Part shown: piece by piece, positions 1 through 64,000 of the stretch | Layout of the letters: every line of letters begins with the position of its first letter | How positions within the stretch are numbered: position 1 is the first letter of the stretch | Origin: Candidatus Kaiserbacteria bacterium | Lineage (GTDB): Bacteria > Patescibacteriota > Minisyncoccia > Phycocordibacterales > UBA918 | DNA length: 64,000 nt | NCBI GenBank assembly: GCA_016699245.1 | Contig: CP064968.1 | Coordinates: 512,317 to 576,316 of the forward strand | Direction of reading: 5' to 3' | Program-made: the position numbers and the translations under genes | The notes under the pieces: generated by a model | What the model was told of the DNA's origin: nothing | Databases searched by the model: none | The model's input: only the letters and a program-made list of their open reading frames with translations

Positions 1-123
1 TACATCGAGGTGTTGTCGATGCTGAGGCAGGACATGTATTGTCGACCACTGAGGCACGGACACAACTCCGAGCAACACTTGATACGCAGATTAAGAAGAC
101 ATGAAAATCTATTGGACCAATGA
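1..123 (+). CDS. 3' end of an ORF truncated at the window edge; possible antitoxin partner of the downstream ParE-like toxin
   Basis: Frame +1 is open from position 1 to the TGA at 121-123 and overlaps the start of the ParE-like ORF by 23 nt, a typical antitoxin-toxin arrangement. The translated fragment carries no recognisable motif. Confidence 0.25.
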   Translation, partial: YIEVLSMLRQDMYCRPLRHGHNSEQHLIRRLRRHENLLDQ

Positions 124-385
124 GTCCCTCTCTGAAATTTCGATTATCCTTGAATACATTGCAAAAGAGAATCTATCAGCATCTGTATCTCTGGTGGACA
201 GTATCTTTGACCGAGTTGAAGAGGTATTAGTCGATAATCCAAAAGCAGGACGACCGGGTAGAGTAGACGGGACGCGAGAACTCGTAATACACTCTTCGTA
301 TATTGTTGTATATCGTATCAATTCTCACTCCATCGAGATACTCACCGTTCGGCATACTGCACGACTTTGGCCCAACAATTTTTAA
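101..385 (+). CDS. parE: Type II toxin-antitoxin system ParE/RelE-family toxin
   Basis: 94-aa protein with the ParE-like pattern (IYWT...GTRELVIHSSYIVVYRI...IEILTVRHTARLW). Small size and overlap with an upstream short ORF fit a TA module. Confidence 0.65.
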   Translation: MKIYWTNESLSEISIILEYIAKENLSASVSLVDSIFDRVEEVLVDNPKAGRPGRVDGTRELVIHSSYIVVYRINSHSIEILTVRHTARLWPNNF

Positions 386-522
386 ATACAGCAAAAAAAT
401 AGTAATGGGGACAGCTGTAATTAAAGCTGTCCCCTTTCTATCTAGGTTAACCCTAGAGAAAATATACCCCCACCCAAAAATCTTTTGCGGCATCTATACA
501 ACTGCGGTACATTATATCAACC

Positions 523-1122
523 ATGAAACTCAAGACCCTACTCTCACTACTGGTACTTATTCTGCTATTCTTGGCTTCCACTTATTTCGCTCAAATCTAT
601 TCTGGCGAACTTGTGCTTTTGGTTGGTGAAAAAAGATTATTAGGAATAGTTGCGTATACACTTGTCGCAGTACTCACTACGGTTATTGCTCCTCTCAACA
701 GTATCCCCCTTATGCCGATAGCGACAAACATTTGGGGACCTATCATTACGGCTCTTGCGAGTATTGTGGGTTGGCTCATTGGTGCTCTCATTGCATTTGG
801 CATAAGTAGAAAGTACGGTCGTGGTTTAGTTGAAAAGATTTTCTCAAGGGAAAAGGTGGATGCTTTTGAAAAAAGAGTTCCACAACAAAATCTCTTTTGG
901 TCTATTGTGTTCTTGCGGATGGCAGTGCCTGTAGACATGCTCAGTTACATACTTGGTCTTTTTAGTACTATTTCATGGACAACGTATACGTTTGCAACGC
1001 TCATCGGGATAACACCTTTTGCCTTTGTTCTCGCATATACGGGTATGCTCCCCTTCCGTTACCAGGTCATGGGGATGGCGGTAGCGCTGATTGCACTCTT
1101 TACTCTGTATAAGAGAAAATAG
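523..1122 (+). CDS. TVP38/TMEM64 (DedA-like) family membrane protein
   Basis: 199 aa, multi-pass membrane protein with a DedA/TVP38-like core (PLNSIPLMPIATNIWGP...GALIAFGISRKYGRGLVEK). Confidence 0.5.
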   Translation: MKLKTLLSLLVLILLFLASTYFAQIYSGELVLLVGEKRLLGIVAYTLVAVLTTVIAPLNSIPLMPIATNIWGPIITALASIVGWLIGALIAFGISRKYGRGLVEKIFSREKVDAFEKRVPQQNLFWSIVFLRMAVPVDMLSYILGLFSTISWTTYTFATLIGITPFAFVLAYTGMLPFRYQVMGMAVALIALFTLYKRK

Positions 1123-1188
1123 AACTTCCCTAGGGTTCCCCTAGGGAGATTTGTGGCATTCTTGGCAATCTTTTTGTATAGTGACTCT

Positions 1189-2355
1189 ATGATAATTCTT
1201 AGTATTGAGACGTCGTGTGATGAAACGGCAGTGAGCATTGTGGAGGCAACGGGTGATTTCCCTCATGCCACCTATCACATACTCGGTAATGCACTTTTTT
1301 CACAAATTGATTTACATCGTGAGTACGGTGGTGTCTTCCCTGCACTTGCTAAGCGGGAGCATGCAAAGACGCTGGTACCGATGCTCATACGTGCTCTAGA
1401 AGAAGCAGGGCTTCTTGAGGCTCGCGTGCACACGCTTACCTCAGAAGAATCTGAAACACTTCAGACAATCCTCTACCGTGAGCCAGGGCTGGGTGATACC
1501 TTTACTGAATTTCTCCAATCGTATGCGGTGCCGAAAGTTGACCTCATTGCAGTCACGAGCGGCCCGGGGCTGGAGCCTGCACTCTGGGTCGGTATCAACT
1601 TTGCTCGAGCACTTTCATACGCATGGGAAATCCCCGTAGTTCCTATTAATCACATGGAGGGACACGTACTTTCCTCCATTTTCACCACAGACAGCATCCC
1701 TGCTATTCCCTTTCCTGCGCTCGCGCTCCTTATCTCAGGTGGACACACCGAACTCGTCCTTATGGAAGAATGGCTCTCGTTTAAAAAGATTGGTGAAACA
1801 CGTGATGATGCAGTGGGGGAAGCATTTGATAAAGTGGCGCGTATGCTCGGACTTCCCTATCCGGGTGGGCCAGAGATTGGCGTGCATGCTGCGCGAGCGC
1901 GTGCAGAAAATCTCCCCGCATTTGCTACCCTTCCTCGCCCAATGATTGATGCTGACAATCTTGATTTTTCATTCTCTGGACTCAAGACTTCCGTACGCTA
2001 CGCTATAGAGGGCAAGACGTTAAGCGAAAATGATGTCGATGCTATCGCGCGTGATTTTGAAGATGCGGTCACTGCTGTCCTCTTGAAAAAATCAGAGCGT
2101 GCGATTGATGCTCATGGTATTCACACACTCATTGTGGGGGGTGGTGTATCTGCAAACACATACATTCGCGAAACCTTCACTTCGTTTTTCAAGCATGAAT
2201 ATCCCGACCTCGCACTCTACTTTCCTCCAAAAAATCTTTCGACCGACAATAGTGTGATGATTGCGCTCGCTGGACATGCGCAAAGTGCACATGCACAGGC
2301 ATACAGTGCGCTTGCCGACCTCAAAGCAGATGGAAATCTTTCGCTTGAGACATAG
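1189..2355 (+). CDS. tsaD: tRNA N6-adenosine threonylcarbamoyltransferase TsaD (Kae1/Gcp family)
   Basis: ILSIETSCDETAVSIV N-terminal signature, the HMEGH metal-binding motif and GGGVSAN near the C-terminus. Likely start is MIILSIETS at 1189 rather than the ORF-track start at 1153. Confidence 0.9.
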   Translation: MIILSIETSCDETAVSIVEATGDFPHATYHILGNALFSQIDLHREYGGVFPALAKREHAKTLVPMLIRALEEAGLLEARVHTLTSEESETLQTILYREPGLGDTFTEFLQSYAVPKVDLIAVTSGPGLEPALWVGINFARALSYAWEIPVVPINHMEGHVLSSIFTTDSIPAIPFPALALLISGGHTELVLMEEWLSFKKIGETRDDAVGEAFDKVARMLGLPYPGGPEIGVHAARARAENLPAFATLPRPMIDADNLDFSFSGLKTSVRYAIEGKTLSENDVDAIARDFEDAVTAVLLKKSERAIDAHGIHTLIVGGGVSANTYIRETFTSFFKHEYPDLALYFPPKNLSTDNSVMIALAGHAQSAHAQAYSALADLKADGNLSLET

Positions 2356-2426
2356 AGTCCACACGATTTCCTGAAACACATCGTACTCTTCGTAGGGGCT
2401 TATTTTCGTGGTATTATCACGCTACT

Positions 2427-4676
2427 ATGAGTGAACAAGAAAAAGACACGCAGCAAACTGCGCACATTCCCGAGATTTTTTTACAGCCCTATAATGCCCA
2501 AGAGCATGAGGAGAAGACCTATGCATTCTGGGAAGAATCTGGGTATTTTAATCCCGACACCTGCATCAAAGATGGAATTGCTGATGAAACAAAAGAGGCT
2601 TTTTCTATCGTCCTCCCTCCGCCAAATGTAACCGGCACACTTCACATGGGGCATGCCGCTATGCTCGCTATCGAGGACATTCTCGTGCGATACAATCGTA
2701 TGCAAGGGAAACCAACACTCTGGCTCCCCGGTACCGACTCCGCTGCTATTGCGACGCAGTCAAAGGTGGAGAAAATGATATACAAGGAAGAAGGCAAAAG
2801 TCGTTACGACTTAGGACGTGATGAACTCCTGCGCCGTATATATGCATTTGCCGAAGAAAGCAAAAACACCATAATCAATCAGACGAAGCACATGGGTTCC
2901 TCACTCGATTGGAGTCGCTACGCATTCACTCTCGATGATGCGCGGTATAAAGCAGTTACAACTGCATTCAAGCGCATGTATGATGCGGGACTTATTTATC
3001 GCGGTGCGCGTATTGTGAACTGGGACCCAAAGGGTCAGACCACTATTTCTGATGATGAGATTGTATACGAGGAGCGCACAACAACGATGTACACGTTTAC
3101 ATACAGCAAGGACTTCCCTATTCCTATCTCAACTACACGCCCCGAAACCAAAGTAGGTGACACTGCTGTTGCTGTACATCCTGATGATGAGCGGTACAAA
3201 GCATACGTGGGCAAGGAGTATGATGTGGTCTTTTGTGATGTACCACTCCATATCACCGTGGTTGCTGATGAGCATGTTGAAAAAGACTTTGGGACCGGTG
3301 CACTCGGTGTTACCCCTGCACACAGCCAAGTGGACTGGGAGATTGCAGACCGTCATAATCTTGCGCGCCCACAAGTAATCAATGAGTATGCAAAAATGAC
3401 GGTAGACGGCCGCCTTAACGGTATGAAGGTCGGTGAGGCACGTGAGAGTGTTGTTGCATTTCTTCGTGAGGAAGGACTTCTTCAAAAGGAAGAAGTCATT
3501 TCGCAAAACGTCTCCACCGCAGAGCGCACGGGCGCAATCATTGAGCCGCTTCCGAAATTGCAATGGTGGATTGATGTGAACAAGGAATTCACCATGGGGC
3601 ACTCAGAAATTCCTGGAATTACAGAAGGCGACACGGTCACTCTCAAAACCCTTATGCATACCGCTGTGGCCGGTGGTGGTATTACTCTTTTTCCTGACCG
3701 TTTTGAACGTGTATACGACAACTGGATTAATAATCTTCGCGACTGGTGTATTTCCCGCCAAATCTGGTATGGCCATCGTATTCCTGTGTGGTATAAAGGT
3801 GCCCTGGGGCAGGGCATCGATACAAATGGTGGAGAAATATACTGTGGTATTACTGCGCCAGAAGGCGAAGGCTGGGAGCAAGATCCCGACACACTCGACA
3901 CCTGGTTCTCTTCAGGTCTTTGGACATTCTCGACACTCGGCTGGCCTAATGAAACCGCCGACATGAAGCGATACCATCCCACCACACTGCTCGAGACAGG
4001 GTACGATATCCTCTTCTTTTGGGTAGCGCGTATGGTGCTCCTGAGCACATTCCACCTCGGGCAAGTGCCCTTTAAACATGTGTACCTTCACGGCCTTGTA
4101 CGTGATGCAAAGGGGAAGAAAATGTCGAAATCACTCGGCAATGTAATAGACCCTCTCGATATGATAGAAAAGTATGGTGCTGATGCCACACGTCTTTCAC
4201 TCATCATTGGTGCCGCACCCGGAAACGATGTACCACTTGCTGAAGACAAGGTGCGTGGATACAAGCACTTTGCAAACAAAGTCTGGAACATCAGTCGTTT
4301 CATCCTTACCAACATCGCTGATGCGGACTTGAGTTTCTCCCCCACTCTTTCACCACGTGACACCGAGATACTTACCGGACTCCATACTGCAGTTGCAGAA
4401 ATAACTACCGATATTGAAAAATACCATCTCTACCTCGCGGCGGAAAAAGCTTATCACTACGTCTGGCACGAACTTGCAGACGTCATACTCGAAGAATCAA
4501 AACCAATATTGAATGGGGAGGATACTGGTGCTCGTGCTGCGCGCCAATACGTGCTTCGTGAATGTCTCATTACCTCCCTCAAGATTCTTCATCCCTTCAT
4601 GCCGTTTGTAACCGAAACAATTTGGCAACATCTTCCAGATAGCATACGCGGAGATGAGCGCAAGAGGGCTGTGTGA
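2427..4676 (+). CDS. valS: Valine--tRNA ligase (class I aaRS), short form lacking the C-terminal coiled-coil
   Basis: PPPNVTGTLHMGHA (HIGH region), KMSKSLGN (KMSKS), WCISRQ, and the editing-domain motif TTRPETKVGDTAVAVHP. At 749 aa it ends right after the anticodon-binding domain. Confidence 0.9.
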   Translation: MSEQEKDTQQTAHIPEIFLQPYNAQEHEEKTYAFWEESGYFNPDTCIKDGIADETKEAFSIVLPPPNVTGTLHMGHAAMLAIEDILVRYNRMQGKPTLWLPGTDSAAIATQSKVEKMIYKEEGKSRYDLGRDELLRRIYAFAEESKNTIINQTKHMGSSLDWSRYAFTLDDARYKAVTTAFKRMYDAGLIYRGARIVNWDPKGQTTISDDEIVYEERTTTMYTFTYSKDFPIPISTTRPETKVGDTAVAVHPDDERYKAYVGKEYDVVFCDVPLHITVVADEHVEKDFGTGALGVTPAHSQVDWEIADRHNLARPQVINEYAKMTVDGRLNGMKVGEARESVVAFLREEGLLQKEEVISQNVSTAERTGAIIEPLPKLQWWIDVNKEFTMGHSEIPGITEGDTVTLKTLMHTAVAGGGITLFPDRFERVYDNWINNLRDWCISRQIWYGHRIPVWYKGALGQGIDTNGGEIYCGITAPEGEGWEQDPDTLDTWFSSGLWTFSTLGWPNETADMKRYHPTTLLETGYDILFFWVARMVLLSTFHLGQVPFKHVYLHGLVRDAKGKKMSKSLGNVIDPLDMIEKYGADATRLSLIIGAAPGNDVPLAEDKVRGYKHFANKVWNISRFILTNIADADLSFSPTLSPRDTEILTGLHTAVAEITTDIEKYHLYLAAEKAYHYVWHELADVILEESKPILNGEDTGARAARQYVLRECLITSLKILHPFMPFVTETIWQHLPDSIRGDERKRAV

Positions 4677-5461
4677 TGAATGGACAAGCCCAAATGGTAA
4701 AAAGGAAATTCTCCTTCCCAGCACCACTGCGGGGATTTCTTAATCTAAGATGGTACAATAGTCAAATGGGTTCGCTCAACTTTGCCATCGCCTTTCTTGC
4801 AGGACTTATTCCTGCACTTTTTTGGCTGTGGTTTTGGCTCCGTGAAGATAGGGCACATCCCGAGCCAAAGGCACTTCTCGCCACATCATTCGTCGCCGGA
4901 ATGCTCATCGTACCGCTCGTGCTTCCCCTTCAGCAATTCGCCATGGAGCGCTTCGACGGCGACAACCTGATTTTTGTATGGGTAATTATTGAAGAAGTAT
5001 TAAAGTACTCTGCGGCACTCATTGTGGTGCTCTGGAACAAAGCAGTCGACGAACCCATCGACGCAATCATCTACATGCTCACGATTGCACTCGGTTTTTC
5101 TGCACTCGAAAACGCCTTTTTCATTTTTAATCCACTCCAAGATGGTGAATTTGCCAACTCATTCATTACCGGCAATTTCCGTTTCCTTGGTGCCACACTT
5201 CTTCATGTACTTGCCTCAAGTACGGTAGGTGTCGCGATGGCACTTTCATACTATGCACGTAGTTGGGTAAAGGTACTCGTTGCTACCTTTGGTTTATTCC
5301 TTGCTGTCATATTGCATGCACTCTTTAATTTCTCTATAATGGATGCAAGCGGTGGTACCGTCCTCGTTGTCTTTATGTTTGTCTGGATGGGTATTGTCGT
5401 CCTCTTTATTCTCTTTGAAAAAGTGAAGTTACTAGAAAAAAAGCATCGTCGCATAATATGA
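4673..5461 (+). CDS. PrsW-like intramembrane metalloprotease family membrane protein
   Basis: Multi-TM protein with motifs spaced like PrsW/M82: EEVLKYSAAL (EExxK), FSALENAFF (FxxxEN), HVLASSTVG (HxxxxxxxG). Start overlaps the valS stop. Confidence 0.5.
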   Translation: MMNGQAQMVKRKFSFPAPLRGFLNLRWYNSQMGSLNFAIAFLAGLIPALFWLWFWLREDRAHPEPKALLATSFVAGMLIVPLVLPLQQFAMERFDGDNLIFVWVIIEEVLKYSAALIVVLWNKAVDEPIDAIIYMLTIALGFSALENAFFIFNPLQDGEFANSFITGNFRFLGATLLHVLASSTVGVAMALSYYARSWVKVLVATFGLFLAVILHALFNFSIMDASGGTVLVVFMFVWMGIVVLFILFEKVKLLEKKHRRII

Positions 5462-5961
5462 AAAAACCATCATTTCTCGAACGTATTACTGGCTCAATTA
5501 AACTCGATGCATCGTCTGATGATGGATTTGGAGAGGCACAAAATTTTGAAAAGGCCGATGTCCCTGAAGATGACACCATAGACCAAGAAACCTGGCGTCA
5601 ACAAGACGAGGAGGAACAAGATGGTGAACTTCCTATTGATATGTATCAAACACGAGATACCGTAGTGATTCGAGCTCTTGTAGCGGGTGTAAGCCCTGAA
5701 GATCTCAATATCTCTATCACCCGCGATATGGTAACTCTCAAGGGTCTTCGTGAAGAAGTACAGGAAGCACCTGACGAAGACTACTACCATCGAGAACTCT
5801 TCTGGGGCTCCTTCTCACGTTCTATCGTCCTTCCTGAGGAAATTGTCATTGATGAAGCAGAAGCGCGCGAGAAACATGGCCTTCTTGAAATTATTTTACC
5901 AAAGCTGGACAAAGGTCGCAGTGCTCGACTTACCGTAAAGAGCCATCACCTCGTGAAGTAA
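5458..5961 (+). CDS. Hsp20/alpha-crystallin family small heat-shock protein with an acidic N-terminal extension
   Basis: Alpha-crystallin domain pattern (PIDMYQTRDTVVIRALVAGVSPEDLNISI...ELFWGSFSRSIVLPEEI...GLLEIILPK). ATGA overlap with the upstream gene. Confidence 0.8.
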   Translation: MKKPSFLERITGSIKLDASSDDGFGEAQNFEKADVPEDDTIDQETWRQQDEEEQDGELPIDMYQTRDTVVIRALVAGVSPEDLNISITRDMVTLKGLREEVQEAPDEDYYHRELFWGSFSRSIVLPEEIVIDEAEAREKHGLLEIILPKLDKGRSARLTVKSHHLVK

Positions 5962-5976
5962 TTTATCAGACATGCA

Positions 5977-6013
5977 ATCCCCCAGACGCCTACGGCGTCT
6001 GGGGGATTTTTAG
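5977..6013 (+). terminator. Rho-independent terminator downstream of the hsp20 gene
   Basis: Perfect stem (atcccccagacgcc / ggcgtctgggggat) with loop tacg, followed by a T-run. Confidence 0.7.
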
Positions 6014-6025
6014 ACTCATCCTGAT

Positions 6026-6739
6026 ATGTTACACTTTTTGTCTATGAAAATACTTTGTCTGAATACGTGGTATGGGGGAAAACTAAAAAATGAGATTACC
6101 CAATTTTTTCATTCACACGCACGCTCCGTTGATATTTTTTGTCTACAAGAAACAGTTGACGCATTTGATACTATCGTCGAACCTTTTCTTGATTCATATA
6201 CACGTATTCAGCATGCAAAATCAATATCAGAGCAAGAAAGTTATACTCTTTCAATATTAATACGCAAAGATATTAAGATTCATGAACACGGGACGATACT
6301 TTCTGCTATACCAAAGACAGGACTTGATCAGTGGGTCATAGTCGAACGAGGTAACGAAAAATACTGGATTTGTAATTTTCATGGTATTGCGTATCCAGGC
6401 GAAAAAGAAGATAATCCCGAACGTCTATTTGCATCGAGGGCACTCATTGAGAAAGGTGCGCACTATACTCTTCCCCGTATTATTATGGGAGACTTTAATC
6501 TTCTTCCAACCACAGAAAGTATTACCATGTTTGATAGCGAAGGATACCGTGACCTTATCAAAGAGTATGAGATCAAGACGACACGGAATGAACATACGTG
6601 GAACCGGTATCCAGAAAAAAAGTTATTGCACTCTGATTATGCGTTTGTGAAGGGTGATGTGCGTGTAGAAGCATTTTCGGTTCTCCCTGATATTGTTTCG
6701 GATCATCAGCCACTCATGCTCGACGTGAGTGTCGTGTAA
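6026..6739 (+). CDS. Endonuclease/exonuclease/phosphatase (EEP) family protein
   Basis: EEP motifs ILCLNTW, CLQE, GDFNLLP and a C-terminal SDHQPL. Probable true start is MKILCLNTW at 6044. Confidence 0.75.
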   Translation: MLHFLSMKILCLNTWYGGKLKNEITQFFHSHARSVDIFCLQETVDAFDTIVEPFLDSYTRIQHAKSISEQESYTLSILIRKDIKIHEHGTILSAIPKTGLDQWVIVERGNEKYWICNFHGIAYPGEKEDNPERLFASRALIEKGAHYTLPRIIMGDFNLLPTTESITMFDSEGYRDLIKEYEIKTTRNEHTWNRYPEKKLLHSDYAFVKGDVRVEAFSVLPDIVSDHQPLMLDVSVV

Positions 6740-6853
6740 CATATCGGTGAACGAAACTACCCCACAGGACCTTTGATGAGTATACGCGCACCAATTTCTG
6801 TTTTATAATATGTATGTCGTTATTATGTTATCAACATATGGAGGTAATTTTTT

Positions 6854-7447
6854 ATGAATGAAATACCAGAACAACAGGCTCCAGAAAACTCACAGACAGA
6901 AGGCAAAAAGCAGGATTATACAAAATGGATTATTATAGGTGTTGTTGGACTTGTATTTATCTATGGTGCACAATCACTCTTCTCTCCTGAGCGTGCTATC
7001 GAGCGAGCTATTGAGGGGGCTTCGGGAGGTGACGTTGATATTAATATCGACGATATCGAAGATAATAGGAGTATGCGTGTTACCGGTGACGATGGTGGAG
7101 AATATAACATCTCTACAGGAAATGATGTTTCTCTTCCAGATAACTGGCCAAGTTCTGTATCTATCCCCTCAAGTGCACGTCTCAGCTACGCTGGTTCTAT
7201 GAATGCGGGTGACGCAGAATCAGTCGGTCTCTCTGCAGTCTATACCACAAAGGAATCTACTACTGAGGTTGCCAAATATTTCAAATCAACACTTGAGACA
7301 GCGGGTTGGGAAATTCAAGGGACAATGGCAACTGGTGATGGATCAATGATTACCGCAACAAAGGGTGAGGAAGAAAATGTTGCTGTTTATATTGGAAGTA
7401 CTGAAGATGAGACGACGGTTACCGTGAGCGTTCAAATGCCGAAGTAA
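6854..7447 (+). CDS. Hypothetical membrane-anchored protein
   Basis: 197 aa with one N-terminal TM (WIIIGVVGLVFIYGA) and an acidic, Ser/Thr/Gly-rich ectodomain. No recognised motifs. Confidence 0.5.
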   Translation: MNEIPEQQAPENSQTEGKKQDYTKWIIIGVVGLVFIYGAQSLFSPERAIERAIEGASGGDVDINIDDIEDNRSMRVTGDDGGEYNISTGNDVSLPDNWPSSVSIPSSARLSYAGSMNAGDAESVGLSAVYTTKESTTEVAKYFKSTLETAGWEIQGTMATGDGSMITATKGEEENVAVYIGSTEDETTVTVSVQMPK

Positions 7448-7625
7448 AGAACCCCACCCCAGAGGGGATGGGGCATTTGCACCCGTCAGTGCTGGGGTGG
7501 GACCGGGGGTTCTTTGCTAGCTGAGGATTCGGCTCCGCCGAAACTATATATTTGTCCATTCATCCACGGGGTCGAACCCCGTGGCATTCTGGACGAACTA
7601 GTAAAGAACCCCACTCCATGAATCG
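7447..7625 (+). repeat. Structured intergenic repeat element, copy A (hairpin plus conserved ~90-nt tail); second copy at 39839-39973
   Basis: Begins with the hairpin aaagaacccc-accccag...ctggggt-gggaccgggggttcttt, then the tail gctagctgaggattcggctccgccgaa..atatatttgtccat.catccacgggg...cattctggacgaac.agta, which copy B shares at roughly 85% identity by eye. It is flanked by the 15-nt direct repeats aaagaaccccac(c/t)cc at 7447 and 7603. Confidence 0.5.
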
Positions 7626-7735
7626 CGCCCAAAAAAAGTGGACAGCCATTGTTATTATTCTAAAATATGGTACTATATATACATTAGGGCTTCGGCCTCC
7701 GAGATACCCCGCAGCAATGCGGGGTATCGATGTAT

Positions 7736-8086
7736 TTAGACAAACTGACTAAAGGATTCTTTAATTTTTGCAAAATCAACTTCTCCAATTACTGCAATTT
7801 TGCGAATAAGTCTTTTACTACTAATCACTCGTGCTTGTGTTAGTTTTACATACACTGTTTTTATATACATCTTTTTTGTTTTTGAATCTTGTGTCTCAAC
7901 TTCTAGTGCGAAATGAAATTTATCTGAGCGTGCTTTGCTTGTGGTAGGCAGAACAAGCATAGTCTCTTTGTTGTAAACACGCATAATAATAACAGGGCGT
8001 TCAAAACTCTCGTTCTTTCCATCAATTTCTGCTCCAACATTTACACCAAGAGAACACCACCACACTTCACGTGGATATCCATACAC
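7736..8086 (-). CDS. MazF/PemK-family type II toxin (endoribonuclease-like), apparently orphan
   Basis: PemK/MazF-like pattern (PREVWWCSLGVNVGAEIDGKNESFERPVIIM...MLVLPTTSKARSDKFHF...SKTKKMYIKTVYVKLTQARVISSKRLIRKIAVIGEVDFAKIKESF). Only a GTG start is available. No convincing antitoxin ORF upstream (just an 18-codon ORF). Confidence 0.55.
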   Translation of the reverse strand: MYGYPREVWWCSLGVNVGAEIDGKNESFERPVIIMRVYNKETMLVLPTTSKARSDKFHFALEVETQDSKTKKMYIKTVYVKLTQARVISSKRLIRKIAVIGEVDFAKIKESFSQFV

Positions 8087-8199
8087 CTCTTTTTCTTCAA
8101 TATCAACTTTTTTTTAAGGTGTTCCACTTATCAAAATTTTTAGTATACTCACCATTCATGTTTTTATTATACCACCGCAGTAATCAATGAGATTATTTT

Positions 8200-8692
8200 G
8201 AGAACTTGGCGACTTCAAATGATTTGGTAGAGGTGAGGGGCGGGCTTGGCGCAACTCACATCAGTATTTTTGTTCGCTTCACTCCAAAAATACTAAGCCT
8301 AAAACAGTACCCCATACTGTTTTAGCTACCCTGACTCACTCGTGGCAGAGCCACATAGTTCCGTCTTTCAAATCATACTGATTCTGTTCAAGTTGCGCCA
8401 CAAGAGCACTTCCATTTTCTAAAACGCAAGCGTTAAGAAAATTTGGTCGTATAAATTTTATTTAAAATTTCGACAACTTTCTGAAATAGTTTCCCAAACT
8501 ATTTCAGCCCGCACGCACGATGCCTATGCATCGTGCTCCCTCCGGGGCGGGCTTGGCGTCCGCTAGTAATTCGCTGACGCTCATAACTAGCACCTGCCCG
8601 CGGTTTGCTGCTTCGTCGCTTTAGGAAAAGCGACTCATATCGCAAACCGTTCAAGCCCGCACGTAACGTGCCTATGCACGTTACTCCCTCAG
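8200..8692. repeat. Degenerate tRNA-Phe 3'-end copies (T-arm/acceptor-like) plus hairpins downstream of tRNA-Phe
   Basis: ggggcgggcttgg, resembling the Phe T-arm GGCGGTTCAAGCCCGCC, recurs at ~8233, ~8552 and in the tRNA at 8743. Two near-identical hairpin units, agcccgcacg[hairpin with ctat loop]ctccctc, sit at 8504-8553 and 8649-8700. An inverted repeat ttggcgcaact / agttgcgccaca brackets ~150 nt at 8247-8405. Confidence 0.45.
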
Positions 8693-8740
8693 CACAGCAC
8701 ATACAAAAAGTCCCCGGAGGGACTTTTTGTATGTGCTGTG
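8693..8740 (-). terminator. Long perfect hairpin immediately 3' of tRNA-Phe whose stem extends into the tRNA acceptor 3' strand
   Basis: cacagcacatacaaaaagtccc-cgga-gggactttttgtatgtgctgtg. On the minus strand the stem extends to CCCTCAGCACAGCACATACAAAAAGTCCC, a 29-bp perfect stem that includes the tRNA 3' acceptor strand CCCTCAGC. Confidence 0.55.
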
Positions 8741-8811
8741 CTGAGGGGCGGGCTTGAACCGCCGACCCTTTGTTCTTCAGACAAATGCTCTACCAACTGA
8801 GCTACCTCAGC
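8739..8811 (-). tRNA. tRNA-Phe (anticodon GAA)
   Basis: The minus-strand reading folds as a cloverleaf: acceptor GCTGAGG/CCTCAGC, D-arm TAGCTCAGTTGGTAGAGCA, anticodon stem-loop TTTGT-CTGAAGA-ACAAA (GAA), T-arm GGCGG-TTCAAGC-CCGCC, discriminator A. No CCA is encoded. Confidence 0.85.
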
Positions 8812-8984
8812 GAATGAGGAACCAAGCGCAAAAATTTACTTTTGCATTTGTGTTCCGAATGCAGCTGCGGGAAGCTATGCTTACCTCAGCGAATGCAGAT
8901 AGTACTCGAAGATTCCTCAACCCCCAGCAAAATCTGCTCACTGATAGTAGCATATTATATAAATCAGTACAGCGCGTTCTTATT

Positions 8985-9275
8985 TTACTGAGGGAGGAGG
9001 TTTTCTAAGCCTTTGAGCCCAGGTATTTCTCCGATACCCTGCCTGAACAAATCGTAATCTGATCCAAATGCTTCAAAATACGGCTGCAGAACATAGAAGT
9101 ATAAGGCGAATGGAAGCCCAATAAGCACCGCATACCACACAACACGTAACCAAAGACCAATCATGTCGTTTCGATACATCTTCTTGAGGAGAATGTTGTT
9201 TTGCTTCGTGAGTTCAGCATTCTCACGGAGAAGAGTCAGTATCTCAGTATGTGTGTCTATTTCCTTTTCATTCAT
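8985..9275 (-). CDS. Hypothetical small membrane protein
   Basis: 96-aa ORF between two tRNAs with one hydrophobic helix (IGLWLRVVWYAVLIGLPFALYFYVL). No recognisable motif. Confidence 0.35.
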   Translation of the reverse strand: MNEKEIDTHTEILTLLRENAELTKQNNILLKKMYRNDMIGLWLRVVWYAVLIGLPFALYFYVLQPYFEAFGSDYDLFRQGIGEIPGLKGLENLLPQ

Positions 9276-9331
9276 ATATGCATTATAGCAGATGACACAT
9301 AGTCAAAATGGGATATGTGGTTACAACGCTG

Positions 9332-9407
9332 TGGTGCCTCCACCCGGAATCGAACCAGGATTTTTTCCTTAGGACGGAATTGTTCTGATCCATTGAACTA
9401 TGGAGGC
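9332..9407 (-). tRNA. tRNA-Arg (anticodon CCT), CCA encoded
   Basis: Minus-strand reading GCCTCCA-TA-GTTC-AATGGATCA-GAAC-A-ATTCC-GTCCTAA-GGAAA-AAAT-CCTGG-TTCGATT-CCGGG-TGGAGGC-A-CCA. Anticodon loop is gTCCTAa, and the T-loop is the canonical TTCGATT. Confidence 0.8.
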
Positions 9408-9490
9408 TTGTTTCCTAATCTATAGGAATTTGTACTGTAACATAAAAACCTCAGTGTCCGAAGGATACCGAGGTTTTTATAGTGGAATAC

Positions 9491-9727
9491 TTATATCCCG
9501 AGCAATTCCTTCACCTTTGCTTCGTCGAAACCAACGATGACATCGTCACCAATGCGAATGACGGGGACTCCCATTTGACCAGTCATATCGACCATCTCCT
9601 TTCGCTTTTCAAGATCTGTTGCAACATTGTGCTCCTCAAAGGGAATATTATTGGCAGTGAAAAAATCTTTGGCCGAGTGACAAAAATGACACGTTGGTGT
9701 GCTGTAAATGATTACGTTTTTATCCAT
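9491..9727 (-). CDS. Glutaredoxin/NrdH-like thioredoxin-fold protein
   Basis: 78 aa with a CxxC active site (IYSTPTCHFCHSAKDFF) and Grx-like GVPVIRIGDDVIVGFD. A hairpin terminator follows at ~9425-9470. Confidence 0.75.
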   Translation of the reverse strand: MDKNVIIYSTPTCHFCHSAKDFFTANNIPFEEHNVATDLEKRKEMVDMTGQMGVPVIRIGDDVIVGFDEAKVKELLGI

Positions 9728-9773
9728 ATGAATAGTTTATATTACTAACTACGTACGAGCAGTATATACTAAA

Positions 9774-10175
9774 TTACCAAAATTTGAACTGTGCAAAAAA
9801 TGAATCGCTCTCATTCTTAGGTATTTCATTACCGAGTGGAAGTATCTCCCGTTTTTCCTCAGCACTCTCTGGTTCGTCTACCAAAATAATCACCTGTTCC
9901 CCTTCTTTTACCACATCAAAACGATTGCGCAATTCTTCTTCGATTCCCCGCTCATCGCGCAGATACTCTACCTTAGACTCAAGTACCGTAGCGCGCTCTT
10001 CGAGTTCATGAAGTTCATCCTCACGTATATTGAGTTTGTGTTTCATCTCTTCTGCCACAATGTAGCGATTATAGACTGAAAACGAAAGTACAATAGTAAT
10101 AAAGGCTAAAAATGCCACCATGGGCTTCGAGTACACAATACTTCGTATTTTGCGCTTTTCATGAAAATCGAACAT
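9774..10175 (-). CDS. FtsB/DivIC-like septum-formation protein (single TM plus coiled coil)
   Basis: 133 aa with an N-terminal TM (MVAFLAFITIVLSFSVY) followed by a heptad-rich coiled coil (EEMKHKLNIREDELHELEERATVLESKVEYLRDE). Confidence 0.45.
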   Translation of the reverse strand: MFDFHEKRKIRSIVYSKPMVAFLAFITIVLSFSVYNRYIVAEEMKHKLNIREDELHELEERATVLESKVEYLRDERGIEEELRNRFDVVKEGEQVIILVDEPESAEEKREILPLGNEIPKNESDSFFAQFKFW

Positions 10176-10398
10176 GTGGTATTATTGTACCATTCTCGCT
10201 TTAGATTTCCTCAAAAGTTCTTAAAATTTTGAGAACTTGGTGGAGATAGATTAATCGAATATGGTACTACCACTATGAGTTTCTTATTTCACAAAAAGAC
10301 AAAGACGGCTATTAAATGGGTTTGGTCTGTCATCGCGATTATTATTGCTTTAAGTATGATTTTTGCATATTCGGCCGGAAGTGGTTTTTAGTTTTAGA

Positions 10399-10437
10399 GA
10401 AAATCCCCTGCAGCCTTTGGCTGCAGGGGATTTTTTA
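10399..10437. terminator. Bidirectional rho-independent terminator at the 3' end of lepA
   Basis: aaaatcccctgcagcc-tttg-gctgcaggggatttttt: perfect 15-bp stem flanked by A/T runs. Confidence 0.7.
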
Positions 10438-12219
10438 TTCCGCCTTAATAATTTTCATAAAGACGTCTGGGGGAATGTTCACTTTCGCATGCGCAAGCAT
10501 GCGTTTCTTTCCCCGTTTTTGCTTTTCACGAAGTTTCATCTTGCGGGTAATGTCCCCACCATACAGATAGCCTGTCACATCCTTTTTCATTGCAGAAAGA
10601 GTGCGTGATGAAATAATACGTCCCATCGCCTTTGCTTGAATTTTTGTCACAAAAAGCTGTCGCGGGAGTGTGTGATAGAGTTTCTCCACAATTGCTTTTG
10701 CGTCTATTTCTGCGCGACGCGTTCCTACCACCCGTGAAAAGGCTGGTACAATCTCCTCTGCAATAAGTACATCAAGACGCGTCACATCCGCAGAGCGCAT
10801 CTCTGCGATTTCATACGAGAGTGATGCGTACCCACTCGTGGCATTTTTCAGTCGGTCAAAGAAATTGCGCATGAGTTCACGAAGTGGCATCTCAACGGTA
10901 AGCAAATTACGTCCGTCCCCAAAAACTTCAGTTTCCAAAACACTTGCCTCGTGGTCATAGAGAAGTGTCATCATAGCGCCCAGGTATGCCGGGGGCAAAA
11001 TAATCTGTGCAAGAATCCATGGCTCTCGTATCTCAACCTTTGTTCCAAAATCGGGAAAACGGGAGGCTGCATATACTTCCTCCATGCGTCCATCGGGATA
11101 CGTTATTTCATACACAATCGACGGTGAGGTGATGGTAATCTCGATAGCAAACTCGCGTCGCAGACGCTCGGTCACTATCTCCAAGTGAAGCATCCCCAGA
11201 AAGCCACAGCGAAAACCACGCCCTAGGAGACCTGAGGATTCCTCTTCATACGAAAGTGAGGAATCAGACATCTTGAGACGGTCGAGTGCTTGTTTTAGAA
11301 TGGTAAAATCATCCTGACTCTCAGGAAACACTGATGCCCATACGACAGGGGGTACCGACTGATACCCCACCAAAGGCTCTCTACTCCCCTTCTCAAGGGC
11401 GAGTGTATCACCCACTGATGCGACACCAGGTTCCTTAATCCCCGTCACAATATACCCAATTTCACCCGCATTGAGTTCTTCTACCGGAGTTTCTTGTGGA
11501 GACTGGACACCCACTTCAAGCACGTTAAATACCCGCCCCGCAGCAATGAAACGGAGTGAATCACCTTTTCGCACTTTACCATCGAAGACACGAAAATACA
11601 CAATAATTCCTCGATGGTTTGAGTAGTGAAAGTCAAACACAAGACCACGGAAGGAATCGTTGGATGCTTCTTTTGGAGGAGGGATACGCTCACAAATACC
11701 ATCAAGTAACTCCTTTACATTCTCCCCCGTCTTCCCTGATACATACTGAATTTCCTCGGGACTACACCCCAAGAGCGTCACAACCTCATTCATCACTTCT
11801 TCACGGCGCGAGTGTGGGACATCAATTTTTGTGAGGACGGGAATAATGGTAAGCCCCTGCTCGCGGGCCATACTGAGCACGGAGAGCGTCTGTGCCTGTA
11901 CTCCCTGTGTACTATCTACCAAAAGAAGTACACCTTCTACCGCCTTGAGTGCCCGCGATACTTCATAGGAAAAGTCTATATGTCCAGGGGTGTCGATGAG
12001 ATTAAGTTCATACACATCACCATTAAAAGTATGCTCCATGCGTACCGGCTGCATTTTAATAGTGATACCACGCTCGCGCTCAAGATCCATCGAGTCTAAG
12101 ACTTGTTCTTTCATTTTACGAGCTTCAACCGTATGCGTGATTTCAAGCATACGATCAGCCAACGTTGACTTGCCGTGGTCAATGTGGGCGATAATAGAAA
12201 AATTTCGTATATGCTTCAT
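10435..12219 (-). CDS. lepA: Elongation factor 4 (translational GTPase LepA)
   Basis: N-terminal IRNFSIIAHIDHGKSTLADR (G1), DTPGHIDF (G3), and a LepA-specific C-terminal domain. 594 aa. Confidence 0.9.
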   Translation of the reverse strand: MKHIRNFSIIAHIDHGKSTLADRMLEITHTVEARKMKEQVLDSMDLERERGITIKMQPVRMEHTFNGDVYELNLIDTPGHIDFSYEVSRALKAVEGVLLLVDSTQGVQAQTLSVLSMAREQGLTIIPVLTKIDVPHSRREEVMNEVVTLLGCSPEEIQYVSGKTGENVKELLDGICERIPPPKEASNDSFRGLVFDFHYSNHRGIIVYFRVFDGKVRKGDSLRFIAAGRVFNVLEVGVQSPQETPVEELNAGEIGYIVTGIKEPGVASVGDTLALEKGSREPLVGYQSVPPVVWASVFPESQDDFTILKQALDRLKMSDSSLSYEEESSGLLGRGFRCGFLGMLHLEIVTERLRREFAIEITITSPSIVYEITYPDGRMEEVYAASRFPDFGTKVEIREPWILAQIILPPAYLGAMMTLLYDHEASVLETEVFGDGRNLLTVEMPLRELMRNFFDRLKNATSGYASLSYEIAEMRSADVTRLDVLIAEEIVPAFSRVVGTRRAEIDAKAIVEKLYHTLPRQLFVTKIQAKAMGRIISSRTLSAMKKDVTGYLYGGDITRKMKLREKQKRGKKRMLAHAKVNIPPDVFMKIIKAE

Positions 12220-12285
12220 AGAATCAATACTCTACCATAGCGCGCAAAAATAGGTACTCCCGTATACCATTTGCATTTTGGTATC

Positions 12286-12320
12286 AAAAAAATAGCAAGG
12301 CGTCGCCTTGCTATTTTTTT
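12286..12320. terminator. Rho-independent terminator downstream of the surface-protein cassette (copy 1 of a duplicated terminator)
   Basis: aaaaaaatagcaaggcg-tc-gccttgctattttttt. An almost identical 50-nt context recurs at 16546-16594. Confidence 0.7.
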
Positions 12321-12346
12321 ATGTATCTTCTGAGTAATAAGACTAA

Positions 12347-14974
12347 CTACGTCTCCTGCCCATACCCCTGCACTTCCACCTTGACTGATTGATCAACAAT
12401 CGGACAATCTATGGTGAATGTGGTGTTCACGCTGACGAAATATGATTGTGACCCAAGGCCTGTGGTTGACGGTACCCAGGGCATGCTATTTCTAGTGATG
12501 GCACAATTAATTTCCATGCCGGTACCCCATTCAACGAGTACGTCTTTCCCACTACTTGGCACCACACGTGGGTCTGCCTTGATAAAGGGTTCTGTATTCA
12601 CATCAACTACTTTACTATCGAGGAGTCCTGGATACGGTGCGCAGGTGAGTGAGTACGTGGTGTCACTTGTGAGGGATGAGGATAGTTCTGAGCCTGATGT
12701 CCCACCCCATGTATCTACACCACCAGTGACTTTTGGTGTACATCCACCTGTGGGTGTAATAGACCAATCGATAGTTGATTTTGTGTCGTATGCAATTGGA
12801 GAAGTGACCGTGAGGTTACCGGTTGGCTTTGGATGTACGGTGAAGCTTTTCTCCATGCAGTTGTTGGTCTCTCCGCCACTCGGTATAAACTCTGGGTTAC
12901 TACGGTTAGAATCGACACAGTACTGAATATACAAGGTGCCTGATCCACTTGGGTCATCTAAGATGACATTGTCTGTGTCAATAGCGTTTACTGCAAAACC
13001 TGCGAAATGTGAGGAAAATGGGATGATGTCTATCCAGGGATCGGAAAGATTCCACCGGTATGAGAAATTATCTTCAAAGTCATAAGGGGTAGGGATAGCT
13101 CCAATATTTGTCATAGTTCCGTCCAAGACAATGTCTTCCCCGTCGAAGAATACGTTTCCTGCTGAGGGGACGGTGGCGGTAAAGTCGAGGGGTTTGAGGT
13201 CAGGGAGTGGACAAGCGTCGGGAGCAGTTGCGTCGACCTGTGCTGACCATGCAGATGAGCCTCGTGCGTTATTGGCACGAACTTTGTATGAATGCAAAGA
13301 ATTTGCAGCGAGACCGCTGTGGGTGTATGTGGTGAGGGTGGTGGGGGTATATACAGTATCAAGTTCAATGTCGTAGCTGGTGGCACCAGTTGAGGCGTTC
13401 CAGGAGAGGTCTATGGCATCATTGCTGCAAATACCACTTGGGATTGCAGTGAGACCGGTGGGAGTTGCAGGAACAGTGAGGAAGGAACTCACCGTGCCGT
13501 AGCCGGTGCCTCCTGCGTTTCCTGCGATAGCACAGTAGTAGTATGTGGTGGCGGGGGTAGTGGTGAGGGGTTGGCTGAATAGCATAGGGGCACTTCCTGC
13601 ACCGAGGGTGGTACCTCCGGCGAGCGGAACACGGGTACCAAAGGTGTCATTGCAGGAGCCAGGGTCGGTAGTGGAATAGCGGAACCAGCCGGTGGCAGCA
13701 CCACCATTGGGGTTACCGGTACCGTATATAGTGTCTCCCACTACAGGGAGGGTAACGACGGTGGGGGCTGCGGGGAGATTGATGGTTGCTTGTGCGGTTC
13801 TCCATGCGGAGACACTACTACTTGTGTCCACGGTGCGTGCTTGGAAGGTCTTTACGCCAGGGGTTGGCCATGTGTATGGAGATGGTTGTGCGGTACCTGA
13901 GGAGACCCATCCAGTGGTGGCATCTACTGTTCCGCTATTGTCCCAGTCGATTTGATAGTAGATATTGTTAACCTCGGGGTCGGTGCCGGTGAAGTTAAAG
14001 GAGTATGCAGTGTTTATGAGACCAGTGAATGGTTGCGGGGTGATGACGGGGGCGGTGGGGGGGTTGTTGGGGTTAACGGCGGTGAGATTGAAGGAAATTG
14101 TCCGAGAGGGGAATGAGACGACGTAGTCGCCATTGTTTAGACAATACTCACCTGAACGAGATCTTCCTACAATTCTTTCAGCAAAACCACTGCAGCTTTG
14201 TATAGTGATTCCATAAGTTGATTCACGTCTAAAGGGTAATCCAGCAGTGCTCTGCAGAGGTACGTTATTACCTCGACATCCTGGTCCAGTGTAGCTGTTT
14301 ATATAACGTACATAAAACTTCCCGTATGTACTCGAAAAATTCATAGAGAGAGACACTGCGCCCGGACTTACTATCGTACACACATTGCCAGCACACGAAA
14401 GATTAGCACTTGGTGAAGATAGCCCAGAAGTCGAGGGGTGCACATTCAAAAGATAGTATGAATGTATTGTATCAGCTCCACCGCCTCCACTCACAACTGG
14501 CCACACTCTTGTACTAGCACGATCACTTTCTAAACAGCCATGAAGAAGAGGCCCAGCACCTGCCACCCAATGGCCAAAAGGACTATCTTGACTGTATCCT
14601 CCACCAAACCAACTAATGTCTGTATCAACAGCGGGTATTTGTTCAATACGAACTCTTGTCCCCACAGGAAGAGAAGAATTATTTGCTATCACTACGCCCG
14701 TATCATGATTCACAAGACGTGCCTTGTAATTTATGTTAGCATTTGCTCCGCTCTCGATACTCGTATTCCAACCGCACGTGCCAACTGGACAGGTGCGTGC
14801 ATTGGATGGGTTTGTGTATTCAATAGCCCAGTTCCAAAAAGCAGCAAGACTTGGCAAAGATCTTACGTCAGCATTCGCATCCTTCATAATCTCCTGCGCC
14901 TCCACCCGCTCCCCCACCCCGAACATCCCAACCATAAGGAGTACCAGAACTGATATCATTAACGTTGTTTTCAT
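12347..14974 (-). CDS. Large secreted surface protein with fibronectin type III-like domains, Thr/Gly/Ser-rich
   Basis: Signal peptide (MKTTLMISVLVLLMVGMFGVGERVEAQE). FN3-like segments (e.g. PTGLTAIPSGICSNDAIDLSWNASTGATSYDIELD...YKVRANNARGSSAWS and ATGWFRYSTTDPGSCNDTFGTRVPL...TTYYYCAIAGNAGGTGYG). 875 aa. Confidence 0.6.
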   Translation of the reverse strand: MKTTLMISVLVLLMVGMFGVGERVEAQEIMKDANADVRSLPSLAAFWNWAIEYTNPSNARTCPVGTCGWNTSIESGANANINYKARLVNHDTGVVIANNSSLPVGTRVRIEQIPAVDTDISWFGGGYSQDSPFGHWVAGAGPLLHGCLESDRASTRVWPVVSGGGGADTIHSYYLLNVHPSTSGLSSPSANLSCAGNVCTIVSPGAVSLSMNFSSTYGKFYVRYINSYTGPGCRGNNVPLQSTAGLPFRRESTYGITIQSCSGFAERIVGRSRSGEYCLNNGDYVVSFPSRTISFNLTAVNPNNPPTAPVITPQPFTGLINTAYSFNFTGTDPEVNNIYYQIDWDNSGTVDATTGWVSSGTAQPSPYTWPTPGVKTFQARTVDTSSSVSAWRTAQATINLPAAPTVVTLPVVGDTIYGTGNPNGGAATGWFRYSTTDPGSCNDTFGTRVPLAGGTTLGAGSAPMLFSQPLTTTPATTYYYCAIAGNAGGTGYGTVSSFLTVPATPTGLTAIPSGICSNDAIDLSWNASTGATSYDIELDTVYTPTTLTTYTHSGLAANSLHSYKVRANNARGSSAWSAQVDATAPDACPLPDLKPLDFTATVPSAGNVFFDGEDIVLDGTMTNIGAIPTPYDFEDNFSYRWNLSDPWIDIIPFSSHFAGFAVNAIDTDNVILDDPSGSGTLYIQYCVDSNRSNPEFIPSGGETNNCMEKSFTVHPKPTGNLTVTSPIAYDTKSTIDWSITPTGGCTPKVTGGVDTWGGTSGSELSSSLTSDTTYSLTCAPYPGLLDSKVVDVNTEPFIKADPRVVPSSGKDVLVEWGTGMEINCAITRNSMPWVPSTTGLGSQSYFVSVNTTFTIDCPIVDQSVKVEVQGYGQET

Positions 14975-16455
14975 ATAGTGTTTTGATTAGCTGGTACCCC
15001 GCGTCGTTTCGTATAGAGGAGTACTGCTCCCATAAGACTCAGCATGAGTGCTGCGATAAGCATAATGTATGTCGAGGGTGACACTGAGTCAGATACCATG
15101 TTCGGAATGATATTGTTTCTCGGTTCGGGGCATGGTGCACCCAAGGCATTGCAATCATAGTGTATGGTGACCTCATCAACGAGTGCACCTTTGTGGGTGA
15201 GTGCTGCGGTAAGGGAAAAGGTGGTGAGGTCTCGTGGTGGCGTGAAGGTATCCTTCACACCCATCATGGCACCGGTTACGTCACCTTCATAGGTATAGGT
15301 ATGAATAACGTCATTGTTCTCATCTTTGAGAGTGAGGGTGAGGAGGTTATCACTCACGATAGGGAGATTGGTGGAGTGGAGGCAGGAGAACACCGTAGTC
15401 TCCTTCCCTGCGGTAAGTGGATACTCAGTAATACTGGGGTAGTTGATGCGGAGCTCTTCGTTTCCATCACGGACGTAGCGTATGTGGAGGATTGATTCTG
15501 CATCTTGGTCTTTGAGGATTGCTTGGATGAACGTGACGGAGGTATCAAGTTTTGGAAGTGTGTATGAGAGTGTCTTCTTTTCCTTAGGTTTGAGGAGTAC
15601 CCCCTGTGTCTCACGCTTCACCTCATGCTTGGCAAGGATACCGTCCCATTGAGAGATGATCCAGGTGACTTCGACGACTCTCTCGGTGTTTGCGGGATTC
15701 ACTGCCTCCACGTGTGCGGTGACGGCTTCGTCTTTGGTGAAGTGTGGAGGAAATGCAGCAAAACTGAAGGGGGTTTTGTTGAGCATCACGGTGTTCTTGT
15801 TGAAGGTAACGGGTGTATTGGTGTCATCGGTAATACTGAAGTTTGCTTTGTTACCGGTGACGTCATCGGTGAATGAGAGACCGAGGAGGTTGTATCTATT
15901 TTCTGTGGTGAAGAAGTAGGCGATGGTGTATGCACCTCCGGCCATGTTCTTTGGGACTTGGTAGGTGAAGGTTGCAGGGATTTCTCCATTTGCGGGGATG
16001 ACGACGTTATCTTGTACGAGGAAGAAGGAGACGAGGGGGTGGCCATTTTGGTGGGTGAGTGGAGTATCACCATCATCTACCTTGAATATCTTTGCGTAGA
16101 CTTGGCCGCCAACCACGGGGTATGCGTTTGCGTTTTTAAGGGTACCAGTGAAAGTGAGGGGCATGCCGGGGATGGTTTGTTCGAGGGTGGGAGAGAGGTG
16201 AACTTGTACGGAGCCGAAGGAGTAGTAGTCGAAGCAGTTGACGGTGTTTGAGGGGGCTGCAGGAGATGTAGATACCGGAGTCATAATTCGAATTTCACTC
16301 AATATTTTCTGTTGCTCCTCTTCAGAGAGTGCTTTGAACTCTGCTTCCGTGAGCGTGGTGGGATCAACTTGTGCAAATGCGAGTTGGGTACTAATAAATA
16401 TAAGCGCGAGCACAAACGATACAAGACGTTTCGTGAACGTGAGGGTTGATATCAT
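14971..16455 (-). CDS. Secreted protein with a C-terminal membrane anchor, co-transcribed with the upstream FN3 protein
   Basis: Signal peptide (LVSFVLALIFISTQLAFAQV), a 494-aa beta-rich ectodomain, and a C-terminal TM (YIMLIAALMLSLMGAVLLYTKRRG). 4-nt overlap with the downstream gene. Confidence 0.55.
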   Translation of the reverse strand: MISTLTFTKRLVSFVLALIFISTQLAFAQVDPTTLTEAEFKALSEEEQQKILSEIRIMTPVSTSPAAPSNTVNCFDYYSFGSVQVHLSPTLEQTIPGMPLTFTGTLKNANAYPVVGGQVYAKIFKVDDGDTPLTHQNGHPLVSFFLVQDNVVIPANGEIPATFTYQVPKNMAGGAYTIAYFFTTENRYNLLGLSFTDDVTGNKANFSITDDTNTPVTFNKNTVMLNKTPFSFAAFPPHFTKDEAVTAHVEAVNPANTERVVEVTWIISQWDGILAKHEVKRETQGVLLKPKEKKTLSYTLPKLDTSVTFIQAILKDQDAESILHIRYVRDGNEELRINYPSITEYPLTAGKETTVFSCLHSTNLPIVSDNLLTLTLKDENNDVIHTYTYEGDVTGAMMGVKDTFTPPRDLTTFSLTAALTHKGALVDEVTIHYDCNALGAPCPEPRNNIIPNMVSDSVSPSTYIMLIAALMLSLMGAVLLYTKRRGVPANQNTI

Positions 16456-16560
16456 ATGCGTTAATTATATATACACCACCATTCTTTAGGAAGATGTGGG
16501 GGGGGTATAAGTGAGTTGAGCGTGTACTGTATAGATACAATACTTTTGCATTTCAATATC

Positions 16561-16594
16561 AAAAAAATAGCAAGGCGACGCCTTGCTATTTTTT
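16561..16594. terminator. Rho-independent terminator downstream of murJ (copy 2 of the duplicated terminator)
   Basis: aaaaaaatagcaaggcg-ac-gccttgctatttttt. Nearly identical to 12286-12320, including the upstream ttgcattt..atc context. Confidence 0.7.
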
Positions 16595-16599
16595 CTTTG

Positions 16600-18321
16600 C
16601 TATACCGCGAGCGTATCTTCGTCTTGAGGTACTGCCACATCACAAAGAGTACCTTTGTTCTGGGGTAGTGGTACACCACGACGTGAGCAGTGTTTATGGA
16701 GTGTTTTAGAAATCTCGATAAGTTCTTCGTTTTTAAACAGGTATTGGAGCACAACATATCCCACTCCCCCACCCACTGCCGCCAAAAAGCCTTGTGCGAA
16801 TACGGTGAAAAGTGTGTCCACGGTAAATGCGAGCACAAAATAATTTAAAAGTATGTATGCTACGTATCCTGCAAAAATAGCCGAAATAAAGGACTGTACA
16901 AATGGGACAACGAGTGTCTTGCCCTGAATATACAAATCCTTGCGCGCGAGAATGAGGAGTATCGCACTGTGCAAAATAAGTGCACATGAATACCCGAGTG
17001 GAAGTGCGAGAACCTCAATACCCGAAACACCCTCAAGACGCATCATTCGCTCCACGAGTGAATAAAAATCACCCTGTGCAAGCAGTACCGTATGAAATGC
17101 ATACGCCCCGAGTAGTGCGAATGCTGAAGAAAAAAGAGTCACTACAAAAGGAAGTCGCGTATTTTCTACCGCATAGAGTGCCCGCACGATGACCAAATGT
17201 ATTGCCTGTGCGGTAAGAGAAAGAATGAAAATGGCGAGGACCGCGGCCGTGAGACGGGTATCACTCCAATCAAATGCTCCTGAGCCGAGCACGACACGTA
17301 CCACCTGTGCACGAATCACGACGAGAAGTGCGATGACGGGCAAAGACCAAAAGAAAATATGCTTGAGCGCAGTAGTGATACTATATGCAAATTGTGCGTA
17401 CTGTTTTTCCGCATACAGCTGTGCAAGAAGTGGAAATGCAGCCACCGAGTAACTCACACCAATAACCGCAAGTGGCACCGACTGCAAATTGTATGCAAAC
17501 TGAAACACCGACACCGAACCCACCGCCATAAGACTTGCAACACTCACAAACCCAAGGAGGACTAACTGGTGGAATGAAAGAGTGAGTGCGCGGGTAAAGG
17601 ATGTCTTGCAGACCATCACGATATCCATATGTACAAAAGTCCACACAAAGCGTGGTGCAAGAGGGCTTCTAATCACGGAAGGTATCTGAATACACACGTG
17701 CCCCATAGCACCTAAAAGCACGCCGAGCACAAGCCCGTATACACCCATACTTGGATACAAGAACAAGAGTCCCGCGATAATACCGAGATTGTAGAGAAGC
17801 GGGCTTAGTGCATAGAGAATAAAACGATGTTCCATCTGCGTCACAATACTAAAAAGACTCGATATCCCAAGAAGAAGTGGTTGAACGAGAAGAATTCGTA
17901 TAAGCGCAACAAGTGTCTCACTTTCCCCTGCAAACCCCGGAAATAGGTACGTCACCATAAGTGGTGCACCTATCATTGCGACGAGTGCGACTGCTCCATA
18001 CAGTAAAATAAAAAGCGAGAAAAATTGCGAGAGTAAATTCTTTGCTGCAGAGGGTACCCCGGTTTCTGCTTTTCGTGCAAGAAATGGAATAAGTACGTAC
18101 ACCGAAAGCGTCGAAGCAAAAATCACGTAGAGTACATCGGGAATACGGAAAGCCGCGTAGTAGAGGTCAAGCTCGGTACTTGCTCCAAACTCATGTGCAA
18201 GGAGTCTGTCACGTACCAATGCAAGTAACTGAGAACCAAACGTAAAAACCGCAAGAACATACGCGGCTTGATGCAAGCCGCGTACCTCCTTATACACAAT
18301 TCTAAATACGTTTTGAACCAT
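16600..18321 (-). CDS. murJ: Lipid II flippase MurJ (MviN)
   Basis: MurJ N-terminal signature (AAYVLAVFTFGSQLLALVRDRLLAHEFGASTELDLYYAAFRIPDVLYVIF), ~14 TM segments, 573 aa. Confidence 0.8.
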   Translation of the reverse strand: MVQNVFRIVYKEVRGLHQAAYVLAVFTFGSQLLALVRDRLLAHEFGASTELDLYYAAFRIPDVLYVIFASTLSVYVLIPFLARKAETGVPSAAKNLLSQFFSLFILLYGAVALVAMIGAPLMVTYLFPGFAGESETLVALIRILLVQPLLLGISSLFSIVTQMEHRFILYALSPLLYNLGIIAGLLFLYPSMGVYGLVLGVLLGAMGHVCIQIPSVIRSPLAPRFVWTFVHMDIVMVCKTSFTRALTLSFHQLVLLGFVSVASLMAVGSVSVFQFAYNLQSVPLAVIGVSYSVAAFPLLAQLYAEKQYAQFAYSITTALKHIFFWSLPVIALLVVIRAQVVRVVLGSGAFDWSDTRLTAAVLAIFILSLTAQAIHLVIVRALYAVENTRLPFVVTLFSSAFALLGAYAFHTVLLAQGDFYSLVERMMRLEGVSGIEVLALPLGYSCALILHSAILLILARKDLYIQGKTLVVPFVQSFISAIFAGYVAYILLNYFVLAFTVDTLFTVFAQGFLAAVGGGVGYVVLQYLFKNEELIEISKTLHKHCSRRGVPLPQNKGTLCDVAVPQDEDTLAV

Positions 18322-20811
18322 TTACTGTACTGTTGTAGACGCTACATTTTCCACATTTGGTTGTGTATTGACCGGTTTTACCAAATCAGTTTCACTGGTC
18401 TGATTGGTACTCACGACGCCATTTTCATCGGTTACCGGTGTTGCCTCATTTACTATTTTTGTAGACTGATTGGCGCTTTCTCGGAGTCGTGCTAACGACC
18501 CTTCTGTTTGTATAGTTTGCAAAAGTATAGTAACTTCTTCATTTCCTGGATTGAGTCGCAACACTGCTTCGAACTGCTGTTTTGCCTCGCCACTACGTCC
18601 TTTTTGATCATAGGCAAGAGCGAGTAGATATCGTGCATTTGCAAAATTTTCATCGAGTGAAATAGCTTTTTCAAAAGATGCTATTGCTCCATCAATGTTA
18701 TCACGTGAACTTTCGAGTACACCAAGTTGGTAATACCGTGCAGGGTTATTCGGCTCGAGTGTAATTACTGACTGTGATGATTTGATTGCAGCCTCAACAT
18801 TTCCTGTAGCTATCTCTAACTGTGAAAGAAGGAAAAATGCTTCAGTATAATTTGGTTTTAAGTTAATCGCTTGCTGAATGTATTCACGAGCAATGTCAAC
18901 ATTTCCTGACCGCGCCTCCAAAAGAGCAGATTCGAGGTACGGGAGTGGGCTCTTTGGATTAAGTTCTCGGGATTTTGCAAGTGCATCAAGCGCACGCTGT
19001 TGTGCGCCCTCCACGGGTACCAATGCCAAAATACTATATATATTCGCAAGTACAGACCAGTTTGACGGTTCCTGACCATCAATGGATACCGCTTGATTCG
19101 CAGCATTAATGCCGAGAATACCTGCATTGTTGAATTGTTCAATTTGAACTTCTGTAGGTTCTTTAGTTGCCATGAGTGCATTCATACGCGCAATCTGAAA
19201 TTCAGCAATACGACGAGCAAACACATCGCTTGATGAGAGTTTGTATGCACTTTCGACACGATCTTCGAGTTCATCAATACTCTTCCCCTGCTGCATTGAA
19301 ATGACACTTTCCATAAAGGTATACACCGATGAGTAATGACGTCCTGTTACATACAAAACACTCACGGAGCCAATAATGACGGTAATCACCACAAGTGTGA
19401 GCACAAAGCCCGAGCGTCGATTTGCACCTACAAAGAATATTCGCGGTGAAATACCATCCAATACTGAAAATGCAGAAAGTGAGACGCCTGTGCAGAGCGC
19501 TCCCAAGAGGAGGATTACCGCGCCTGGTACATAGACTATGGACATTCCCCAAATATAGATTGCGCTTACAAAAGAAGATAGACCGATAAAGTACCACATG
19601 CGGTCACTATCCTCAGTAGCACCAAGAAGTTTTCGAATACCTGTAATAAGATATAGAACTATAAACAGCAACCAAGCGAGTCCTCCAAAAACACCTGTTG
19701 TCACAAAGAATGTTGTAATATAACCATTTCCTGCATTGAAATCAGTATTCCAAAACGGAGTCGAATTTATACTATTATCCTTGTACAAACGCCATGCATC
19801 AGTAAACTTATTGGCACCGATACCAAGAAATGCATTATCTTTGTATACCTGACGTGCTATATCTGCAGTCGCTTCAAGCGAAGGTCGCACCTCCACATAC
19901 GAAACACCCGTGAACTTTGAAATAGCGCCTCCAAGTGTTGCGCCACCGACTACAAAGAGTGCGGATACGGCAAATACAATGAGCGAAGTCGTGAGTGACG
20001 TGCTGTTGAAATTTGATATTGAAGGAGTGAACGAAAGTTGATTTCCACTGAATCTTTCCTTTCCGATTGAGTACACAACCATGACGAGACTGGTGAGGCC
20101 AAGAATAAGCCATACCATGAAAAAATTAATTACTCCAAGCATGAAGAGTGATATGAGTGTGACACTCGCAAAGAGAAGACGACCTATCTTTGTGAGTGCA
20201 ATTTGTTCAAGTGCTACGAGAGACAGAATAACCGTCAAACCGAGGAAGAGCGCAAGGTCATTCCAGCTTCCTACCGGTGTCGATGTGGTGCTTGTAAAGA
20301 TACTGAACGAAAGAAATTCTTGACCGAATTTGAGACGAAATAGATGGTATACGACTAAGATGGTTGTACTTAACGCAAGAAGCACATACATACGCATGAC
20401 TGGAGCTTTGCTTGATTTCAACAATAACCACACGGTTGGAATAAGTGCGAGTATAGCGACAAATGCTGTAGAGTGAATACTAAATAAATCACCTACCAAA
20501 GAATCTCTGAAATCCCCTGAAAGAAACGATGACAAAAATGTGATACCCACAATACCCCAAAGCGCAAGAAGTGGATATGACACACCAACTGAAAATACAC
20601 CCGAACGAAGTACCGAGAGACTATACAGTACAAGTGCAATGAGTAGCCCCCCAATCACTATAAATACTTTTGTGTACTCGAACGGCACAGCCGCGGAAGG
20701 AATAAAAAGGAGAGGTAATAGACCAAAGATTATGACAAGAATATTTTGTGCATATCCGCAAAGCGCACTCGCAATAGGATCATTTTGTGGTAGTTTTTCA
20801 TCAGGCAGCAT
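18322..20811 (-). CDS. O-antigen ligase (Wzy_C)-like polytopic membrane protein with a C-terminal TPR-repeat domain
   Basis: ~500-aa polytopic membrane region with a long external loop, followed by ~6 TPR-like repeats (ALDALAKSRELNPKSPLPYLESALLEARSGNVDIAREYIQQAINLKPNYTEAFFLL...AKQQFEAVLRLNPGN). Confidence 0.55.
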   Translation of the reverse strand: MLPDEKLPQNDPIASALCGYAQNILVIIFGLLPLLFIPSAAVPFEYTKVFIVIGGLLIALVLYSLSVLRSGVFSVGVSYPLLALWGIVGITFLSSFLSGDFRDSLVGDLFSIHSTAFVAILALIPTVWLLLKSSKAPVMRMYVLLALSTTILVVYHLFRLKFGQEFLSFSIFTSTTSTPVGSWNDLALFLGLTVILSLVALEQIALTKIGRLLFASVTLISLFMLGVINFFMVWLILGLTSLVMVVYSIGKERFSGNQLSFTPSISNFNSTSLTTSLIVFAVSALFVVGGATLGGAISKFTGVSYVEVRPSLEATADIARQVYKDNAFLGIGANKFTDAWRLYKDNSINSTPFWNTDFNAGNGYITTFFVTTGVFGGLAWLLFIVLYLITGIRKLLGATEDSDRMWYFIGLSSFVSAIYIWGMSIVYVPGAVILLLGALCTGVSLSAFSVLDGISPRIFFVGANRRSGFVLTLVVITVIIGSVSVLYVTGRHYSSVYTFMESVISMQQGKSIDELEDRVESAYKLSSSDVFARRIAEFQIARMNALMATKEPTEVQIEQFNNAGILGINAANQAVSIDGQEPSNWSVLANIYSILALVPVEGAQQRALDALAKSRELNPKSPLPYLESALLEARSGNVDIAREYIQQAINLKPNYTEAFFLLSQLEIATGNVEAAIKSSQSVITLEPNNPARYYQLGVLESSRDNIDGAIASFEKAISLDENFANARYLLALAYDQKGRSGEAKQQFEAVLRLNPGNEEVTILLQTIQTEGSLARLRESANQSTKIVNEATPVTDENGVVSTNQTSETDLVKPVNTQPNVENVASTTVQ

Positions 20812-20884
20812 AAGTAATAGTTGTAATTAATACGTATCTTTTATTAAACTTCTCCAAAGTATACTTAATATACTATCACACACA

Positions 20885-21250
20885 AAAGCGCCCACATAAT
20901 GGGCACTTGTGTGTACGTTTATAAGCCGAATTCTGTCTGGAAAACCAGTGTGATCATTTACCTAGGCGCATTGTTGCCAATGCGCTCATGCGGCACTCCC
21001 TGGTGAAATGTGCAGAGCACTCTAAGTAGCAAACTACTCTATTTCACTGGGCACGGCCTTGCACACAAGTACGTATTTAGCCGTTTCATCCGAACTAAAT
21101 CGGTTCGTCACTGTTCGCAACGCTATGGTTACCCACGACGGGCGTTACCCGCTACTCTTCCAGGCTTTATCCTGGTGTGTGTTCGGACTTTCCTCCCCTC
21201 GTGCTTTTGGCGAAGGGCGATCACAAACGCATACAAACTATACAACATTT
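20885..21250 (-). ncRNA. rnpB: RNase P RNA (bacterial type)
   Basis: Minus-strand reading contains GAGGAAAGTCCGAACACA (P4, consensus GAGGAAAGUCCGGGCUCC), GGTAACGCCCG (consensus GGUAACGCC), and the 3' ACAGAATTCGGCTTATAA (consensus ACAGAACCCGGCUUAU), then a terminal hairpin. Ends are approximate. Confidence 0.75.
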
Positions 21251-21253
21251 TCA

Positions 21254-21730
21254 CTAATACTCAAGAGGGATACGTACCTTCTGCCCGACATGGATACCTA
21301 TGAGCTCCGGGTACTGCGTTTCAGTTTCAAGTACGTATTTTGCTGGTCTATTTGGACGGAATACACGGGGATAGGTGTTGGGAGATACATTTTTTTCAAT
21401 ACCAATCACCGTTAGGTCTTCGTCAATCCACACAATATCAATAGAAAACTTCATATCCTTCATCCAAATACCAATATAGTCTTCTTCAGGAAAAATAAAG
21501 AACATACCCTTGTATCGATCATCGATTTTTTCTCGTCCAGAAAGTCCTTGCGCACGCTCAATTTCAGAGTCTACTATTTCCACACGTACGGGTAAATCTC
21601 CAAAATGTACCACTGGTGTTTCTGCAAAAAAGAATTCACGCATCGTTACAGTCTCGCCATCAAGATACAAGTACAACCCCCCGAGAGGTATGAGTATTAA
21701 AATAATTAAAACTTGGATTCTATTTCTCAT
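21254..21730 (-). CDS. DUF192 (COG1430)-like protein
   Basis: N-terminal TM, then the DUF192-like core (AQGLSGREKIDDRYKGMFFIFPEEDYIGIWMKDMKFSIDIVWIDEDLTVIGIEKNV). Confidence 0.6.
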   Translation of the reverse strand: MRNRIQVLIILILIPLGGLYLYLDGETVTMREFFFAETPVVHFGDLPVRVEIVDSEIERAQGLSGREKIDDRYKGMFFIFPEEDYIGIWMKDMKFSIDIVWIDEDLTVIGIEKNVSPNTYPRVFRPNRPAKYVLETETQYPELIGIHVGQKVRIPLEY

Positions 21731-21739
21731 ATTACATAA

Positions 21740-22147
21740 CTACCACGGCCAATACATAATGACTCCCACCCCTCCAAAAAACGTGATGACAATAAATACC
21801 CCGTGTACAGCCATATACCTCCATGAGCGAAATTCACGATGGGCTAATAGTATGAGTGATCCAATTAAAAGTAAGCAGATGAGCCCAGCACCTTGGAAAA
21901 AAGTCTGATTATCATCCATTATGTTCATCACCTGCACAGCGCATGCAAAGAAGAATGCATATACCACGACAGAGTAAGCAGTGGCACGAACCATGTGGAG
22001 CGTAGAAATATCCTCGGTGTACTCTGTGTGACCGATAGACTTTTTCCATACAGAGCCAAACAACAGTGGCGAGTACCAGATACTTTCCACTGCAACAGCA
22101 AGAATTGCTGCGACAAGTACTGCAATCTCATTGATAGATGAAAACAT
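21740..22147 (-). CDS. Small 4-TM membrane protein (DUF1761-like)
   Basis: 135 aa, four hydrophobic helices, WYSPLLFGSVWKKSIG motif reminiscent of DUF1761. Confidence 0.4.
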   Translation of the reverse strand: MFSSINEIAVLVAAILAVAVESIWYSPLLFGSVWKKSIGHTEYTEDISTLHMVRATAYSVVVYAFFFACAVQVMNIMDDNQTFFQGAGLICLLLIGSLILLAHREFRSWRYMAVHGVFIVITFFGGVGVIMYWPW

Positions 22148-22161
22148 ACACCTTTAGTATA

Positions 22162-22860
22162 TCACTTCTGTACTTTAGGTCGGCGTTTATACCACCACAC
22201 TCCTCCTATACCTCCCATAATGATACCGAGGGGGATGTATACGTATGGTGACAAAACCATAAAAAAGGCGCTTCGCTCATTGAAACGTTGTACATCAATA
22301 AGTCTTCCCAAAAGGCTGAAGTAACCCAAAGTCATGTCATCACGCTTCCCCACCATAAGGACATATTTTTCTGCATTATCGGGCGTGTGCACCTCAATGC
22401 GATACACTCCGGGTTCCAACTCTTTTTCAAAAGTCGCTCCCTCGCGGTATGAGTTTCCCGTGAGGGTGTCATGCACGGTTTCCCATGCGGCGTCCGCAGC
22501 GTGCATGCGGGTTATTTCAGAGACACCACGTTTTTCCTCTTTAATAATAATCCCCGAAACGGTATTGGTATTAGACGGCAAGTCTGGTGTACGAATGTTG
22601 GCGTAGAGAGTAAAGGGTTCAGAAGCATGGATTTCATACGTCTGTGGAAAACTATCGAGTGTGCCGAAAAATCCTTGTGCCAAAGTGGGGTCGGCAATCT
22701 GTGTAATGTCGTTCAATGACTCTTGCTCTACGAGAACAGGCACATACGCGAGTGCCTGCGGAGCAAAAAACATGTACAACACTAAAAACAAACCTAATCT
22801 CATTGTGAATATCATACCGTATTTACTCTGGTGTGGTATAGGCATTATTAAACATCTCAA
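22162..22860 (-). CDS. Hypothetical secreted protein with a C-terminal TM anchor
   Basis: Probable signal peptide (MRLGLFLVLYMFFAPQALA), ~190-aa ectodomain, C-terminal TM (IPLGIIMGGIGGVWWYKRRPK). True start probably the internal Met near 22804. Confidence 0.45.
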   Translation of the reverse strand: MRCLIMPIPHQSKYGMIFTMRLGLFLVLYMFFAPQALAYVPVLVEQESLNDITQIADPTLAQGFFGTLDSFPQTYEIHASEPFTLYANIRTPDLPSNTNTVSGIIIKEEKRGVSEITRMHAADAAWETVHDTLTGNSYREGATFEKELEPGVYRIEVHTPDNAEKYVLMVGKRDDMTLGYFSLLGRLIDVQRFNERSAFFMVLSPYVYIPLGIIMGGIGGVWWYKRRPKVQK

Positions 22861-23389
22861 AATAATCTGAGAACGTTATAAACAGTGGCTCATTTTCCAA
22901 ATCCTGCACACAGGTATCAAAGGCATATTGTTTGGCGTAATAGGTAATATTGTAGCGATAGCCCGTGCCATCATATTCCACAGGACACGCACCCGTGAAC
23001 GTAGTTTCTAAAAGGGATTCGAGATTAGTACTTTTGAGTGTTTTAAAAAGTGCAGTCTTTTCTCCCGTACTCAGTGTGTCGGCAAAGCGTGTCTCTCCGT
23101 CCTCACGGCTACGCACAATGTATTCATACGTACCATCATCAGAAATGCGGTACGACGCACACCCATCCCCGCGCGCGCAACCACCATACCGATATGCGGT
23201 CACTGAAAGAGCCGATGTTTCCTCAAGCACCACTTCCTCACCATCCCCTCCATTCCCATTATTCCCCGTGTTATTAAAAAGAAAAAGTATTGCCCCTGTC
23301 ACAAACCCAAAAACAAAGGTAGACAAGAGAATCACATACACATGCTTGGTCATAATCCTACTACGATACCCCCTTTCGATTTTTCCCAC
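22823..23389 (-). CDS. Hypothetical membrane-anchored protein
   Basis: N-terminal TM (HVYVILLSTFVFGFVTGAILFLF) followed by a Gly/Asn linker and a Cys-containing ectodomain. No recognisable family. Confidence 0.4.
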   Translation of the reverse strand: MGKIERGYRSRIMTKHVYVILLSTFVFGFVTGAILFLFNNTGNNGNGGDGEEVVLEETSALSVTAYRYGGCARGDGCASYRISDDGTYEYIVRSREDGETRFADTLSTGEKTALFKTLKSTNLESLLETTFTGACPVEYDGTGYRYNITYYAKQYAFDTCVQDLENEPLFITFSDYFEMFNNAYTTPE

Positions 23390-23428
23390 AAATGAGTTAC
23401 ACTATATGCCCCAGAGAAAAATACATAC

Positions 23429-23513
23429 GGAGGCGTCGCATAGTGGTCTAGTGCGCTCGCTTGGAAAGCGAGTAAGGTGAAAGCCTTCGAGGGTTCAAAT
23501 CCCTCCGCCTCCG
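23429..23513 (+). tRNA. tRNA-Ser (anticodon GGA), class II with long variable arm
   Basis: GGAGGCG-TC-GCA-TAGTGGTCTAG-TGC-G-CTCGC-TTGGAAA-GCGAG-[TAAGGTGAAAGCCTTC long variable arm]-GAGGG-TTCAAAT-CCCTC-CGCCTCC-G. Anticodon loop is ttGGAaa. Confidence 0.85.
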
Positions 23514-23822
23514 CTTGAGCTTCGCGAAAGCGGAGGCGGAGCACATGCTGGGAGCATGTGCGAAGGGATTTGAAGCCATTCAGAGATAATTTTGGAGCCG
23601 CAGGCGAACAAAAATATCCAGAATGGGTACTGAACATGTAATGTTCAAATCCCTCCGCCTCCGCAACGAACGAAGTGAGTGGAGGAGGTGGACAGTCTGG
23701 GAGACTGTCCAAGGATTTGAAGAGGTTGTCGATAGTTTCTGAAAGAAAATATCATACAACCTGAACAGAATCTGTGCCGCGTTCCAGTGAACGAAAAGAT
23801 TCAAATCCTCTCGCCTCCGCAC
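23514..23822 (+). repeat. Two tandem structured units downstream of tRNA-Ser, each re-using the tRNA 3' end and its reverse complement
   Basis: GTTCAAATCCCTCCGCCTCCGC (tRNA T-arm plus acceptor 3' strand) at 23492-23513 is repeated at 23643-23664 and, degenerate, at 23798-23820. Each is followed by its complement (gcggaggcggag / ggaggaggtgg), a GGGA-tetraloop hairpin (cacatgct-ggga-gcatgtg; ggacagtct-ggga-gactgtcc), and the T-loop complement (gggatttgaag). Confidence 0.5.
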
Positions 23823-23827
23823 ACAGC

Positions 23828-25273
23828 CTACTCGTCTACGGTGGGTATTTCTTCAAGTCCTGTATCTTCGATAATTTCCTCGGGGACTTCAGGTACAATC
23901 TGGGCAATCGGATCTTCAACATCCTCTGCAACTTCTTCTTCTAATGGCACCTCTTGAACTACTTCATCGGTAGTCACAGGAGGTATGGGCAACATCATGA
24001 GCGGTTCCACGGAGGGCAGCGCTCGAGGCAACGCTATAGGAGTAGGTGCGGTAAAGGTGAGCGATATCTTTTCACTATCATCATACCCCACACCAGTTGG
24101 ACCGGTGGCGTCCCACGCGGTGTATTCAATATCAATCACACATACCTCCCCCTCCCCAAAAGGACCGTAATTGACAGGTAGTGAAAGCGACAGGGTCCAC
24201 GGTTCATCAAATACGACATCTGAGGCACTGAGATTGACGAGTGACCCTTGATACATAAGCGGTGCACCAGCATCAACGAGTATCGACTGACAAAATAACG
24301 TATTATCACCTACAACATTCGTGTGCACACGGTACTTGATATCAGTACTTCCCTCCGCGGGTGTGACCACCGCGATAAGCGCGCCGTCTGCATCGTCAAG
24401 CTCACTTCCAATAAAGCTATATGCAGTGTCATTAACCGACAGTGTGAAATCAAGCGCTTGTGCCTGAAGTGTATTCTGCACAGAAGATTCTGAGTCGCCA
24501 AAATATGAAACCGTTGAACCTACAAACCCGAGACCGACAATACAAACGCTCGCAACCACAGAAAACGCCCCAATCGCAACGTCACCAAAAGACACAGAAT
24601 GACGCTTGGTATTTCGCACAACACTCATGGGGAGATGTCTTGCCTTGGTAACTGGCTGATACGACACTATTGGTCTTCCAATTTCTATCATACGTACTCT
24701 TTGTCGTGTGTCTGGCGGTAAATCCACACGCACGTCATGCACAACGACGCTTCCCGTATCATCTCCTTTGTCTTTTTTATTTTTTCGTATTTCTCGCCAA
24801 ATTTTCTCAATTTCACCAAAAATAATCATGAGTGCAGGTAGCACAATCAAGAAACCAAAGCCCATCGGTTGCCGTGCGAAGTCAAGAATGAATCCCACAT
24901 AGGGAACTGCAACAACCACCTCTCCCAGTATGGCGCTTAAAGGAATTTGTTCTGTATCCGCCTCTTCATTAGCATCGCCTTTGGTTGTAAACCAGGTTGT
25001 CCCATTACGTTCTTCACTACTCACAATTCTGTGTGTTGTTGGAATTTCTGCTGATGGACTTTTAAAGGTAATAACATCGTTAGTTTCATACTTTCCCGTT
25101 GGACCTATAACAACGACTGAGCCCGTAAGGATTGCAGGTTCCATTGACCCTGACTCAACAATCTTGATTTCAATTTTGGTATCGAGTGGTGAAAGTGGCG
25201 CCAAAAAGAGTCCCGCAACACCAATGAGCAGTACCGTGAAGAAACTATAGAAAATGGTGATGAAAATTTTCAT
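23828..25273 (-). CDS. sipW: SipW-type signal peptidase I (S26B) fused in one ORF to a TasA/camelysin-like domain that carries its own SipW-cognate signal
   Basis: N-terminal ~200 aa: TM, catalytic ESGSMEP, TTKGDANEEAD, second TM, as in SipW. From the internal Met at 24626-24628: n-region MSVVRNTKRHS, an h-region, then STVSYFGDSESSVQNTLQAQALDFTLS, which matches the SipW-cognate signal motif (GTxAxFSDxExSxxNxFxAGxLDL). Acidic C-terminal tail. Confidence 0.65.
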   Translation of the reverse strand: MKIFITIFYSFFTVLLIGVAGLFLAPLSPLDTKIEIKIVESGSMEPAILTGSVVVIGPTGKYETNDVITFKSPSAEIPTTHRIVSSEERNGTTWFTTKGDANEEADTEQIPLSAILGEVVVAVPYVGFILDFARQPMGFGFLIVLPALMIIFGEIEKIWREIRKNKKDKGDDTGSVVVHDVRVDLPPDTRQRVRMIEIGRPIVSYQPVTKARHLPMSVVRNTKRHSVSFGDVAIGAFSVVASVCIVGLGFVGSTVSYFGDSESSVQNTLQAQALDFTLSVNDTAYSFIGSELDDADGALIAVVTPAEGSTDIKYRVHTNVVGDNTLFCQSILVDAGAPLMYQGSLVNLSASDVVFDEPWTLSLSLPVNYGPFGEGEVCVIDIEYTAWDATGPTGVGYDDSEKISLTFTAPTPIALPRALPSVEPLMMLPIPPVTTDEVVQEVPLEEEVAEDVEDPIAQIVPEVPEEIIEDTGLEEIPTVDE

Positions 25274-25274
25274 A

Positions 25275-26501
25275 TTATCGTCGCGAAGGTCGGATCACAG
25301 GTGATGAGACGCCACTTGTTACGGGACTTACCACACTCGGTGTTTGTAGTACCGTAGGTTGCACTCCGGGTGTCGGACTTGCGGGTGTTTTGGTTTTCTT
25401 TGCGGGACGGTACTGGTTATCCACCTGGCAATAGAGGGTGCCGTCGTCGATATTCTTATTATCAATGACGATAGTTGTAGAGAACGTACTTCCCTTCTTG
25501 CATTCTCCATACCATCCTGGTCGCCAGTCACCCGCCACAAAGCCCACAGGCCCAACCTCAGTTATTGAATATGTCCCCAGAGGCAACTGTATTGTCCCAT
25601 TTGCTGAATCTACCGTGTAGGGAGTGAGTGTCACTGTTTGATTGATGCCTGCACCAACAACTTGGAATGTGAACTGCTGTGGCAAATACCCTTCTGGTAC
25701 GGGGCCACTGAATTTCTTTTCGAGGTTAAGCGTTACCGTAGGACCCACAGGTGGTGGAGGGACTGAACCATCGCATTGGTACTTTGGATAATCATCCGCA
25801 GTCACGCTACGAAGCGCAAGATCAACGGAAAAAGAATCCGTTTGTGCCCAATTGCCGAGGGCAGAGCCATCACACGTGACCTCGGCGGTTGCGGTATTAA
25901 CCGTTTGGTCACCCGCACACCACTCAATAGCAACATACTTGGTCACGTTCGCAGGAAAATAATTACCCGTAGTCGCGTCAGCGAGAATATATTTCTTGAG
26001 CACAGCAAAACCTGATTGCTCTGTAGTGGTGCCAAAGAGTGTCTTCTCCCCCACTTCATACGTATTATCACCATCGTCAAACCAACCGAAAAACTCTATT
26101 CCTTTCGAGAGTTCCCCTCCGAGTACGCCATCCACATCGAGGAGTGACTCTGGTTCATTATTTCCATTATCGTGGTCAACCAAGTTCGTAAAATCCATAC
26201 AGCCCCATGCATTTTTATCGACATGAAAACTGATGGTATTGATACCGCTATCCCCTGGCTTTATATCAGTGAAGTTAAAGAATTTATCAACACTGGGTAC
26301 GAGATTTTTTAATGCCCAGGTTTGTGATGGTTGCACGACACCATTATAGATTGCATAACTGTCTATCTTTAAATTGAGACCACCCGTAGCAAAGGTTGTA
26401 CCAATAAATCCCTTACTAAACATCATCACAAAAGCAAGGAATACCACTACCCCCACAATGAGGGCAATGCGTATTCCTGTTTTTGTATATGTGCGATTCA
26501 T
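25275..26501 (-). CDS. TasA/camelysin-like (SipW-cognate signal) secreted protein, paralog 1
   Basis: N-terminal TM then FSKGFIGTTFATGGLNLKIDS (variant SipW-cognate motif). Shares KFFNFTDIKPGDSGINTISFHVD and WCAGDQT...TCDGSALGN blocks with the other paralogs. Divergent Pro-rich C-terminus. Confidence 0.6.
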   Translation of the reverse strand: MNRTYTKTGIRIALIVGVVVFLAFVMMFSKGFIGTTFATGGLNLKIDSYAIYNGVVQPSQTWALKNLVPSVDKFFNFTDIKPGDSGINTISFHVDKNAWGCMDFTNLVDHDNGNNEPESLLDVDGVLGGELSKGIEFFGWFDDGDNTYEVGEKTLFGTTTEQSGFAVLKKYILADATTGNYFPANVTKYVAIEWCAGDQTVNTATAEVTCDGSALGNWAQTDSFSVDLALRSVTADDYPKYQCDGSVPPPPVGPTVTLNLEKKFSGPVPEGYLPQQFTFQVVGAGINQTVTLTPYTVDSANGTIQLPLGTYSITEVGPVGFVAGDWRPGWYGECKKGSTFSTTIVIDNKNIDDGTLYCQVDNQYRPAKKTKTPASPTPGVQPTVLQTPSVVSPVTSGVSSPVIRPSRR

Positions 26502-26602
26502 TTTTTTAGGTACTTATCGCTTCTTCTTTGGGCTATGGTGCTATGGGTTGCGTTCTATGGTTGAGTACTGAGGATGCGTCGAGGCATACGTATTCACCAA
26601 TA

Positions 26603-28017
26603 TTACTGACAGATAGGGCTGTAGAGTTTGATGTCGTCTATGAAACTGCCTTGTGAATTTGCGGTGCCAAGGTCGGTGAACTGAAGTCGAGTCACATTCG
26701 AAGTTGCAACAACATTCACCGTGATAACCTGCCATTCGATACCATCATTATTGTCTGCTACATTGCCGGTGTCGTGCACGACTGCTCCTCCCCACTTCAC
26801 CTCAACACGGTTTTCTGCCGATCCTGTGTTCGGACGCGCTGCAAAGGCAAACTTGATGCGGTACGGCCTTCCTATGACCGTTGGAATGTCTTGGTACATC
26901 GTGATGGATGCTGGCTCACCGGTACCACTGTCGCTTGGTCCTCCCCAGTCGCTGTCGAGCTCAGAATACTGGTCACCTTCATACGCACTGCCGAGTACGT
27001 TTTCATGTAACTCAAGTTTTGCAAGTGCGGGACGATTCTGGTTTCCAAATGTCGGGAGAACATCTCCACGCCATTCGATAGTCCAGCCATCGACAGGAGT
27101 CTGAAACACGTCCCATTTCTTTCCATTCGTCACCTCAGGAACTTCGAAACTGTAGTTCTCAAGAATATTTTCTGGTTGCTCTACAATGGTGCAGTTTTTG
27201 GTACACTCAAAGTTTGCATTATGCCTTGCCTGCACTGCTTCAAATACAATGTCGGCAGTGAGTGAGTCGGTCTGACTTTCATTACCGAGGGCAGTACCAT
27301 CGCAAGTATATCCACCGTCTTCGGGCTCGCCGATTGCCGATGTTCCACCGTTATTGTCTGCGGGAGAACTGTAATTACCTGTGGTAGTGGCGCAGGCACA
27401 ATCGTTCCAAAGCACCATGCTTTACCGATGTGTTTTGTTGTATTACCCGGAATAGGTCCTGCCTGATTTGTCCAGATGTTTTTCACGCTGTCGGCAAAGG
27501 TGAGTGCGTATGAATTGCCAACACCAAGTTGGCCAAAGTTGCCCGTATTGATAACGCTCTCACCCACCTCAAGCACGTTATCGCCATCATCAGCCCACCA
27601 GATGAAGTTGACGAGGCCGGCAAGTTCACCTTCGGTTGCACCAGTCGTTAGGTCGACGAGTGCCTCTGGCTCTGTCTGAGCATTCTCATTGTTTGAGGTG
27701 AGTGTGACATTCGCGCAGAGATATGCGTCATTCGTATCAACGTGAAGTGAGATAGTATCCTCTCCGTAGTCATCAGGCTTGAGGTCAAAAAAATTGAAAA
27801 ACTTCTCAATGGTGAGGTTGGTTGCATCCCATGAGGTAGTGCTTGTCGCAACGCCGTTGTAGTAACTTTCGTTGTCTACTTTGAGATCAATTGCCCCTGC
27901 GGTAAACACGTTTGCTACTGAGGTTTCGGTATCACTAAAGAACGCACTCGTTGCTCCGAACACCAGTCCGCCCGTTACCACCCCTATGAGTGCAAGACTG
28001 AGAATAATACGCTGCAT
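26603..28017 (-). pseudogene. TasA/camelysin-like paralog 2, disrupted by a frameshift near 27400-27420
   Basis: ORF 27181-28017 has the canonical N-terminus (GGLVFGATSAFFSDTETSVANVFTAGAIDLKVD...KFFNFFDLKPDD...KHIGKAWC) then runs into out-of-frame sequence. ORF 26603-27418 continues the family-conserved part (TCDGTALGNESQTDSLTADIVFEAVQARHNANFECT) in another frame. Confidence 0.55.
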
Positions 28018-28045
28018 AGTTTGATATATAAATAATTTATTAAAA

Positions 28046-28100
28046 TATGCTGGTTCCCGTCAGCCCGCTAAATCCCAGCCAAGCTGAGATTTAGTACGGC
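28046..28100. promoter_or_regulatory. Conserved structured intergenic motif between TasA-like paralogs (copy 1)
   Basis: tcagcccgctaaatcccagccaagctgagatttagtacggctag. It is ~90% identical to 29403-29450 and contains nested inverted repeats (cagc-cgaa-gctg; gctaaa/tttag). It lies ~60 nt upstream of the next paralog's start codon and downstream of the previous stop. Confidence 0.4.
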
Positions 28101-28109
28101 TAGTGAGGA

Positions 28110-29357
28110 CTAGTTTGGATTAGATACAACCAAGTTTGTAATAACGCACGTTGGATTAACACCTGATACAACATTCATGTTTGCAGTACCTATGTCATCA
28201 ATCTCTGCACAGCTACCACTGAACGACGCATTGTATTGAATTCCAACAGGATCATTTGAGTACACTTCAGAGACGACGTATGCTCCTGGAGTCAGGTTAG
28301 GAAATGCTACCTGATCAACCAAGATATGATCCCCGCCCGGACCAACCAAATGAAGTACGAAGTCGTTAACATCTACTCCTACAACTGAAGCCTGTGTAAA
28401 TTGAACAACTTTATCAAGAGTTACTGTTCCTGTCTCAACAACTACACGTGGTGTACATGTGAAGTTTGGATTGTTTCGAGCCTGTTCTACACGGAACGCA
28501 ATACTTGCTTCCATAGAGTCGGTCTGCACAATATTGCCCAAATTTGAACCATCGCAGGTAATTGTATTTCCCACGATAGCCTGTGTTCCTGCGCACCATG
28601 CTAGACCAATGTAGTTGGTCTGATTTGGTGCCATTGGTGTACTGTTGTTGAGTCCTGGCATAGCAAGCGGATAACTCTTTCCTCCAAGCACATCACTCGC
28701 TGGACCTGAGTCGTTTGAGAACAGAAGTGGCTCAGCTATTTCTCCTTGCCAAATATTATCTCCTTCACCAGCATCATCATTCAGTTCATTTTCATCTGAG
28801 TTCTGCCATCCAAGGGTAGCGCCCTGATCTAACCAAGCTGCGAACTTAATATTCTGCGCGAGTTCACCATCAAACATATCTGCATCTGGCTCACTTGCTT
28901 GAGTATCTAATTCAAGAACTTCTGCATCTTCTGGCTCATTCACTGTCATGTCATCATTCTTGGTGATATTTACATCAACACAAGCCCAAGCGGGGTTTGA
29001 ATCAATGTGAAGTGAAATAGTGTTTTCACCTTCATCACCAGGTTTTACATCTCGGAAATTAAAGAAAGTCTGTGCACCTAAGTCAGTTGCTTCCCAGGTA
29101 CCCGTACAAGGGAGACCAACTGGATACTCTGTACCACCCTGCCAAGTGTAATCAGTTAAATCGTTAGTAGTTAGAAGGTTTAACTGGCAAATACTACCAT
29201 TATAATGTGCTTCACTATCTACCGTTAGGTCAATTGCTCCGGCAGTAAAGACATTTCCTGTTGAGGTTTCTGTGTCAGAGAAGAATGCTCCTGTTCCTCC
29301 GACGATGAGGGCGCCCGCAAACACGAGCATCCCAACACTTGTAATAATTTTTTTCAT
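28110..29357 (-). CDS. TasA/camelysin-like (SipW-cognate signal) secreted protein, paralog 3
   Basis: MKKIITSVGMLVFAGALIVGGTGAFFSDTETSTGNVFTAGAIDLTVDSE. Conserved FFNFRDVKPGDEGENTISLHID, GLAWCAG...TCDGSNLGNIVQTDS and FRVEQARNNPNFTC blocks. Variable C-terminal beta domain. Confidence 0.7.
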   Translation of the reverse strand: MKKIITSVGMLVFAGALIVGGTGAFFSDTETSTGNVFTAGAIDLTVDSEAHYNGSICQLNLLTTNDLTDYTWQGGTEYPVGLPCTGTWEATDLGAQTFFNFRDVKPGDEGENTISLHIDSNPAWACVDVNITKNDDMTVNEPEDAEVLELDTQASEPDADMFDGELAQNIKFAAWLDQGATLGWQNSDENELNDDAGEGDNIWQGEIAEPLLFSNDSGPASDVLGGKSYPLAMPGLNNSTPMAPNQTNYIGLAWCAGTQAIVGNTITCDGSNLGNIVQTDSMEASIAFRVEQARNNPNFTCTPRVVVETGTVTLDKVVQFTQASVVGVDVNDFVLHLVGPGGDHILVDQVAFPNLTPGAYVVSEVYSNDPVGIQYNASFSGSCAEIDDIGTANMNVVSGVNPTCVITNLVVSNPN

Positions 29358-29402
29358 ACAATTATTAATTTATTTGTAATTAATACTTTTAATTTCCTGG
29401 TT

Positions 29403-29450
29403 CTTACCAGCCCGCTAAACCCCAGCCGAAGCTGAGATTTAGAACGGCTA
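29403..29450. promoter_or_regulatory. Conserved structured intergenic motif between TasA-like paralogs (copy 2)
   Basis: ccagcccgctaaaccccagccgaagctgagatttagaacggctag, near-identical to 28046-28100. Confidence 0.4.
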
Positions 29451-29457
29451 GAAATGA

Positions 29458-30963
29458 CTAGATAGCAGGCGCACCTAGGTATAGACGAGCATTATCGAAT
29501 GGCAAATCTGTAAACGGATTGTTTATAAACCATCCATATCGATTACCTCCAACTTCTGCTGGGATAGTGTCAGATGGATCACTTCGAGTCCATGAACCAA
29601 CCACTACGCCAAGACTATTGAGTACTTTCATATCTACAACCAGTACACCAGCTACGTCATGGAAGTAAGCTTGAAGTGTGTACCAACCGGTGGTGTTGAT
29701 AGCCACAGTTCCAACTCCATGTGGGTCACCAGGTGCGTTATTACTTGCATTTGCTGCCCATACACCTACTGCATTAGTACCAAGATGGAAAATAAAGTCA
29801 CGTTGATGATTTCCATCTGATCCATTACTTGCAGATGAGAAATCGAAACGCTTATCTATACCATCAGCATCTGCCATATCAAGATAGACATCTACTTCAG
29901 TTGTATAGCCACCAGCTGGAAATACTGATGAATATCCTCCCCATCGAGTAAAGATATCTCCATTAGCAAGACCATGTTTATTTCCATCAGAAGATGTAAC
30001 ACCACCTGTACCTGAATTTACGATACTGAATGTACCATCATTACTAAACCAGTACGGGTCACCTTGCTGTTCAAAACTTTCTGAAAAGACCAAATCTAAT
30101 GCTGGAGGAATATCTCCGCACGTAAAGTTAGGATTATTTCGTGCTTGTTCAACGCGGAACGCAATATTTGCAACCATAGAGTCAGTTTGCGCAATGTTGC
30201 CCATCGCACCACCGTTACAAGCAATTGTTCCGGCAACTGGCGTGGTGAGATCACCAGCACACCAAGCAAGCCCGACATAACTAGTACTTCCACCTACCAG
30301 TGCTCCGAGAATCGGAGAAGCAATTGTGTAGCTCTCACCATCGAGCACATCGCTCGCTGGACCACTACCATTTGAGAACAATGGTTGCTCATTTGCTTGC
30401 CAGATGTTATCTCCTTCACCTGGATCAGTACCTTGGAATCCTGGTGTTGCTCCGTAGTCTGCCCAAGCAAAAAATTCGATATTTTGAGCGAGCTCTCCAT
30501 CAAAGAGACTGCCGGTATTAACCGCGTCCCCTGCACCAAGTTCTGGTTCTACTGTACTCACATCATCATTAGCAACAAGTGACACATCGACACAAGCATA
30601 CGCATCATTGTTGTCTACATGAAGAGAGATAGTATTTTCTCCTTCGTCGCCTGGCTTGATGTCGGTAAAGTTAAAGAAAGTTTGCGCTCCCAAATTGGCT
30701 GGAAGCCAAGTTCCGGTACATGGTGAATTAAGGACTGGGTACTGTGGATTATCTTCAGTCTCTCCATCATCTAGCACCCATACTCCGTTTGTACAAACAG
30801 CATTGTTGTAGTGTTGTTCACTATCAACCTTTAAATCGATTGCTCCAGCGGTAAACAAGTTACCTGTTGAGGTTTCTGTATCACTAAAGAATGCGCCTGT
30901 GCCGCCAGCGACAAGTGCGCCGACGAAGACAATCATTCCCAAACTCATAATAATTTTTTTCAT
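29458..30963 (-). CDS. TasA/camelysin-like (SipW-cognate signal) secreted protein, paralog 4, with a long divergent C-terminal domain
   Basis: Likely start MKKIIMSLGMIVFVGALVAGGTGAFFSDTETSTGNLFTAGAIDLKVDSE at 30963. Conserved FFNFTDIKPGDEGENTISLHVD, GLAWCAG...ACNGGAMGNIAQTDS and FRVEQARNNPNFTC, then ~230 aa of unique C-terminus. Confidence 0.7.
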   Translation of the reverse strand: MKKIIMSLGMIVFVGALVAGGTGAFFSDTETSTGNLFTAGAIDLKVDSEQHYNNAVCTNGVWVLDDGETEDNPQYPVLNSPCTGTWLPANLGAQTFFNFTDIKPGDEGENTISLHVDNNDAYACVDVSLVANDDVSTVEPELGAGDAVNTGSLFDGELAQNIEFFAWADYGATPGFQGTDPGEGDNIWQANEQPLFSNGSGPASDVLDGESYTIASPILGALVGGSTSYVGLAWCAGDLTTPVAGTIACNGGAMGNIAQTDSMVANIAFRVEQARNNPNFTCGDIPPALDLVFSESFEQQGDPYWFSNDGTFSIVNSGTGGVTSSDGNKHGLANGDIFTRWGGYSSVFPAGGYTTEVDVYLDMADADGIDKRFDFSSASNGSDGNHQRDFIFHLGTNAVGVWAANASNNAPGDPHGVGTVAINTTGWYTLQAYFHDVAGVLVVDMKVLNSLGVVVGSWTRSDPSDTIPAEVGGNRYGWFINNPFTDLPFDNARLYLGAPAI

Positions 30964-31320
30964 GTGTATATAAATGCTATGTATAATGAATACCAATAAA
31001 CACGTTGGGGCTTCCTAAGCGCGTTCCCTACCACACGAGTATTCCCATAAAACGTCTGATAATAATATCGTATGCTGTCAAATCGAGGTATTTGAGGAAA
31101 AAAAGAAAAAATAGTACTCATTTTTGAGCAAATATGTGCATAAGTCGTAACAGCTTTGTTGAAGATACTGATTATTGTAAAATTTTGTATAGTTGATAAC
31201 GTGTGCTTAACGTGTGCTTAACAGATGTATATTCTGTTCATAGTGCTGTAGACAACACTTTTTGTAGGTAATAGAACACACAAAAAAAGAAGTTCAATAC
31301 GTGCGTATGACACTTCTTAA

Positions 31321-31959
31321 TTATTGCTTGAGTGAGGCGTATACAACGAGGTTGTGACTGTACTTCTCTTCTCCTTTGTCGTATGTTCCGGTACAGGTGA
31401 CCAAGCGAAGTGTTGGTGTGTCTGTACTGCCATAGACTAGTTCTGTGGGGAAATCATCCTGACTGTATCGTGCGAGAGAATCGACGGTAAATACAGCAAC
31501 ACTTCCGTCTTCACGTGTAATTTCTATCTCATCACCTGCTTCCAATTTTCTGAGTGGCCAAAATACTGCAGGTCCTTTGTATGAGTCCACGTGCCCCAGC
31601 ACCACTGCTGCCCCTACTTCACCCGGGGTCGGGCCGTTTTTGTACCACCCCACCTGTGTGTACGAATCGGGTACTTCAATAGTCTTATCTTCCTTCAGTC
31701 CAAGGGGCTTTTCAAATGTGGCCTCTACTTCAATTTTTGGAATAGAAATACGTGTCGGAGCCGAGCGAGAAAATGCGACTGATGTTGTTGCACTCGGTAC
31801 TTCAGACGTTGGTGCTTGTTGTGGCGACTCTTTCAAAAGAAAAAGAATTCCAAGACTACTCAGTGCTCCCACCACCATCCCCGCAACAGCAAACGCCACT
31901 ACCTTTTGGTACTGGCGGTTTGCTATACATGCACGTATGTTTTTGAATACATTAGCCAT
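31321..31959 (-). CDS. Sortase-family transpeptidase (membrane-anchored)
   Basis: N-terminal TM. Sortase His region AVVLGHVDS, conserved TLxTC catalytic motif PTLRLVTCTG, and a beta-barrel-like length of 212 aa. Overlaps by 8 nt with the upstream substrate gene. Confidence 0.6.
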   Translation of the reverse strand: MANVFKNIRACIANRQYQKVVAFAVAGMVVGALSSLGILFLLKESPQQAPTSEVPSATTSVAFSRSAPTRISIPKIEVEATFEKPLGLKEDKTIEVPDSYTQVGWYKNGPTPGEVGAAVVLGHVDSYKGPAVFWPLRKLEAGDEIEITREDGSVAVFTVDSLARYSQDDFPTELVYGSTDTPTLRLVTCTGTYDKGEEKYSHNLVVYASLKQ

Positions 31960-33232
31960 TCTTCACTTTTCGAACTGATGTTGAAAGAGGAAGGATTGCC
32001 GTGAGTATTGGGAATTGTACTGCGTGAGGAGCGGTTCCTCCAGCACCCGTGTTTGGTGCTCCAATAGGCATTATGCTCGTTGATTCACCGAGTACTTCAC
32101 CCTCTGGTTCATCATCATTATTATTGGAAGAGTGTCGTCTACTTCCGCGGCGAGGACCTGAACCATCGCTTCCACTACTTGAACTATCATCTTCTTGTAC
32201 ATTACCAAAGTTGTATGGACCGTATGTTGTGGGAAGTACCGATGCGTACGCTGTAGGAACCACAAAGTCCATTAGTTTTGCAAAGAAATGAGTCTCTTCA
32301 CTAAACGTAACCTCTCCAAGCACTTCTACCACATGCCCATTGACATTAGGAAATGTTTTACTCCATCCCTCTTCTATGATTTCGTTGATTGTCCATGTTC
32401 CCGCAGGCACATAAAAGTAATAGTATCCAGATGCATCAGTCGTTGTTGAATACGTTACACCACCGTTCGTTATTTGTACTGTCCATCCATCAAGATCGCT
32501 CTCATCATCCACTGGGTTTGGCTGTTCTACATCCCATGCATCATTTTCGTTTTCATCGTGCCATACGTATCCGAATACGAGCCATTTTGGAACGGTATTC
32601 TCTCCTCCACCATCGAGTGTGTTGGTAATCACACAGGTCACGGTCTCGTTTGCCTGAAGTGAAATTGCGGTGATAGGGCTTCCATCACTACACACCGCGC
32701 TTGTCTGTGTCCAGTTTGTCTCGAGTGTTTCAACAACATTGTATACGCCAACGGCCAATCCTGATTGAGTATGTTGTCCACCATCACTAAGTGTAAAATT
32801 CACTTCGCTCCAACTTGGATTAAAGGTGAAGACCGTCTGATTACCATCGGGAAGTGTTTGTTTTTCAATAATAATTGTTCCTTTTTCTCCTCCTCCAGTA
32901 TCACCGTTTAACGTGTTTGTAACGACACAGGTCACTGTTTCTCCCGATTGAAGTGCAATAGCGTTTATAGGGCTTCCGTCACTACATACCGCACTTGTCT
33001 GCGTCCATCCCGTTATCGGAGACTCCACAACACTATACGTTCCTGTCGCAAGCTTTGAAGAAGTGCTCTGTCCACCATCACTGAGTGTAAAATCCACGTC
33101 GCTCCAACTTGGATTAAAGGTGAAGAGAGTCTGATTACCATCTGGGATAGTCTGTTTTTGTATGATGATAGTCCCTTTGTCTGGGTCACCATTTCCGCCT
33201 CCGTTATATGTATTGGTAATGACACACGTCAC
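31952..33232 (-). CDS. Sortase-substrate surface protein, C-terminal part: three tandem Ig-like repeats and a cell-wall sorting signal. Probably one gene with 33262-34026, split by a frameshift
   Basis: Three ~95-aa tandem repeats (TCVITNT...GTIIIEKQTIPDGNQT.FTFNPSWS.V.FTLSDGGQ...GWTQTSAVCSDGSPI). C-terminus is PIGAPNTGAGG, then a hydrophobic stretch (AVQFPILTAILPLSTSV), then a basic tail RKVKNG: sorting-signal architecture. The repeat reading frame continues upstream of the annotated Met (AQLATTDHGWTQTSAVCTDGSP). Confidence 0.6.
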   Translation of the reverse strand: MTCVITNTYNGGGNGDPDKGTIIIQKQTIPDGNQTLFTFNPSWSDVDFTLSDGGQSTSSKLATGTYSVVESPITGWTQTSAVCSDGSPINAIALQSGETVTCVVTNTLNGDTGGGEKGTIIIEKQTLPDGNQTVFTFNPSWSEVNFTLSDGGQHTQSGLAVGVYNVVETLETNWTQTSAVCSDGSPITAISLQANETVTCVITNTLDGGGENTVPKWLVFGYVWHDENENDAWDVEQPNPVDDESDLDGWTVQITNGGVTYSTTTDASGYYYFYVPAGTWTINEIIEEGWSKTFPNVNGHVVEVLGEVTFSEETHFFAKLMDFVVPTAYASVLPTTYGPYNFGNVQEDDSSSSGSDGSGPRRGSRRHSSNNNDDEPEGEVLGESTSIMPIGAPNTGAGGTAPHAVQFPILTAILPLSTSVRKVKNG

Positions 33233-33261
33233 TGTTTCGTTTGCCTGAAGTGAAATAGCGT

Positions 33262-34026
33262 TTATAGGACTTCCATCAGTACAGACCGCGCTTGTCTGTG
33301 TCCACCCATGATCCGTGGTGGCAAGTTGTGCTTTTGTTCGCCATCACCACATAAGTCAACTACATCCCAGCTTGGATTAAACGTAAAATCAGTCTGATTA
33401 CCATCAGGAATAGTCTGCTTTTCTATGATGATAGTTCCTCTGTCAGGATCACCATTTTCATACTCGCAAGACCCATCATTCTCTTCAGCTGCGGGGTCGT
33501 AGTTTGTAGCTTCCGAGTCAGTACAGCCGAGTATTGGAGCAGGTTCCCCTGGCCACTGATTGTCAGCTTTGCAGGCATTACCGACGTCATCTGCGAGTGG
33601 ATAGTCGACACTGGTTTCAACCACAGTAATCTCTATCGGCCGTACAGGTCCATTCCCATCATTGGCTGTCTCGCAGCCAGGACCAGACCACTGAAGTGTC
33701 CAATCCGCGGGTACAAATCCCGCAGGACCAACTTCTGAAACGGTGTGGGTCCCCGCAGTAAGATAGACCACTTTTTCAGCAGTATCAGGAGTTAACGCAT
33801 CTAATGTAACGATACCGTAACCACTGACATTGAATTTAAATTCGTCGGCTGTATATGGATCAGGGGTGTAGTTATCACTGATGCTTTTCGTAAGCTTAAA
33901 TGGATATGTTGCTACTGTAGCCTCTGCTGTCGTAGGTTGTACAAGTTGAAACGCGACGAACACGGTAAGGAGCAGTGTTGCGAAGAGCGCAACACGCGCA
34001 AACTTAAGATTGATACGAGTAATCAT
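33262..34026 (-). CDS. Sortase-substrate surface protein, N-terminal part (signal peptide plus first repeat), frameshifted relative to 31952-33232
   Basis: Signal peptide (FARVALFATLLLTVFVAFQLVQPTTAEA). Ends with GTIIIEKQTIPDGNQTDFTFNPSW, i.e. runs into the same repeat unit before losing frame around 33300-33340 (near gatggcgaacaaaag). Confidence 0.55.
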   Translation of the reverse strand: MITRINLKFARVALFATLLLTVFVAFQLVQPTTAEATVATYPFKLTKSISDNYTPDPYTADEFKFNVSGYGIVTLDALTPDTAEKVVYLTAGTHTVSEVGPAGFVPADWTLQWSGPGCETANDGNGPVRPIEITVVETSVDYPLADDVGNACKADNQWPGEPAPILGCTDSEATNYDPAAEENDGSCEYENGDPDRGTIIIEKQTIPDGNQTDFTFNPSWDVVDLCGDGEQKHNLPPRIMGGHRQARSVLMEVL

Positions 34027-34154
34027 AGTAAAAAATATTAATACCTCTAAATAATTATAGTGACCCTACTCGGTACTATGCTTTGTTTCAACAATACAAC
34101 GTATAATTTTGTTTAGCAATTGACAAAATTTAAAACTGTGATGATGAACTAATC

Positions 34155-37100
34155 TTATCTGAAGAAACCAAAAACGTTCTTCACAAATCCGGCAACACCC
34201 CCCTGTTTTTGCTCTGCTGGCGCTTGTGCGGTTGGTTTCGGTTCAGGTGTTGGAGCAGGTGCTGGAGTCGGTGCTGGTGCTGGTGGTACGTACTTTGGCT
34301 TTGGCGCCACAGGAGCCGGTACCGGAGCGGTTATAGAAGCACCCGCAACGGCTGGGTTTGCGTTCGTTGGGAAAGCGAGTGTCAACTTCAAGATGGTAGA
34401 TGGCACCGTGAATGTGTACTCTCGACTCGTGGTAACAAACGTATCACTTTGTGCGTGGATGCGGTACGCATACGTACGACCCGGTTGAAGATTCGTTATA
34501 ATCATCACATGTTTTGGTCTCACGGTAGGGAACTTGAAACTTGCGTACGGATAGCCCATGTTGAGTGCACTTTGGTTATAGGGTGAGACTGCTTGTGCGA
34601 CACCATAGAATACCTGGCTTAATGAAGGCTTTGACGTCTCCCATGTCGCAAGTGCTGAGACGGTTCCATTTGCTCCGGGGAAGTATGCAAGAACGGAAAC
34701 GTTGCCGACTGCAAGATCAAGTCCTTTTACCTGTATGGTGTACACGGCATCTTTAATTTTCAGTGGAGCTTTCTTCGCCTCCTTCATGCCGTCCTTAAGG
34801 TATGCTTTTATACTTGCGGTATTGGTATACATGCCACTTGGCGTGTTTTCATTGTACTCAGTGGTATACGTGAGTTTAATCACTTCACCAGGGAGTATGG
34901 TATCAAGCACCCACGACTGCTCAGCCACAATTGACCCAATCGGATTTGTGAGCACATCAAATACCTCAACGTCATACGCATTGCCTCCCGTATTGGTAAC
35001 CGTAATCTTGTAGTCAACACTTTCTCCTGCGTTTACAACATCCCCTTCATCAACGTTGACAGCATCTTTCTTAATAACGAGATGCGGTGCCTTACTTGGA
35101 TCAATTGCTTTTACTTCTGCACGCTCAACTTTTGTTTTCTTTGGACCTCCGCTTTTACCACCGCTCGGTGAAGTTTGTGAAGGTGTTTGTGTAGTACTAG
35201 TATCAGTATTCCCTTCCTCACCACCTCCCACGGGGTCAGTGGTGCCCGTACCATCGTCGGTCGTTGTTCCGGTACCATTACCCGTCGTTGTGCCTGTACC
35301 ATTCCCGGTAGTTGTTCCGGTACCAGTGCCACTACCTGTCGTTGTACTTGTTGTCGAACCCGTTCCTCCTCCGCCTGAACCAGCCGGTTGTGGTTTAAAC
35401 GCGTCTTTACTCAGCATGAGCGAGTTGTCAGCGATGTTTTCATCACCTTTATCACTCGAGACAGCGGCATACGCAGTAACGGTAGTAGTGCCAAAAGGAA
35501 TATCTGAGTTTACGATTGCGGTGAGGACACCTTGCTTACTCTGGCCCGGCTCTATACTACCCAAAGACTTGCTCTGTGTAGTTCCATTTGAGGTTGTACG
35601 CGCCGACTCGAGTACTTGATCAATCACCACGTTGGTTGCAGTCGTGTTGCTATGGTTTGTCACCGTGTATGTATAGGTAAGTGTGTCACCAATACCAAGC
35701 GATGCGTCTGAAGCGGAGACAGTACCGGTAAGCGCGATGTCAGTGGCTGCAAAAGAAACATTTCCTTCAAAATCTCCAAGAATGTTGATGACCGCAAACG
35801 TCCAGTTCGTACCGATGATGTTGGTGTTTGCAATGTTCATCACGTTTGCACTTGCAAAAGCGTTTCCGGTGTTGATGCTTCCAATCAATGCATCAATGTC
35901 GTTCTCCCCCGTGATGGCATTGATAGAAAGATTGTTTTCAAGCGCAACACGGTTGTTGTTATCAAAATTTGCGGTATATGCATCGAGGTCTTTCGTACTG
36001 AGAAATTCGGATGGAGTAATCTCAGCATCTGCATTGTATATAACAATTCCTTGCGGTGTCCATTCCCACAGGAGACCCTCAGGGAGACCAACGACATCTC
36101 CACTCCACACACCATGCACACGGATAAGCATGTACATTGAATCACCACCGTAGGTGTTTTCATTAATCTTATTGAGCACGTTCGATTCAGACTCTGCCCT
36201 TCCCGTGGTGATATTTGATGCAAAAGATGTTGTTGACTCATTCAGTCCCGTTTCAGCATAAGCATCGATATTATTATCCACCACGGCATCATTCAGGTTG
36301 TTCACACGCACATTGAAGTCTTCATATTTCCCCTGTCGGCTTTCTTCAGAAACAGCTATGCCGTTTGCGCGTCCAAAAAATGCGTCAAAAAGTTCTCCTG
36401 TGGGGAGCACGAGGTCACCCTCGAGGTCGCCAATAGCGTTATAGGTAAAAAGTCTATAGTTGGAGTCAATGATGTTGCTGTTAACGACGTTGATGACGTT
36501 TGCTGCCGCGTAGGCGTCACCCGTGGTAATCTCTGCGCTTGAAATTCCCACTGCTTCATTGTAACCAGTCACTGCTTCCACAACGGCGTTGTTGGTGATG
36601 GTTGCATTATTCATCTGCGATACGTTGTACACAACATCTTCAGCAATACATGAAAGCAATGAACAGGTGTTTGAAAGTGCCTCTTCCTGTGCTGGATCGG
36701 GGAAAAATGAACTCGTGAGGTCGAGTGATTGACCTTCATCGAGGATTTTGTTCGCGAGATAAATAAAGCCATTCGAGTTGATGACGTTGGTATTGACCAC
36801 GTTTGCGATATTAAACGCTGCAATCGAATCTCCCGTGTTCACTTCCGCAGTACTTCGTCCTCGAGCATAGTTGTCACCAGAGGTGGAGCGAGTTAAACCA
36901 TCGTTCGTTATAATTGCGTCATTGGTGCCTGTGGCAACAAAGGTATAGATATCAAAATCATTTGGAACAGGACCGATGAGTTCACTGCGAATATCGTTTG
37001 AGTTTGCGTCAGTGGAAAGCTCTCCCTGTGCAGTCGCGATTCCCGTCTCAATAAGCGCAAAAGTCTCTCTTTGTGTTATATCACCCGTAGTTTCTTCTTC

Positions 37101-37535
37101 TTGAGGAACACCAACATCCCCAAGTAGTCCGTCGGAAATAATGTCAACAGGCGTTATTTCATCATCGGGCGTTGCCCCTGCGGTCGCATCAGCTCCGTCT
37201 TGACCTTGCGGTGTCGTTTCAGGGGTTTCTTCTGATGGTGATTCTACTGCAACTGGTGATGCTTCAGATGATGGGGTGTTTTCTGTAATCACCGGGTCAG
37301 GAATTATTTCTGGAGGTGTCGTTTCGGTATCAGGTACTCCTCCTGCTGTGCCGTCATTCCCTTCTTGTCCATCTACACCTTGGGATGGAATCTCTATAGT
37401 AGTGGGTTCTACAGGTGGTAGCGTGTCCTCAGCAAAAACAGCGAGCGGAATGAGCGACGAGAGTATTGAGACGATAATTATCGTCGCCAAAAAGCGATTT
37501 AATTTCTCCGCTACTTTAAAATAGTATGCTGACAT
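34155..37535 (-). CDS. Giant (1126 aa) cell-surface protein with beta-helix-like N-x-N repeats, DUF11-like domains, a Gly/Thr low-complexity linker and a Pro-rich C-terminus
   Basis: N-terminal signal anchor. ~5 repeats of the type N.A.I.N...TG.N.A......TG.A.AANV.NVVN.N.I.SN. Two DUF11-like segments (TYTYTVTNHSNTTATNVVIDQVL; DYKITVTNTGGNAYDVEVFDVL). TGSGTGTGTTTGNGTG linker. PAPAPTPAPAPTPEPKP tail. Confidence 0.55.
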   Translation of the reverse strand: MSAYYFKVAEKLNRFLATIIIVSILSSLIPLAVFAEDTLPPVEPTTIEIPSQGVDGQEGNDGTAGGVPDTETTPPEIIPDPVITENTPSSEASPVAVESPSEETPETTPQGQDGADATAGATPDDEITPVDIISDGLLGDVGVPQEEETTGDITQRETFALIETGIATAQGELSTDANSNDIRSELIGPVPNDFDIYTFVATGTNDAIITNDGLTRSTSGDNYARGRSTAEVNTGDSIAAFNIANVVNTNVINSNGFIYLANKILDEGQSLDLTSSFFPDPAQEEALSNTCSLLSCIAEDVVYNVSQMNNATITNNAVVEAVTGYNEAVGISSAEITTGDAYAAANVINVVNSNIIDSNYRLFTYNAIGDLEGDLVLPTGELFDAFFGRANGIAVSEESRQGKYEDFNVRVNNLNDAVVDNNIDAYAETGLNESTTSFASNITTGRAESESNVLNKINENTYGGDSMYMLIRVHGVWSGDVVGLPEGLLWEWTPQGIVIYNADAEITPSEFLSTKDLDAYTANFDNNNRVALENNLSINAITGENDIDALIGSINTGNAFASANVMNIANTNIIGTNWTFAVINILGDFEGNVSFAATDIALTGTVSASDASLGIGDTLTYTYTVTNHSNTTATNVVIDQVLESARTTSNGTTQSKSLGSIEPGQSKQGVLTAIVNSDIPFGTTTVTAYAAVSSDKGDENIADNSLMLSKDAFKPQPAGSGGGGTGSTTSTTTGSGTGTGTTTGNGTGTTTGNGTGTTTDDGTGTTDPVGGGEEGNTDTSTTQTPSQTSPSGGKSGGPKKTKVERAEVKAIDPSKAPHLVIKKDAVNVDEGDVVNAGESVDYKITVTNTGGNAYDVEVFDVLTNPIGSIVAEQSWVLDTILPGEVIKLTYTTEYNENTPSGMYTNTASIKAYLKDGMKEAKKAPLKIKDAVYTIQVKGLDLAVGNVSVLAYFPGANGTVSALATWETSKPSLSQVFYGVAQAVSPYNQSALNMGYPYASFKFPTVRPKHVMIITNLQPGRTYAYRIHAQSDTFVTTSREYTFTVPSTILKLTLAFPTNANPAVAGASITAPVPAPVAPKPKYVPPAPAPTPAPAPTPEPKPTAQAPAEQKQGGVAGFVKNVFGFFR

Positions 37536-38037
37536 AGGTAATTAACATTAACTGCAATGAAAAAAGTGCCTCCGAAAACTTCGAAAATACACTTTGAGAT
37601 GCATCTTCACTCGTCGTATTTTGGAAGTTTTCAAGAACCAAAGTTTCGGTAGTCGTGGTTGTGTGTGTTGCAAAAACAAAAGACGAGTCAGCGGGTGAAG
37701 ATTGAGTTTTTTGAATATCTAAAACTGGTACTTCATCCACAGTAGATTCGATGATACTTGAAGCATGGTTTATATTGTTTTTGGTAACAATACTGCCTGA
37801 TGTTCCTGGTGCACCATCTGTCCCAGGTTTTCCATCTTCACCATCTTGGCCACTTTGGCCATCTTCACCATCTTGACCCCTTTGGTGTATCCCGCCAGTG
37901 TTCTCACTTGTATACACGACGTTTGTAATGAGGTGTGCATCATCTGCACATACACGTTCTGTCGCAACTGTACTAAAAACAGCCACAATTGCAAGCACGA
38001 CAAATATTTGTTTGTAATTTCTCACTGATTGCATCAT
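37516..38037 (-). CDS. Small secreted collagen-like (G-x-x) repeat protein
   Basis: Signal peptide (IFVVLAIVAVFSTVATERVCA). Motif DDAHLITNVVYTSENTGGIHQRG is followed by the G-x-x tract GQDGEDGQSGQDGEDGKPGTDGAPGTSG. The N-terminal motif is shared with the neighbouring genes. Confidence 0.5.
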   Translation of the reverse strand: MMQSVRNYKQIFVVLAIVAVFSTVATERVCADDAHLITNVVYTSENTGGIHQRGQDGEDGQSGQDGEDGKPGTDGAPGTSGSIVTKNNINHASSIIESTVDEVPVLDIQKTQSSPADSSFVFATHTTTTTETLVLENFQNTTSEDASQSVFSKFSEALFSLQLMLITYVSILF

Positions 38038-38119
38038 CCCTCTATAAAGTCAGAATACATTTCCGACTTTACGAGAGGGCCCCTTTGTGAAAAGGGGTTC
38101 TCCTCTCAGTCAGTCACAA

Positions 38120-39232
38120 TTATTGACGAACAACTCGAGTAGTGTTTCGGTTTACAATGTTTGTAACCGTACTCCATGAGTCAGCCTTTCCAGTGCGAAC
38201 AGCTCCGCCGTTACCTCCAGCGTCGCCATTACCACCTGAGCCTCCTACACCAGTGTTTCCACCAGCTGCTCCAGCTCCACTAGTACCGCCGTTACCAGCA
38301 GCTCCGGTGTTTCCACCGTTGCCACCTGTTCCGCCGTTACCAGCAAGTTGTGTTCCATCAACTTCATGTGGTGCTTGTGAGGTAGCGTCTCCGCCATTGC
38401 CTCCTTCTGCACCATCACCAGCTGAACCTGAAGTTCCGCCCTGTGAGTTATTTTGACTTGATCCACCGTCTCCAGCGCCACATTCGCAGTCGTTACTGCC
38501 GCCGTTTCCGCCGTCATTACCGTTGCCTCCTTCTCCGCCTTCTGAATCATTGTTACCTGAATCAGAAGTTGCTACGCCCATATTGAGAAGAGCAACTTGG
38601 TTGAGGTCAGTTACGATTGCTGCAGTTTCATCAAGATCAGATTCGCTTCCATCGCGGATTACTTCTGTATCGCTGTTGTTTACATCGTTAGCGATGTCTG
38701 AAGTTGAGATAGCGTCACCCGATGTGATGTCGCCACCGTTTCCTCCAACTGCTCCATCACCACCGTGTCCACCAGCTCCTGTTGAGCCACCTGCTCCACC
38801 GTTTCCAGAGTTACCTCCGTTTCCAGCAGCTCCTGAAGTGCCTCCAGTTCCGCCATTTCCACCCTGTCCGCCCATTTGAAGAGCGTCAACACCGTCAACG
38901 TCTCCGTTCGCATCTCCTCCGTTACCTGCGTTTCCAGCATCTCCAGCTGATCCAGTGTTTCCACCGTCTCCGTTGTTTATGCTTGATCCGCCAGTTCCCG
39001 CATTGTCGCCTCCGTTACCACCTTCTCCACCACGTCCACCTCGAGCTCCTCGTGAAGAGTTTCCTCCGGTGTTTGATGAAGCGATTGAAACGTTAGCGAT
39101 CATTGCTGAATTAGCATTTGTTACCATAACAAGATCGTTTTCGTACGCTTGTGCTGGCGCAATAGCCACAAGTCCAAGAGCGAGTGCTGCAAGAGAGATT
39201 GCTGCTGTTGATTTATACATTACTGATGTCAT
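38120..39232 (-). CDS. Secreted glycine-rich (GGNGG-repeat) protein
   Basis: Signal peptide (AAISLAALALGLVAIAPAQA-YE). NDLVMVTNANSAMIANVSIASSNTGGNSSRG motif then ~300 aa of GGNGG/GTGG repeats with interspersed acidic segments. Opposite-strand ORFs here are repeat artefacts. Confidence 0.5.
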   Translation of the reverse strand: MTSVMYKSTAAISLAALALGLVAIAPAQAYENDLVMVTNANSAMIANVSIASSNTGGNSSRGARGGRGGEGGNGGDNAGTGGSSINNGDGGNTGSAGDAGNAGNGGDANGDVDGVDALQMGGQGGNGGTGGTSGAAGNGGNSGNGGAGGSTGAGGHGGDGAVGGNGGDITSGDAISTSDIANDVNNSDTEVIRDGSESDLDETAAIVTDLNQVALLNMGVATSDSGNNDSEGGEGGNGNDGGNGGSNDCECGAGDGGSSQNNSQGGTSGSAGDGAEGGNGGDATSQAPHEVDGTQLAGNGGTGGNGGNTGAAGNGGTSGAGAAGGNTGVGGSGGNGDAGGNGGAVRTGKADSWSTVTNIVNRNTTRVVRQ

Positions 39233-39838
39233 AACTATATTTATTTAACGTTAAATAATTTAATAAGAAATTTACTCCCTCTCCCATTCAGAGAGAAAAG
39301 AGACGCTCCTTGTTTCGACCATGGTCGGGTATGTAGCACATACCCATATGATGAAATCTGTCGTGCAGACATCATCGTATGGATACACGAAGTGTCACGA
39401 ACACAAATAACTCCTTTGCTGAGAACAACAAAAAAATCGGTTACTTTTAAAGTAAGTTTTCCATTGGTAAGCGCTATAAACGCGATGTGGAAACTGCATA
39501 GTAAATAGTACCTTGCTTAGTATGGTTCCCACGCCAGACCAGATTTTGGTGTCTATATTTTATGCTTCTTTTTGATATCGTCAATTTTTTACACATTCCA
39601 GAACGATAAAGAAACTACGTCAATCTTTCCACTATGCACAGAGTACCGAATATTTCATACTCTGATAATTACTTATTGCTATACTAGTTATACGAAACAA
39701 AAATAAGCCCTCTGATGAACCGACATTCTGTGGGAACAATCTCCTTATAACGGGAGATTGGTAGAAGTCGGTTCATCAGAAGGCTTATTACGCGTCTGGA
39801 TAAAGCAATATAGGCGAAAAAACGCAGAAGTCAAGGAA

Positions 39839-39973
39839 TAAAGAACCACCCCACTTCAGAGGAGTGGGGTCAGGGGTTCTTTGCTCGCAGAGGATTCGGC
39901 TCCGCCGAAGCGCTATATATGTCCATGCATCCACGGGGCACAGCCTCGTATCATTCTGGACGAACGAGTAGAA
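39839..39973 (+). repeat. Structured intergenic repeat element, copy B (see 7447-7625)
   Basis: Hairpin aaagaacc-accccac-ttcagagga-gtggggt-caggggttcttt followed by gctcgcagaggattcggctccgccgaagcgctatatatgtccatgcatccacgggg...cattctggacgaacgagta. Same orientation as copy A. Confidence 0.5.
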
Positions 39974-39978
39974 ATATT

Positions 39979-40383
39979 TTATTTTTCTGTTGTTGTGCCT
40001 TCAAAGTCTTCTTCATGACTCTCCGCATACTCCTTTGTAGGATGTATGGTGCCATCCATATGGTGGGGTGGCGTGTAGATGGTGTACATCGTTAGAGGAT
40101 TTTCGGAAGAAATATTGATGATATTGTGCTTGGCGCCCTTGGGCACAATGACACAATCTCCATCACTCACGTGATGCTCGGTTTCATTAACCACCACTTT
40201 TCCCTCACCTGACTCAAAGCGAAAAAATTGATCATTCTCGTGATGGGTCTCCATACCAATCTCTTCCAGAGGAGCGAGTGTCATAAGGACCAACTGAAGC
40301 GACTCTGCTGTATAGAGTACGCGCCGAAAATCTGTGTTTTCTTCGGTGAGTCTTTCGATGTGTGCATGATATCCTTTTTTCAT
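39979..40383 (-). CDS. Cupin-domain protein
   Basis: 134 aa with a cupin-like two-motif pattern (METHHENDQFFRFESGEG...VSDGDCVIVPKGAKHNIINIS). Confidence 0.65.
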   Translation of the reverse strand: MKKGYHAHIERLTEENTDFRRVLYTAESLQLVLMTLAPLEEIGMETHHENDQFFRFESGEGKVVVNETEHHVSDGDCVIVPKGAKHNIINISSENPLTMYTIYTPPHHMDGTIHPTKEYAESHEEDFEGTTTEK

Positions 40384-40393
40384 ATTATAAAAA

Positions 40394-40816
40394 CTATTTA
40401 ATAAAGACGGTCACGAGCACGCCTGCGGTCACCAAGGTACCGCCAAGCACATTACCCAGTGTAGGCTTTTCTGCGAGAAACACAAACGCGAGAATAATCG
40501 TAAGTGCAATGGAGATTTTATCAATAGGAGCCACGCGGGATACCTCACCGAGTTGCAGGGCTTTGTAATAAAAAAGCCATGAAGCGCCGGTCGCGAGTGC
40601 AGAGAGAAAAATGAAAATATATGAGTACTTTGATATTTTAAACACATCAGACCAGTTACCTTGGATGAGCACAATGCCCCACGCAAACACCACAATGACG
40701 ACGGTGCGGAGTGCAACAGCGAGATTGCTATCAACACCCTTGATACCAATTTTCCCAAAGATGGCGACAAGTGATGCAAAAAATGCCGAAAGTACTGCGT
40801 ATATTGCCCAATTCAT
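40394..40816 (-). CDS. EamA-like (DMT superfamily) small transporter, single 4-TM EamA domain
   Basis: 140 aa, four TM helices, EamA-like pattern (AIYAVLSAFFASLVAIFGKIG...VAPIDKISIALTIILAFVFLAEKPT). Confidence 0.7.
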   Translation of the reverse strand: MNWAIYAVLSAFFASLVAIFGKIGIKGVDSNLAVALRTVVIVVFAWGIVLIQGNWSDVFKISKYSYIFIFLSALATGASWLFYYKALQLGEVSRVAPIDKISIALTIILAFVFLAEKPTLGNVLGGTLVTAGVLVTVFIK

Positions 40817-40830
40817 ATTTTCTTATTATT

Positions 40831-41025
40831 TTATATCGGATACATACCTCCCAGAGTACTCATGAGGATGGGGAGAGTAATGACTGCAATAATAATCGGC
40901 AATACAATAGTAACCACGGTAATAATAACCATCGTGAGCAGATACTTGCGACTCTTTTCGACTGATGCATACACGGCATCTATTTTATCTTCGAGACGCG
41001 CCAACTCTGTTTCATTTGATTCCAT
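40831..41025 (-). CDS. Hypothetical small membrane protein (64 aa)
   Basis: N-terminal amphipathic helix (ELARLEDKIDAVYASVEKSRK) and one TM (LLTMVIITVVTIVLPIIIAVITLPIL). Tightly spaced upstream of the EamA gene. Confidence 0.3.
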   Translation of the reverse strand: MESNETELARLEDKIDAVYASVEKSRKYLLTMVIITVVTIVLPIIIAVITLPILMSTLGGMYPI

Positions 41026-41069
41026 AGCAAAATGGTATCACACTTATGAAGCAATGTTTGAAACAAAAG

Positions 41070-41816
41070 TTATTTTCTTAAAATCACATTTGGAGTGTCT
41101 CCATAGGGGTCAGACCAAAATTCGAGTGAGGACCACGGAGTACCCGCGACCATGTCACGAATTGCATCATTATGATCTATGTCCGCTTCCATGTAGAGCG
41201 TCCCTCCCGGATTAAGATAATTCCAGGCTTCGCGAATGAGGATTCGCTGAAACTCGTGCCCATCATCGTGTGCAAAAAATGCAAGGTGTGGCTCATAGTC
41301 TCTCATTTCTGCATCAAGTTCAGGAAGTGCGCTATGGGGTATGTATGGCGGAATTGCAAAGAGTGCATCGTAGGTACCCGTAAGTCCTTCAAGTGCTGAT
41401 GCGGTAATAACGCGCGCACGACTCTCTTCGATATTATTCTTTTTAAGATTGAGTTCTATCTGTGCCTTAAGTGCAGGATCAAGTTCACAGATATCGACAG
41501 TTGCGTTCGGAAGATTCGTGAGAAGTGCAAGCCCCACATTCCCTGCTCCAGAAAAAGTGTCTGCGAGGCGCAGTGTGCCTTCTTTTTGTCTTAATTCTTC
41601 GATGGCCCTTTGTATCCAAAAGGCGCTCTCCGGACGAGGAATCATGGGATGAAATGAAAGGTCGATGTGTGCACCGAGGAAGTCGACATACCCGAGCACG
41701 TACTCATATGGCTCACCTTTCTCAAGGCGCAGACAATCAGATTCGTACGCAGGTGATGACACGCCCCCATACTTCTCATGGAATAATTTTTGTTTTTGTA
41801 CTTCGAGGTATGTCAT
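41070..41816 (-). CDS. prmC: Release-factor glutamine N5-methyltransferase PrmC/HemK-family
   Basis: EYVLGYVDFLGAHIDLSFHPMIPRPESAFWIQ (the PRPETE region of PrmC), SAM-binding ADTFSGAGNVGLAL, and the catalytic AIPPYIP (NPPY-type). Confidence 0.75.
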   Translation of the reverse strand: MTYLEVQKQKLFHEKYGGVSSPAYESDCLRLEKGEPYEYVLGYVDFLGAHIDLSFHPMIPRPESAFWIQRAIEELRQKEGTLRLADTFSGAGNVGLALLTNLPNATVDICELDPALKAQIELNLKKNNIEESRARVITASALEGLTGTYDALFAIPPYIPHSALPELDAEMRDYEPHLAFFAHDDGHEFQRILIREAWNYLNPGGTLYMEADIDHNDAIRDMVAGTPWSSLEFWSDPYGDTPNVILRK

Positions 41817-42316
41817 AAAAATAGAAGAGTGTCACGTAGTGACACTCTCTGGAGGGTTTCGGTTTATGACCTGAACACAATAACAAATCACCGTTCTCCA
41901 ATCCTTGCCGTGTTTTTAAGCGAGGCCTGCATTACGCATGATGCGTCTCCTTATATCCCCACACGAGTCTGTGTGTACGTGTACTGTATCAAATCTAAGG
42001 GTACGATTCAAGAAAGGTCACTCCATTTCCAAGAGCCTATCCAATGACCCCAGATACGAGGCATCGAGGACTGAAAACGTGAGGCGTGAGAATGTGCACA
42101 AAGCACATTCGCAAGACTCATTGAGGGCTTTTGTGAATGAAATGAAACAAAAGACCCAATGAGTGGACAGTTCCTGTAAGGAATTTAATGTACGTTTTGA
42201 AGGACTCATTCGTCGCAGTTTCTTCCGTGGGGAAGAAACTGCGACAGACTCGGAACGTATTGTCGCTACGCTCTGTACGTTCCGGCCACGAAGTAGGTGG
42301 GGTTAGTGGGTAGGCT

Positions 42317-43210
42317 CTAGGGCATTTCACGAAGAATCTTAATCCGATCCTCTGCGGGTGGGTGTGTCTGAAAAAGGCCTCCAATTTTTTGACCCATAGT
42401 CTTTTCACCACTTCCATAAGGGTCTGAGATGAAGAGATGCGCTGTCGCATGACTCACGCGCTCCATCGGCCTACCGTAACTCGAGATCTTCTCCAGTGCT
42501 GATGCAAGCCCTTCAGGGTACCGTGTGAGAAGCGCCCCCGATGCGTCGGCAAGATACTCACGCTTCCGAGAAATTGCGAGTTTTATAAGTTGCGCTGCAA
42601 TAGGGACAAGAATGATGCCTGCGATACCAATAATAAGAAAGATAGGGCTCTTTTGTCTGTCTCCGCCACCTCCATGAATGAGCGCACGAGAAAGAAAGTC
42701 TGCGAGCATTGCAAGGAAACCAGCAAGTACCACCGCAACCGTCATTACGAGCATATCTCTGTTCCCCACATGCGAGAGTTCATGTGCCATCACTCCCTCA
42801 AGTTCCGTCCTACTCAACATCGAAAGGAGGCCGGTAGTCGCTGCAACCACCGCATGTTCGGGGTCGCGCCCCGTAGCAAACGCATTGGGTGCTGGGTCGT
42901 CTACCACAAACACTTTTGGCATCGGAAGCCCTGCGGTAATAGAGAGATTTTCAACCACATTAAAGAGATCAGGAAATTCAGCATGTGTCGCTTCCCTGGC
43001 GCCCGTCATGCTAAGTACTATCTTATCTGAAAACCAGTAGCTCCCCACGTTCATGAGAAGTGCGAAAATAATTGCGATGTAGAGAAATGCAGACGAGCCC
43101 ATATACCAACTCACCGCGTACCCTACTGCAATGACAAGCACAAGAAACACCGTCATCAACATCCATGTCTTACGTAGGTTTTCACCTTGATGTGTATACA
43201 GTGTTGCCAT
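42317..43210 (-). CDS. htpX: M48-family zinc metalloprotease HtpX
   Basis: HELSHVGNRD (HExxH), GVMAHE, four TM segments and an HtpX-like layout. Likely start MATLYTHQGEN at 43210 rather than the ORF-track start at 43294. Confidence 0.85.
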   Translation of the reverse strand: MATLYTHQGENLRKTWMLMTVFLVLVIAVGYAVSWYMGSSAFLYIAIIFALLMNVGSYWFSDKIVLSMTGAREATHAEFPDLFNVVENLSITAGLPMPKVFVVDDPAPNAFATGRDPEHAVVAATTGLLSMLSRTELEGVMAHELSHVGNRDMLVMTVAVVLAGFLAMLADFLSRALIHGGGGDRQKSPIFLIIGIAGIILVPIAAQLIKLAISRKREYLADASGALLTRYPEGLASALEKISSYGRPMERVSHATAHLFISDPYGSGEKTMGQKIGGLFQTHPPAEDRIKILREMP

Positions 43211-43366
43211 AAAAAATGAATTACATGTCCAATACAAATACTGATGGACACTTCTATAGTACCGAAGAAATGGGTGCACGTAAATATTGCTCAAGATAAT
43301 ACTCTTGTGCTACAAGGCAAAAAAAGGTCGCCTCGTGAGCGACCGGACCCTTGTGGGACTAGATGG

Positions 43367-43543
43367 AGCTAGTTGTTACCAAGAACTGCTACACCAGCAG
43401 ATTCTTTACTCGTTTTTACTCCTATTTCGGCGCGTATACGCAACGCTTCGAAGGAAATTTGGCGATTTGTAATTTTTGCATCATCCGACATGAAATCGAA
43501 TTCTGTTTGAACTGGCACTCTCTCAAGTTCTTCTGTACTCATG
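43367..43543 (-). CDS. Small hypothetical protein (58 aa) with a strong RBS
   Basis: MSTEELERVPVQTEFDFMSDDAKITNRQISFEALRIRAEIGVKTSKESAGVAVLGNN, preceded by AGGAGTGAAAC-ATG. It falls below the 60-aa cut-off of the supplied ORF track. Confidence 0.4.
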
Positions 43544-43647
43544 TTTCACTCCTGTAAAATGGAACCATAAGTTTACTCCTTGTCATTCAGGGAGTCAAAA
43601 AATATCTGCCAGAGAAAAAATATAGGGGCTCTGCCTTTGGCGATTTT

Positions 43648-43732
43648 GGGGGGGGGGGGGTATAGTGTTTTTTTGGGGTGGGGTGGGGTTTCCCCCTTCT
43701 TGGGGGGGGGGGGGGGAGGGGGGGAAAAAAAA
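43648..43732. repeat. Poly-G homopolymer / low-complexity tract
   Basis: G13 at 43648-43660, G15 at 43702-43716, G7 at 43718-43724, then A8. Flanked by direct repeats gggctctgcc at ~43626 and ~43732. Confidence 0.6.
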
Positions 43733-43784
43733 GGGCTCTGCCCGTTATTTTTCGGTTCTCTTACAGAGACTGTTCAGGTTGTAT

Positions 43785-43820
43785 GACAAAATCCTTCAGA
43801 AAATTTCTGAAGGATTTTGT
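43785..43820. terminator. Perfect 36-bp palindrome (bidirectional terminator-like) downstream of the DUF2207 gene
   Basis: gacaaaatccttcagaaa|tttctgaaggattttgtc. Confidence 0.5.
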
Positions 43821-43908
43821 CGACAACCTCTTGCGCGACCAAATTTTCAGGGAGTGTAACGACCATGAAAATTGAAGTACTCCTGTGGTGAAAGCGCCCC
43901 GCGCTTTC

Positions 43909-45645
43909 TCACCAACTCCCTCCACCGCCTCCGCCGCTTCCACCTCCTGAAGAGCCGCCGCCGCTTGAGGCACTTGAGCCGGAGGCGCTGGCGAAGGCGG
44001 TGGAAAAACCTCCAAGACTCTGCGTAAGCGCTACAGAATTAAAAGTACCTACACTATTTCCCCCGTCATACCATGAAGGGTTCGGGATAGTGATTTTCTC
44101 AAAAGTCTTTGCCCACTCTTTTTCTACACCAAAGGCAATCGCATACGGCAAATACTCCATGAATTGATCTGCATTGATACCGGGTGCATTATGGAAAATA
44201 AATCTCTGTGAGTCAGTAACACGAAGAAAATCTTTAAATCCTTTAAGGTGGTCAAGTGCTTCATATCCTTTTTTAGTGCGTCTTCCGTCAATAAGCACAA
44301 CAAACACAATGAGCATGAAAACCGCAGTAGCAATAAATAAGTCACGGGAAATCAACGAAGCGAGTACACACGACACAATTCCCGTCACTGCCCATATCCT
44401 GCCACCCATAGAAACAAAACTGAATCCGGTATAAAAACCCTGTGCTTTCATGTCTTTACGTAACCCCTCGGTCATACTGCGAATAATACCTCTATTACGC
44501 GTCTGCACAGAAATGTTATTTTTCAAATCACTCAAGGTAACTATAGTTCCAACTTCTGCTCCATCACCAAAGATGAGTGCAAGGAGTTCTGATTCAAAAT
44601 TATGAAGAACTGCATCGGCATCAGTCTTCGGTTGAGTACGGGTAAATGCAAAATCATCGACTTCAAAGAAAAAGAGGACTTTTGATTCAGTTTTTTTGAT
44701 AGTCAAATAGCCCTGCTCTGCGAGATATACAATACCTGCGGTTATATCGCGTGGGTCGAGAATCTTATCAAAGAGGTACCCTGCGTACATCGGCTTTACT
44801 CCTGGATATGGCTCATACTGGGGTATGATCGGTGCGTCTGTTTTTTCCTTCGTTTTATATCGATAGAGTCCGATTCCAAAACCACATGCGACAACCCCTA
44901 CAAAAGCAAGTATTTTCCACAATATGCCATACCGTTCTCGTACATCTATAGGAAGATTCGCACGATTGAGTGCTTGTGCGACCGTTATCCCTTCCCCAGG
45001 AAAAAGATTCCGTGCAGTAAAGATAGGTTCGCCGTCAACGCTTGTACGCATTTCACATGAAGAGTCATCGCCCGTCACTCCACGGTAACATGCACGCTCG
45101 CGCAAGAGGAGTCCCTCGGTACCTCGGATATATACCTCTACCAAATCTATGGGTACTTCCCAATCATTTCCGGTTGCGTTCCAATACAGTTCAGCACCAC
45201 CATACTCAAGATATGACAGTCCTCCACTCACTACATAGTGTATTGTGTACACATGTTTACCATCGATAGTTGTATCAGGATCTCCAATGCGTACACAGGT
45301 ATTTTTTCCATCTCGTTCACGTGTATATGGTACATCTGTTCCATCCATCGATACCGATTCAAAGGTGACGTCTATGTATCGTTCTTGTAATAGTGACGCT
45401 GGTTGCTCTGCGTGAAGTGTAGGGACACAGCGATATATGCCGTGCTTCTCATCGGGAAAATTATACGTAATATGCTCGGTCACCCACACATCGGCGTTTT
45501 GCTGTACTTCAATATCTACCACAAAAGACTCAATGCGTTCTAACGACTGCGCATGAAGGAGTATCGGTATTACGCATACAAAAAGCATACCCGCAAGAAC
45601 TGCGAATATGCTCTTTATTACTTTTGGTGCACACGTATATAACAT
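43909..45645 (-). CDS. DUF2207-like membrane protein (extracellular beta-rich domain, TM segments, Gly/Ser-rich C-terminal tail)
   Basis: Signal peptide. ~250-aa ectodomain, TM helices (ILAFVGVVACGFGIGLY; IWAVTGIVSCVLASLI; IATAVFMLIVFVVLI), and a C-terminal SGSSASSGGGSSGGGSGGGGGGSW tail typical of DUF2207. Confidence 0.6.
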   Translation of the reverse strand: MLYTCAPKVIKSIFAVLAGMLFVCVIPILLHAQSLERIESFVVDIEVQQNADVWVTEHITYNFPDEKHGIYRCVPTLHAEQPASLLQERYIDVTFESVSMDGTDVPYTRERDGKNTCVRIGDPDTTIDGKHVYTIHYVVSGGLSYLEYGGAELYWNATGNDWEVPIDLVEVYIRGTEGLLLRERACYRGVTGDDSSCEMRTSVDGEPIFTARNLFPGEGITVAQALNRANLPIDVRERYGILWKILAFVGVVACGFGIGLYRYKTKEKTDAPIIPQYEPYPGVKPMYAGYLFDKILDPRDITAGIVYLAEQGYLTIKKTESKVLFFFEVDDFAFTRTQPKTDADAVLHNFESELLALIFGDGAEVGTIVTLSDLKNNISVQTRNRGIIRSMTEGLRKDMKAQGFYTGFSFVSMGGRIWAVTGIVSCVLASLISRDLFIATAVFMLIVFVVLIDGRRTKKGYEALDHLKGFKDFLRVTDSQRFIFHNAPGINADQFMEYLPYAIAFGVEKEWAKTFEKITIPNPSWYDGGNSVGTFNSVALTQSLGGFSTAFASASGSSASSGGGSSGGGSGGGGGGSW

Positions 45646-45678
45646 TTCGTATATGCACTACATCATTTCACTTATCCC

Positions 45679-46053
45679 CTAATCGTCAAACCCCCCACGT
45701 CCTTGGTCGTGTGAACTATAGTCAGTATCTGAAGACCATGAGAGATAGAGTCTTTCCTCATACCCTCCCTTCTCCTCAATACTTTTTTCAACTGCACCAT
45801 CGAGTTCTGCATCAGTAATGCTATACTCTTTTTTTACCGCATCAATCGTAATGAGTAGGTCGGCGAGTTCTTTAAGGAGACTCGAGCGACCAGAATGATT
45901 GGAGACGCCACTTGCTTCTTCATACACTTTTCTGACAATTTCGCGCTGATATTCCTCATGGTCTACTTCACGGACGTCACACTCAAAACCTTTCCCTATA
46001 ATAATTTCAGGCACCTTATCGCGACAGAGTTTGTTGTAATAAATCTTCTCCAT
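45679..46053 (-). CDS. MazG-like / HisE-like nucleoside triphosphate pyrophosphohydrolase family protein
   Basis: YNKLCRDKVPEII...LLKELADLLITIDAV...EKGGYEERLYL pattern of the small all-alpha NTP pyrophosphohydrolase family. Confidence 0.55.
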   Translation of the reverse strand: MEKIYYNKLCRDKVPEIIIGKGFECDVREVDHEEYQREIVRKVYEEASGVSNHSGRSSLLKELADLLITIDAVKKEYSITDAELDGAVEKSIEEKGGYEERLYLSWSSDTDYSSHDQGRGGFDD

Positions 46054-46090
46054 ATTTATATTTTAGTTATATGATTTATTAATTTGCTCA

Positions 46091-47005
46091 TTATACTCCT
46101 TGTCCTGGCTGAGGAATAGGTGCTGGCACGCTTTTACGCCCAAGCATACTTTCGAGCAATTCTTGATTAAAGTTTTGGGGAACTATGTGTTCAGACGCAT
46201 ATACATACAAAAGTGTACGTAAAACGCTTTCCAAAACTGCACTCAAAAGACTTGCGAAGATAATTGCAAAAATCAGTACTCCTCCCCCCATAAGCATTAT
46301 AACAGGTGATATTTTTACAATGAAAGCGAATCCTATGAATGCAAAAATGATAACCACGAAGAATACAAAGAACATGAGGCCAAGAGAAAAATTCGCAATT
46401 AATGTCTCCCCCCACGTGCGCTTAAACACACTGCCTGAGTGACCTATCGCACCAAAGGCAGACTTTTTATCAATCACAATTGCAGGTACCACAAAGTAGG
46501 TGAGTACCGACCACATCGCACCCATCACCGCTACCAGTATTTTTACCAAAAGTTGTGAACGTTCGGCGATGGTGCGTAAAAGTATTCCCACAGTACTTGT
46601 AATACATGCCCAGACAAGAAGTGCTGATGCGTGTGATGCAGCAACTTTAATGCCATCTCCCAGTGTTGCATCACCACCGTGGATACGAGTGTACACAATA
46701 TGTGTAATGACTGCCTGCGAAAACGCGAGCACAAATGCACTCATCACATAAAAAGCAAAGAGTGCCACGTATTCAGGTGTTGAAAGCTGCACAGTATCTC
46801 CACCCTCAACAAACACCCCTGCCGGAATACATACAGCAACAACCGCGACTCCTAAAATAAAGAGTTGCGCGATGAGTGCAATAACGGGCACAAAGAGCAT
46901 TTCCTTGTCTGCCCAAAAGAATCGAAAGGTTTCGGTAAAGAGTAATCTGCTTGCACGAAAACGACCAATTTTCTGGCCATTAAGGACTATCGGTGTTTGT
47001 GACAT
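46091..47005 (-). CDS. Hypothetical polytopic membrane protein
   Basis: 304 aa, ~6 TM helices, no recognised motif. Immediately downstream of lemA (3-nt gap), suggesting an operon. Confidence 0.45.
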   Translation of the reverse strand: MSQTPIVLNGQKIGRFRASRLLFTETFRFFWADKEMLFVPVIALIAQLFILGVAVVAVCIPAGVFVEGGDTVQLSTPEYVALFAFYVMSAFVLAFSQAVITHIVYTRIHGGDATLGDGIKVAASHASALLVWACITSTVGILLRTIAERSQLLVKILVAVMGAMWSVLTYFVVPAIVIDKKSAFGAIGHSGSVFKRTWGETLIANFSLGLMFFVFFVVIIFAFIGFAFIVKISPVIMLMGGGVLIFAIIFASLLSAVLESVLRTLLYVYASEHIVPQNFNQELLESMLGRKSVPAPIPQPGQGV

Positions 47006-47007
47006 AT

Positions 47008-47688
47008 CTAGAAACTAACTTTTACCGGCTCTTTTTCTACACTTCCCTCTTCGAGTTCAAAGAATGACTCACCCTTAAATCCAAACATGTTACCAATGAC
47101 ATTTGAAGGAAACGACTGCAGCGCAATCGAAAGATCGCGTACATTGCCGTTGTAGAAACGACGAGCGGCCTGAATCTTGTTTTCAGTATCACTGAGTTCA
47201 CGCTGAAGCTCGAGAAAGTTTGTATTTGCCTTGAGGTCTGGGTATGCCTCTGCTACTGCAAGGAGTTTCCCGAGAGCCTGTCCGAGTCCTGCCTCTGCGC
47301 CTGCCATTGCTGCAAGTGTTTCAGGAGTAATGTTGCTTGGATCCACGTGCACCTTTGTGGCTTCTGCACGTGCATTGGTCACCGCGTCAAACGTCTCGCG
47401 TTCATGAGACGCGTATCCCTTTACCGTTTCGACGAGGTTTGGAATAAGGTCATATCGACGCTTCAATTGCACATCAATATCTGCCCACGCTTCCTTGGTC
47501 CGCTGAATGAGTTTTATAAAGTTGTTGTACGCAACAATAGCCCAAAAGACTATCACTCCAACAACCGCTAAAATAATATATGTAGGTGTCATAAAAATTA
47601 AAATATTCCTTATAATCAAAGGTACATATAGTATATCACCGCAGAATAGGAATAAAAGCGTCAATATGCAGAAAACCAGCGCGACCAA
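47008..47688 (-). CDS. lemA: LemA-family protein
   Basis: N-terminal TM then the LemA signature (AIVAYNNFIKLIQRTKEAWADIDVQLKRRYDLIPNLVETVKGYASHERETF...ARRFYNGNVRDLSIALQSFPSNVIGNMFGF). True start probably MTPTYIIL near 47590. Confidence 0.8.
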   Translation of the reverse strand: MVALVFCILTLLFLFCGDILYVPLIIRNILIFMTPTYIILAVVGVIVFWAIVAYNNFIKLIQRTKEAWADIDVQLKRRYDLIPNLVETVKGYASHERETFDAVTNARAEATKVHVDPSNITPETLAAMAGAEAGLGQALGKLLAVAEAYPDLKANTNFLELQRELSDTENKIQAARRFYNGNVRDLSIALQSFPSNVIGNMFGFKGESFFELEEGSVEKEPVKVSF

Positions 47689-47744
47689 AGGTCGCGCTGG
47701 TTTTATTTTCTATTCCCTATTATCTTTTTTCTATCTTCTATCCT

Positions 47745-49394
47745 TTAGTACATTCCGCCTCCTCCCATGCCTCCCATGCCCATATCAGGCATTGCGGGCT
47801 TTTCTGGCTCGGGGGCATCGGCGATAGCCACTTCTGACGTAAGGAGAATCGCAACGGCGGATACCGCGTGCTGGACCCCTGCACGTCCTACTTTCACCGG
47901 GTCGATGATACCTGCCTTTATCATGTCGTCTACCATCTCTGCCTTCGCAGCATCGTAGCCGGCATTTCCTCCTGCGTCCTTCACCTTTTGTACAATAACT
48001 GCCCCATCATCCTTCCCTACATTGTCTGCAAGTTGCTTGAGTGGTTCTTCAAGTGCCTTAAGTACAATGCGGTAGCCGATGAGCTCGTCACGGCCGAGTG
48101 TCTTATCAACACGGCCTTCAACGATTCCTGCAACGCGTGAGAGTGACGTACCGCCTCCTGGCACAATCCCTTCTTCAATCGCTGCCTTGGTAGCATTTAC
48201 TGCATCTTCAATCTTGAGTTTGAGATACTTCATCTCTGTCTCAGTCGCAGCACCTACCTTGATAACTGCTACACCACCCGAAAGTTTTGCAATACGTTCC
48301 TCAAGTTTTTCCTTATCAAATTTCGAATCAGTCTGAGCGAGTTGTGCGCGAAGAGTTTCAACACGAGCAGTAATTGCTTCCTTCTTACCCTGCCCACCCA
48401 CAATCACGGTCTTGTCTTTTGTTGCTACTACACGGTCTGCTTTTCCAAGTTGGCTTAGTTCGGCCTTCTCAAGTGAAAGTCCTACTTCCTCAGAAATTAC
48501 CTGCCCACCGGTCATCACCGCAATATCATTCAGTATTTCTTTCTTTCGATCGCCGTACCCTGGTGCCTTTACCGCAAGAACAGAGAATCCGCCACGAAGT
48601 TTGTTCACCACAAATGTGGCAAGCGCTTCACCGTCTACATCATCAGCAATAATAACGAGTTCCTTCTTCCCTGTTTGCGCAACTTGTTCGAGGAGTGGAA
48701 GGATATCCTTTGCAGAACTCACTTTCTTGTCGGTAATAAGCACGAGTGCATTCTTGTACTCAGCTTCCATGCGCTCGGTGTTGGTAATCATGTATGGAGA
48801 CACGTAGCCACGGTCAAACTCCATACCCTCGGTAAATTCTGTTTCGATTCCAAATGACTGTGACTCTTCTACGGTCACCACACCATCTTTCCCCACTTTC
48901 TCGATAGTCTCAGCAATCTTTGCACCAATTTCCTCGCTCTCTGCAGAGATGGTTGCTACTTGCTTGATTTCCTCGGTTGTAGAAATCTGTTTTGCCATTT
49001 CGCGAAGTGCCTTCACGACATCTACAGACGCCATCTCCATACCACGGCGTACTCCCATAGCATTCACACCCATAGTGGTGTGCTTGAGTCCTTCCGTGAG
49101 GAGTGCTTGTGTGAGGATAGTCGCGGTAGTGGTACCGTCTCCTGCAAGTTCATTGGTTTTATTTGCTACTTCTTTCACAATCTCAGCACCCATGTTCTCA
49201 AACTTATCTTTGAGTGTGATTTCCTTTGCGATTGATACGCCGTCGTTCGTAATCGTTGGGCTACCGTAGCCTTTATCAATGATTGCATTCCGTCCACGGG
49301 GACCGAGTGTTACTTTCACGGCGTTTGCTACCGTATCAACACCTTTCTTGAGTCGCTTTTTTACATCTTCTCCATAGATTACTTCTTTTGCCAT
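47745..49394 (-). CDS. groL: Chaperonin GroEL (Cpn60)
   Basis: MAKEVIYGEDVKKRL N-terminus, canonical GroEL blocks throughout (AVKVTLGPRGRNAI, DGTTTATIL), and a C-terminal GGM tail (MGMGGMGGGGMY). Confidence 0.95.
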   Translation of the reverse strand: MAKEVIYGEDVKKRLKKGVDTVANAVKVTLGPRGRNAIIDKGYGSPTITNDGVSIAKEITLKDKFENMGAEIVKEVANKTNELAGDGTTTATILTQALLTEGLKHTTMGVNAMGVRRGMEMASVDVVKALREMAKQISTTEEIKQVATISAESEEIGAKIAETIEKVGKDGVVTVEESQSFGIETEFTEGMEFDRGYVSPYMITNTERMEAEYKNALVLITDKKVSSAKDILPLLEQVAQTGKKELVIIADDVDGEALATFVVNKLRGGFSVLAVKAPGYGDRKKEILNDIAVMTGGQVISEEVGLSLEKAELSQLGKADRVVATKDKTVIVGGQGKKEAITARVETLRAQLAQTDSKFDKEKLEERIAKLSGGVAVIKVGAATETEMKYLKLKIEDAVNATKAAIEEGIVPGGGTSLSRVAGIVEGRVDKTLGRDELIGYRIVLKALEEPLKQLADNVGKDDGAVIVQKVKDAGGNAGYDAAKAEMVDDMIKAGIIDPVKVGRAGVQHAVSAVAILLTSEVAIADAPEPEKPAMPDMGMGGMGGGGMY

Positions 49395-49544
49395 GCTTAG
49401 ATTCTGTTATGAGCGTAAGCGAATTAGAGAATCTTAGCCGTCTCAAAATCCTATTCCTAATGGATTTTGTGACGCACCAGCTCCAACGCTTAGCTTGTTA
49501 AGGTTTGTAAAAGATCCTTCTCAATTAAAATTACTAATTTCGAA

Positions 49545-49856
49545 TCATTGGATAATCCCCAAAATACTTGAAGCCGATACAATATAGAGTTCTTCTCCTC
49601 CCATCTTCACCTCATCAAATCCGTATTTCGAGAAAATAATCCTATCACCTACCTTTACATCCATAGGAATTCGTTTTTCGCCATCTTCGTCCCATTTACC
49701 CGCTCCCACTGCAACGACAATTCCCTGTTCTGGCTTCTCTTTGCTTACCGTATCAGGAATAATAATACCTGATGCTGATTTTGTGCCCGCTTCTTCATCG
49801 GTGAGGCGTCTGACGACCACACGGTCTAGAAGTGGCTTTATAGTATTTGAACTCAT
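49545..49856 (-). CDS. groS: Co-chaperonin GroES (Cpn10)
   Basis: IKPLLDRVVVRR...SGIIIPDTVSKEKPEQGIVVAVGAG...VKVGDRIIFSKYG. Likely start MSSNTIKPL at 49856. Confidence 0.9.
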   Translation of the reverse strand: MSSNTIKPLLDRVVVRRLTDEEAGTKSASGIIIPDTVSKEKPEQGIVVAVGAGKWDEDGEKRIPMDVKVGDRIIFSKYGFDEVKMGGEELYIVSASSILGIIQ

Positions 49857-49902
49857 ATACAAATATTTTTTCCTTAATGCTTTTAATGTCTACTGCGGGG
49901 GT

Positions 49903-49931
49903 ATTATACGAGCGACTCAACGTAGTGTCCA
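49903..49931 (-). promoter_or_regulatory. Putative sigma-70-type promoter of groES-groEL
   Basis: On the minus strand, TGGACA, a 17-bp spacer, then TATAAT, ~45 nt upstream of the groES start. No CIRCE-like element seen between promoter and start. Confidence 0.45.
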
Positions 49932-50167
49932 GAGATTGTGTTTTTACGTCATTAAAAAGACATTTTTAATGTGACAAAAATAAAAAAGGGCCCGTGATGC
50001 GTGTTGCATCCGGTGCCCTTTGTGAACGCATTTCATACGTAAAGAAGTCATACCGTAGATGCTTTATATTAAGTACTACACATGTATATACTCCAAATGG
50101 CTTATAATAAAGATATTCCTCACTGAACTTTGATTATTTGAGAGTCTGTGATACTATCTTCACTATC

Positions 50168-50398
50168 ATGGAAATAGTCCGTACCATACTGCCGTACGCA
50201 CAAATTATTCTCTCCATCATTCTCATTGCAGCAATTTTGCTTCAACAGCGAGGATCAAGCATGGGTGGCGCCTTCGGAGGAGACAATTTTAGTGCGACGT
50301 ACCATACACGACGAGGAGCAGAACTCTTCTTATATCGCTTGTCTATAGTACTTGCTATCTTGTTTGTAGCATCTACTTTCCTGAGTTTTATCATCTAA
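50168..50398 (+). CDS. secG: Preprotein translocase subunit SecG
   Basis: IILSIILIAAILLQQRGSSMGGAFGGDNFSATYHTRRGAELFLYRLSIVLAILFVASTFL matches the SecG pattern (LLQ..KG.G.GGAFGG...RG.E..L.R.T). Start MEIVRTIL at 50168. Confidence 0.8.
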   Translation: MEIVRTILPYAQIILSIILIAAILLQQRGSSMGGAFGGDNFSATYHTRRGAELFLYRLSIVLAILFVASTFLSFII

Positions 50399-50464
50399 TA
50401 TCAGTACACGGTTTTTGTGTATACACCTTCTTTAGTGTGCTCCTCACAAAGCACATAGCCATAC

Positions 50465-52216
50465 TTGGCCTCTCGTATGTCCTTACGTAATTCTTTTTCT
50501 CAAAAAAAGCACTCACTCATTGATGCATATTTTGCAAAGATGCACGCACTCCGTGCGAGCGACGCATTCTTTCTCAAATTAGCGCTTTTCATTACAGCGT
50601 TCTGTGGACTCATCCTTCTTGCACAAGCAAGTCTTCGAGAAACTGTGCAAATCCCCGCATTTGGTGGAACTTTCAGTGAGGGAATCATTGGTACGCCACG
50701 TTTTGTTAACCCAGTACTAGCAGTCACGCGTGCCGACCGTGACCTTTCGACACTTATCTATGACGGTCTTATGCGCCTCGGTGTTGATGGCACACTCGTC
50801 CCAAGTATCGCCGAATCAGTAACCATCTCTGAAGATGGTCTCACGTATAGTATTGTCGTAAAGCAAAACATCTACTTTCATGATGGAACGCCCCTTACCG
50901 CACGCGATGTTGTATTTACCGCTTCGCGCATTCAGGACCCTGCACTCAACAGTCCGCTTAGCGGTAATTTTGATGGCGTCGTCGTTGAGGAAATAGGTGA
51001 ATATGAACTTAACTTTATACTCCCAGAAGCATACGGGCCTTTCACTGAAAATCTTACCTTTGGTATTATCCCCGAACATATATGGAAAGAAGCTGGTACT
51101 GATGAATTTCCTTTTAGCCAATACAATAGTGAACCAATCGGCTCAGGTCCGTACCAAATCAAAACCATTGCACGGAACACCTCGGGTATTCCCGTCTCAT
51201 ACACACTCACCGCCAACAAAGGTTTCCACATCACGGCACCAAAAATTGAAACATTAGAGTTTTACTTTTATCCCACAGAAGACCAGTTACGAGATGCTTT
51301 CACAAAAGGCATTATCGAGAGTGTTGTAGGGATTGACCCAGCGTACATCGATCAATTTGGTCTTGCCCCACTGACACACCACCTTGAGCGCATTCCACTC
51401 CCCCGTACGTTTGCACTCTTTATCAATCAGAATAAATCCCTTGCACTCCGCGATCCTGCGGCACGAGAAGCACTAAATGTTGCCGTAGACCGTACGACAC
51501 TCATCGAGAGCACGTTAGGTGGATATGGGAATGCACTCACGTCACCAGTCCCTCCGGGATTTACTCAGGTCACAAGTGCAACTGCCACTCTCCCGAGTGT
51601 CGACACTGCGCGTGAAATACTTCGAAACGGTGGGTGGAAGATGAATGATGAAACACAACACTGGGAAAAGACTATCGGTGGAGAAGTAGTCCCTCTTATC
51701 TTTAGTATCTCAACAGCAAACAATGGCACTTTTGAAGCAACCGCAGAATATTTACGAAATGTCTGGACGAGTCTGGGTGCAGAAGTAACGGTAAAACAGT
51801 TTGAACAGTCCGACCTTACCCAAGCAGTGATTCGTCCACGCGACTATGAGACACTCCTCTTTGGGACTCAGTTGGGACGCTCGCTCGATTACTACTCATT
51901 CTGGCACTCATCCCAGCGTACCAATCCCGGTCTCAACGTGGCACTCTACGCCAACATCACCACTGACTCAATCCTTTCAGAGATGCGCAGAAGTGCCGAC
52001 CACACTGGCCGCGATGCAGCAATTCAGAAATTCATCGAAGAACTCAATACCGAAACGCCTGCAATCTTTCTCTACGCACCAGAACTCTTATACATTGTTC
52101 CAAATAAAATTACCGGAGCGACATTTACAGGAGTGAGTGAACCATACGAGCGATTTAGCACCATATATGATTGGTACATTCAGACCGAATCCATTTGGCC
52201 ATTTTTCAAAAAATAA
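50465..52216 (+). CDS. ABC transporter substrate-binding protein, family 5 (peptide/nickel type), membrane-anchored
   Basis: N-terminal TM anchor. SBP_bac_5-like blocks (GGTFSEGIIGTPRFVNPVLAVTRADRDLSTLIYDGLMRL...ESVTISEDGLTYSIVVKQNIYFHDGTPLTARDVVFT). Confidence 0.7.
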   Translation: MASRMSLRNSFSQKKHSLIDAYFAKMHALRASDAFFLKLALFITAFCGLILLAQASLRETVQIPAFGGTFSEGIIGTPRFVNPVLAVTRADRDLSTLIYDGLMRLGVDGTLVPSIAESVTISEDGLTYSIVVKQNIYFHDGTPLTARDVVFTASRIQDPALNSPLSGNFDGVVVEEIGEYELNFILPEAYGPFTENLTFGIIPEHIWKEAGTDEFPFSQYNSEPIGSGPYQIKTIARNTSGIPVSYTLTANKGFHITAPKIETLEFYFYPTEDQLRDAFTKGIIESVVGIDPAYIDQFGLAPLTHHLERIPLPRTFALFINQNKSLALRDPAAREALNVAVDRTTLIESTLGGYGNALTSPVPPGFTQVTSATATLPSVDTAREILRNGGWKMNDETQHWEKTIGGEVVPLIFSISTANNGTFEATAEYLRNVWTSLGAEVTVKQFEQSDLTQAVIRPRDYETLLFGTQLGRSLDYYSFWHSSQRTNPGLNVALYANITTDSILSEMRRSADHTGRDAAIQKFIEELNTETPAIFLYAPELLYIVPNKITGATFTGVSEPYERFSTIYDWYIQTESIWPFFKK

Positions 52217-52245
52217 TTACACACATAAATTAATAACACTATAGT

Positions 52246-54300
52246 ATGGAACCAACACAAAATAGACCACTAGGAGGAGAGCCTCGAAAGCGGCGCACCG
52301 CACATTTTTCTCACACAAAACAACGTCCTTTGATTCGTGTATCACGCCACACCGGCACTACTTCTCCTTCAGGAGCACCACGGGTAGCGGCACCGGGAGC
52401 AACTGCACATGCAGCCACAGGAGATGCTCGAGGAGGACAGCACAGCCGCCGCGGCGGTAATCGGAAGCCCACAGATCGCCAAAATAACGGCGGACGCACC
52501 CAAGGTAACGGAAAGCCAGTGCGCCACGAGCGTGTACGCAAGGGACGTCAAATGACGAGTCCAGCACTCAATCAGCGTATGGCGATTCACGATCCAAAAG
52601 TAATTCCTGTACCTCCTCTTACCGACCCCGACATTGTGCGCATTGTCCCTCTCGGCGGTGTCGAAGAAGTGGGAAAGAACATGATTGCAGTGGAAACTGT
52701 CGACGATATTCTTATCTTCGATGCAGGATTCCAGTTTGTGTCATCTGAAAATGATGCTCCGGGAGTCAATTACATTCTTCCCAACACACAGTATCTCGAA
52801 CAAAATAAACACAAAATCAAAGGACTCATCATTACGCACGGTCACCTCGACCACATCGGTGGTATTCCTTTCCTTATTGAGCGTATTGGCAATCCACCAA
52901 TATACACCCGCTACCTCACCTCCCTTATGATTTTGAAGCGTCAGGAGGAATTTCCACATCTTCCCAAAGTAACCATGAACGTGGTGGAACTTAATCAGCG
53001 AATCAAGATTGGCAACACGTACATCAAACCATTCCCCGTGACACACTCAATTCCCGACTCAATGGGCATCTCTGTTGAAACAAAACACGGTAACGTGGTG
53101 ATTTCGGGAGACCTCAAACTCGATCACGATGGTACTGATCCATCACCAAAAGAAAAAGAAACGTGGGGTGGCCTCGGTAAGGATAAGAACATTCTTTTCA
53201 TAGGAGACTCCACCAACGCAGAGCGCGATGGTTTCTCCATTCCTGAGTTGCGTGTTCATACCAACATCGAACAAATTATTCGAAACGTGCGTGGACGACT
53301 TATTGTCGGCACCTTTGCGTCCCAGTTTGAGCGCATGATTCGCATCATTATGATTTGTGAGGAACTCGGGAAGAAAATAGTCCTTGAGGGTCGCTCTATC
53401 AAGACAAACCTCGAAATTGCTGAACTCGCTGGCCTCATGAAAGTACAAAAAGACACCATCATTCCTATTCAAGATATTGGTAACTACCCTTCCGATCGTA
53501 TTGTGGTACTCGCTACCGGTGCACAGGGTGAGGAGTTTGCCGCACTCATGCGTATTGCAACCCAACGTCATAAGTTTATTACCCTCAATGACCGTGACAC
53601 CATTATGCTTTCATCATCGGTTATTCCGGGCAACGAACTGTCTGTACAGACACTGAAAGACAATCTGTACCGTCGCGGTGTGCACATTATTCACTACCGT
53701 GCATCAGATGTGCACTCGACTGGTCACGGAAACTCCGGTGAACTCGTGTGGATTCGTGAACAAGTAAAACCAACATTCGTAATGCCTGCATACGGCTACC
53801 ACTCAATGCTTCGTTGTCATGCATACGCCAATATAGAAGCAGGCTTCCCCCGCGAGAATATCATTCTCGCCGACAATGGCTCCGTGATTGAAATCAAAAA
53901 TGGTACTGAGATGGTCATACGAAAGGAAAAGGCCCCATCAGAAATTATGATGGTGGATGGCTTCACGGTAGGTACGAGGCAAGAGGTCGTGATTCGCGAT
54001 CGCCAATCGCTTTCTGAAGATGGTATGTTTGTCATCATTGCTACCATCAACACCAAGACGGGTACACTTCGTAAGTCACCTGATATTATTTCCCGCGGAT
54101 TTGTGTACCTTCGTGAAAACCAACAATTGCTTTCAGAAGCCCGTGTCCTCATCAAGAAAACTGTTGAACGGAATACAGAAAAAGCAAATCCAATCGACCT
54201 TGATTTTGTAAAAGATGAAATTACACAAGTGGTATCTGGCTTCCTTCTTCAGAAAACAAATAAAACCCCAATGGTGATTCCAGTTCTTATCGGCATATAA
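52246..54300 (+). CDS. rnj: Ribonuclease J (metallo-beta-lactamase / beta-CASP) with an Arg/Gly-rich N-terminal extension
   Basis: LIITHGHLDHIGG (HxHxDH), beta-CASP motifs, and the RNase J C-terminal domain. First ~100 aa are basic and low-complexity. Alternative start at Met 52552 (MTSPALNQ). Confidence 0.8.
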   Translation: MEPTQNRPLGGEPRKRRTAHFSHTKQRPLIRVSRHTGTTSPSGAPRVAAPGATAHAATGDARGGQHSRRGGNRKPTDRQNNGGRTQGNGKPVRHERVRKGRQMTSPALNQRMAIHDPKVIPVPPLTDPDIVRIVPLGGVEEVGKNMIAVETVDDILIFDAGFQFVSSENDAPGVNYILPNTQYLEQNKHKIKGLIITHGHLDHIGGIPFLIERIGNPPIYTRYLTSLMILKRQEEFPHLPKVTMNVVELNQRIKIGNTYIKPFPVTHSIPDSMGISVETKHGNVVISGDLKLDHDGTDPSPKEKETWGGLGKDKNILFIGDSTNAERDGFSIPELRVHTNIEQIIRNVRGRLIVGTFASQFERMIRIIMICEELGKKIVLEGRSIKTNLEIAELAGLMKVQKDTIIPIQDIGNYPSDRIVVLATGAQGEEFAALMRIATQRHKFITLNDRDTIMLSSSVIPGNELSVQTLKDNLYRRGVHIIHYRASDVHSTGHGNSGELVWIREQVKPTFVMPAYGYHSMLRCHAYANIEAGFPRENIILADNGSVIEIKNGTEMVIRKEKAPSEIMMVDGFTVGTRQEVVIRDRQSLSEDGMFVIIATINTKTGTLRKSPDIISRGFVYLRENQQLLSEARVLIKKTVERNTEKANPIDLDFVKDEITQVVSGFLLQKTNKTPMVIPVLIGI

Positions 54301-54392
54301 CTTAAGATGGCTTGCCCCGTACGAAACTCTGCTTTGTACTGGGGTTATCCCTGTACTCATTGGTATTTAGTTACGTCGCTTTTGATGACACC

Positions 54393-54421
54393 AAAAAACT
54401 GGGCTTAATACCCAGTTTTTC
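54393..54421. terminator. Bidirectional hairpin terminator between rnj and the toxin gene
   Basis: aaaaactggg-cttaata-cccagttttt. Confidence 0.6.
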
Positions 54422-54441
54422 GTGCTAAACAGAGTCACCCA

Positions 54442-54777
54442 CTATACAATGAAATCGTTAATTGCAGTGGTGAGTTTTTTATACAATACATTCTCAAGTA
54501 CACCGACTATACCGAGAGACATTTTTGTATCGAGGGTTGCAATTTTTGTGTATCGAATATATGACACCGCCTTGAGTCGATTCTGCGGTGTTGGTTTTAT
54601 TTCTATATTGAGTTCACTTTTTGGCTTCATGGTTGTGACAAAGACAACGGTCATGTCATTTTGGTCATGTCCAATAACAATACATGGTCGTAATTTATTT
54701 TGCGAAAGGTCAGTAAATGGAAATGGGATGAGATGTATTTCACCTTTCACTGGTTGAATAGTTTTTTTTGAATGCAT
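54442..54777 (-). CDS. MazF/PemK-family type II toxin
   Basis: GEIHLIPFPFTDLSQNKLRPCIVIGHD...VVFVTTMK...LKAVSYIRYTKIATLDTKMSLGIVGVLEN. PemK-like layout, immediately downstream of the antitoxin gene. Confidence 0.65.
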   Translation of the reverse strand: MHSKKTIQPVKGEIHLIPFPFTDLSQNKLRPCIVIGHDQNDMTVVFVTTMKPKSELNIEIKPTPQNRLKAVSYIRYTKIATLDTKMSLGIVGVLENVLYKKLTTAINDFIV

Positions 54778-54783
54778 ATGAAA

Positions 54784-55026
54784 CTACCGAAGAATATCTG
54801 CAATCGAATAGAGGTCTGGTTCATCATCTAAGAAATCGAAACTTGCGGAATTTGCATTCACGTTCGTGATATCGCTCACTTCCTTGCGATAGTGGGATGG
54901 GAATTTGATAAGTATCGCTTCAGGAACATTTCGACGCCCAATCACAAATACACCATCACGCTCCTTGAGCGCTTCTATAATTTGCGGAAGTGTGTTTCGT
55001 GCTTTGCTTGTTGATATCACATTCAT
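54784..55026 (-). CDS. Phd/YefM-family type II antitoxin
   Basis: MNVISTSKARNTLPQIIEALKERDGVFVIGRRNVPEAILI (Phd/YefM N-terminal fold pattern) with an acidic C-terminal tail. 6-nt gap to the toxin gene. Confidence 0.65.
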   Translation of the reverse strand: MNVISTSKARNTLPQIIEALKERDGVFVIGRRNVPEAILIKFPSHYRKEVSDITNVNANSASFDFLDDEPDLYSIADILR

Positions 55027-55153
55027 ACCTGTATGATATCAACAATCACTATTTTGTGCAAATTGTACAAAATCAAAAATATTGATAAAAATAAAGGGCT
55101 GAACTACTCTGAAAACACCCTGTTTCCGAGATACGCTGTGATAAAATAGGCAC

Positions 55154-56371
55154 ATGCCCACACCAGTAACTCCTGAATATCGCTTTGCATCGCGACACAA
55201 AGCAGAGTTTGCGCACTATACTGCGCTCTTGCTTCTTTGCTTACACTGGGCGTTTGTGCTCTACATCAACTCTTCATACCTCGAACAACTTGCATCTCAT
55301 CGCATCATCGACATTCTCTATGTTGTGGGAGCAATCGTAACGATTGGAAGCTTTTTCTACGCCTCTCATATACTTACGCGATTTGGTAATATTTTTCTCA
55401 TTAAGGTACTTACGTTTATTGAGTTTTGTGCGCTTGTTGGTATGGGTCTCACGGTGAATCCATATATTGGACTTTCTCTCTTTGTAGTGCACCAGGCCGT
55501 TGTGCCCATTTTGCTCTTTAACCTCGATATCATTATGGAGGTGATTATTGGTGACAAAGAGGAATCCACTGGCAGGCAACGGGGCATTCTACTCACTATC
55601 ATGAGCCTTACCACCGCACTTGCGCCCCTCGCACTCGGTAGGCTCACGAGCGCTGCGCACCACGTGAGTGCGAATGCATCAGAGTTTGTCCTCGTCTACC
55701 TTCTGAGTGCCTTTTTCCTTGTTCCCTTTATTTTTGTCGTGCTTAAATATTTCAAAACATTTAAAGATCCTGTGTATCCACACTTCAGATTCAGAGAAGG
55801 ACTTCTTGAATTTTGGCAGTATAAAGATATTCGCAACGTATTTTTTGCCCACTTTCTACTGCAATTTTTCTTTACGTGGATGGTTATCTACACCCCTCTC
55901 TATCTCACGAATGTCATTGGACTTTCTTGGGATGAAGTTGGCTCCATACTTTTTGTGGGACTCATGGCGTACGTGTTTCTCGAGTACGCCATCGGTAAGG
56001 TTGCCGACACATACATTGGTGAAAAAGAAATGATGGCTTTTGGATTTGCGGTCATTGCGATGGCAACAGCGTCATTTGTATTTCTTGATAACTCATCTAT
56101 TCCTCTATGGATGACCGCGATGTTCCTTACCCGTGTCGGCGCAAGTTTTATTGAAGTGACTACCGAGAGTTACTTTTTTAAACATACCGCAGGAAAGGAT
56201 ACGAATGTCATAAGTCTCTTTCGTATCACGCGCCCCCTCTCATACGTCGTCGGCCCTGTATTGGGCGTTCTCACGCTACACTTCTTCTCATTTAGTTTCC
56301 TTTTTGTGATACTCGGAACCCTCATGATCCCTGGCCTTTTCTTTGCCATGGCGCTCAAAGACACCAAATAA
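55154..56371 (+). CDS. MFS-type transporter (12 TM)
   Basis: 405 aa, ~12 hydrophobic helices in a 6+6 arrangement with a central loop (KYFKTFKDPVYPHFRF). No substrate-specific motif recognised. Confidence 0.55.
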   Translation: MPTPVTPEYRFASRHKAEFAHYTALLLLCLHWAFVLYINSSYLEQLASHRIIDILYVVGAIVTIGSFFYASHILTRFGNIFLIKVLTFIEFCALVGMGLTVNPYIGLSLFVVHQAVVPILLFNLDIIMEVIIGDKEESTGRQRGILLTIMSLTTALAPLALGRLTSAAHHVSANASEFVLVYLLSAFFLVPFIFVVLKYFKTFKDPVYPHFRFREGLLEFWQYKDIRNVFFAHFLLQFFFTWMVIYTPLYLTNVIGLSWDEVGSILFVGLMAYVFLEYAIGKVADTYIGEKEMMAFGFAVIAMATASFVFLDNSSIPLWMTAMFLTRVGASFIEVTTESYFFKHTAGKDTNVISLFRITRPLSYVVGPVLGVLTLHFFSFSFLFVILGTLMIPGLFFAMALKDTK

Positions 56372-56404
56372 TAAAAGTGTTTAATAATGTCACACAGTCC
56401 TCCG

Positions 56405-57268
56405 TTACTCAGGTAACGCAAATTGTTTTTTGCAAAGCACGATAAGTCCTTCACTCAGAAGTTTTTCACATTGTGCGTCGATGCGATCAATCTCATATGG
56501 GAGTGCCTTGTGCATCTCTATGCGTGAGTAATTTTGAGTAGCCAGTAGACGGAGGATTGCACCACGGATTTGCCTATCAGAGTTTTTAAAAGTGGATTGC
56601 TTTGTGTAGTGGCGACTACGGCTATTTTGATTTCCTATGGTCTTCTTAAGAAATGCACCATAGTCCATGAGAGCGTAGTACCATTCACGAGGATTCTCTA
56701 TGTCGAGTGTACGTGCGACGTACTTTTGAATATCAGTATCACATACATCGGTATCATCATGAAAAAAGTGATGAATAAATACCGTGCGAATATTAGTCTC
56801 AATGATTGGTACACTTTCCTGAAAAGCAAATGCCATTACTGCACCTGCGGTGTAGTGCCCGATGCCGGGGAGCTTCATGAGTTCATTCTGCGTGCTGGGG
56901 AGTCGCCCCTTGTATTCCTGTACAACAGACTGTGCACACTGATGAAGCATTTTCGCCCGACGATTGTATCCGAGCCCCTGCCACTCACGGAGTACGTCAC
57001 CAAGAGATGCTTTCGCAAGCACTTGAAGTGAGGGGAACCTTTTAATAAAAGCAGTATACTTGGGCAATACCCTATCCACTTGCGTTTGTTGAAGCATTAT
57101 TTCTGAAACGAGTATACGATACGCATTTTTTGTTTTGCGCCACGGAAGGCTATGCCTTCCGTGGCGCTCATAATATTTCCACACTTCTTCCACAAATTTC
57201 TCTTCCTTTCTCGTCACAGTACCTATAGGGTGTATATTACATCTTTGCGTTCCACGATTACTTGCCAC
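56405..57268 (-). CDS. mutY: A/G-specific adenine DNA glycosylase MutY-like (HhH-GPD family)
   Basis: WKYYERHGRHSLPWRKTKNAYRILVSEIMLQQTQVDRVLPKY (MutY N-terminus), LPGIGHYTAGAVMAFAF (HhH-GPD). Confidence 0.7.
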   Translation of the reverse strand: MASNRGTQRCNIHPIGTVTRKEEKFVEEVWKYYERHGRHSLPWRKTKNAYRILVSEIMLQQTQVDRVLPKYTAFIKRFPSLQVLAKASLGDVLREWQGLGYNRRAKMLHQCAQSVVQEYKGRLPSTQNELMKLPGIGHYTAGAVMAFAFQESVPIIETNIRTVFIHHFFHDDTDVCDTDIQKYVARTLDIENPREWYYALMDYGAFLKKTIGNQNSRSRHYTKQSTFKNSDRQIRGAILRLLATQNYSRIEMHKALPYEIDRIDAQCEKLLSEGLIVLCKKQFALPE

Positions 57269-57906
57269 CCCTTCTTCTGCGCGTGGCGGTAGAGCGTTTG
57301 ATTCGGATTAAAGCAGATAGGTTTTGCCACTGACTCAAGGAGTGGAATATCACTCTCGGTATCTCCGACACCAATAGAATCTTCAAGGGTAAGTCCCTCT
57401 TTCTCAAGTACCCGCTCTATTACTTTTGCTTTGTTTGCAATAAAATCTACATCATTCACCACTCCCGTAAAAAGATCGCGGGGGCCTAATTCATAGATCC
57501 TCCCATACACTTTATCAAAACCATACGCAGCACAAAACTCGTCGAGGATAGTCTTTGGTGATTGCGAAATTGCCACAACAAAGTATCCCTGTGCGCGGAG
57601 CGTCTGGATTAAATCTCGTGTATAGCGATACGTCTGTTTCCCTTGCGTGGTGACCACGCTTCGTCCCACATCCGCAAAATCGCCATAATAGACACCACGA
57701 ATATGCTCCATAAAAGCCTCCACCACCGCAGTAACATACGCCTCATACGAGCCCTCGCGATTTTGCCATGCGTGATACTCGCGCGCATACGCCTTTTGTG
57801 TGTCTTTTGGAAACACACCTGCCTTAATACACCCCTCCACAACCTCAATAAAAAGACTCGAACGAAATACGGTCCCATCAATATCAAAAAAAGCGACTTT
57901 TTGCAT
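57223..57906 (-). CDS. HAD-superfamily hydrolase (HAD-IB/SerB-like)
   Basis: FFDIDGTV (motif I), VVAISQSPK (motif II region), IGVGDTESDIPLL (motif IV). Confidence 0.65.
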   Translation of the reverse strand: MQKVAFFDIDGTVFRSSLFIEVVEGCIKAGVFPKDTQKAYAREYHAWQNREGSYEAYVTAVVEAFMEHIRGVYYGDFADVGRSVVTTQGKQTYRYTRDLIQTLRAQGYFVVAISQSPKTILDEFCAAYGFDKVYGRIYELGPRDLFTGVVNDVDFIANKAKVIERVLEKEGLTLEDSIGVGDTESDIPLLESVAKPICFNPNQTLYRHAQKKGWQVIVERKDVIYTL

Positions 57907-57950
57907 ATAGTATGTAGTGTATCAAAATTACGACTTCACGCATCCTGTCT

Positions 57951-58928
57951 TTATAACACCGTCATAAAAACGGGATGTAACTCTTTCCATTCTTCTTTCG
58001 TGAGCACACGTTCATTATAAATTCCCCCATCAGGAAAATTTGCTTCAGAAATAGTAATGGTATGGTCTGGAAACACTGCCTCCACATACGCCACATGTCC
58101 CATTTCAGAAGAAAGCATATACTCCATCACGGCACCGACTTTAGGCATTACACCAATATGAATCTGTCGTGAGCCACGCAATATGGTATGCCACACACCA
58201 GGTACACGAGGGCGAATTTCTGGCCACACAATGTGTCTTCCCTTACGCCAAAGCCGATAGAGCACATATTCTCCTGACTGGAGCGCAAACTCTGAGCGCG
58301 CGATACCAAAAACATCCCTGAGAATTGCCCGTGTATGCGCGGTATTGGGATGGTCAACACCATTCTCCTCTCCAATAACAAAAACGGGATACACGCGAAG
58401 TGCTCTATCAGCAATATCTTCTTTGAGTACCCATCCCTCAATCGTATTCCACATTATGTGATAAAAGCGCCCGCGTGGCTCGAGCACAATCACCATTTCA
58501 CCAAAAGATACTTCCCCTATCTGACCATCGAATTCAATGGTTGGATTTTTAAATATCGGAACGCGGACACTTCTCACATACATCACGGTATTCTTTTGAA
58601 TACGCACACCTTCATCTATTGTCTGTACCTCTGTGTGTGCGACAGCTTTTTTAAGCGCGGTGACCACAGGAGAATCCTGATATACTTCGGACACTACCTC
58701 CCTTCCTGCGAGCATGCGTTTTGGATATGCATACAGTACATCCTTCATTGTCTTAAAGGTTGACGTAACTTTCTCGTGCATGGTTACCGCATCGCTCAGC
58801 ACCGTATCTTTTTGTGTTTCCACTTTGGTCCGAGGTGCGTATGTTTCAAGCACACTATTCACCACACGGAGACTTAAACGCATCATCCATGCATACACCG
58901 TATCTATCGTTGCAACCATAATCTGCAT
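57951..58928 (-). CDS. Hypothetical protein, possible CHAP/amidase-like C-terminal domain
   Basis: 325 aa. C-terminal segment GHVAYVEAVFPDHTITISEANFPDGGIY is reminiscent of CHAP/NlpC-type hydrolases. No signal peptide. Weak. Confidence 0.3.
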   Translation of the reverse strand: MQIMVATIDTVYAWMMRLSLRVVNSVLETYAPRTKVETQKDTVLSDAVTMHEKVTSTFKTMKDVLYAYPKRMLAGREVVSEVYQDSPVVTALKKAVAHTEVQTIDEGVRIQKNTVMYVRSVRVPIFKNPTIEFDGQIGEVSFGEMVIVLEPRGRFYHIMWNTIEGWVLKEDIADRALRVYPVFVIGEENGVDHPNTAHTRAILRDVFGIARSEFALQSGEYVLYRLWRKGRHIVWPEIRPRVPGVWHTILRGSRQIHIGVMPKVGAVMEYMLSSEMGHVAYVEAVFPDHTITISEANFPDGGIYNERVLTKEEWKELHPVFMTVL

Positions 58929-59012
58929 AATACCTATACTATAGCACTTTAGAGAAAAAGGAGCCTATTGACGAGAATGTATTAGGTCAGCAAAGTTGTC
59001 TCTTTGAATCAT

Positions 59013-59681
59013 TTAATGAGCTTTTGGCCATACTTTTTCTGCCTGAGGATACACTATAGTGAGGGAATGTGCGGTGCATACGTGCTTCCGTGCAGGACAA
59101 TAATCCCGCCCATAATGTACGAGCCGATGATTGAATCCCCACCACTCGGACATAGGCATGATTTCCATCAAATCCTGCTCAATTCGCTTTGGGTCAGTGT
59201 AGTCAGAGAGGTCAAAACGAATTGCAAAACGACGCACGTGTGTATCAACAGCAATACCCTCGTGTATGCCAAATGCGTTTGAGAGCATTACGTTTGCGGT
59301 TTTGCGCGCAACCCCTGGGAGCAAAAGAAGCTCTTCCATAGTGCGTGGTACCTCACCCTTAAAATCACTGATGAGCATCTGTGCCGCCTCTCGAATATGC
59401 TTTGCCTTATTGCGATAAAAGCCACATTGAAAAACTGCTTTTTCCATCTCGTGCTGTGGAGCACGCGCATACTCTTCAATATGCGGATACGAAACAAAGA
59501 GTGTTTTCGTCACCCGATTCACCCGAGCATCCGTACATTGTGCGGAAAGTATGACCGCGACAAGCAGTTCCCATGTGGTGCTGTGATTGAGTGCAATTTT
59601 AGGATTGGGATACAGCGTGCGGAGTATCACATTCATTTTTTGTACACGCACCGTACGTGCCTTTTTCTGTGCCTTTGTCAT
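59013..59681 (-). CDS. nth: Endonuclease III (Nth; HhH-GPD with Fe-S cluster)
   Basis: ELLVAVILSAQCTDARVN, LPGVARKTANVML (HhH), and a C-terminal Cys cluster (YCPARKHVCTAHSL). Likely start MTKAQKKARTV at 59681. Confidence 0.85.
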   Translation of the reverse strand: MTKAQKKARTVRVQKMNVILRTLYPNPKIALNHSTTWELLVAVILSAQCTDARVNRVTKTLFVSYPHIEEYARAPQHEMEKAVFQCGFYRNKAKHIREAAQMLISDFKGEVPRTMEELLLLPGVARKTANVMLSNAFGIHEGIAVDTHVRRFAIRFDLSDYTDPKRIEQDLMEIMPMSEWWGFNHRLVHYGRDYCPARKHVCTAHSLTIVYPQAEKVWPKAH

Positions 59682-59940
59682 GAGTGTGTAGTATAACAAA
59701 AAACACCGATGTGAACCGTACTACTTTTAGTAGACCCTGAAAGGGGTACGGTTCATCTTGGGGATTTTTCATTTGCGGATGTTGGGGACAGTCTGGAGAC
59801 TGTCTTGTCACAAACAAGGTAATGCATGCATTTTACAATCACATTGACATACTGTATTAAATGTGTTAATTTGCATTTATCGTGGAATGTTTCTGCGATA
59901 TGCTTCTGTGAAGCGTAACCCAAGAGAAGGAGTTCATTTT

Positions 59941-60435
59941 ATGATCGCAAAGTTCGACGGAATTTCAGGTGACAACCTGGCAGCACTACTCACCTACATC
60001 CATGGGGATGAAAATCGAGTGGCCATCCCTCAGCTTGAGGACCGACTAATGATTATTCGTGTGAAGGCAGTCAATCCTGTCAACCAGGGTGATGACACCC
60101 GGTACGGCCTCACGCTCGACATCATCGAGTGGGTTCCGAAAAGAGACACCTCTGGGCAGTATCGCGTCGACCCCAAGTTTTTACTGAAGGTCTATGAGAT
60201 CCTTGGTCAAGACCGCGCGACAGAAGGTGTCTCATCGGGTATTCGAGTGAAAACTACCCAGCCGAACCTTTTGTATCGCCACATGTGGAACGACACAGCT
60301 TGGGAAAAGCGCAAGTGGGGCGTTCATGGGACCGCCGCCGTTAATTACGATTCACGTGGTCAATGCTACGTAGTGCAACACGAAGACGGGACGGTAGCGA
60401 CTTACGATGCCTCTGAAATAGAAATTATATCGTAA
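59941..60435 (+). CDS. Hypothetical protein
   Basis: Start MIAKFDGISGDN, preceded by AAGGAG 8 nt upstream. 164 aa, no recognisable motif. Followed by a clean terminator. Confidence 0.5.
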   Translation: MIAKFDGISGDNLAALLTYIHGDENRVAIPQLEDRLMIIRVKAVNPVNQGDDTRYGLTLDIIEWVPKRDTSGQYRVDPKFLLKVYEILGQDRATEGVSSGIRVKTTQPNLLYRHMWNDTAWEKRKWGVHGTAAVNYDSRGQCYVVQHEDGTVATYDASEIEIIS

Positions 60436-60461
60436 AACGTAAGTCAAAAAAAACGTAACCC

Positions 60462-60493
60462 GAGTCGTCCAGCAACCCTGGACGACTCTTTCT
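60462..60493 (+). terminator. Rho-independent terminator
   Basis: gagtcgtccag-caacc-ctggacgactc followed by tttct. Confidence 0.7.
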
Positions 60494-60590
60494 ATACTGG
60501 AGTTGTTGATCTTATTTAATTCTTCATACCATCAGTGATATTAGGAAGCAATGCATCTAGTGGTTTATATGCTAATAGTGCAAGGAATAT

Positions 60591-60620
60591 AAAAAGTGGA
60601 CACTTTCGTGTCCACTTTTT
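60591..60620. terminator. Bidirectional hairpin terminator (3' of the 60676-61788 gene)
   Basis: aaaaagtggacac-tttc-gtgtccactttttat. Confidence 0.6.
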
Positions 60621-60675
60621 ATGTTACGGTTAAATGTCGTACAGAAGTGCGTAATTAGTGTCTTAATACCATTCG

Positions 60676-61788
60676 TTACCCGTGAAGCACGTGATATGCA
60701 GTCGTACCCAATGCTCCCAATGTTATAACGAAACATGCAAACAAGATGAGTCCACCAGCCACCGAGAAGAGACTGAGGAGTACACAGAGTGCCACCCCGC
60801 CAATAACCGTATAAAGTGTAATTCCCTCACGACGTAATGCCACTTTCTGCAGTGCGTACCCTACAAAAATAGGCATAAGCGCGAGTGCCATGAGTATCAT
60901 GAGCATGTATCCAAAGAGGAAAATAATACCCGCAAATATGCCGAGTACACTCACAAAAAGGAGCGTTGCGATAAAGGGAAAGGCAAAGAGTATTCCGAGA
61001 CCCATGAGTCCCGACATACCCAGCCGAGCGAATGAATATTCCACCACACGCACCACATGTCTTCGTCCAATCACATAGAGTGTGAGCGCAACAAAAAGCA
61101 AAATACTTAATTCAAAAAGTGCAAACTGTGCCGTAGGCATCGAGTACTCACGCTCACGCACCTGTACTTGTTTCATCTCTCCTGCGACGACTGCATTTTG
61201 CGCACGGACGACTTCATGTGCACTTTCATAGGTCACGTTGCCTTGCAAATTTGCTTTATCACCCACCGTAAAGAGATTTTCGACACGGAGTGATACATCA
61301 CCCTCTACTTCAGTATTGAGGCGTGCTGTCTCCGCAACACCATGAATGCCTCCCATCACCGAACCCTCAATTACGAGCGTTTGTCCCATAAAAAGTACAT
61401 CGCCTTCCACTTGTGCAGTAGAGAGGATAGTGAGCGTTCCACCAAACACGACCACATCTCCCTTCACCGGACTTGCAAGCACTACTTCACCACCCACAAT
61501 ACGTACATCATCTCCAATATCACCATGTATCTGCACAACACCCCCGACAACGGTAAGATCTTCCAAAATAGGCGCATTAATAGTCACCGTTCCTCCTGCA
61601 ATATATACATCATTATCACCCTGACCTGAGATACTAACCGTAGAACCGAAGCCATAGAAGTCACCTTTAAGGGACTGAGCTGCATCTACCGAGATAGTTT
61701 CTCCCGTACGCAAAATAGGACCCGCAAACGCGGAAACCGGAATAAAAATAAGCGCACAAAACGCCAGACATACAAAAATTCTGTTCAT
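60676..61788 (-). CDS. Membrane protein with an N-terminal secreted beta-helical (bactofilin-like) repeat domain and a C-terminal polytopic domain
   Basis: Signal peptide. ~170 aa of V.G.V...GDV repeats (VVGGVVQIHGDIGDDVRIVGGEVVLASPVKGDVVVFGGTLTI...) typical of polymer-forming beta-helix proteins, then ~5 TM helices. Confidence 0.4.
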   Translation of the reverse strand: MNRIFVCLAFCALIFIPVSAFAGPILRTGETISVDAAQSLKGDFYGFGSTVSISGQGDNDVYIAGGTVTINAPILEDLTVVGGVVQIHGDIGDDVRIVGGEVVLASPVKGDVVVFGGTLTILSTAQVEGDVLFMGQTLVIEGSVMGGIHGVAETARLNTEVEGDVSLRVENLFTVGDKANLQGNVTYESAHEVVRAQNAVVAGEMKQVQVREREYSMPTAQFALFELSILLFVALTLYVIGRRHVVRVVEYSFARLGMSGLMGLGILFAFPFIATLLFVSVLGIFAGIIFLFGYMLMILMALALMPIFVGYALQKVALRREGITLYTVIGGVALCVLLSLFSVAGGLILFACFVITLGALGTTAYHVLHG

Positions 61789-61824
61789 GCGTGCATTATA
61801 CCACTTTTCTAGTTTTTTTCTAGT

Positions 61825-62260
61825 CTACTGCTTAAAGCAAGGGAGGAGTTTCAAAGATTCCATGGGGCTCGGTGCCGCACCGTCCATAATCCCCTTGAGT
61901 CGTGCTGCCCCCACCGCGTCTTCAGCACACGTAATCATTTCCTTAGTAATGGTAACGGTATCTTTCGTATATCCCATAGATTTGAGCATCGTCTGTTGCG
62001 TTTCAGAAAGTGTTTCGGTTTCTATCACCGTGGGTGGAACACTTTCAGTTTTTGTCACCGTGGTCTCTGGCTTTTCCTCTGTAGGTACCGTGATTTTTGT
62101 AGCACTTTCATCTGAAGTAACTTGGGATGATTCCTGGAGCATCGGAATGTCAGCCGCTGTGGGAATATTTTGAATGGTGTACCACACGTATACACTAAAA
62201 CCGATACCGAACACAAGGAGCACAACAATGATGACGATACATATTTTTATAACTTTCATA
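61825..62260 (-). CDS. Hypothetical membrane-anchored protein
   Basis: Probable start MKVIKICIVIIVVLLVFGIGFSVYVWY (TM) followed by a Thr/Glu-rich ectodomain. The upstream part of the ORF-track call looks non-coding. Confidence 0.4.
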
Positions 62261-62497
62261 CAGTAGGTGAAATATACACTGTGGGCGACTGGAGCATGGC
62301 CGCAATCACAATACCGAGGACAAGGAAAAACAGACCCATAGAAACAAGGATAAGGCGTGCACGCGAAAACTCCCACGAACCATCGTACCAATTACGCACA
62401 AAAAGAAACGGAAAAATAAATCGAACGATACGCATATTTGTATGTGTGTATCATACCCCAGCATTCTGTATTCATACAGATAGGATATACACGGGGA

Positions 62498-63502
62498 CTA
62501 TTGATTAAATAATTGTATACCCCGCTCCCACATTTCGGGGTGTCCCTGCTCACGAAGCCAATACCACCATTCACCACCCCAGAGGAACTGTGTCTCATAG
62601 CGCGTGTCACGAGCGTACTCAATGATTTCATTAAACTTCTTCATGTCCATACGTGAGTATTGTGTCTCTACAGGCACTTCAGTGACTGGCTCGAGGAGCC
62701 ATGGCTCAAGCGAGAGTTCTATGAGGAAGGTTTCTTTTTCTCCATGTATAAGCGCCATGATATTTTCTTTTACACGATAGAACCATGGAGGAAGAATTGT
62801 TTTGAATTGGCCGAGTTCGGGATTCCAGAAATACACATACACACTCGTCCCAAAAGAATCACCGTGGGAGTACGCACCATTCCAGGTGCCGAGATTGCCA
62901 CTATCAGTCACGAGTATCGGACGTGTAGGATCGAGTGATTTCACGAGCGCAATTTCCTCTTCAAGAAAGGATTCATCAATATCACCACAATGATCATATG
63001 CAAACAGACCGAGGTATGGTTCATTCTCCACTTGCCAATGGGTAATTGCCTTGGAATCTTTATAACGATTTACGACCGCAGTGATGTACTCTCGAATCTC
63101 GACTTTTTTATCTTCCCACGAGAGTGACTGTGCCCATGAGGGAATATGGCACTCAGGCCAGCGCGGAAGCCGCCGACCCACACCAAAAATTATTTTAGCG
63201 TCCGCTGTCTCGGCTTTCTGAATATCTCTGTCCATCCATGCAAAATCATAATCATCTTTATCTGGCTCAATGAGTGTCCAGTGTGCACTCAAACGGAAAT
63301 AGCGCACATTGAGTTCATTAAGAAATGCATCGAAGACATCATCGGGATTAAGTCCAAGTTCAAGTACGTACGGCACGTTATATGAGATACCGTACGTAAT
63401 GTGCTCAGGCTTTTCTTTACGCGCAAGAAAAACAAGTGTAATAAGTACACATGTACACAACACCGCAACACCCGCAAGTGTTCGAAGGAGCCATCTTTTC
63501 AT
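62498..63502 (-). CDS. Glycoside hydrolase, GH-A clan (GH5-like TIM barrel), membrane-anchored
   Basis: N-terminal TM. ITHWQVENEP (NEP acid/base motif of clan GH-A) and a later candidate nucleophile region (FLIELSLEPWL). Confidence 0.5.
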   Translation of the reverse strand: MKRWLLRTLAGVAVLCTCVLITLVFLARKEKPEHITYGISYNVPYVLELGLNPDDVFDAFLNELNVRYFRLSAHWTLIEPDKDDYDFAWMDRDIQKAETADAKIIFGVGRRLPRWPECHIPSWAQSLSWEDKKVEIREYITAVVNRYKDSKAITHWQVENEPYLGLFAYDHCGDIDESFLEEEIALVKSLDPTRPILVTDSGNLGTWNGAYSHGDSFGTSVYVYFWNPELGQFKTILPPWFYRVKENIMALIHGEKETFLIELSLEPWLLEPVTEVPVETQYSRMDMKKFNEIIEYARDTRYETQFLWGGEWWYWLREQGHPEMWERGIQLFNQ

Positions 63503-63990
63503 TATCTAAATAGTACTAGAAAACCAAGGGTAATGACAGTCACAAATAGTACTTTCTTGAGGATTGTGCCCCGATCGTACGTTTCACCGATGTTGAGTTT
63601 GGTTGGACGCATACTAAAGAAAATACCGAGAAGCAGGATGAACACGAACTGAAGCCCGCCCAAGGCCTGTACCACCGCCACATCGCCTAGGTCCGTTGCT
63701 TTCAAAATAAGAATCGTAGAAACACCTGCCAAGAGTTTATTGACAATGACGAGTACGGCAGTACCTTTTGTTGTTGACTTCGTCTGCTCCTTAATTTTTT
63801 CAAAATAATTTGGAATCATGAGGAGAGTACCCGCAAAAAATACAAAGGCAATACGTGACCAAAAAAATCCATTATCAAACGAGGTGCTCAGAAAAAGTCC
63901 CTTGATAGTGATGTAGTGGAGCGCAAAAAAGATTCCTGAATAGAGTGCCACCATTGCTGTTTTCACAGGGAACTGCAAACGCGATACCAA
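63502..63990 (-). CDS. EamA/DMT-like membrane protein fragment (may continue beyond the window edge)
   Basis: 162 aa with 4-5 TM helices. ORF start lies 10 nt from the window end, so the true N-terminus may be outside. Confidence 0.35.
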   Translation of the reverse strand: MVSRLQFPVKTAMVALYSGIFFALHYITIKGLFLSTSFDNGFFWSRIAFVFFAGTLLMIPNYFEKIKEQTKSTTKGTAVLVIVNKLLAGVSTILILKATDLGDVAVVQALGGLQFVFILLLGIFFSMRPTKLNIGETYDRGTILKKVLFVTVITLGFLVLFR

Positions 63991-64000
63991 AAAAGTACCC

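What the first reader, a model, noticed from the sequence alone, without database searches (positions are those of the whole stretch)
8200..8900. tRNA-Phe followed by a 29-bp perfect hairpin built from its own 3' end, plus degenerate T-arm/acceptor copies and hairpin units
Immediately 3' of tRNA-Phe the trailer is perfectly complementary to the tRNA acceptor 3' strand plus additional sequence (CCCTCAGCACAGCACATACAAAAAGTCCC / GGGACTTTTTGTATGTGCTGTGCTGAGGG). Further downstream are two units of the form T-arm-like fragment, hairpin (ctat loop), complement of T-arm (TGCGGGCTTGAA; TGCGGGCTGAA), plus a third degenerate CCAAGCCCGCCCCTCACC at ~8233. A copy of the tRNA 5' end (gctgaggta) sits ~70 nt upstream at ~8883. 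This looks like accumulated attachment-site scars at a tRNA integration hotspot, or a dedicated tRNA 3'-processing or termination structure. An orphan MazF-like toxin lies just beyond (7736-8086).
Basis: seen in the sequence. Interest (0 to 1): 0.6.

Follow-up and report, generated by a model that had tools for sequence, protein, structure and literature searches.

The report
Structured RNA module clamping tRNA end
The hairpin and tRNA fragments behind this tRNA-Phe gene belong to an undescribed family of folded RNA elements in candidate-phyla-radiation bacteria, each carrying a stretch that pairs with the 3' end of the gene in front of it; they are not integrase scars.

Summary
tRNA-Phe(GAA) lies on the minus strand (8739-8811). 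A perfect 29-bp hairpin (8686-8747) uses its last 9 nt, and the listed tRNA-end fragments are all present and non-random.

They are parts of a conserved, modular element. It consists of a long first hairpin, a small branch hairpin, an antisense stretch to the T-stem and T-loop, two conserved hairpins (P2, P3) and often a direct copy of the tRNA 3' end. The window holds two tandem units (8540-8695, 8233-8543) and a related leader unit (8812-8895).

A covariance model finds the element in sense orientation directly behind tRNAs of about 20 amino-acid identities, behind tmRNA and after some protein genes. The hosts are Kaiserbacteria/Paceibacteria-type MAGs and groundwater metagenomes. Covariation is strong: 95% of cells are paired and 32 of 33 pairs show double changes. 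G.U far outnumbers A.C on the tRNA strand, so it acts as RNA. Each copy's antisense stretch matches its own upstream flank.

No Rfam family matches, and no integrase, reverse transcriptase or transposase lies within the 25 kb scanned.

Best reading: a co-transcribed trailer RNA that clamps the upstream RNA's 3' end, acquired by insertion with flank duplication. Its biochemical role is inferred, not shown.

The parts
8944..8952 (-). Probable extended -10 promoter element (TGCTACTAT) of the tRNA-Phe transcription unit. It lies upstream of the leader unit.
   Evidence: Inferred by comparison. The same TGnTAnnAT or TACAAT box, preceded by TTGAAA, sits at the equivalent place upstream of tRNA-Phe in relatives. 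Coordinates checked. The simple promoter scan did not list it.
8812..8895 (-). Leader unit (~79 nt) inside the pre-tRNA 5' leader. It contains a copy of the leader CATTC plus the acceptor 5' strand GCTGAGG (8884-8890) and a small hairpin AAGC-ATA-GCTT (8872-8882). These are followed by the imperfect complement CCGCAGC (8864-8870), a second hairpin and TCCTCATTC. The first hairpin is a 12-position mimic of the acceptor plus T-stem minihelix.
   Evidence: 14-nt exact repeat with the tRNA start (D8). Alignment A4 and its fold. Model R2 scores 74.9 bits here. It also hits directly 5' of tRNA-Phe in 11 relatives and 5' of tRNA-Arg in L058, where the complement matches tRNA-Arg.
8739..8811 (-). tRNA-Phe (anticodon GAA). 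CCA is not encoded; the discriminator A is followed by C.
   Evidence: ARAGORN; Rfam RF00005 at 72.6 bits.
8686..8747 (-). First hairpin of the element: 29 perfect base pairs with loop TCCG (8715-8718). The 5' arm is tRNA nt 65-73 (the last T-stem nucleotide, the acceptor 3' strand and the discriminator A) plus 20 nt of trailer. The 3' arm ends in GTGCTGAGGG (X1'). The tip, GTCCC/GGGAC followed by TTTTT, is terminator-like.
   Evidence: I1. An equivalent hairpin occurs in relatives with different sequence but kept pairing. In 73 family members it has 1481 Watson-Crick pairs, 32 G.U and 2 A.C, with a median of 20 bp.
8663..8684 (-). Branch hairpin hpA of unit 1 (GTAACGTG-CATAGG-CACGTTAC), flanked by unpaired A (8685) and GT (8661-8662).
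   Evidence: All nine hpA pairs show double-sided changes in the family (helix 1). The branch lies opposite tRNA nt 64/65 in 25 of 35 units from 10 tRNA identities.
8649..8660 (-). X2' of unit 1: GCGGGCTTGAAC, a perfect complement of tRNA nt 53-64 (T-loop and T-stem 3' strand).
   Evidence: I16. It co-varies with each species' own tRNA.
8540..8695 (-). Unit 1 as matched by the covariance model. It comprises X1', hpA, X2', P2 (8602-8648), a junction GCGGGCAGGT (8592-8601), P3 (8562-8591, tip GAGCG-TCAG-CGAA) and D1, a direct partial copy of the tRNA 3' end (GCCAAGCCCGCCCC, 8544-8557).
   Evidence: Model R1 scores 91.6 bits, E = 1.4e-22. Structure from A1/A2. This unit is absent from the closest genome L001.
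8506..8543 (-). Start of unit 2: an X1' remnant GGAGGG (8538-8543), hpA2 (GCACGATG-CATAGG-CATCGTGC, 8515-8536) and a short X2' GCGGGCT (8506-8512).
   Evidence: (D1). It is the ortholog of the single unit of L001, which has the same hpA sequence.
8440..8507 (-). Module B: a perfect 12-bp hairpin CTGAAATAGTTT-GGG-AAACTATTTCAG (8481-8507) plus a degenerate second part.
   Evidence: I17. The same module occurs in L001, L040 and L042 beside other tRNAs.
8251..8372 (-). Core of unit 2: P2 with the conserved internal loop (GAC-GGAACTATGT...ACGAGTGA-GTC, 8333-8365), an extra hairpin (8300-8324), and P3 (8251-8299, tip GGAGTGAAGCGAAC).
   Evidence: Model R1 scores 20.7 bits, E = 0.0086, at 8269-8372. 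Coordinates. The L001 ortholog scores 85.4 bits.
8233..8250 (-). D2: GCCAAGCCCGCCCCTCAC, a direct copy of the tRNA 3' end. Fourteen nt (AAGCCCGCCCCTCA) are identical to tRNA nt 57-70.
   Evidence: (D2).

Best explanation
The hairpin and the tRNA-end fragments are parts of a previously undescribed family of modular, structured RNA elements of Paceibacteria/Kaiserbacteria-type CPR bacteria.

**What it is (shown)**
- Each unit lies on the same strand as, and directly behind, a tRNA, a tmRNA or occasionally a protein gene.
- Its layout is: X (the 3' end of the upstream gene), a long first hairpin, a small branch hairpin (hpA), X' (antisense to X), P2, P3, and often a direct copy of X (D).
- For tRNAs, X' covers the acceptor 3' strand, T-stem 3' strand and T-loop.
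- P2 has a GA-rich internal loop. P3 is long, with a conserved CUUAG/CUUAG U.U mismatch and a GA-rich tip.
- The window carries two such units in tandem behind tRNA-Phe, plus an analogous leader unit in front of it.

**How it most likely works (inferred)**
- The unit is transcribed with the tRNA by read-through of the first hairpin.
- In that RNA, X' clamps the 3' end of the upstream RNA into a 20-40 bp three-way-junction duplex that competes with the cloverleaf.
- This long duplex would act as a processing or turnover signal, for example for the double-strand-specific RNase III. It would separate or dispose of read-through transcripts.
- P2-P3 would be a protein-binding module.

**Origin (inferred).** The units arose by insertion at gene 3' ends with duplication of the flank (D) and have since been inherited and kept by selection on RNA structure.
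For: **Conservation at the same locus**
- 18 of 42 tRNA-Phe genes in LepA-syntenic relatives carry the element.
- The antisense segments follow each species' own tRNA sequence, including CCA where it is encoded.

**Structure**
- In A1, 24 of 33 pairs show compensatory changes.
- In A2 (43 copies), 95.2% of cells are paired and 32 of 33 pairs have double-sided changes. Slid controls give 31-42% paired.

**Strand and RNA level**
- All hits are in tRNA-sense orientation. Of 165 hits, 114 have a same-strand tRNA within 500 nt on their 5' side and 3 have an opposite-strand one.
- G.U to A.C is 43:10 in the core and 32:2 in the first hairpin.

**Generality**
- Elements follow tRNA-Gly, Arg, Val, Ser and Tyr in the genome loci.
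- In metagenomes they follow tRNAs with 34 different anticodons, four tmRNAs and rplB-type gene ends.

**Flank matching**
- 91 of 115 units hold a perfect inverted copy of at least 9 nt of their own flank; the control gives 17.
- 52 of 115 hold a direct copy of at least 9 nt; the control gives 4.
- X' matches the real upstream X better than D in 101 of 115 units.
- Where the acceptor stem has a G.U pair, X' is the Watson-Crick complement of the 3' strand (3 of 3).

**Other points**
- The branch point is opposite tRNA nt 64/65 in 25 of 35 units, and in 12 of 19 non-Phe units.
- The clamp fold is predicted 7-19 kcal/mol more stable than cloverleaf plus X':D.
- Empty and filled tRNA-Val sites show that the first hairpin arrives with the unit.
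- No Rfam family matches.
Against: - No expression or RNA-end data exist. Read-through of the first hairpin is inferred only from selection on its lower stem.
- RNase III involvement and protein binding to P2-P3 are guesses.
- Sequestering the tRNA 3' half seems counter-productive for a tRNA gene. Real tRNAs gain stability from tertiary contacts and modifications that the energy model ignores.
- Only about a quarter of tRNA genes carry the element (40 of 157), so it is dispensable for tRNA maturation as such.
- Patchy presence, tandem copy-number differences (the window has a unit that L001 lacks) and decayed copies fit a selfish insertion as well as a host function.
- How X' comes to match any flank is unexplained.
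- The covariation counts come from model-fitted alignments, which lean towards the modelled structure.
Confidence: 0.6

Rival explanations
1. A selfish, non-autonomous mobile element (MITE- or SINE-like). It inserts at gene 3' ends and duplicates the target (D). Its RNA fold serves only its own spread or makes the insertion harmless; the host gains nothing.
For: - Presence is patchy at orthologous sites: tRNA-Val is filled in some relatives and empty in others, and 40 of 157 tRNAs carry an element.
- Tandem arrays and copy-number differences occur between relatives.
- Decayed fragments exist (L060, L074).
- Direct flank copies resemble target-site duplications.
- The modules combine as a mosaic.
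Against: - There is no sign of recent activity. Core identity between distant copies on one contig is 0.50-0.87, the same as between contigs (mean 0.66).
- Orientation is strictly sense.
- There are no conserved terminal inverted repeats, because the ends are flank-derived.
- No transposase, RT or integrase lies nearby.
- The element is kept at the tRNA-Phe locus across a whole clade, with compensatory evolution.
Confidence: 0.22
2. Each unit is a self-contained tRNA-like RNA. X' paired with D would form an acceptor/T-stem mimic of the neighbouring tRNA, so that RNase P, RNase Z or the CCA-adding enzyme process and stabilise the embedded P2-P3 RNA (natural tRNA scaffolding or punctuation).
For: - The branch hairpin sits where nt 8-48 leave the acceptor/T stack.
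- Many D copies include the discriminator plus C and are followed by their own hairpin (L006, L036, L055, L065, L070, L080).
- In L006 and L036 the minimum-free-energy fold pairs the tRNA 5' strand with D.
- The leader unit is a 12-position minihelix mimic.
Against: - X' follows the real upstream X rather than D in 101 of 115 units, and D is missing or shorter than 9 nt in 63 of 115.
- In the window, D1 keeps only 3-4 nt of the acceptor strand.
- ARAGORN and the Rfam tRNA model do not recognise the units.
- Copies after protein genes have no tRNA-like ends.
Confidence: 0.1
3. DNA-level palindromes. The inverted copies would be by-products of fold-back or template-switch replication at terminator hairpins (quasi-palindrome correction), with no RNA function.
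For: - X' is a perfect Watson-Crick copy of whatever flank lies upstream, including protein-gene ends.
- It is the complement of the 3' strand, not a copy of the 5' strand.
- The window hairpin is 29 of 29 perfect.
Against: - G.U to A.C is 32:2 in the hairpins, where neutral decay of a DNA palindrome would give about 1:1.
- The U.U mismatch in P3 is conserved.
- The branch point is fixed at nt 64/65.
- P2 and P3 are conserved and are not palindrome extensions.

Template switching may still explain how X' is first created.
Confidence: 0.05
4. Accumulated attL/attR scars of integrase-mediated islands at a tRNA integration hotspot, or simply an intrinsic terminator that happens to overlap the tRNA.
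For: - Direct repeats of the tRNA 3' end are present.
- tmRNA genes are also occupied.
- Downstream gene content is variable, including a MazF-like gene.
- The hairpin tip is terminator-like.
Against: - No integrase or remnant was found.
- The units are conserved folded RNAs.
- The element also occurs after protein genes.
- Inverted copies and hpA are unexplained by att sites.
- The overlap with the tRNA is conserved in dozens of genomes rather than accidental.
- Only 42% of first hairpins are terminator-like.
Confidence: 0.03

Closest known systems
Bacterial mosaic intergenic repeats (REP/BIME, ERIC, Neisseria NIME/Correia, pneumococcal BOX/RUP); comparison from general knowledge
   Same: - Short (100-300 nt), hairpin-rich and non-coding.
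- Present in many copies per genome.
- Placed in transcribed intergenic DNA at gene 3' ends.
- Built from modules that combine in different orders.
- Presence is patchy among relatives.
   Different: - Here the closing segments are not fixed element ends. They are an inverted and a direct copy of each copy's own flank.
- Copies are strictly sense-oriented.
- About 70% of the covariance-model hits lie within 500 nt behind a same-strand tRNA (114 of 165), and others follow tmRNA or sit at contig starts.
- Internal hairpins show deep compensatory evolution.
- No associated transposase is known.
tRNA/tmRNA-gene attachment sites of integrative elements (genomic islands, prophages, tycheposons); general knowledge
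   Same: - Insertion next to the 3' end of tRNA and tmRNA genes.
- An intact tRNA followed by direct repeats of its 3' end.
- Arrays of partial repeats.
   Different: - There is no integrase and no cargo.
- The inserted unit is a ~150-nt conserved RNA fold.
- An inverted copy of the target is present.
- Protein-gene ends are also used.
Guide-target architectures: group I intron P1/internal guide sequence, retroviral primer-binding site, H/ACA pseudouridylation pocket, tracrRNA anti-repeat with RNase III; general knowledge
   Same: - An RNA segment complementary to an adjacent or partner RNA end, next to protein-binding hairpins.
- The region of tRNA that is paired (acceptor 3' strand, T-stem 3' strand and T-loop) is the one a retroviral primer-binding site uses.
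- The guide is split around a hairpin, as in an H/ACA pocket.
- A long perfect duplex, like a repeat:anti-repeat pair.
   Different: - None of the defining proteins or boxes was found or tested.
- The pairing includes the unprocessed trailer, not mature CCA.
- No target nucleotide is left unpaired at the junction.
- The element acts, if at all, in cis.
tRNA 3' external transcribed spacers and terminators (E. coli 3'ETS-leuZ sponge; leuX and proline tRNA terminators, PMC2811032, PMC5291269)
   Same: A structured RNA directly after a tRNA in the same transcript. The stem-loop starts within a few nucleotides of the tRNA end and must be removed during maturation.
   Different: - In those cases the stem does not use the tRNA's own acceptor and T-arm strand.
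- They are single-locus features, not a multi-copy family with conserved downstream hairpins.
tRNA-like minihelix mimics (mascRNA-type punctuation, viral tRNA-like structures, tmRNA tRNA-like domain); general knowledge
   Same: The leader unit and the X':D helix reproduce the acceptor plus T-stem stack of the neighbouring tRNA.
   Different: - They are not recognised by tRNA models.
- They lack a T-loop.
- The helix is longer than 12 bp.
- X' tracks the real tRNA rather than the mimic's own 3' strand.

Membership tests
Integrase attachment site at a tRNA gene (genomic island or prophage att scars) | Tyrosine or serine integrase gene, or a remnant, adjacent to the tRNA | tested here: not met
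   Pfam scans of 18 ORFs (window positions 523-10,175 and 14,971-25,273) found only housekeeping domains and a PemK toxin; the LepA homolog (10,435-12,219) and the 875-aa ORF (12,347-14,974) were not scanned.
Integrase attachment site at a tRNA gene (genomic island or prophage att scars) | Direct repeat of the tRNA 3' end bounding the inserted DNA | tested here: met
   GGGGCGGGCTTG occurs three times. D2 shares 14 nt with the tRNA. In the family, 52 of 115 units have a direct flank copy of at least 9 nt, against 4 in the control.
Integrase attachment site at a tRNA gene (genomic island or prophage att scars) | Inserted DNA is a gene-carrying element | tested here: not met
   The units are 150-310 nt with no ORF longer than 67 aa, and they are conserved as RNA folds.
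Rho-independent terminator | GC-rich stem-loop immediately followed by a U tract | tested here: inconclusive
   The tip GTCCC-TCCG-GGGAC is followed by TTTTT, but the stem continues for 29 bp and the scan did not list it. Only 64 of 152 first hairpins in the family meet a crude tip-plus-T-run test.
Rho-independent terminator | Transcripts end there | not testable with these tools
   No expression data are available. G.U bias in the lower stem argues that at least some transcripts read through.
Any described RNA family (Rfam 15) | Covariance-model match | tested here: not met
   Only the tRNA matches at gathering score. At E <= 10 there are only weak miRNA-hairpin-type matches, both in window 7500-9500 and in a typical unit, L036 13200-13650.
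tRNA or tmRNA gene (extra or permuted copies) | Recognised by ARAGORN or the Rfam tRNA/tmRNA models | tested here: not met
   Also, X' is the complement of the 3' strand rather than a copy of the tRNA 5' strand (3 of 3 informative G.U cases).
MITE (miniature inverted-repeat transposable element) | Conserved terminal inverted repeats shared by all copies | tested here: not met
   The closing segments differ per copy and equal the local flank.
MITE (miniature inverted-repeat transposable element) | Insertion in either orientation, with near-identical copies within a genome | tested here: not met
   Same-strand to opposite-strand tRNA on the 5' side is 114 to 3. Within-contig distant copies are 50-87% identical, like unrelated copies.
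REP/BIME-like mosaic intergenic repeats | Short structured modules combined in variable order at gene 3' ends | tested here: met
   The first hairpin, hpA, P2-P3, module B and the leader unit occur in different combinations.
REP/BIME-like mosaic intergenic repeats | Associated RAYT/IS200-like transposase in the genome | not tested
   Only 64 kb of this genome was available, and none was seen in the 25 kb scanned.
Type III toxin-antitoxin (RNA repeats upstream of a Kid/MazF-fold toxin) | Short tandem RNA repeats specifically linked to the toxin gene | tested here: not met
   The element family occurs at over 150 sites without such a gene. The MazF-like gene is absent from the same locus in L001, L046 and L006.

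The most novel reading that the evidence does not exclude
X' may be a programmable antisense guide, split around hpA like an H/ACA pocket or a bridge-RNA loop, and presented by a P2-P3 protein-binding scaffold. In that case the element would be the RNA half of an unknown RNA-guided system of CPR bacteria. It would direct an enzyme to nucleotides 64/65 of its cognate tRNA or tmRNA, or to the matching gene end, for cleavage, modification, quality control or recombination. The flank-matched guide would be written during insertion by a fold-back copying step.
Probability: 0.12. Interest if true: 0.9.

Novelty: new variant of a known kind. Interest (0 to 1): 0.68.

Why it matters
CPR/Patescibacteria have tiny genomes and little non-coding DNA. 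Even so, about a quarter of the tRNA genes sampled here drag along 150-500 nt of conserved, folded RNA. Each copy is tailored by base pairing to the 3' end of the gene in front of it, and that tailoring has no described counterpart among bacterial repeats or RNA families.

If the clamp controls maturation or disposal of tRNA and tmRNA precursors, it points to a lineage-specific RNA-processing pathway. If it is a mobile element, it implies an insertion mechanism that writes an inverted copy of the target into the element. Either way it supplies a covariance model, with more than 160 examples, for a new RNA class that annotation pipelines currently leave blank.

Tried and rejected
- **Extra, permuted or split tRNA, or tmRNA.** Rejected. 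ARAGORN and Rfam find nothing.
- **Known RNA families.** None matches, even at E <= 10.
- **Unit as a degenerate duplicate of the tRNA gene.** Rejected. At acceptor G.U pairs, X' is the complement of the 3' strand.
- **Link to tRNA genes lacking encoded CCA.** None: 14 of 98 against 34 of 199, p = 0.6.
- **Recent transposition burst.** Not seen.
- **Phage origin.** One chance hit in viral contigs. Phage GenBank matches cover only the tRNA itself.
- **Integrase, RT or transposase near the locus.** None.
- **Exact look-up of the LepA protein.** Not on record.
- **RNA made from the plus strand (antisense to the tRNA).** Rejected on G.U/A.C counts and orientation.
- **Hammerhead, k-turn or box C/D resemblance of the P2 loop and hairpin tips.** Considered by eye only. 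No consensus is met, so these stay as unverified leads.
- **Literature.** Three full-text searches found no description of such an element in CPR.
- **ToxI-like antitoxin for the neighbouring MazF-like gene.** Rejected, because the family is independent of that gene.
Full report
**1. Check of the observation**

tRNA-Phe(GAA) lies on the minus strand at 8739-8811 (ARAGORN; Rfam 72.6 bits).

Directly 3' of it is a perfect 29-bp inverted repeat, 8686-8714 and 8719-8747, with a 4-nt loop. Its 5' arm begins with tRNA nt 65-73: the last nucleotide of the T-stem, the acceptor 3' strand and the discriminator.

The two 'units' are a 51-nt direct repeat. Its 36-nt core pattern occurs exactly twice, against 0.00 expected. 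GGGGCGGGCTTG occurs three times against 0.14 expected. A 14-nt copy of the leader plus tRNA 5' end lies 79 nt upstream.

The fragments are not additional tRNAs. The 616-nt region folds with z of about -15 on either strand.

**2. Organism and relatives**

A LepA-based scan of one genome per species returned 80 loci. All are Patescibacteria MAGs titled Kaiserbacteria, Paceibacterota, Nomurabacteria, Yonathbacteria or Campbellbacteria. Many are labelled 'uncultured Candidatus Saccharibacteria'. The best match, L001, has 96% LepA identity.

The order LepA, tRNA-Arg(CCT), tRNA-Phe is kept in about 45 of these loci.

**3. The same architecture recurs behind tRNA-Phe in relatives**

Read on the tRNA strand, the layout is as follows:
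- The tRNA 3' end.
- A long, nearly perfect hairpin.
- The complement of the acceptor 3' strand (X1'), which includes the complement of CCA where CCA is encoded.
- An unpaired A, an 8-9 bp branch hairpin (hpA), then unpaired GT.
- The complement of the T-stem 3' strand and T-loop (X2').
- P2, then P3.
- A direct copy of the tRNA 3' end (D).

The complementary segments follow each species' own tRNA sequence. L015 and L017, for example, have different acceptor and T-stem sequences and matching X'.

Thirteen units aligned well. RNAalifold gave 33 pairs, 24 of them with compensatory changes.

**4. Not restricted to tRNA-Phe**

A covariance model (R1) found 53 hits in the window plus the 80 loci. 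Many follow tRNA-Gly, Arg, Val, Ser or Tyr on the same strand, with X' and D matching that tRNA. In these loci 40 of 157 tRNA genes carry an element, including 18 of 42 tRNA-Phe genes.

A core DNA pattern returned at least 120 metagenome stretches. Of its 124 matches:
- 75 lie within 700 nt behind a same-strand tRNA, covering 34 anticodons.
- Four lie behind tmRNA genes.
- Some lie behind the stop codon of rplB-type genes.
- Two are chance matches, L105 and the single viral-contig hit L081.

R1 then recovered 122 units in 100 of these metagenome loci.

Of 165 modelled units, 114 have a same-strand tRNA within 500 nt on their 5' side. Only 3 have an opposite-strand tRNA there.

**5. It is an RNA structure on the tRNA strand**

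On 43 copies, 95.2% of cells are paired and 32 of 33 pairs show double-sided changes. Slid controls give 31-42% paired. This alignment was fitted to the model, which leans the counts towards the modelled structure.

In tRNA-sense orientation G.U outnumbers A.C by 43 to 10 in the core. In the first hairpin of 73 units there are 1481 Watson-Crick pairs, 32 G.U pairs and only 2 A.C mismatches. The median stem is 20 bp and the longest is 41 bp.

Neutral decay of a DNA palindrome would give roughly equal numbers. The lower stem, which includes the part that pairs with the tRNA end, is therefore selected as sense RNA. That implies read-through of the hairpin tip. Only 64 of 152 first hairpins look terminator-like.

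**6. Each copy is tailored to its flank**

- Of 115 units, 91 contain a perfect inverted copy of at least 9 nt of their own upstream flank. Against another locus's flank the figure is 17.
- Of the same 115, 52 end in a direct copy of at least 9 nt, against 4 in the control.
- X' matches the real upstream sequence better than it matches D in 101 of 115 units. The maintained pairing is therefore X:X', a clamp on the upstream RNA's 3' end, rather than the unit's own closing stem.
- In three tRNAs whose acceptor stem has a G.U pair, including the G3.U70 pair of tRNA-Ala, X' is the Watson-Crick complement of the 3' strand and not a copy of the 5' strand. The unit is therefore not a degenerate tRNA duplicate.
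- The branch hairpin sits opposite tRNA nt 64/65 in 25 of 35 units from ten tRNA identities, and in 12 of 19 non-Phe units. That is the acceptor/T-stem boundary.

**7. Energetics**

Nearest-neighbour folding prefers the clamp by 7-19 kcal/mol over cloverleaf plus X':D.

Where D is complete (L006, L036), the minimum-free-energy fold pairs the tRNA 5' strand with D and leaves the clamp inside.

These numbers ignore tRNA tertiary structure, modification and co-transcriptional folding order.

**8. Origin and dynamics**

Orthologous tRNA-Val sites are either empty or filled. In the empty sites (L038, L039, L031) the next gene's ATG follows about 21 nt after the tRNA and there is no hairpin. In the filled sites (L042, L036) a hairpin plus unit lies between them. 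The first hairpin therefore arrives with the unit.

The window has two units. L001 has only the ortholog of unit 2, so unit 1 (8540-8695) is an extra copy.

Copies at different loci of one contig are no more alike than copies from different contigs (0.50-0.87 against a mean of 0.66). A few tandem neighbours are 84-91% identical. The family is therefore old, with occasional local duplication and no recent burst.

There is no link to encoded CCA.

Pfam scans of 18 ORFs in window positions 523-25,273 showed no integrase, RT or transposase domain. LepA (10,435-12,219) and the 875-aa ORF (12,347-14,974) were not scanned.

**9. The upstream copy of the tRNA 5' end**

It belongs to a second element, a ~79-nt leader unit at 8812-8895. 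It lies between the probable promoter (TGCTACTAT, 8944-8952) and the tRNA.

It consists of a copy of the acceptor 5' strand, a 4-bp stem with a GNRA loop or triloop, the complement of that strand, and a second hairpin.

Model R2 finds it directly 5' of tRNA-Phe in 11 further loci. It also finds it 5' of tRNA-Arg in L058, where the complement matches tRNA-Arg.

Its logic is the same as that of the trailer units: flank copy, hairpin, inverted copy, core, then the real flank.

A third module, module B (8440-8507), is shared with L001, L040 and L042.

**10. Interpretation**

Shown:
- A new family, absent from Rfam.
- Its members are modular, sense-oriented, structurally constrained RNA elements at the 3' ends of tRNA, tmRNA and some protein genes in Paceibacteria-type CPR bacteria.
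- Each copy is complementary to its own upstream flank.

Inferred:
- The units are read-through transcripts.
- X' clamps the upstream 3' end in a long three-way-junction duplex.
- That duplex acts as a processing or turnover signal, with RNase III as the obvious candidate.
- P2-P3 binds a protein.
- The units arose by insertion with flank duplication.

How X' comes to match any flank is unexplained. Either it is copied by fold-back synthesis at insertion, or it is selected afterwards.

Rivals, in decreasing likelihood:
- A purely selfish MITE/SINE-like element.
- An autonomous tRNA-like scaffolded RNA.
- DNA-level palindrome extension.
- Integrase scars or a plain terminator.

**11. Comparison with the known**

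The element resembles REP/BIME-type mosaic repeats in size, modularity and position. It resembles tRNA att sites in the direct repeats. It resembles guide-target RNAs in the antisense segment. It fails the defining features of each (see the membership table).

Three literature searches found no prior description.

**12. Verdict**

The tRNA-Phe hairpin is the first stem of a widespread, undescribed CPR RNA element. Its function remains to be shown experimentally.

Noticed in passing
window 7736-8160 (minus): The PemK/MazF-like ORF starts at a GTG. An ATG at 8157-8159 opens a short frame (MNGEYTKNFDKWNTLKKS*) that would join the toxin frame if the A8 run at about 8103-8110 were one base shorter. 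This could be a frameshift, an assembly error or a slippery run. No antitoxin ORF is evident. The gene is absent from the same locus in L001, L046 and L006.
   Followed up: partly
window 7450-7620 (plus strand as read): A second strongly structured non-coding stretch (z = -8.2 for 7450-7735). About 100 nt of it (7495-7608) has three copies elsewhere in L006 (907-1006, 1104-1156, 5102-5214). It is another repeat family, unrelated in sequence to the tRNA-trailer units.
   Followed up: partly
L001-L080, about 12.7-17 kb in each locus: The orientation of tRNA-Arg(CCT), and in five loci of tRNA-Phe, relative to LepA flips among related genomes. This suggests repeated small inversions of single tRNA genes.
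   Followed up: no
L138 1091-1689; L167 377-978; L173 2996-3591; L176 1143-1731: The same element follows tmRNA genes, with X' complementary to the tmRNA 3' end. In L138, TGGTGGAGATG pairs with CATCTCCACCA. In L167, D repeats at least 19 nt, including the start of the trailer.
   Followed up: partly
L185 about 9930-10184; L090 about 11027-11260: Elements lie directly after the stop codon of an rplB-like gene. X' is complementary to the last codons. In L185 a direct copy of the gene end is followed by a second terminator-like hairpin.
   Followed up: partly
L191 7799-8062: A group I intron (Rfam 60.9 bits) lies just upstream of one element copy. The host gene was not identified.
   Followed up: no
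All loci, tRNA 3' ends: Only about 16% of tRNA genes in these genomes encode CCA. In most, the acceptor stem is followed by A-C-A (discriminator A, C, A), whether or not an element follows.
   Followed up: partly
L038 about 21140-21170; L039 about 21570-21600: tRNA-Val(GAC) is followed after only about 21 nt by the ATG of a conserved gene, with no hairpin or promoter room. This suggests tRNA-mRNA co-transcription. In L042 and L036 the element sits in that gap.
   Followed up: no
window 20906-21235 (minus): RNase P RNA (class A) scores only 116 bits against a gathering score of 100, so it is a divergent CPR version.
   Followed up: no
window 8538-8547 versus 8712-8721: The junction between D1 and unit 2 (CCCCGGAGGG) is the exact reverse complement of the tip of the long hairpin (CCCTCCGGGG). 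This is either coincidence or a trace of an inversion or flip of the hairpin tip.
   Followed up: no
Record titles of L001-L080: Many MAGs whose LepA is 72-96% identical to that of this window are titled 'uncultured Candidatus Saccharibacteria', while their neighbours in the ranking are titled Kaiserbacteria or Paceibacterota. This is probably a labelling artefact of the submitting pipeline.
   Followed up: no

Follow-up and report, generated by a model that had tools for sequence, protein, structure and literature searches.

Downstream of the tRNA-Ser(GGA) gene at positions 23429-23514 (plus strand) of the 64-kb stretch of DNA analyzed here (the window) lie two non-coding, tightly folding units of about 150 nt. 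These units may well belong to an undescribed family of insertion modules of Saccharibacteria (CPR) that are miniature, non-coding, and rich in hairpins and settle at loop-coding positions of stable RNAs, mostly the tRNA T-loop. At tRNA genes, the module core (a long hairpin, the motif CTGAAC, and a small GTA-loop hairpin) has an inverted copy of the tRNA 3' end on its left and a direct copy on its right, and both copies stop at one T-loop position, T54-C56. Saccharibacteria and other CPR bacteria have genomes of about 1 Mb with single-copy tRNA genes, and to our knowledge little is known of CPR mobile DNA. Tiny modules that colonize tRNA genes without inactivating them would represent a new way for selfish DNA to exploit essential genes and probably explain why contigs break at CPR tRNA loci.

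Module copies in the window

The tRNA-Ser(GGA) gene was called by both ARAGORN and Rfam (tRNA model, 59.3 bits); the gene does not encode CCA. Repeat block c0 (23493-23514; repeat family D1) is its final 22 nt, which extend from G53 in the T-arm to discriminator+1. The sequence GTTCAAATCCCTCCGCCTCCGC occurs exactly at 23493, within the tRNA, and at 23643, where block c1 (23643-23664) matches the tRNA-Ser 3' end at 22 of 22 positions. The third copy, block c2 (23799-23820), is a variant, ATTCAAATCCTCTCGCCTCCGC. Each unit runs from the 3'-end block (T-loop to discriminator+1) through a short loop, an inverted copy of the block that is interrupted by a GGGA hairpin, a long AT-rich hairpin, CTGAAC, and a small GTA-loop hairpin to the next 3'-end block. 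The DNA between the repeats (about 130 nt) contains no ORF, and the folding of each unit far exceeds that of shuffles (RNA z, -6.8; DNA z, -7.3 to -10.0 on either strand). No terminator separates the tRNA from the array, which is directly followed by a weak terminator-like hairpin with a T-rich tail (23826-23856, plus strand) that overlaps the stop of a convergent 481-aa ORF from the ORF list (23828-25273, minus strand). A reading of the units as tRNA-like genes or split or permuted tRNAs was rejected, since the 5' strand of the T-stem is absent before the 3'-end copies and neither ARAGORN nor Rfam, even at E values up to 10, finds a tRNA match other than 23429-23514.

All parts of both units are given on the plus strand. 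Unit 1 opens with a turn loop, TTGAGCTTCGCGAAA (23515-23529), between c0 and the inverted copy; relative L001 has the same loop, TTGAGCACCGCGAAA, and its GAG…GCGAA motif also occurs at the tips of other module hairpins. The inverted copy of the acceptor and T-stem 3' strand, GCGGAGGCGGAG (23530-23541; inverted repeats I2 and I5), is 100% complementary to 23503-23514 and to 23653-23664. It is split from the inverted T-loop copy, AGGGATTTGAA (23564-23574; I1 and I3), by the small hairpin P3, CACATGCT-GGGA-GCATGTG (23542-23560; computed fold), whose loop is kept across relatives while the stem sequence changes. The long AT-rich A-type hairpin, CCATTC…GATAATTTTG-GAGCCGCAGGCGAA-CAAAAATATC…GAATGG (23576-23626), folds, and its outer stem covaries in relatives (CCCTTTAG/CTAAAGGG, ACCTTG/CAAGGT, and GCCGGTG/CACATCGGC). 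The CTGAAC motif and the GTA-triloop hairpin TGAACAT-GTA-ATGTTCA (23630-23647) complete the unit; the GTA hairpin is found family-wide, and here its 3' arm continues into the next 3'-end block.

The left half of unit 2 (23665-23722; repeats D2, D6, I9, and I10) starts with the loop AACGAACGAAGTGAG and contains a degenerate inverted acceptor copy, GTGGAGGAGGTG (23679-23690), the P3 hairpin GGACAGTCT-GGGA-GACTGTCC (23689-23711), and the inverted T-loop copy GGATTTGAAG (23713-23722); this loop and hairpin are also present in relatives L122, L123, and L124. The B-type core hairpin, GGTTGT-C-GATAGTTTC-TGAAA-GAAAATATC-AT-ACAACC, followed by TGAAC (23724-23766), belongs to the widely conserved module (profile match at 23700-23775; E value, 2.4e-20). 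The GTA hairpin, AGAATCTGT…GATTC (23767-23801; fold), is disrupted and holds a nested small hairpin, CGTTC-CAGT-GAACG (23780-23793), at a place where relatives have other nested inserts, after GTAA. The two units therefore differ inside (A-type versus B-type), with about 74% identity across only the first 80 nt or so, and also in the state of their flanks, which are perfect in unit 1 and degenerate, with an 18/22 copy, in unit 2. From its second base onward (21 nt), c2 reproduces without a mismatch the tRNA-Ser 3' end of L001, L123, and L124; positions 3-23 of the L001 tRNA-Ser sequence match window positions 23800-23820 at 100%.

A sister locus at 8231-8811 (minus strand) comprises tRNA-Phe (8738-8811) and an array. 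On its 3' side, a perfect palindrome with two 29-nt arms and a 4-nt loop (8747-8686) includes the terminator and is followed by a small hairpin (8684-8663), an inverted T-loop copy (8662-8649), degenerate B-type pieces found by the profile (8516-8456 and 8395-8367), and 3'-end copies at about 8553-8540 and 8248-8231, the distal-most being better preserved than the middle one. A further module lies away from tRNAs at 43759-43912 (minus strand; profile match E value, 2e-15). Its GTGAGAAAG-hairpin overlaps the stop codon of a DUF2207 gene and is followed by an insert and then by CGCGCAAGAG, a B hairpin, CTGAAC-AG, and the GTA hairpin TCTCT-GTA-AGAGA. The profile search found three B-type copies in the window. 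Pfam scans of 50 ORFs detected no integrase, transposase, recombinase, or reverse transcriptase in these 64 kb.

The original prediction, made from the letters of the window, had the tRNA-Ser 3' end recurring twice at about 150-bp spacing. The copy at 23643 is exact and the one at 23799 matches the window tRNA-Ser at only 18 of 22 positions, with spacings of 150 and 156 nt. The pattern was rightly judged to exceed chance, as the block matches only three sites in 64 kb at up to three mismatches and shuffles predict none. Each occurrence was said to be followed by its complement, a GGGA hairpin, and the T-loop complement; this describes the first two copies, with a degenerate acceptor complement after the second, but not the third, which ends the array without inverted copies or a GGGA hairpin. 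The tRNA-Phe locus does share the grammar of the Ser array in Phe-specific sequence. The similar hairpin placed at about 59790-59815 exists at 59787-59812 (GACAGTC-TGGA-GACTGTC) but is one G short of the GGGA form and lacks the other module features.

Relatives and metagenomes

All eight Saccharibacteria relatives whose contigs extend past tRNA-Ser(GGA) carry units there, and the number and type vary: the window has two, L001 has one, L122 has at least four, L123 has one, and L124 has two and a partial third. Additional modules are nested after GTAA in L123, L124, L204, and L128. L130 has flanks identical to those of the window yet contains a module insert of about 265 bp, bounded by copies of the tRNA 5' end, that is absent from the window. 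Orthologous unit 1 is 83 to 86% identical between the window and L001, compared with about 75% for flanking coding DNA, and synteny between the two stops exactly where the array ends distally. A clear terminator closes the L123 array. At the L151 tRNA-Leu, the direct repeat runs through CCA and into an entire terminator copy. Short-read contigs end at arrays.

The unit 2 core (GGTTGTCGA…TCATACAACCTGAAC plus the GTA hairpin; search handle, GGTTGTCGA…TCATACAACCTGAAC-N7-GTA) was found as an exact motif at no fewer than 120 metagenome loci. Of 125 core copies, half have a tRNA no more than 400 nt away, and about a fifth to a third of sampled tRNA genes carry modules. Among 30 unique cases whose upstream tRNA is 35 to 105 nt away, 28 have that tRNA's own 3' end resuming 12 to 17 nt after CTGAAC (12 to 14 nt in 26). 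The resumed copy starts 18 to 24 nt (mostly 20 to 22) before the tRNA 3' end, with an exact run of 16 nt (median) and at most 27 nt, and on the left the T-loop complement directly abuts RAG-GGTTGT. Across cases, the duplication length ranges from about 6 to 62 nt, and the inverted flanks are target derived and different for each tRNA. One core subfamily (apical CGACC…GGAAG) stands beside Lys, Val, Leu, Cys, Gly, Arg, and Ser tRNAs, which indicates that the core moves and the flanks follow the target. The direct and inverted tRNA-end copies decay independently, and compensating changes are absent. Near-identity is not seen among the copies of one 1.03-Mb contig (Ga0209864_1000001), which therefore shows no trace of a recent burst.

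For most of the simple tRNA cases, an intrinsic terminator lies between the tRNA and the module, which speaks against any strict need for the module in tRNA maturation. Beyond the distal copy stands another terminator, distinct from the first. The core has the same orientation as its neighbors (49:14 for tRNAs and about 2:1 for ORFs) and often lies upstream of terminators, inside transcription units. Besides the copy at 43.8 kb in the window, non-tRNA sites include positions after ribosomal-protein genes, the 23S-5S spacer, and positions beside 5S rRNA, and copies occur between the stop codon and the terminator of rplL, rplK, and an EF-G-like gene. Fragments of tRNAs that carry the module at the D-loop or D-arm, or at the T-loop in sense context, adjoin intact tRNAs, and a 5S pseudo-copy riddled with modules adjoins an intact 5S gene; the D-loop-site junctions lack precision. 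Within 2.5 kb of 125 copies, no recombinase, transposase, or reverse transcriptase recurs, no integrase gene or remnant was seen at more than 40 tRNA loci examined, and neighborhood clustering around the copies yielded housekeeping genes only and no partner protein.

The core is under structural constraint. In 89 core hairpins there are 627 Watson-Crick pairs, five G-T pairs, and one A-C pair; a comparison of G-T with A-C (5 versus 1) for strand asymmetry, as a sign of RNA-level selection, has too few mismatches. Paired cells of the core amount to 95.7% and 92.4%, with 55 and 28 double changes, respectively, and none of 500 shuffles scored as high. The triloop is GTA (GNA-type) in 104 of 104 copies, and the single-stranded linkers RAG, TGAAC, and GTA are strongly conserved. 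The left and right flanks of the core are able to pair, closing a T-shaped fold.

These data bear out two further parts of the original prediction. The repeats co-vary with the adjacent tRNA not merely at the two loci first noticed but at tRNA-Ser in the relatives and beside tRNAs of at least 13 amino-acid types in metagenomes, and this cross-tRNA rule supports a tRNA-linked mechanism. Neither of the ways in which the pattern might have failed was encountered, as the orthologous loci in the checked relatives are not empty and the architecture recurs in assemblies made independently (NCBI, JGI, ENA, and Logan), which excludes an assembly artifact.

Proposed insertion and rival explanations

Under the insertion reading, each unit would have arisen by insertion at the tRNA T-loop, which would have given the tRNA a fresh 3' end and displaced the older 3' end downstream; as the tRNA upstream of the units is intact, the gene stays working. 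The array would have been built by repeated events at the tRNA-proximal site, which would make unit 1 younger than unit 2, and later homologous recombination between strains may have brought units and tRNA alleles into new combinations. The age order does not hold strictly, given the better-preserved distal copy at tRNA-Phe. More speculatively, a closed T-shaped single-stranded DNA fold could mimic the tRNA 3'-end duplex for a recombinase encoded elsewhere in the genome, a use that would resemble CTXphi attP(+) or integron attC sites; if a dedicated enzyme reads this fold, the module would be a candidate programmable insertion tool. The moving agent is one that we infer wholly. Mobility itself is supported by units present in one close relative and missing from another, by nested insertions, by broken copies of tRNA and 5S genes, by decay of the end-copies, and by near-pure Watson-Crick stems. 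Also counted in favor of insertion are the grammar and its co-variation with the tRNA, the decay and age order, the structural constraint on the core, the DNA-like stems, the terminators flanking the module, and the synteny break at the distal array end. Counted against it are the lack of a recombinase, transposase, or reverse transcriptase in the window or recurrently near copies, the lack of a recent burst in the 1.03-Mb contig, the imprecise D-loop-site junctions, and the fact that it offers no route by which the inverted copy of a new target is gained. The co-orientation of cores, their frequent place before terminators in transcription units, and the presence of at least one unit at tRNA-Ser(GGA) in every checked relative also count against it and fit host function equally well. 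An extension that we consider improbable is that the core and its antisense and sense tRNA-end copies form a programmable targeting system, a folded single-stranded DNA or guide-like RNA that shows both strands of a 20- to 22-nt target to a recombinase encoded elsewhere. If this is true, elements of about 150 nt home to the T-loop of any tRNA gene and repair the gene they enter, an arrangement that would amount to a new class of site-specific insertion, guided by structure or nucleic acid and widespread in CPR bacteria.

A serious rival, which would take in the tRNA-trailer processing signals also suggested at the outset and which we view as possible but doubtful, is that the modules are functional RNAs, transcribed as structured tRNA trailers, 3' untranslated regions, and rRNA spacers and acting in processing, stabilization, or small-RNA release, with the tRNA-end copies as a processing stem or tRNA-like end. 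This would suit the strongly conserved linkers and covarying stems, the orientation shared with the upstream gene, the copies at rplL, rplK, the EF-G-like gene, and the 23S-5S spacer, the position of the Ser arrays of the window and L123 ahead of their closing hairpin or terminator, the Ser unit in every checkable relative, and the higher identity of unit 1 than of flanking coding DNA. It sits poorly with the good intrinsic terminator before the module in most simple tRNA cases, with no promoter after it, with stems nearly devoid of G-U pairs, with the uncompensated decay of tRNA-end copies and their complements, and with the free variation of copy number and module type at a single locus; a tuned RNA would hardly be expected to show nested insertions or broken tRNA and 5S copies. 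Known ribozymes and other RNA families were rejected because Rfam 15 matched nothing on the modules, either in the window (gathering score and E values up to 10) or at 20 metagenome loci (E values up to 0.05), and a K-turn or box C/D reading of GA…GAA and CUGA did not fit the bulge geometry by hand analysis. Were the modules functional RNAs, they would be among the most widespread undescribed RNA motifs of the lineage, linked to stable-RNA and ribosomal-protein operons.

The integrase attachment sites suggested at the outset agree with the array in the extent of the repeated block: identity from the T-loop to the gene end is the known pattern of T-loop-targeting integrases, and the block matches what is expected of elements recombining in the tRNA T-loop. 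Prophages or genomic islands could have integrated repeatedly in the T-loop and later been lost by deletion, with attL/attR remnants and a duplicated 3' end left behind, and a distal copy that equals the allele serving as the working tRNA end in relatives, together with the synteny break at the array end, would follow. We nevertheless consider this very unlikely, since the units lack an ORF, the more than 40 tRNA loci examined lack an integrase gene or remnant, the repeats enclose a conserved hairpin module of about 130 nt rather than a random remnant, and the module also occurs at non-tRNA sites. In addition, the exact Ser 22-mer, B-core, and P3-plus-T-loop motifs were found in none of 2.9 million viral contigs, and neither the phage nor the plasmid collections contain a match to the array; a loose motif, TTGGAG-N-GCGAACAAAA, gave at least 120 matches in viral contigs, all chance on inspection. 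Simple tandem duplication at the locus, through slippage or unequal crossing-over and with no mobile element, is how the E. coli tyrT 178-bp repeats, which contain the tRNA 3' end, are explained. Head-to-tail units of about 150 nt with a common 22-nt block, the L151 tRNA-Leu repeat that includes a terminator, and short-read contigs that break at arrays are compatible with such an origin, which we regard as highly improbable even so: the unit interiors differ, unequal crossing-over yields no inverted copies, the Rfam rtT model is unmatched, and the distribution of the same core beside many tRNA types, each with its own end, largely contradicts it.

Two other candidates were rejected. A primer-binding site for a tRNA-primed reverse transcriptase fails because the complement follows the genomic trailer (…GCTT / AAGC…) and not CCA. 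For the module as a tRNA intron, 111,366 in silico splice variants around 119 copies restored no tRNA; one splicing match, at L247, was an artifact.

Comparison with known systems

No description of such elements was found in a limited full-text literature search, which is not proof of absence. TIGR-Tas systems consist of tandem non-coding units that are common in CPR bacteria and in which two segments address both target DNA strands; their tigRNAs are 36 nt long, with two 9-nt (8- to 12-nt) spacers against adjacent half-sites, and the arrays lie beside a tas (Nop-domain) gene (PMC12045711). The modules differ in having units of about 150 nt with one 22-nt segment in both orientations. Membership is excluded by this unit size and the missing tas gene, with no Nop-domain protein in the 64-kb window. 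The E. coli tyrT repeats and rtT RNA (RF00391) are likewise tandem repeats 3' of a tRNA, each with a tRNA 3'-terminal segment, but are confined to one locus of one species and lack an inverted copy, a conserved core, and cross-tRNA spread; RF00391 had no match in 8000-24000 at E values up to 10.

Integrative elements that target tRNA genes have tyrosine-integrase att sites with a T-loop crossover. The array resembles them in its direct repeat from the T-loop to the 3' end (23493, 23643, and 23799), its intact tRNA with an older end displaced downstream, and its tandem accumulation at one tRNA. It differs in the ORF-free stretch of about 130 nt between repeats, which contains no integrase gene and has none nearby, in the extra inverted copy of the att block, and in an interior formed by a conserved hairpin module that is also found away from tRNAs.

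Recombination sites that act as folded single strands include CTXphi attP(+), a forked hairpin on which XerCD acts, and the attC sites of integrons with their cassette arrays. By analogy, the modules have two inverted target-like sites about 75 to 110 nt apart that could fold into a duplex look-alike, an integrated order that may be read as site, cargo, inverted site, spacer, and site, and arrays that would grow proximally with the enzyme encoded elsewhere. The start of the module block, GTTCRAA, is close to the attC core GTTRRRY. Unlike these systems, the modules target a tRNA gene and not dif or attI, their spacer is a conserved two-hairpin structure with essentially no cargo, and no intI gene was found; the module cores (…YTYGAAC / GTTCRAA) are off the RYYYAAC / GTTRRRY consensus at one position. 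The resemblance to attC is topological only.

REP/BIME, BOX, and Correia-type MITEs and mitochondrial double-hairpin elements are, like the modules, small, modular, non-coding hairpin repeats that are intergenic, often transcribed, near terminators, variable in number, and subject to nested insertion. The multicopy, dispersed, non-coding, conserved hairpin found here at 120 or more loci has the character of a MITE/REP-like repeat, and we know of no RAYT or transposase as its partner. What sets the modules apart from these elements is that their flanks are direct and inverted copies of the target, not fixed terminal repeats, and that they strongly prefer loop positions of tRNA and 5S genes.

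The tRNA-Ser array and its end alleles

The tRNA-Ser(GGA) gene, called by ARAGORN and Rfam, lies at positions 23429 to 23514 on the plus strand, and its CCA is not encoded. Its last 22 nt, GTTCAAATCCCTCCGCCTCCGC, span G53 of the T-arm to 1 base past the discriminator. A repeat search found an exact copy at 23643 to 23664 and an 18/22 variant at 23799 to 23820, both on the plus strand; no further matches occur in the 64 kb at ≤3 mismatches, with none expected by chance. Between successive copies, a short loop is followed by an inverted copy of the acceptor/T-stem strand (perfect in unit 1, the first of two ~150-nt units, and degenerate in unit 2), a small GGGA hairpin, an inverted T-loop copy, a long AT-rich hairpin, CTGAAC, and a small GTA-loop hairpin whose 3′ arm continues into the next 3′-end copy. 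This order and the match search bear out the original prediction of a tRNA followed by two tandem units that re-use its 3′ end and complement. The 22-mer was said to recur twice; the second copy is exact, but the third, which closes the array, is a variant. A distant hairpin near 59.8 kb, described as very similar, is present but is only a loose look-alike. Units 1 and 2 are predicted to form closed multi-branch folds far stabler than shuffles (RNA z, −6.8; DNA z, −7.3 to −10.0 on either strand).

The tRNA-Ser in the window ends in …CCCTCCGCCTCCGC and the distal copy in …CCTCTCGCCTCCGC. From its second base (21 nt), the distal copy is the working tRNA end in three loci of relatives (L001, L123, and L124), and the distal copy of L001 resembles the tRNA end of the window. 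In the T-stem and variable arm, the tRNA bodies differ in a matching, compensatory way. Together with the swapped ends, these differences suggest that whole tRNA-plus-unit segments were exchanged between lineages by homologous recombination, the resident distal copy staying in place. An RNase P RNA (bacterial class A) is located 2.2 kb from tRNA-Ser (20906 to 21235, minus strand); its score of just 116 bits (gathering score, 100) marks it as divergent.

Relatives and the conserved core

Contigs of relatives were fetched from NCBI, JGI, ENA, and Logan assemblies via homologues (51 to 90% identity) of a 188-aa ORF adjoining tRNA-Ser. Units are present in every fetched contig extending beyond tRNA-Ser, in varying number and type: two in the window (A-type, then B-type), one in L001, one plus a nested module in L123, two plus a partial third in L124, and at least four in L122, a lower bound because a run of N (scaffold gap or masking, 2714 to 2812) lies inside that array. 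Hairpin loops are constant among relatives, and stems differ. Several short-read contigs stop within the array, the adjacent tRNA, or its upstream module repeats, as expected of repeats; an artefact of one assembly is ruled out by the occurrence of the architecture in contigs from all four sources. A further module (GCAAAGCTTTCT…GCACTCG…) is found on the minus strands of L123 (~2707 to 2630) and L124 (~858 to 782) and also in L128 and L204. It recurs immediately 3′ of a GTAA (or GTG) that belongs either to the small hairpin or to GGTTGTAA, a position that therefore looks like an insertion hot spot in its own right.

The B-type hairpin of unit 2 (core, 23724 to 23766) also occurs in the tRNA-Phe array of L001, 5′ of tRNA-Ser in several relatives, and at 43.8 kb in the window. 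One scan with GTTGTCGA-N15-45-CATACAACCTGAAC returned at least 120 metagenome loci, against a handful by chance on our estimate. Where a locus also encodes proteins homologous to those of the window (29 to 77% identity, most 40 to 77%), gene order is shared too, which identifies it as coming from a relative. In 104/104 unique copies, the GTA that caps a covarying 5- to 6-bp stem is spaced exactly 7 nt downstream of CTGAAC. Covariation was counted on two gap-free alignments of 20 and 15 sequences, with 95.7% and 92.4% paired cells and 55 and 28 double-change cells, respectively; 0/500 shuffles were as high in either, and slid partners gave 34 to 48% and 38 to 51% paired cells. Core stem pairs comprise 627 Watson-Crick, 5 G-T, and 1 A-C. 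No Rfam family matches the modules, nothing similar was found in viral contigs or phage and plasmid collections, and the full-text literature searches yielded no description of such elements; the family appears to be undescribed.

Genomic contexts of the modules

A tRNA lies within 400 nt of 63 of the 125 copies listed (49 on the same strand, 14 on the opposite), and in 36 of those 63 it is upstream on the same strand, mostly ~56 to 110 nt off. At least 13 amino-acid types are represented beside the listed copies, and a single core subfamily (apical CGACC…GGAAG) adjoins 7 tRNA types. The tRNA's own 3′ end restarts 12 to 17 nt after CTGAAC in 28 of the 30 unique same-strand-upstream cases (12 to 14 nt in 26), which, with the range of tRNA types, upholds the proposed tRNA-linked mechanism. 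The restart point is 18 to 24 nt (mostly 20 to 22) before the tRNA 3′ end, within the T-loop or shortly ahead of it, and the exact run of the copy has a median of 16 nt and a maximum of 27 nt. The T-loop complement directly adjoins the RAG-GGTTGT start of the core. In most simple cases, an intrinsic terminator follows the tRNA, after which come the inverted copy, the core, the direct copy, and a second, different terminator. Of the 38 tRNAs incidental to the fetched loci, 8 are followed by a 3′-end copy at a distance of at most 450 nt.

Copies that carry a GTGAGAAG-hairpin-CTTCGCAAGAG leader sit next to 5S rRNA, within the 23S-5S spacer, and, at rplL, rplK, and an EF-G-like gene, in the gap that separates stop codon from terminator. 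They include the 43.8-kb copy, which overlaps a DUF2207 gene at its stop codon; directly downstream of that copy in minus-strand reading, a poly-C/low-complexity run (43640 to 43740, …ttttttttccccccctcccccccccccccccaagaagggggaaaccccaccccacccc…) looks like a sequencing or assembly artefact, not biology. The 23S-5S spacer of the metagenome contig L166 (~2750 to 3160) contains, besides a module copy, ~150 nt of GC-rich sequence that appears to be structured. In L154 (~800 to 1300), module hairpins break up, at several points, a second 5S copy that adjoins the intact 5S gene, a pattern also seen at tRNAs. Partial tRNA copies with a module at the D-loop/D-arm lie 5′ of several tRNAs (Thr, Val, Asn, and Ser), and in tRNA-Gln cases the module is at the T-loop in sense context. 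In L130, a ~265-bp module insert bounded by tRNA-Ser 5′-end copies is missing from the window though the flanking DNA is identical. A copy of the tRNA-Phe 5′ end plus 5 nt of leader (CATTCGCTGAGGTAAG, 2 mismatches; 8880 to 8895, minus strand) is found 79 nt 5′ of the true start, so that tRNA-Phe is partly duplicated on both sides; L001 has two such leader repeats. Removal of the module in silico restores no interrupted tRNA, and the modules are thus not introns of working genes.

The window is ordinary chromosome (LepA, FtsB, MurJ, TsaD, a class-I aminoacyl-tRNA synthetase, GroEL, RNase J, and RNase P RNA), and its 64 kb contain no integrase, transposase, reverse transcriptase, or Nop-domain genes. 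L001, a MAG labelled Candidatus Saccharibacteria and the one genome-collection relative found via MurJ (85% identity), shares the architecture at tRNA-Ser as well as at tRNA-Phe. Window-L001 synteny ends precisely at the last tRNA-end copy: the genes 3′ of the Ser array (23828 to 30996) have no counterpart at that position in L001. They encode 481 and 408 aa without domains, then 271, 278, 415, and 512 aa, three of these four with a camelysin (Peptidase_M73)-like N-terminus. ORFs of 875 aa (weak fibronectin-III match) and 494 aa (no domain) at 12240 to 16644 are missing from the otherwise collinear L001 locus, marking an indel or island between relatives. A ~75-nt intergenic stretch (42108 to 42180; L001, 18170 to 18258; 77.5% identity) holds …CAAAAGCCCTCAATGAGTCTTGCGAA… and then a hairpin and may be another small structured element. 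Directly 5′ of the GroEL start codon, a hairpin (49395 to 49430) bears a GAGCGTAAGCGAA loop, a motif of the tRNA-linked modules; further 5′, an unannotated coding-like stretch (~49530 to 49860) is possibly groES.

Origin of the modules

The finding is real and statistically solid, and it is a piece of something much larger than the two loci first noticed. Scars of classical integrases would account for the 3′-end repeats, and so would simple unequal crossing-over of the kind at E. coli tyrT, but both leave the conserved core, inverted copies, and cross-tRNA distribution unexplained; the suggestion of integrase attachment sites captured the form of the duplication but not its content. The main rival is a functional trailer or 3′-UTR RNA. 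It is supported by the conservation of single-stranded linkers, by modules that run in the direction of transcription (49:14 for tRNAs, ~2:1 for ORFs), by units upstream of terminators in many contexts, the window included, and by units at tRNA-Ser(GGA) in each relative where the locus could be examined. Other features of the sequences point to selfish insertion modules rather than tuned host RNA: presence differs between close relatives and unit number and type vary at one locus, insertions are nested, broken target copies lie beside intact genes, direct and inverted end-copies decay independently, one core adjoins many tRNA types, terminators separate tRNA from module, and the near-perfect Watson-Crick stems carry GNA-type triloops.

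As selfish elements, the modules would insert where stable-RNA genes encode loops, and in every case an intact copy of the gene is left. Of the two window units, unit 1 appears to be the younger, since its flanks are perfect and those of unit 2 are degenerate and of an older allele; this order fits insertion at the tRNA-proximal site. For the mechanism, we infer from the layout that a putative recombinase encoded elsewhere may recognise a T-shaped fold, because inverted copy, two-hairpin core, and direct copy have the topology of a T-shaped folded strand. In this topology, the layout is analogous to the CTXphi attP(+) forked hairpin, to integron attC sites, and to parvoviral terminal hairpins.

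What the first reader, a model, noticed from the sequence alone, without database searches (positions are those of the whole stretch)
23828..34026. SipW / TasA-like / sortase cell-surface fibre locus in a reduced-genome bacterium
Within ~10 kb, all on the minus strand, sit three gene sets. First, a SipW-type signal peptidase I. Second, five tandem genes (including the fusion module) whose products carry the SipW-cognate signal motif (GGTGAFFSDTETSxxNxFTAGAIDL) and the KPGD block shared by TasA and camelysin. Third, a sortase immediately downstream of a repeat-rich substrate with a PNTG-like sorting signal. This resembles the Bacillus tapA-sipW-tasA biofilm-fibre module, but it is expanded into a paralog array and coupled to sortase-anchored adhesins. 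The conserved N-termini and divergent C-termini suggest a variable surface-fibre or adhesin repertoire, which may matter for an episymbiotic lifestyle. To my knowledge this specific combination has not been described as a system.
Basis: partly seen in the sequence, partly recalled or inferred. Interest (0 to 1): 0.8.

Follow-up and report, generated by a model that had tools for sequence, protein, structure and literature searches.

The report
TasA-like surface fibre operon, Kaiserbacteria
A tiny-genome (CPR) bacterium carries a widely conserved gene cluster that most likely builds a TasA-type surface fibre, unusual in that its dedicated signal peptidase is fused to one of its own substrates; the neighbouring sortase appears to be an unrelated module.

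Summary

- **Core operon.** On the minus strand lie three canonical SipW-cognate TasA-like genes (g5, g4 and a frameshifted g3). Next comes a divergent paralog (g2) that lacks the first eight residues (FFSDTETS) of the motif. Last is an archaeal-type signal peptidase I fused to an internal signal peptide, a cognate motif, an Ig-like domain and an acidic tail.
- **Conservation.** This layout recurs in Paceibacteria-type CPR genomes. TasA-like genes lie directly upstream of SipW in 77 of 80 related loci. SipW is fused to the C-module in 42 loci and followed by a separate gene for it in 36.
- **Sortase.** The class F sortase and its APNTG substrate are a genuine pair, but they accompany the module in only 7 of 80 loci. 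No TasA-like protein has a sorting signal.
- **Inferred mechanism.** A donor-strand fibre with a TapA-like initiator (the fused C-module), variable display subunits, and g2 as terminal or anchor subunit.

Verdict: a new variant of a known kind, of moderate interest.

The parts
24764..25273 (-). g1 N-terminal part (aa 1-170): archaeal/ER-type signal peptidase I (SipW-type) with two TM helices. Catalytic Ser43 (SGSMEP), His81 (TTHR), Asp100 (KGDAN) and Asp106.
24437..24589 (-). g1 internal signal-peptide-like segment. TM3 (aa 229-250) is followed by the SipW-cognate, donor-strand-like motif GSTVSYFGDSESSVQNTLQAQALDF (aa 254-279).
   Evidence: The model shows a helix at 229-250. The motif is conserved, with N267 invariant. 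TIGR04088 scores 16.4 bits, below cut-off. HHalign to the paralog motif gives probability 94.7%, E 5.8e-8. In 36 related loci the same element is the N-terminus of a separate gene.
23828..24466 (-). g1 C-module: an Ig-like beta-sandwich (aa 270-412) with invariant Cys328 and Cys378, then an acidic disordered tail (aa 413-481) and the stop codon. Proposed TapA-like initiator.
25275..26501 (-). g2 (408 aa): a TasA-like N-domain with KPGD. It has a long N-terminal hydrophobic helix and 'G.TFAT' in place of the FFSDTETS segment, plus a C-terminal SpaA-like domain. Proposed terminal or anchor subunit.
   Evidence: 32% identity to g4 over 306 aa, with an 8-residue gap exactly at FFSDTETS. It forms its own positional subfamily directly upstream of SipW in 54 of 77 loci. 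Its C-domain is 34% identical to the N-domain of the sortase substrate.
26603..28017 (-). g3: a canonical TasA-like subunit (about 472 aa if repaired) with a choice-of-anchor C / CBM6-like C-domain. It is broken by one frameshift near 27395-27410.
   Evidence: TIGR04088 24.2 bits and PF12389 23.0 bits. TIGR04362 scores 49.6 bits, below cut-off. The intact 477-aa orthologue in L007 aligns in two frames.
28110..29357 (-). g4 (415 aa): a canonical TasA-like subunit. Signal peptide, FFSDTETSTGNVFTAGAIDL motif (29226-29285), a jelly-roll-like N-domain with six conserved Cys, and a CnaB/SpaA-like C-domain.
29458..30996 (-). g5 (512 aa; probably starts at the internal MKKII, giving 501 aa as annotated): a canonical TasA-like subunit with a rare, unassigned 210-aa C-domain. 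Motif at 30832-30891.
   Evidence: TIGR04088 24.8 bits and PF12389 33.8 bits. 59% identity to the g4 N-domain. The C-domain is found in only 2 of 120 homologues.
31321..31959 (-). Class F sortase, a neighbouring independent module. His and Cys are present, but the canonical Arg is replaced by Asn (YSHNLVV).
   Evidence: NF033748 189.7 bits against cut-off 166; PF04203 85.8 bits. Alignments.
31952..34026 (-). Sortase substrate (about 690 aa if repaired). Signal peptide, a SpaA-like domain, three tandem repeats of about 98 aa, an SdrD/SpaA-like domain, and a C-terminal GAPNTG sorting signal (32045-32059) with a hydrophobic stretch and RKVK. One frameshift at an A4 run near 33335.

Best explanation
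Genes g5 to g1 (23828-30996) form a conserved Paceibacteria operon for a SipW-processed cell-surface fibre of the TasA superfamily. The steps below are marked as shown or inferred.

1. **Cleavage (shown in part).** The archaeal-type signal peptidase in g1 is inferred to cleave the canonical subunits g3, g4 and g5 after GGTGA. This would expose FFSDTETSxxNxFTAGAIDL, the counterpart of the TasA N-terminal donor strand.
2. **Polymerisation (inferred).** These subunits polymerise by donor-strand exchange and display different C-terminal domains: SpaA/CnaB-like, choice-of-anchor C-like, or unknown.
3. **Initiation (inferred).** The C-terminal half of g1 follows an internal signal peptide and carries the same motif, but on a different and complete Ig-like domain with an acidic tail. 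I infer that the peptidase releases it and that it acts like TapA, donating the first strand.
4. **Termination or anchoring (inferred).** g2 has the acceptor domain but lacks the donor-strand segment and keeps a long hydrophobic N-terminus. I infer that it is the terminal subunit, possibly the membrane anchor.
5. **Sortase (shown as separable).** The sortase and its APNTG substrate upstream form a separate wall-anchored adhesin module that happens to lie next door in this lineage.
For: **Family assignments**
- g1 matches TIGR02228 above cut-off. g3, g4 and g5 match TIGR04088 and PF12389 above cut-off.
- The Ser/His/Asp residues of the peptidase are conserved.

**Cleavage site and donor strand**
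- The mature TasA N-terminus, AFNDIKS..., was verified against 8aur. It aligns with FSDTETS... (HHalign).
- TasA residues 28-38 are the donor strand (PMC9674648).
- The motif is invariant for about 20 residues beyond the cleavage site in 63 homologues. That is more conservation than peptidase recognition alone would be expected to need (my inference).

**Fold**

**Synteny**
- TasA-like genes lie directly upstream of SipW on the same strand in 77 of 80 loci.
- The g2-type gene occupies position -1 in 54 of 77 loci.
- Canonical motifs are present at positions -2 to -4 in 63 of 70, 46 of 49 and 8 of 10 cases.

**The g1 fusion**
- SipW is fused to the C-module in 42 loci. In 36 it is followed by a separate gene, and in most of these (27 by my pattern search) that gene opens with a basic region, a TM helix and the motif.
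- The C-module shares only the motif with the subunits.
- It resembles TapA in plan: donor-like N-terminus, a complete Ig fold with a Cys pair, and an acidic disordered tail.

**g2**
- Its gap relative to g4 falls exactly at FFSDTETS.
- Deleting residues 28-38 (the donor strand) of TasA was tested as a mutant in B. subtilis pellicles.
Against: - No polymer has been observed for any CPR member of this family.
- Sequence similarity of the mature domain to Bacillus TasA is not significant: hmmscan finds nothing and HHalign gives probability 5.7% for the KPGD block.
- Whether g1 cleaves itself, and whether g2 is cleaved by another peptidase, is unknown. A plausible site exists just before TFAT in some orthologues.
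- g3 is frameshifted in this genome.
Confidence: 0.6

Rival explanations
1. These are SipW-dependent secreted or surface proteins that do not polymerise. The conserved N-terminal motif would be only a recognition element for a dedicated peptidase. The paralogs would then be monomeric adhesins or binding proteins with different C-terminal domains.
For: - No significant sequence similarity of the mature domain to TasA.
- Many family members carry adhesin-type C-domains such as SpaA_2 and VWA.
- The AF2 monomer model is confident without a partner strand.
Against: - About 20 residues after the cleavage site are invariant.
- The same motif sits on an unrelated Ig-like domain, as in the TapA/TasA pair.
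- A specialised paralog lacks exactly the donor segment.
- The fold matches the TasA, AbpA and CanX fibre subunits.
Confidence: 0.22
2. One reading: one integrated system in which the sortase anchors or polymerises the TasA-like fibre, together with the repeat-rich adhesin.
For: - The substrate-sortase pair lies directly upstream of the array here and in L006 and L014.
- A sortase within 10 kb in 7 of 80 loci exceeds a naive 2% expectation (P about 1e-3, not corrected for shared ancestry).
- g2 and the substrate share a SpaA-like domain at 34% identity.
Against: - No sortase was found in 73 of 80 loci, and its position and side vary where present.
- No TasA-like paralog has a sorting signal.
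- The sortase start overlaps the stop of its own substrate.
- A 325-bp gap separates the sortase from g5.
- In C. perfringens the sortase gene next to sipW-bsaA is dispensable.
- B. cereus TasA/CalY assembly is described as sortase-independent.
Confidence: 0.08
3. The paralogs are camelysin-type (Peptidase_M73) secreted metalloproteases.
For: PF12389 is named 'Camelysin metallo-endopeptidase', and three paralogs pass its gathering score.
Against: - The hits cover only the signal and donor-strand region, profile positions 4-51.
- No paralog contains an HExxH motif.
- The fold is a beta-sandwich like the TasA fibre subunits.
Confidence: 0.03

Closest known systems
Bacillus subtilis tapA-sipW-tasA biofilm fibre operon (TasA donor-strand fibres, TapA initiator, SipW peptidase)
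   Same: - A dedicated archaeal-type signal peptidase is encoded among its substrates.
- The substrates share an N-terminal motif spanning the cleavage site and the donor strand (AFNDI... against FFSDTE...).
- A second substrate shares only the motif and has a complete Ig-like domain with a Cys pair and an acidic disordered tail, as TapA does.
   Different: - There are 2-4 subunit paralogs instead of one, most with extra C-terminal display domains.
- The N-domain is larger (about 260 aa) and has six conserved Cys.
- An extra paralog class (g2-type) lacks the donor segment.
- The initiator-like module lies downstream of SipW and is translationally fused to it in about half of the loci.
- Mature-domain sequence similarity to TasA is not significant.
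- There is no TIGR04087 (YqxM/TapA) hit.
- The host is a CPR bacterium.
Clostridium perfringens sipW-bsaA locus with adjacent srtB
   Same: A SipW-dependent matrix protein locus with a sortase gene next door. That sortase was shown not to be needed for polymerisation (PMC7395162).
   Different: The gene content differs (bsaB and bsaC), there is no peptidase-substrate fusion, and the host is a Firmicute.
Archaeal TasA-superfamily filaments (AbpA bundling pili, CanX cannulae)
   Different: In Pyrobaculum no dedicated signal peptidase is encoded nearby (PMC9245690). The subunits are smaller and lack display domains.
Pam pili of CPR bacteria (Candidatus Mycosynbacter; bioRxiv 10.64898/2026.03.03.709456)
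   Same: CPR-specific donor-strand pili built from Ig-like subunits and encoded in a conserved operon.
   Different: - The pilins are different and the operon has chaperone-like PamC and PamD.
- It occurs mainly in Saccharimonadia and Microgenomatia.
- The paper mentions neither TasA nor SipW.
- The present system is found in Paceibacteria-type genomes.
Sortase-assembled Gram-positive pili and class F sortase-substrate pairs
   Same: A class F sortase with a translationally coupled substrate. The substrate has SpaA/CnaB-like domains and a C-terminal sorting signal.
   Different: - There is a single substrate with no pilin motif.
- The sorting motif is APNTG, or degenerate in relatives.
- The canonical catalytic Arg is replaced by Asn in this clade.

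Membership tests
Archaeal/ER-type signal peptidase I (TIGR02228; SipW-type) | HMM score above the curated cut-off | tested here: met
Archaeal/ER-type signal peptidase I (TIGR02228; SipW-type) | Catalytic Ser, His and Asp rather than Ser/Lys | tested here: met
   Ser43 (SGSMEP) is at least 90% conserved. His81, Asp100 and Asp106 are invariant in 59 homologues.
Bacillus SipW equivalog (NF046067) | Equivalog-level HMM score | tested here: not met
   101.8 bits against a cut-off of 190. It is of SipW type but not an orthologue-level match.
SipW-cognate signal peptide proteins (TIGR04088) | HMM score above cut-off at the N-terminus | tested here: met
   g3 scores 24.2, g4 27.8 and g5 24.8 against a cut-off of 19. 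The g1 C-module scores 16.4, below cut-off. g2 has no hit.
TasA/camelysin family (PF12389) | Pfam gathering score | tested here: met
   g3 scores 23.0, g4 28.7 and g5 33.8 against 22.5. Only profile positions 4-51 are matched.
TasA/camelysin family (PF12389) | Sequence homology of the mature globular domain | tested here: not met
   No Pfam hit once the motif is removed. HHalign against a 59-sequence Bacillaceae TasA alignment aligns only the KPGD block (21 columns, P 0.0067, probability 5.7%).
TasA/camelysin family (PF12389) | TasA-like jelly-roll or beta-sandwich fold | tested here: inconclusive
TasA/camelysin family (PF12389) | Polymerisation by N-terminal donor-strand exchange | not testable with these tools
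   It needs multimer prediction or experiment.
TapA/YqxM (TIGR04087) | HMM match or fold match to TapA | tested here: not met
Class F sortase (NF033748) | HMM score above cut-off | tested here: met
   189.7 bits against 166.
Class F sortase (NF033748) | Canonical His-Cys-Arg catalytic triad | tested here: not met
   His (LGHVDS) and Cys (LVTC) are present. The position aligned to Arg ('SHRLIV' in PDB 9m6n, 'EKRLIV' in L067) is Asn in the window and in five CPR relatives.
Sortase substrate | C-terminal LPXTG-like motif, hydrophobic segment and basic tail | tested here: met
   GAPNTGAGG...AVQFPILTAILPL...RKVKNG. Relatives have APNAG, APHTG, AAAAG or APGAG.

The most novel reading that the evidence does not exclude
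Paceibacteria-type CPR bacteria would build a polar TasA-type pilus that grows from the base, tip first. Its dedicated signal peptidase is translationally fused to the initiator subunit and releases it by self-cleavage. A donor-strand-less paralog (g2) terminates the fibre and anchors it in the membrane. Interchangeable C-terminal display domains on the shaft subunits mediate attachment to hosts or surfaces. This would be a self-contained pilus assembly pathway needing no chaperone, usher or sortase.
Probability: 0.3. Interest if true: 0.75.

Novelty: new variant of a known kind. Interest (0 to 1): 0.55.

Why it matters
CPR bacteria are thought to depend on contact with other cells, and their surface appendages are only beginning to be identified (Pam pili, 2026). 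This operon has relatives in 415 species-representative genomes. It could be a main surface fibre of the large Paceibacteria group.

It also extends the TasA, TapA and SipW paradigm in three ways. It adds a peptidase-substrate fusion, which implies intramolecular or in-trans self-processing. It adds a dedicated terminal subunit class, which has no described counterpart in Bacillus. And it offers modular display domains on the subunits. Each of these gives a concrete target for cryo-EM or cryo-ET, metaproteomics and heterologous reconstitution.

Tried and rejected
- **Sortase as part of the system.** Rejected after the synteny survey (7 of 80 loci, variable position) and the C. perfringens precedent.
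- **g1 C-module as a fifth TasA-like paralog.** Rejected: only the 26-residue motif is shared (HHalign 94.7% with the motif, 0.6% without it).
- **Sequence-level link of the mature domains to TasA.**
  - A PDB profile search found nothing.
  - Pfam on motif-less domains found nothing.
  - HHalign was weak.
- **Metalloprotease reading.** No HExxH motif in any paralog.
- **Pam pili as the same system.** Rejected: the paper has no TasA or SipW content and describes a different distribution.
- **Promoter and terminator scan.** No more sites than in shuffled sequence, so uninformative.
- **Rfam and tRNA scans.** Nothing found inside the locus.
- **Other TasA-like copies in the window.** None outside the locus.
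- **Literature searches.** Searches for camelysin, PF12389, TIGR04088 or SipW together with CPR terms found only the phyletic remark in Wang et al. 2022.
Full report
**Origin and gene map**

The 415-aa protein encoded at 28110-29357 is identical to a protein of Candidatus Kaiserbacteria bacterium (locus tag IPH92_02625), on a contig of 1,054,716 bp. The 'reduced-genome bacterium' is therefore a CPR/Patescibacteria member.

Read 5' to 3' on the minus strand, the region holds the following genes:

| Gene | Coordinates | Size and note |
|---|---|---|
| DUF11 surface protein | 34155-37535 | 1126 aa |
| Sortase substrate | 33262-34026 plus 31952-33232 | repeat-rich, one frameshift |
| Sortase | 31321-31959 | start overlaps the substrate stop |
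| (gap) | | 325 bp |
| g5 | 29458-30996 | 512 aa |
| g4 | 28110-29357 | 415 aa |
| g3 | 27181-28017 plus 26603-27418 | one frameshift |
| g2 | 25275-26501 | 408 aa |
| g1 | 23828-25273 | 481 aa |

A tRNA-Ser gene follows on the other strand.

**Checking the observation**

- g1 matches archaeal-type signal peptidase I (TIGR02228, 100.5 bits, cut-off 51.85). It stays below the Bacillus SipW equivalog cut-off.
- g3, g4 and g5 pass TIGR04088 and PF12389. The Pfam match covers only profile positions 4-51.
- The sortase is class F (189.7 bits against 166).
- The substrate has SpaA-like domains. It ends in GAPNTGAGG, a hydrophobic segment and RKVKNG.
- g4 and g5 are 59% identical over the first 303 residues and unrelated afterwards.

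Three corrections are needed.

1. g2 has the KPGD domain (32% identity to g4). It lacks exactly the eight residues FFSDTETS and hits no model.
2. The g1 C-terminal half has the motif but a different globular domain.
3. g3 and the substrate are single genes, each broken by one frameshift. Intact orthologues align across two frames. These are the only two frameshift-type ORF overlaps in the 64-kb window.

**How TasA-like are the paralogs?**

- The B. subtilis mature TasA sequence I used is identical to chain 8aur_A and begins AFNDIKS.
- HHalign of the CPR family against 59 Bacillaceae TasA, CalY and camelysin sequences aligns the motif (FSDTETSxxNxFTAGAIDL against FNDxE-xxNxFAAGTLDL; E 1.3e-4).
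- With the motif removed, only the block around KPGD aligns, at the equivalent position and weakly (P 0.0067).
- Motif-less domains hit no Pfam family and no PDB sequence.
- The C-terminal 110 residues match CnaB/SpaA-type domains.
- Foldseek gives probability 0.98 but TM 0.45 for 8aur.

I conclude that these are distant members of the TasA superfamily. Membership is firm for the N-terminal motif and moderate for the fold.

**The peptidase fusion**

A search with g1 returned more than 120 clusters of 440-600 aa covering most of the query, all from CPR sources.

The alignment and the model show this order of elements:

- TM1.
- The S26 catalytic domain, with Ser43, His81, Asp100 and Asp106 conserved.
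- TM2.
- A basic linker.
- TM3 (aa 229-250).
- The motif GSTVSYFNDxExSxxNxLxAxxLDF.
- A confidently predicted beta-sandwich (aa 270-410) with two invariant Cys.
- An acidic disordered tail.

HHalign shows that the C-module shares the 26-residue motif with the subunits (probability 94.7%) and nothing else (0.6%).

**Synteny**

A scan of one genome per species with the g1 profile found 415 relatives. The 80 best loci are all CPR by record title: Kaiser-, Nomura-, Zambryski-, Taylor-, Yonath- and Adlerbacteria, and Paceibacterota or Minisyncoccia. Some third-party assemblies are titled 'Saccharibacteria'; I did not check those labels.

I searched the window proteins against stop-to-stop ORFs of these loci. 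The results are:

- **TasA-like genes upstream of SipW.** They lie directly upstream, on the same strand, in 77 of 80 loci. There are three copies in 37 loci, two in 20, four in 10 and one in 10.
- **Position -1.** The gene next to SipW is the g2-type in 54 of 77 loci. Its consensus is a TM helix, RGxEPGxTFAT, then GLELKIDS.
- **Positions -2 to -4.** The canonical motif is present in 63 of 70, 46 of 49 and 8 of 10 cases.
- **Fusion or separate gene.** SipW is fused to a long C-terminal extension in 42 loci. In 36 it is a protein of about 175-220 aa followed by a separate gene. In most of these (27 by my pattern search) that gene's product begins with a basic region, a hydrophobic helix and the same YFxDxExS motif.

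TM3 plus the motif in g1 is therefore a former N-terminal signal peptide. g1 is a fusion of a peptidase with its downstream substrate.

**The sortase**

- A sortase was found in only 7 loci, upstream or downstream at different distances, and always beside its own substrate.
- This exceeds a naive 2% expectation (P about 1e-3). That figure ignores shared ancestry, and the same arrangement as here occurs only in L006 and L014.
- No TasA-like paralog carries a sorting signal.
- In C. perfringens, a sortase gene next to sipW-bsaA was deleted without effect on BsaA polymers (PMC7395162).
- B. cereus TasA/CalY assembly is described as sortase-independent (PMC13082335).

I treat the sortase pair as a neighbouring, independent module.

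**Mechanism**

Established for Bacillus:

- SipW cleaves TasA and TapA.
- TasA residues 28-38 insert as a donor strand into the next subunit.
- TapA shares only the N-terminal residues (AFHDI). It has a complete Ig domain with a disulfide and an acidic flexible tail, and it initiates filaments by donating its strand (PMC9674648 and PMC10151520).

Shown here: the same three kinds of element exist in the CPR operon, with the same relationships between them.

Inferred:

- g3, g4 and g5 are shaft subunits that display variable domains.
- The g1 C-module is the initiator, released by the peptidase it is fused to.
- g2 can accept a strand but cannot donate one, and it retains a long hydrophobic N-terminus. 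It would therefore end the fibre and may anchor it.

The weakest steps are self-cleavage of g1 and the fate of the g2 N-terminus.

**Novelty**

- Wang et al. 2022 listed Patescibacteria among phyla with PF12389 hits.
- NCBI and JGI already give these proteins generic names.
- The recently described CPR Pam pili are a different system.
- I found no description of the conserved operon order, the g2-type subunit or the peptidase-substrate fusion.

This is a new variant of a known kind. It is of moderate interest as it stands, and of higher interest if the polar-assembly model holds.

Noticed in passing
window 31321-31959 (sortase); L006, L010, L014, L018, L024: In this CPR clade of class F sortases the position of the canonical catalytic Arg is Asn ('YSHNL[IV]V'). 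A solved homologue has 'SHRLIV' and the more distant L067 sortase has 'EKRLIV'. His and Cys are retained.
   Followed up: partly
window 32045-32059; C-termini of the substrates in L002, L006, L014, L018, L024, L067: The sorting motif of the paired substrates is GAPNTG here and in L018. It degenerates to APNAG, APHTG, APGAG or AAAAG in relatives that carry the Asn-type sortase. The Arg-type sortase of L067 is paired with LPNTG.
   Followed up: partly
window about 27395-27410 and about 33335: The only two frameshift-type ORF disruptions in the 64-kb window both fall in surface-protein genes of this cluster: g3, and the sortase substrate at an AAAA run. They could be assembly errors, strain heterogeneity or real inactivation.
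   Followed up: partly
window 25275-26501 (aa 269-378) and 33262-34026 (aa 55-164): The C-terminal domain of g2 and the N-terminal domain of the sortase substrate are 34% identical (E 2e-13). This points to domain shuffling between the two surface-protein modules.
   Followed up: partly
window 29458-30096 (g5 aa 300-512): The 210-aa C-terminal domain of g5 has no Pfam or NCBIfam hit. It recurs in only 2 of the 120 closest family members and in none of the 80 related loci.
   Followed up: partly
proteins P0027, P0116, P0064, P0081 (relatives of g4): Some family members carry a von Willebrand A domain (PF00092/PF13519) or PF22842 after the TasA-like N-domain. About 19 of 67 have no C-terminal extension at all.
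   Followed up: no
window 34155-37535: A 1126-aa secreted protein directly upstream of the substrate-sortase pair. It has DUF11/DUF7507 repeats, a Gly/Thr-rich low-complexity stretch and a purple-acid-phosphatase-N-like (FN3-type) domain. Homologues lie near the SipW locus in 13 of 80 genomes, at variable positions.
   Followed up: no
window 37516-38037: A small ORF (173 aa) with a short collagen-like Gly-X-Y repeat (PF01391, below the gathering score). It overlaps the start of the 1126-aa gene.
   Followed up: no
window 20906-21235: A bacterial RNase P RNA (class A, 116 bits) on the minus strand. The window also holds tRNA-Phe, tRNA-Arg and tRNA-Ser genes.
   Followed up: no
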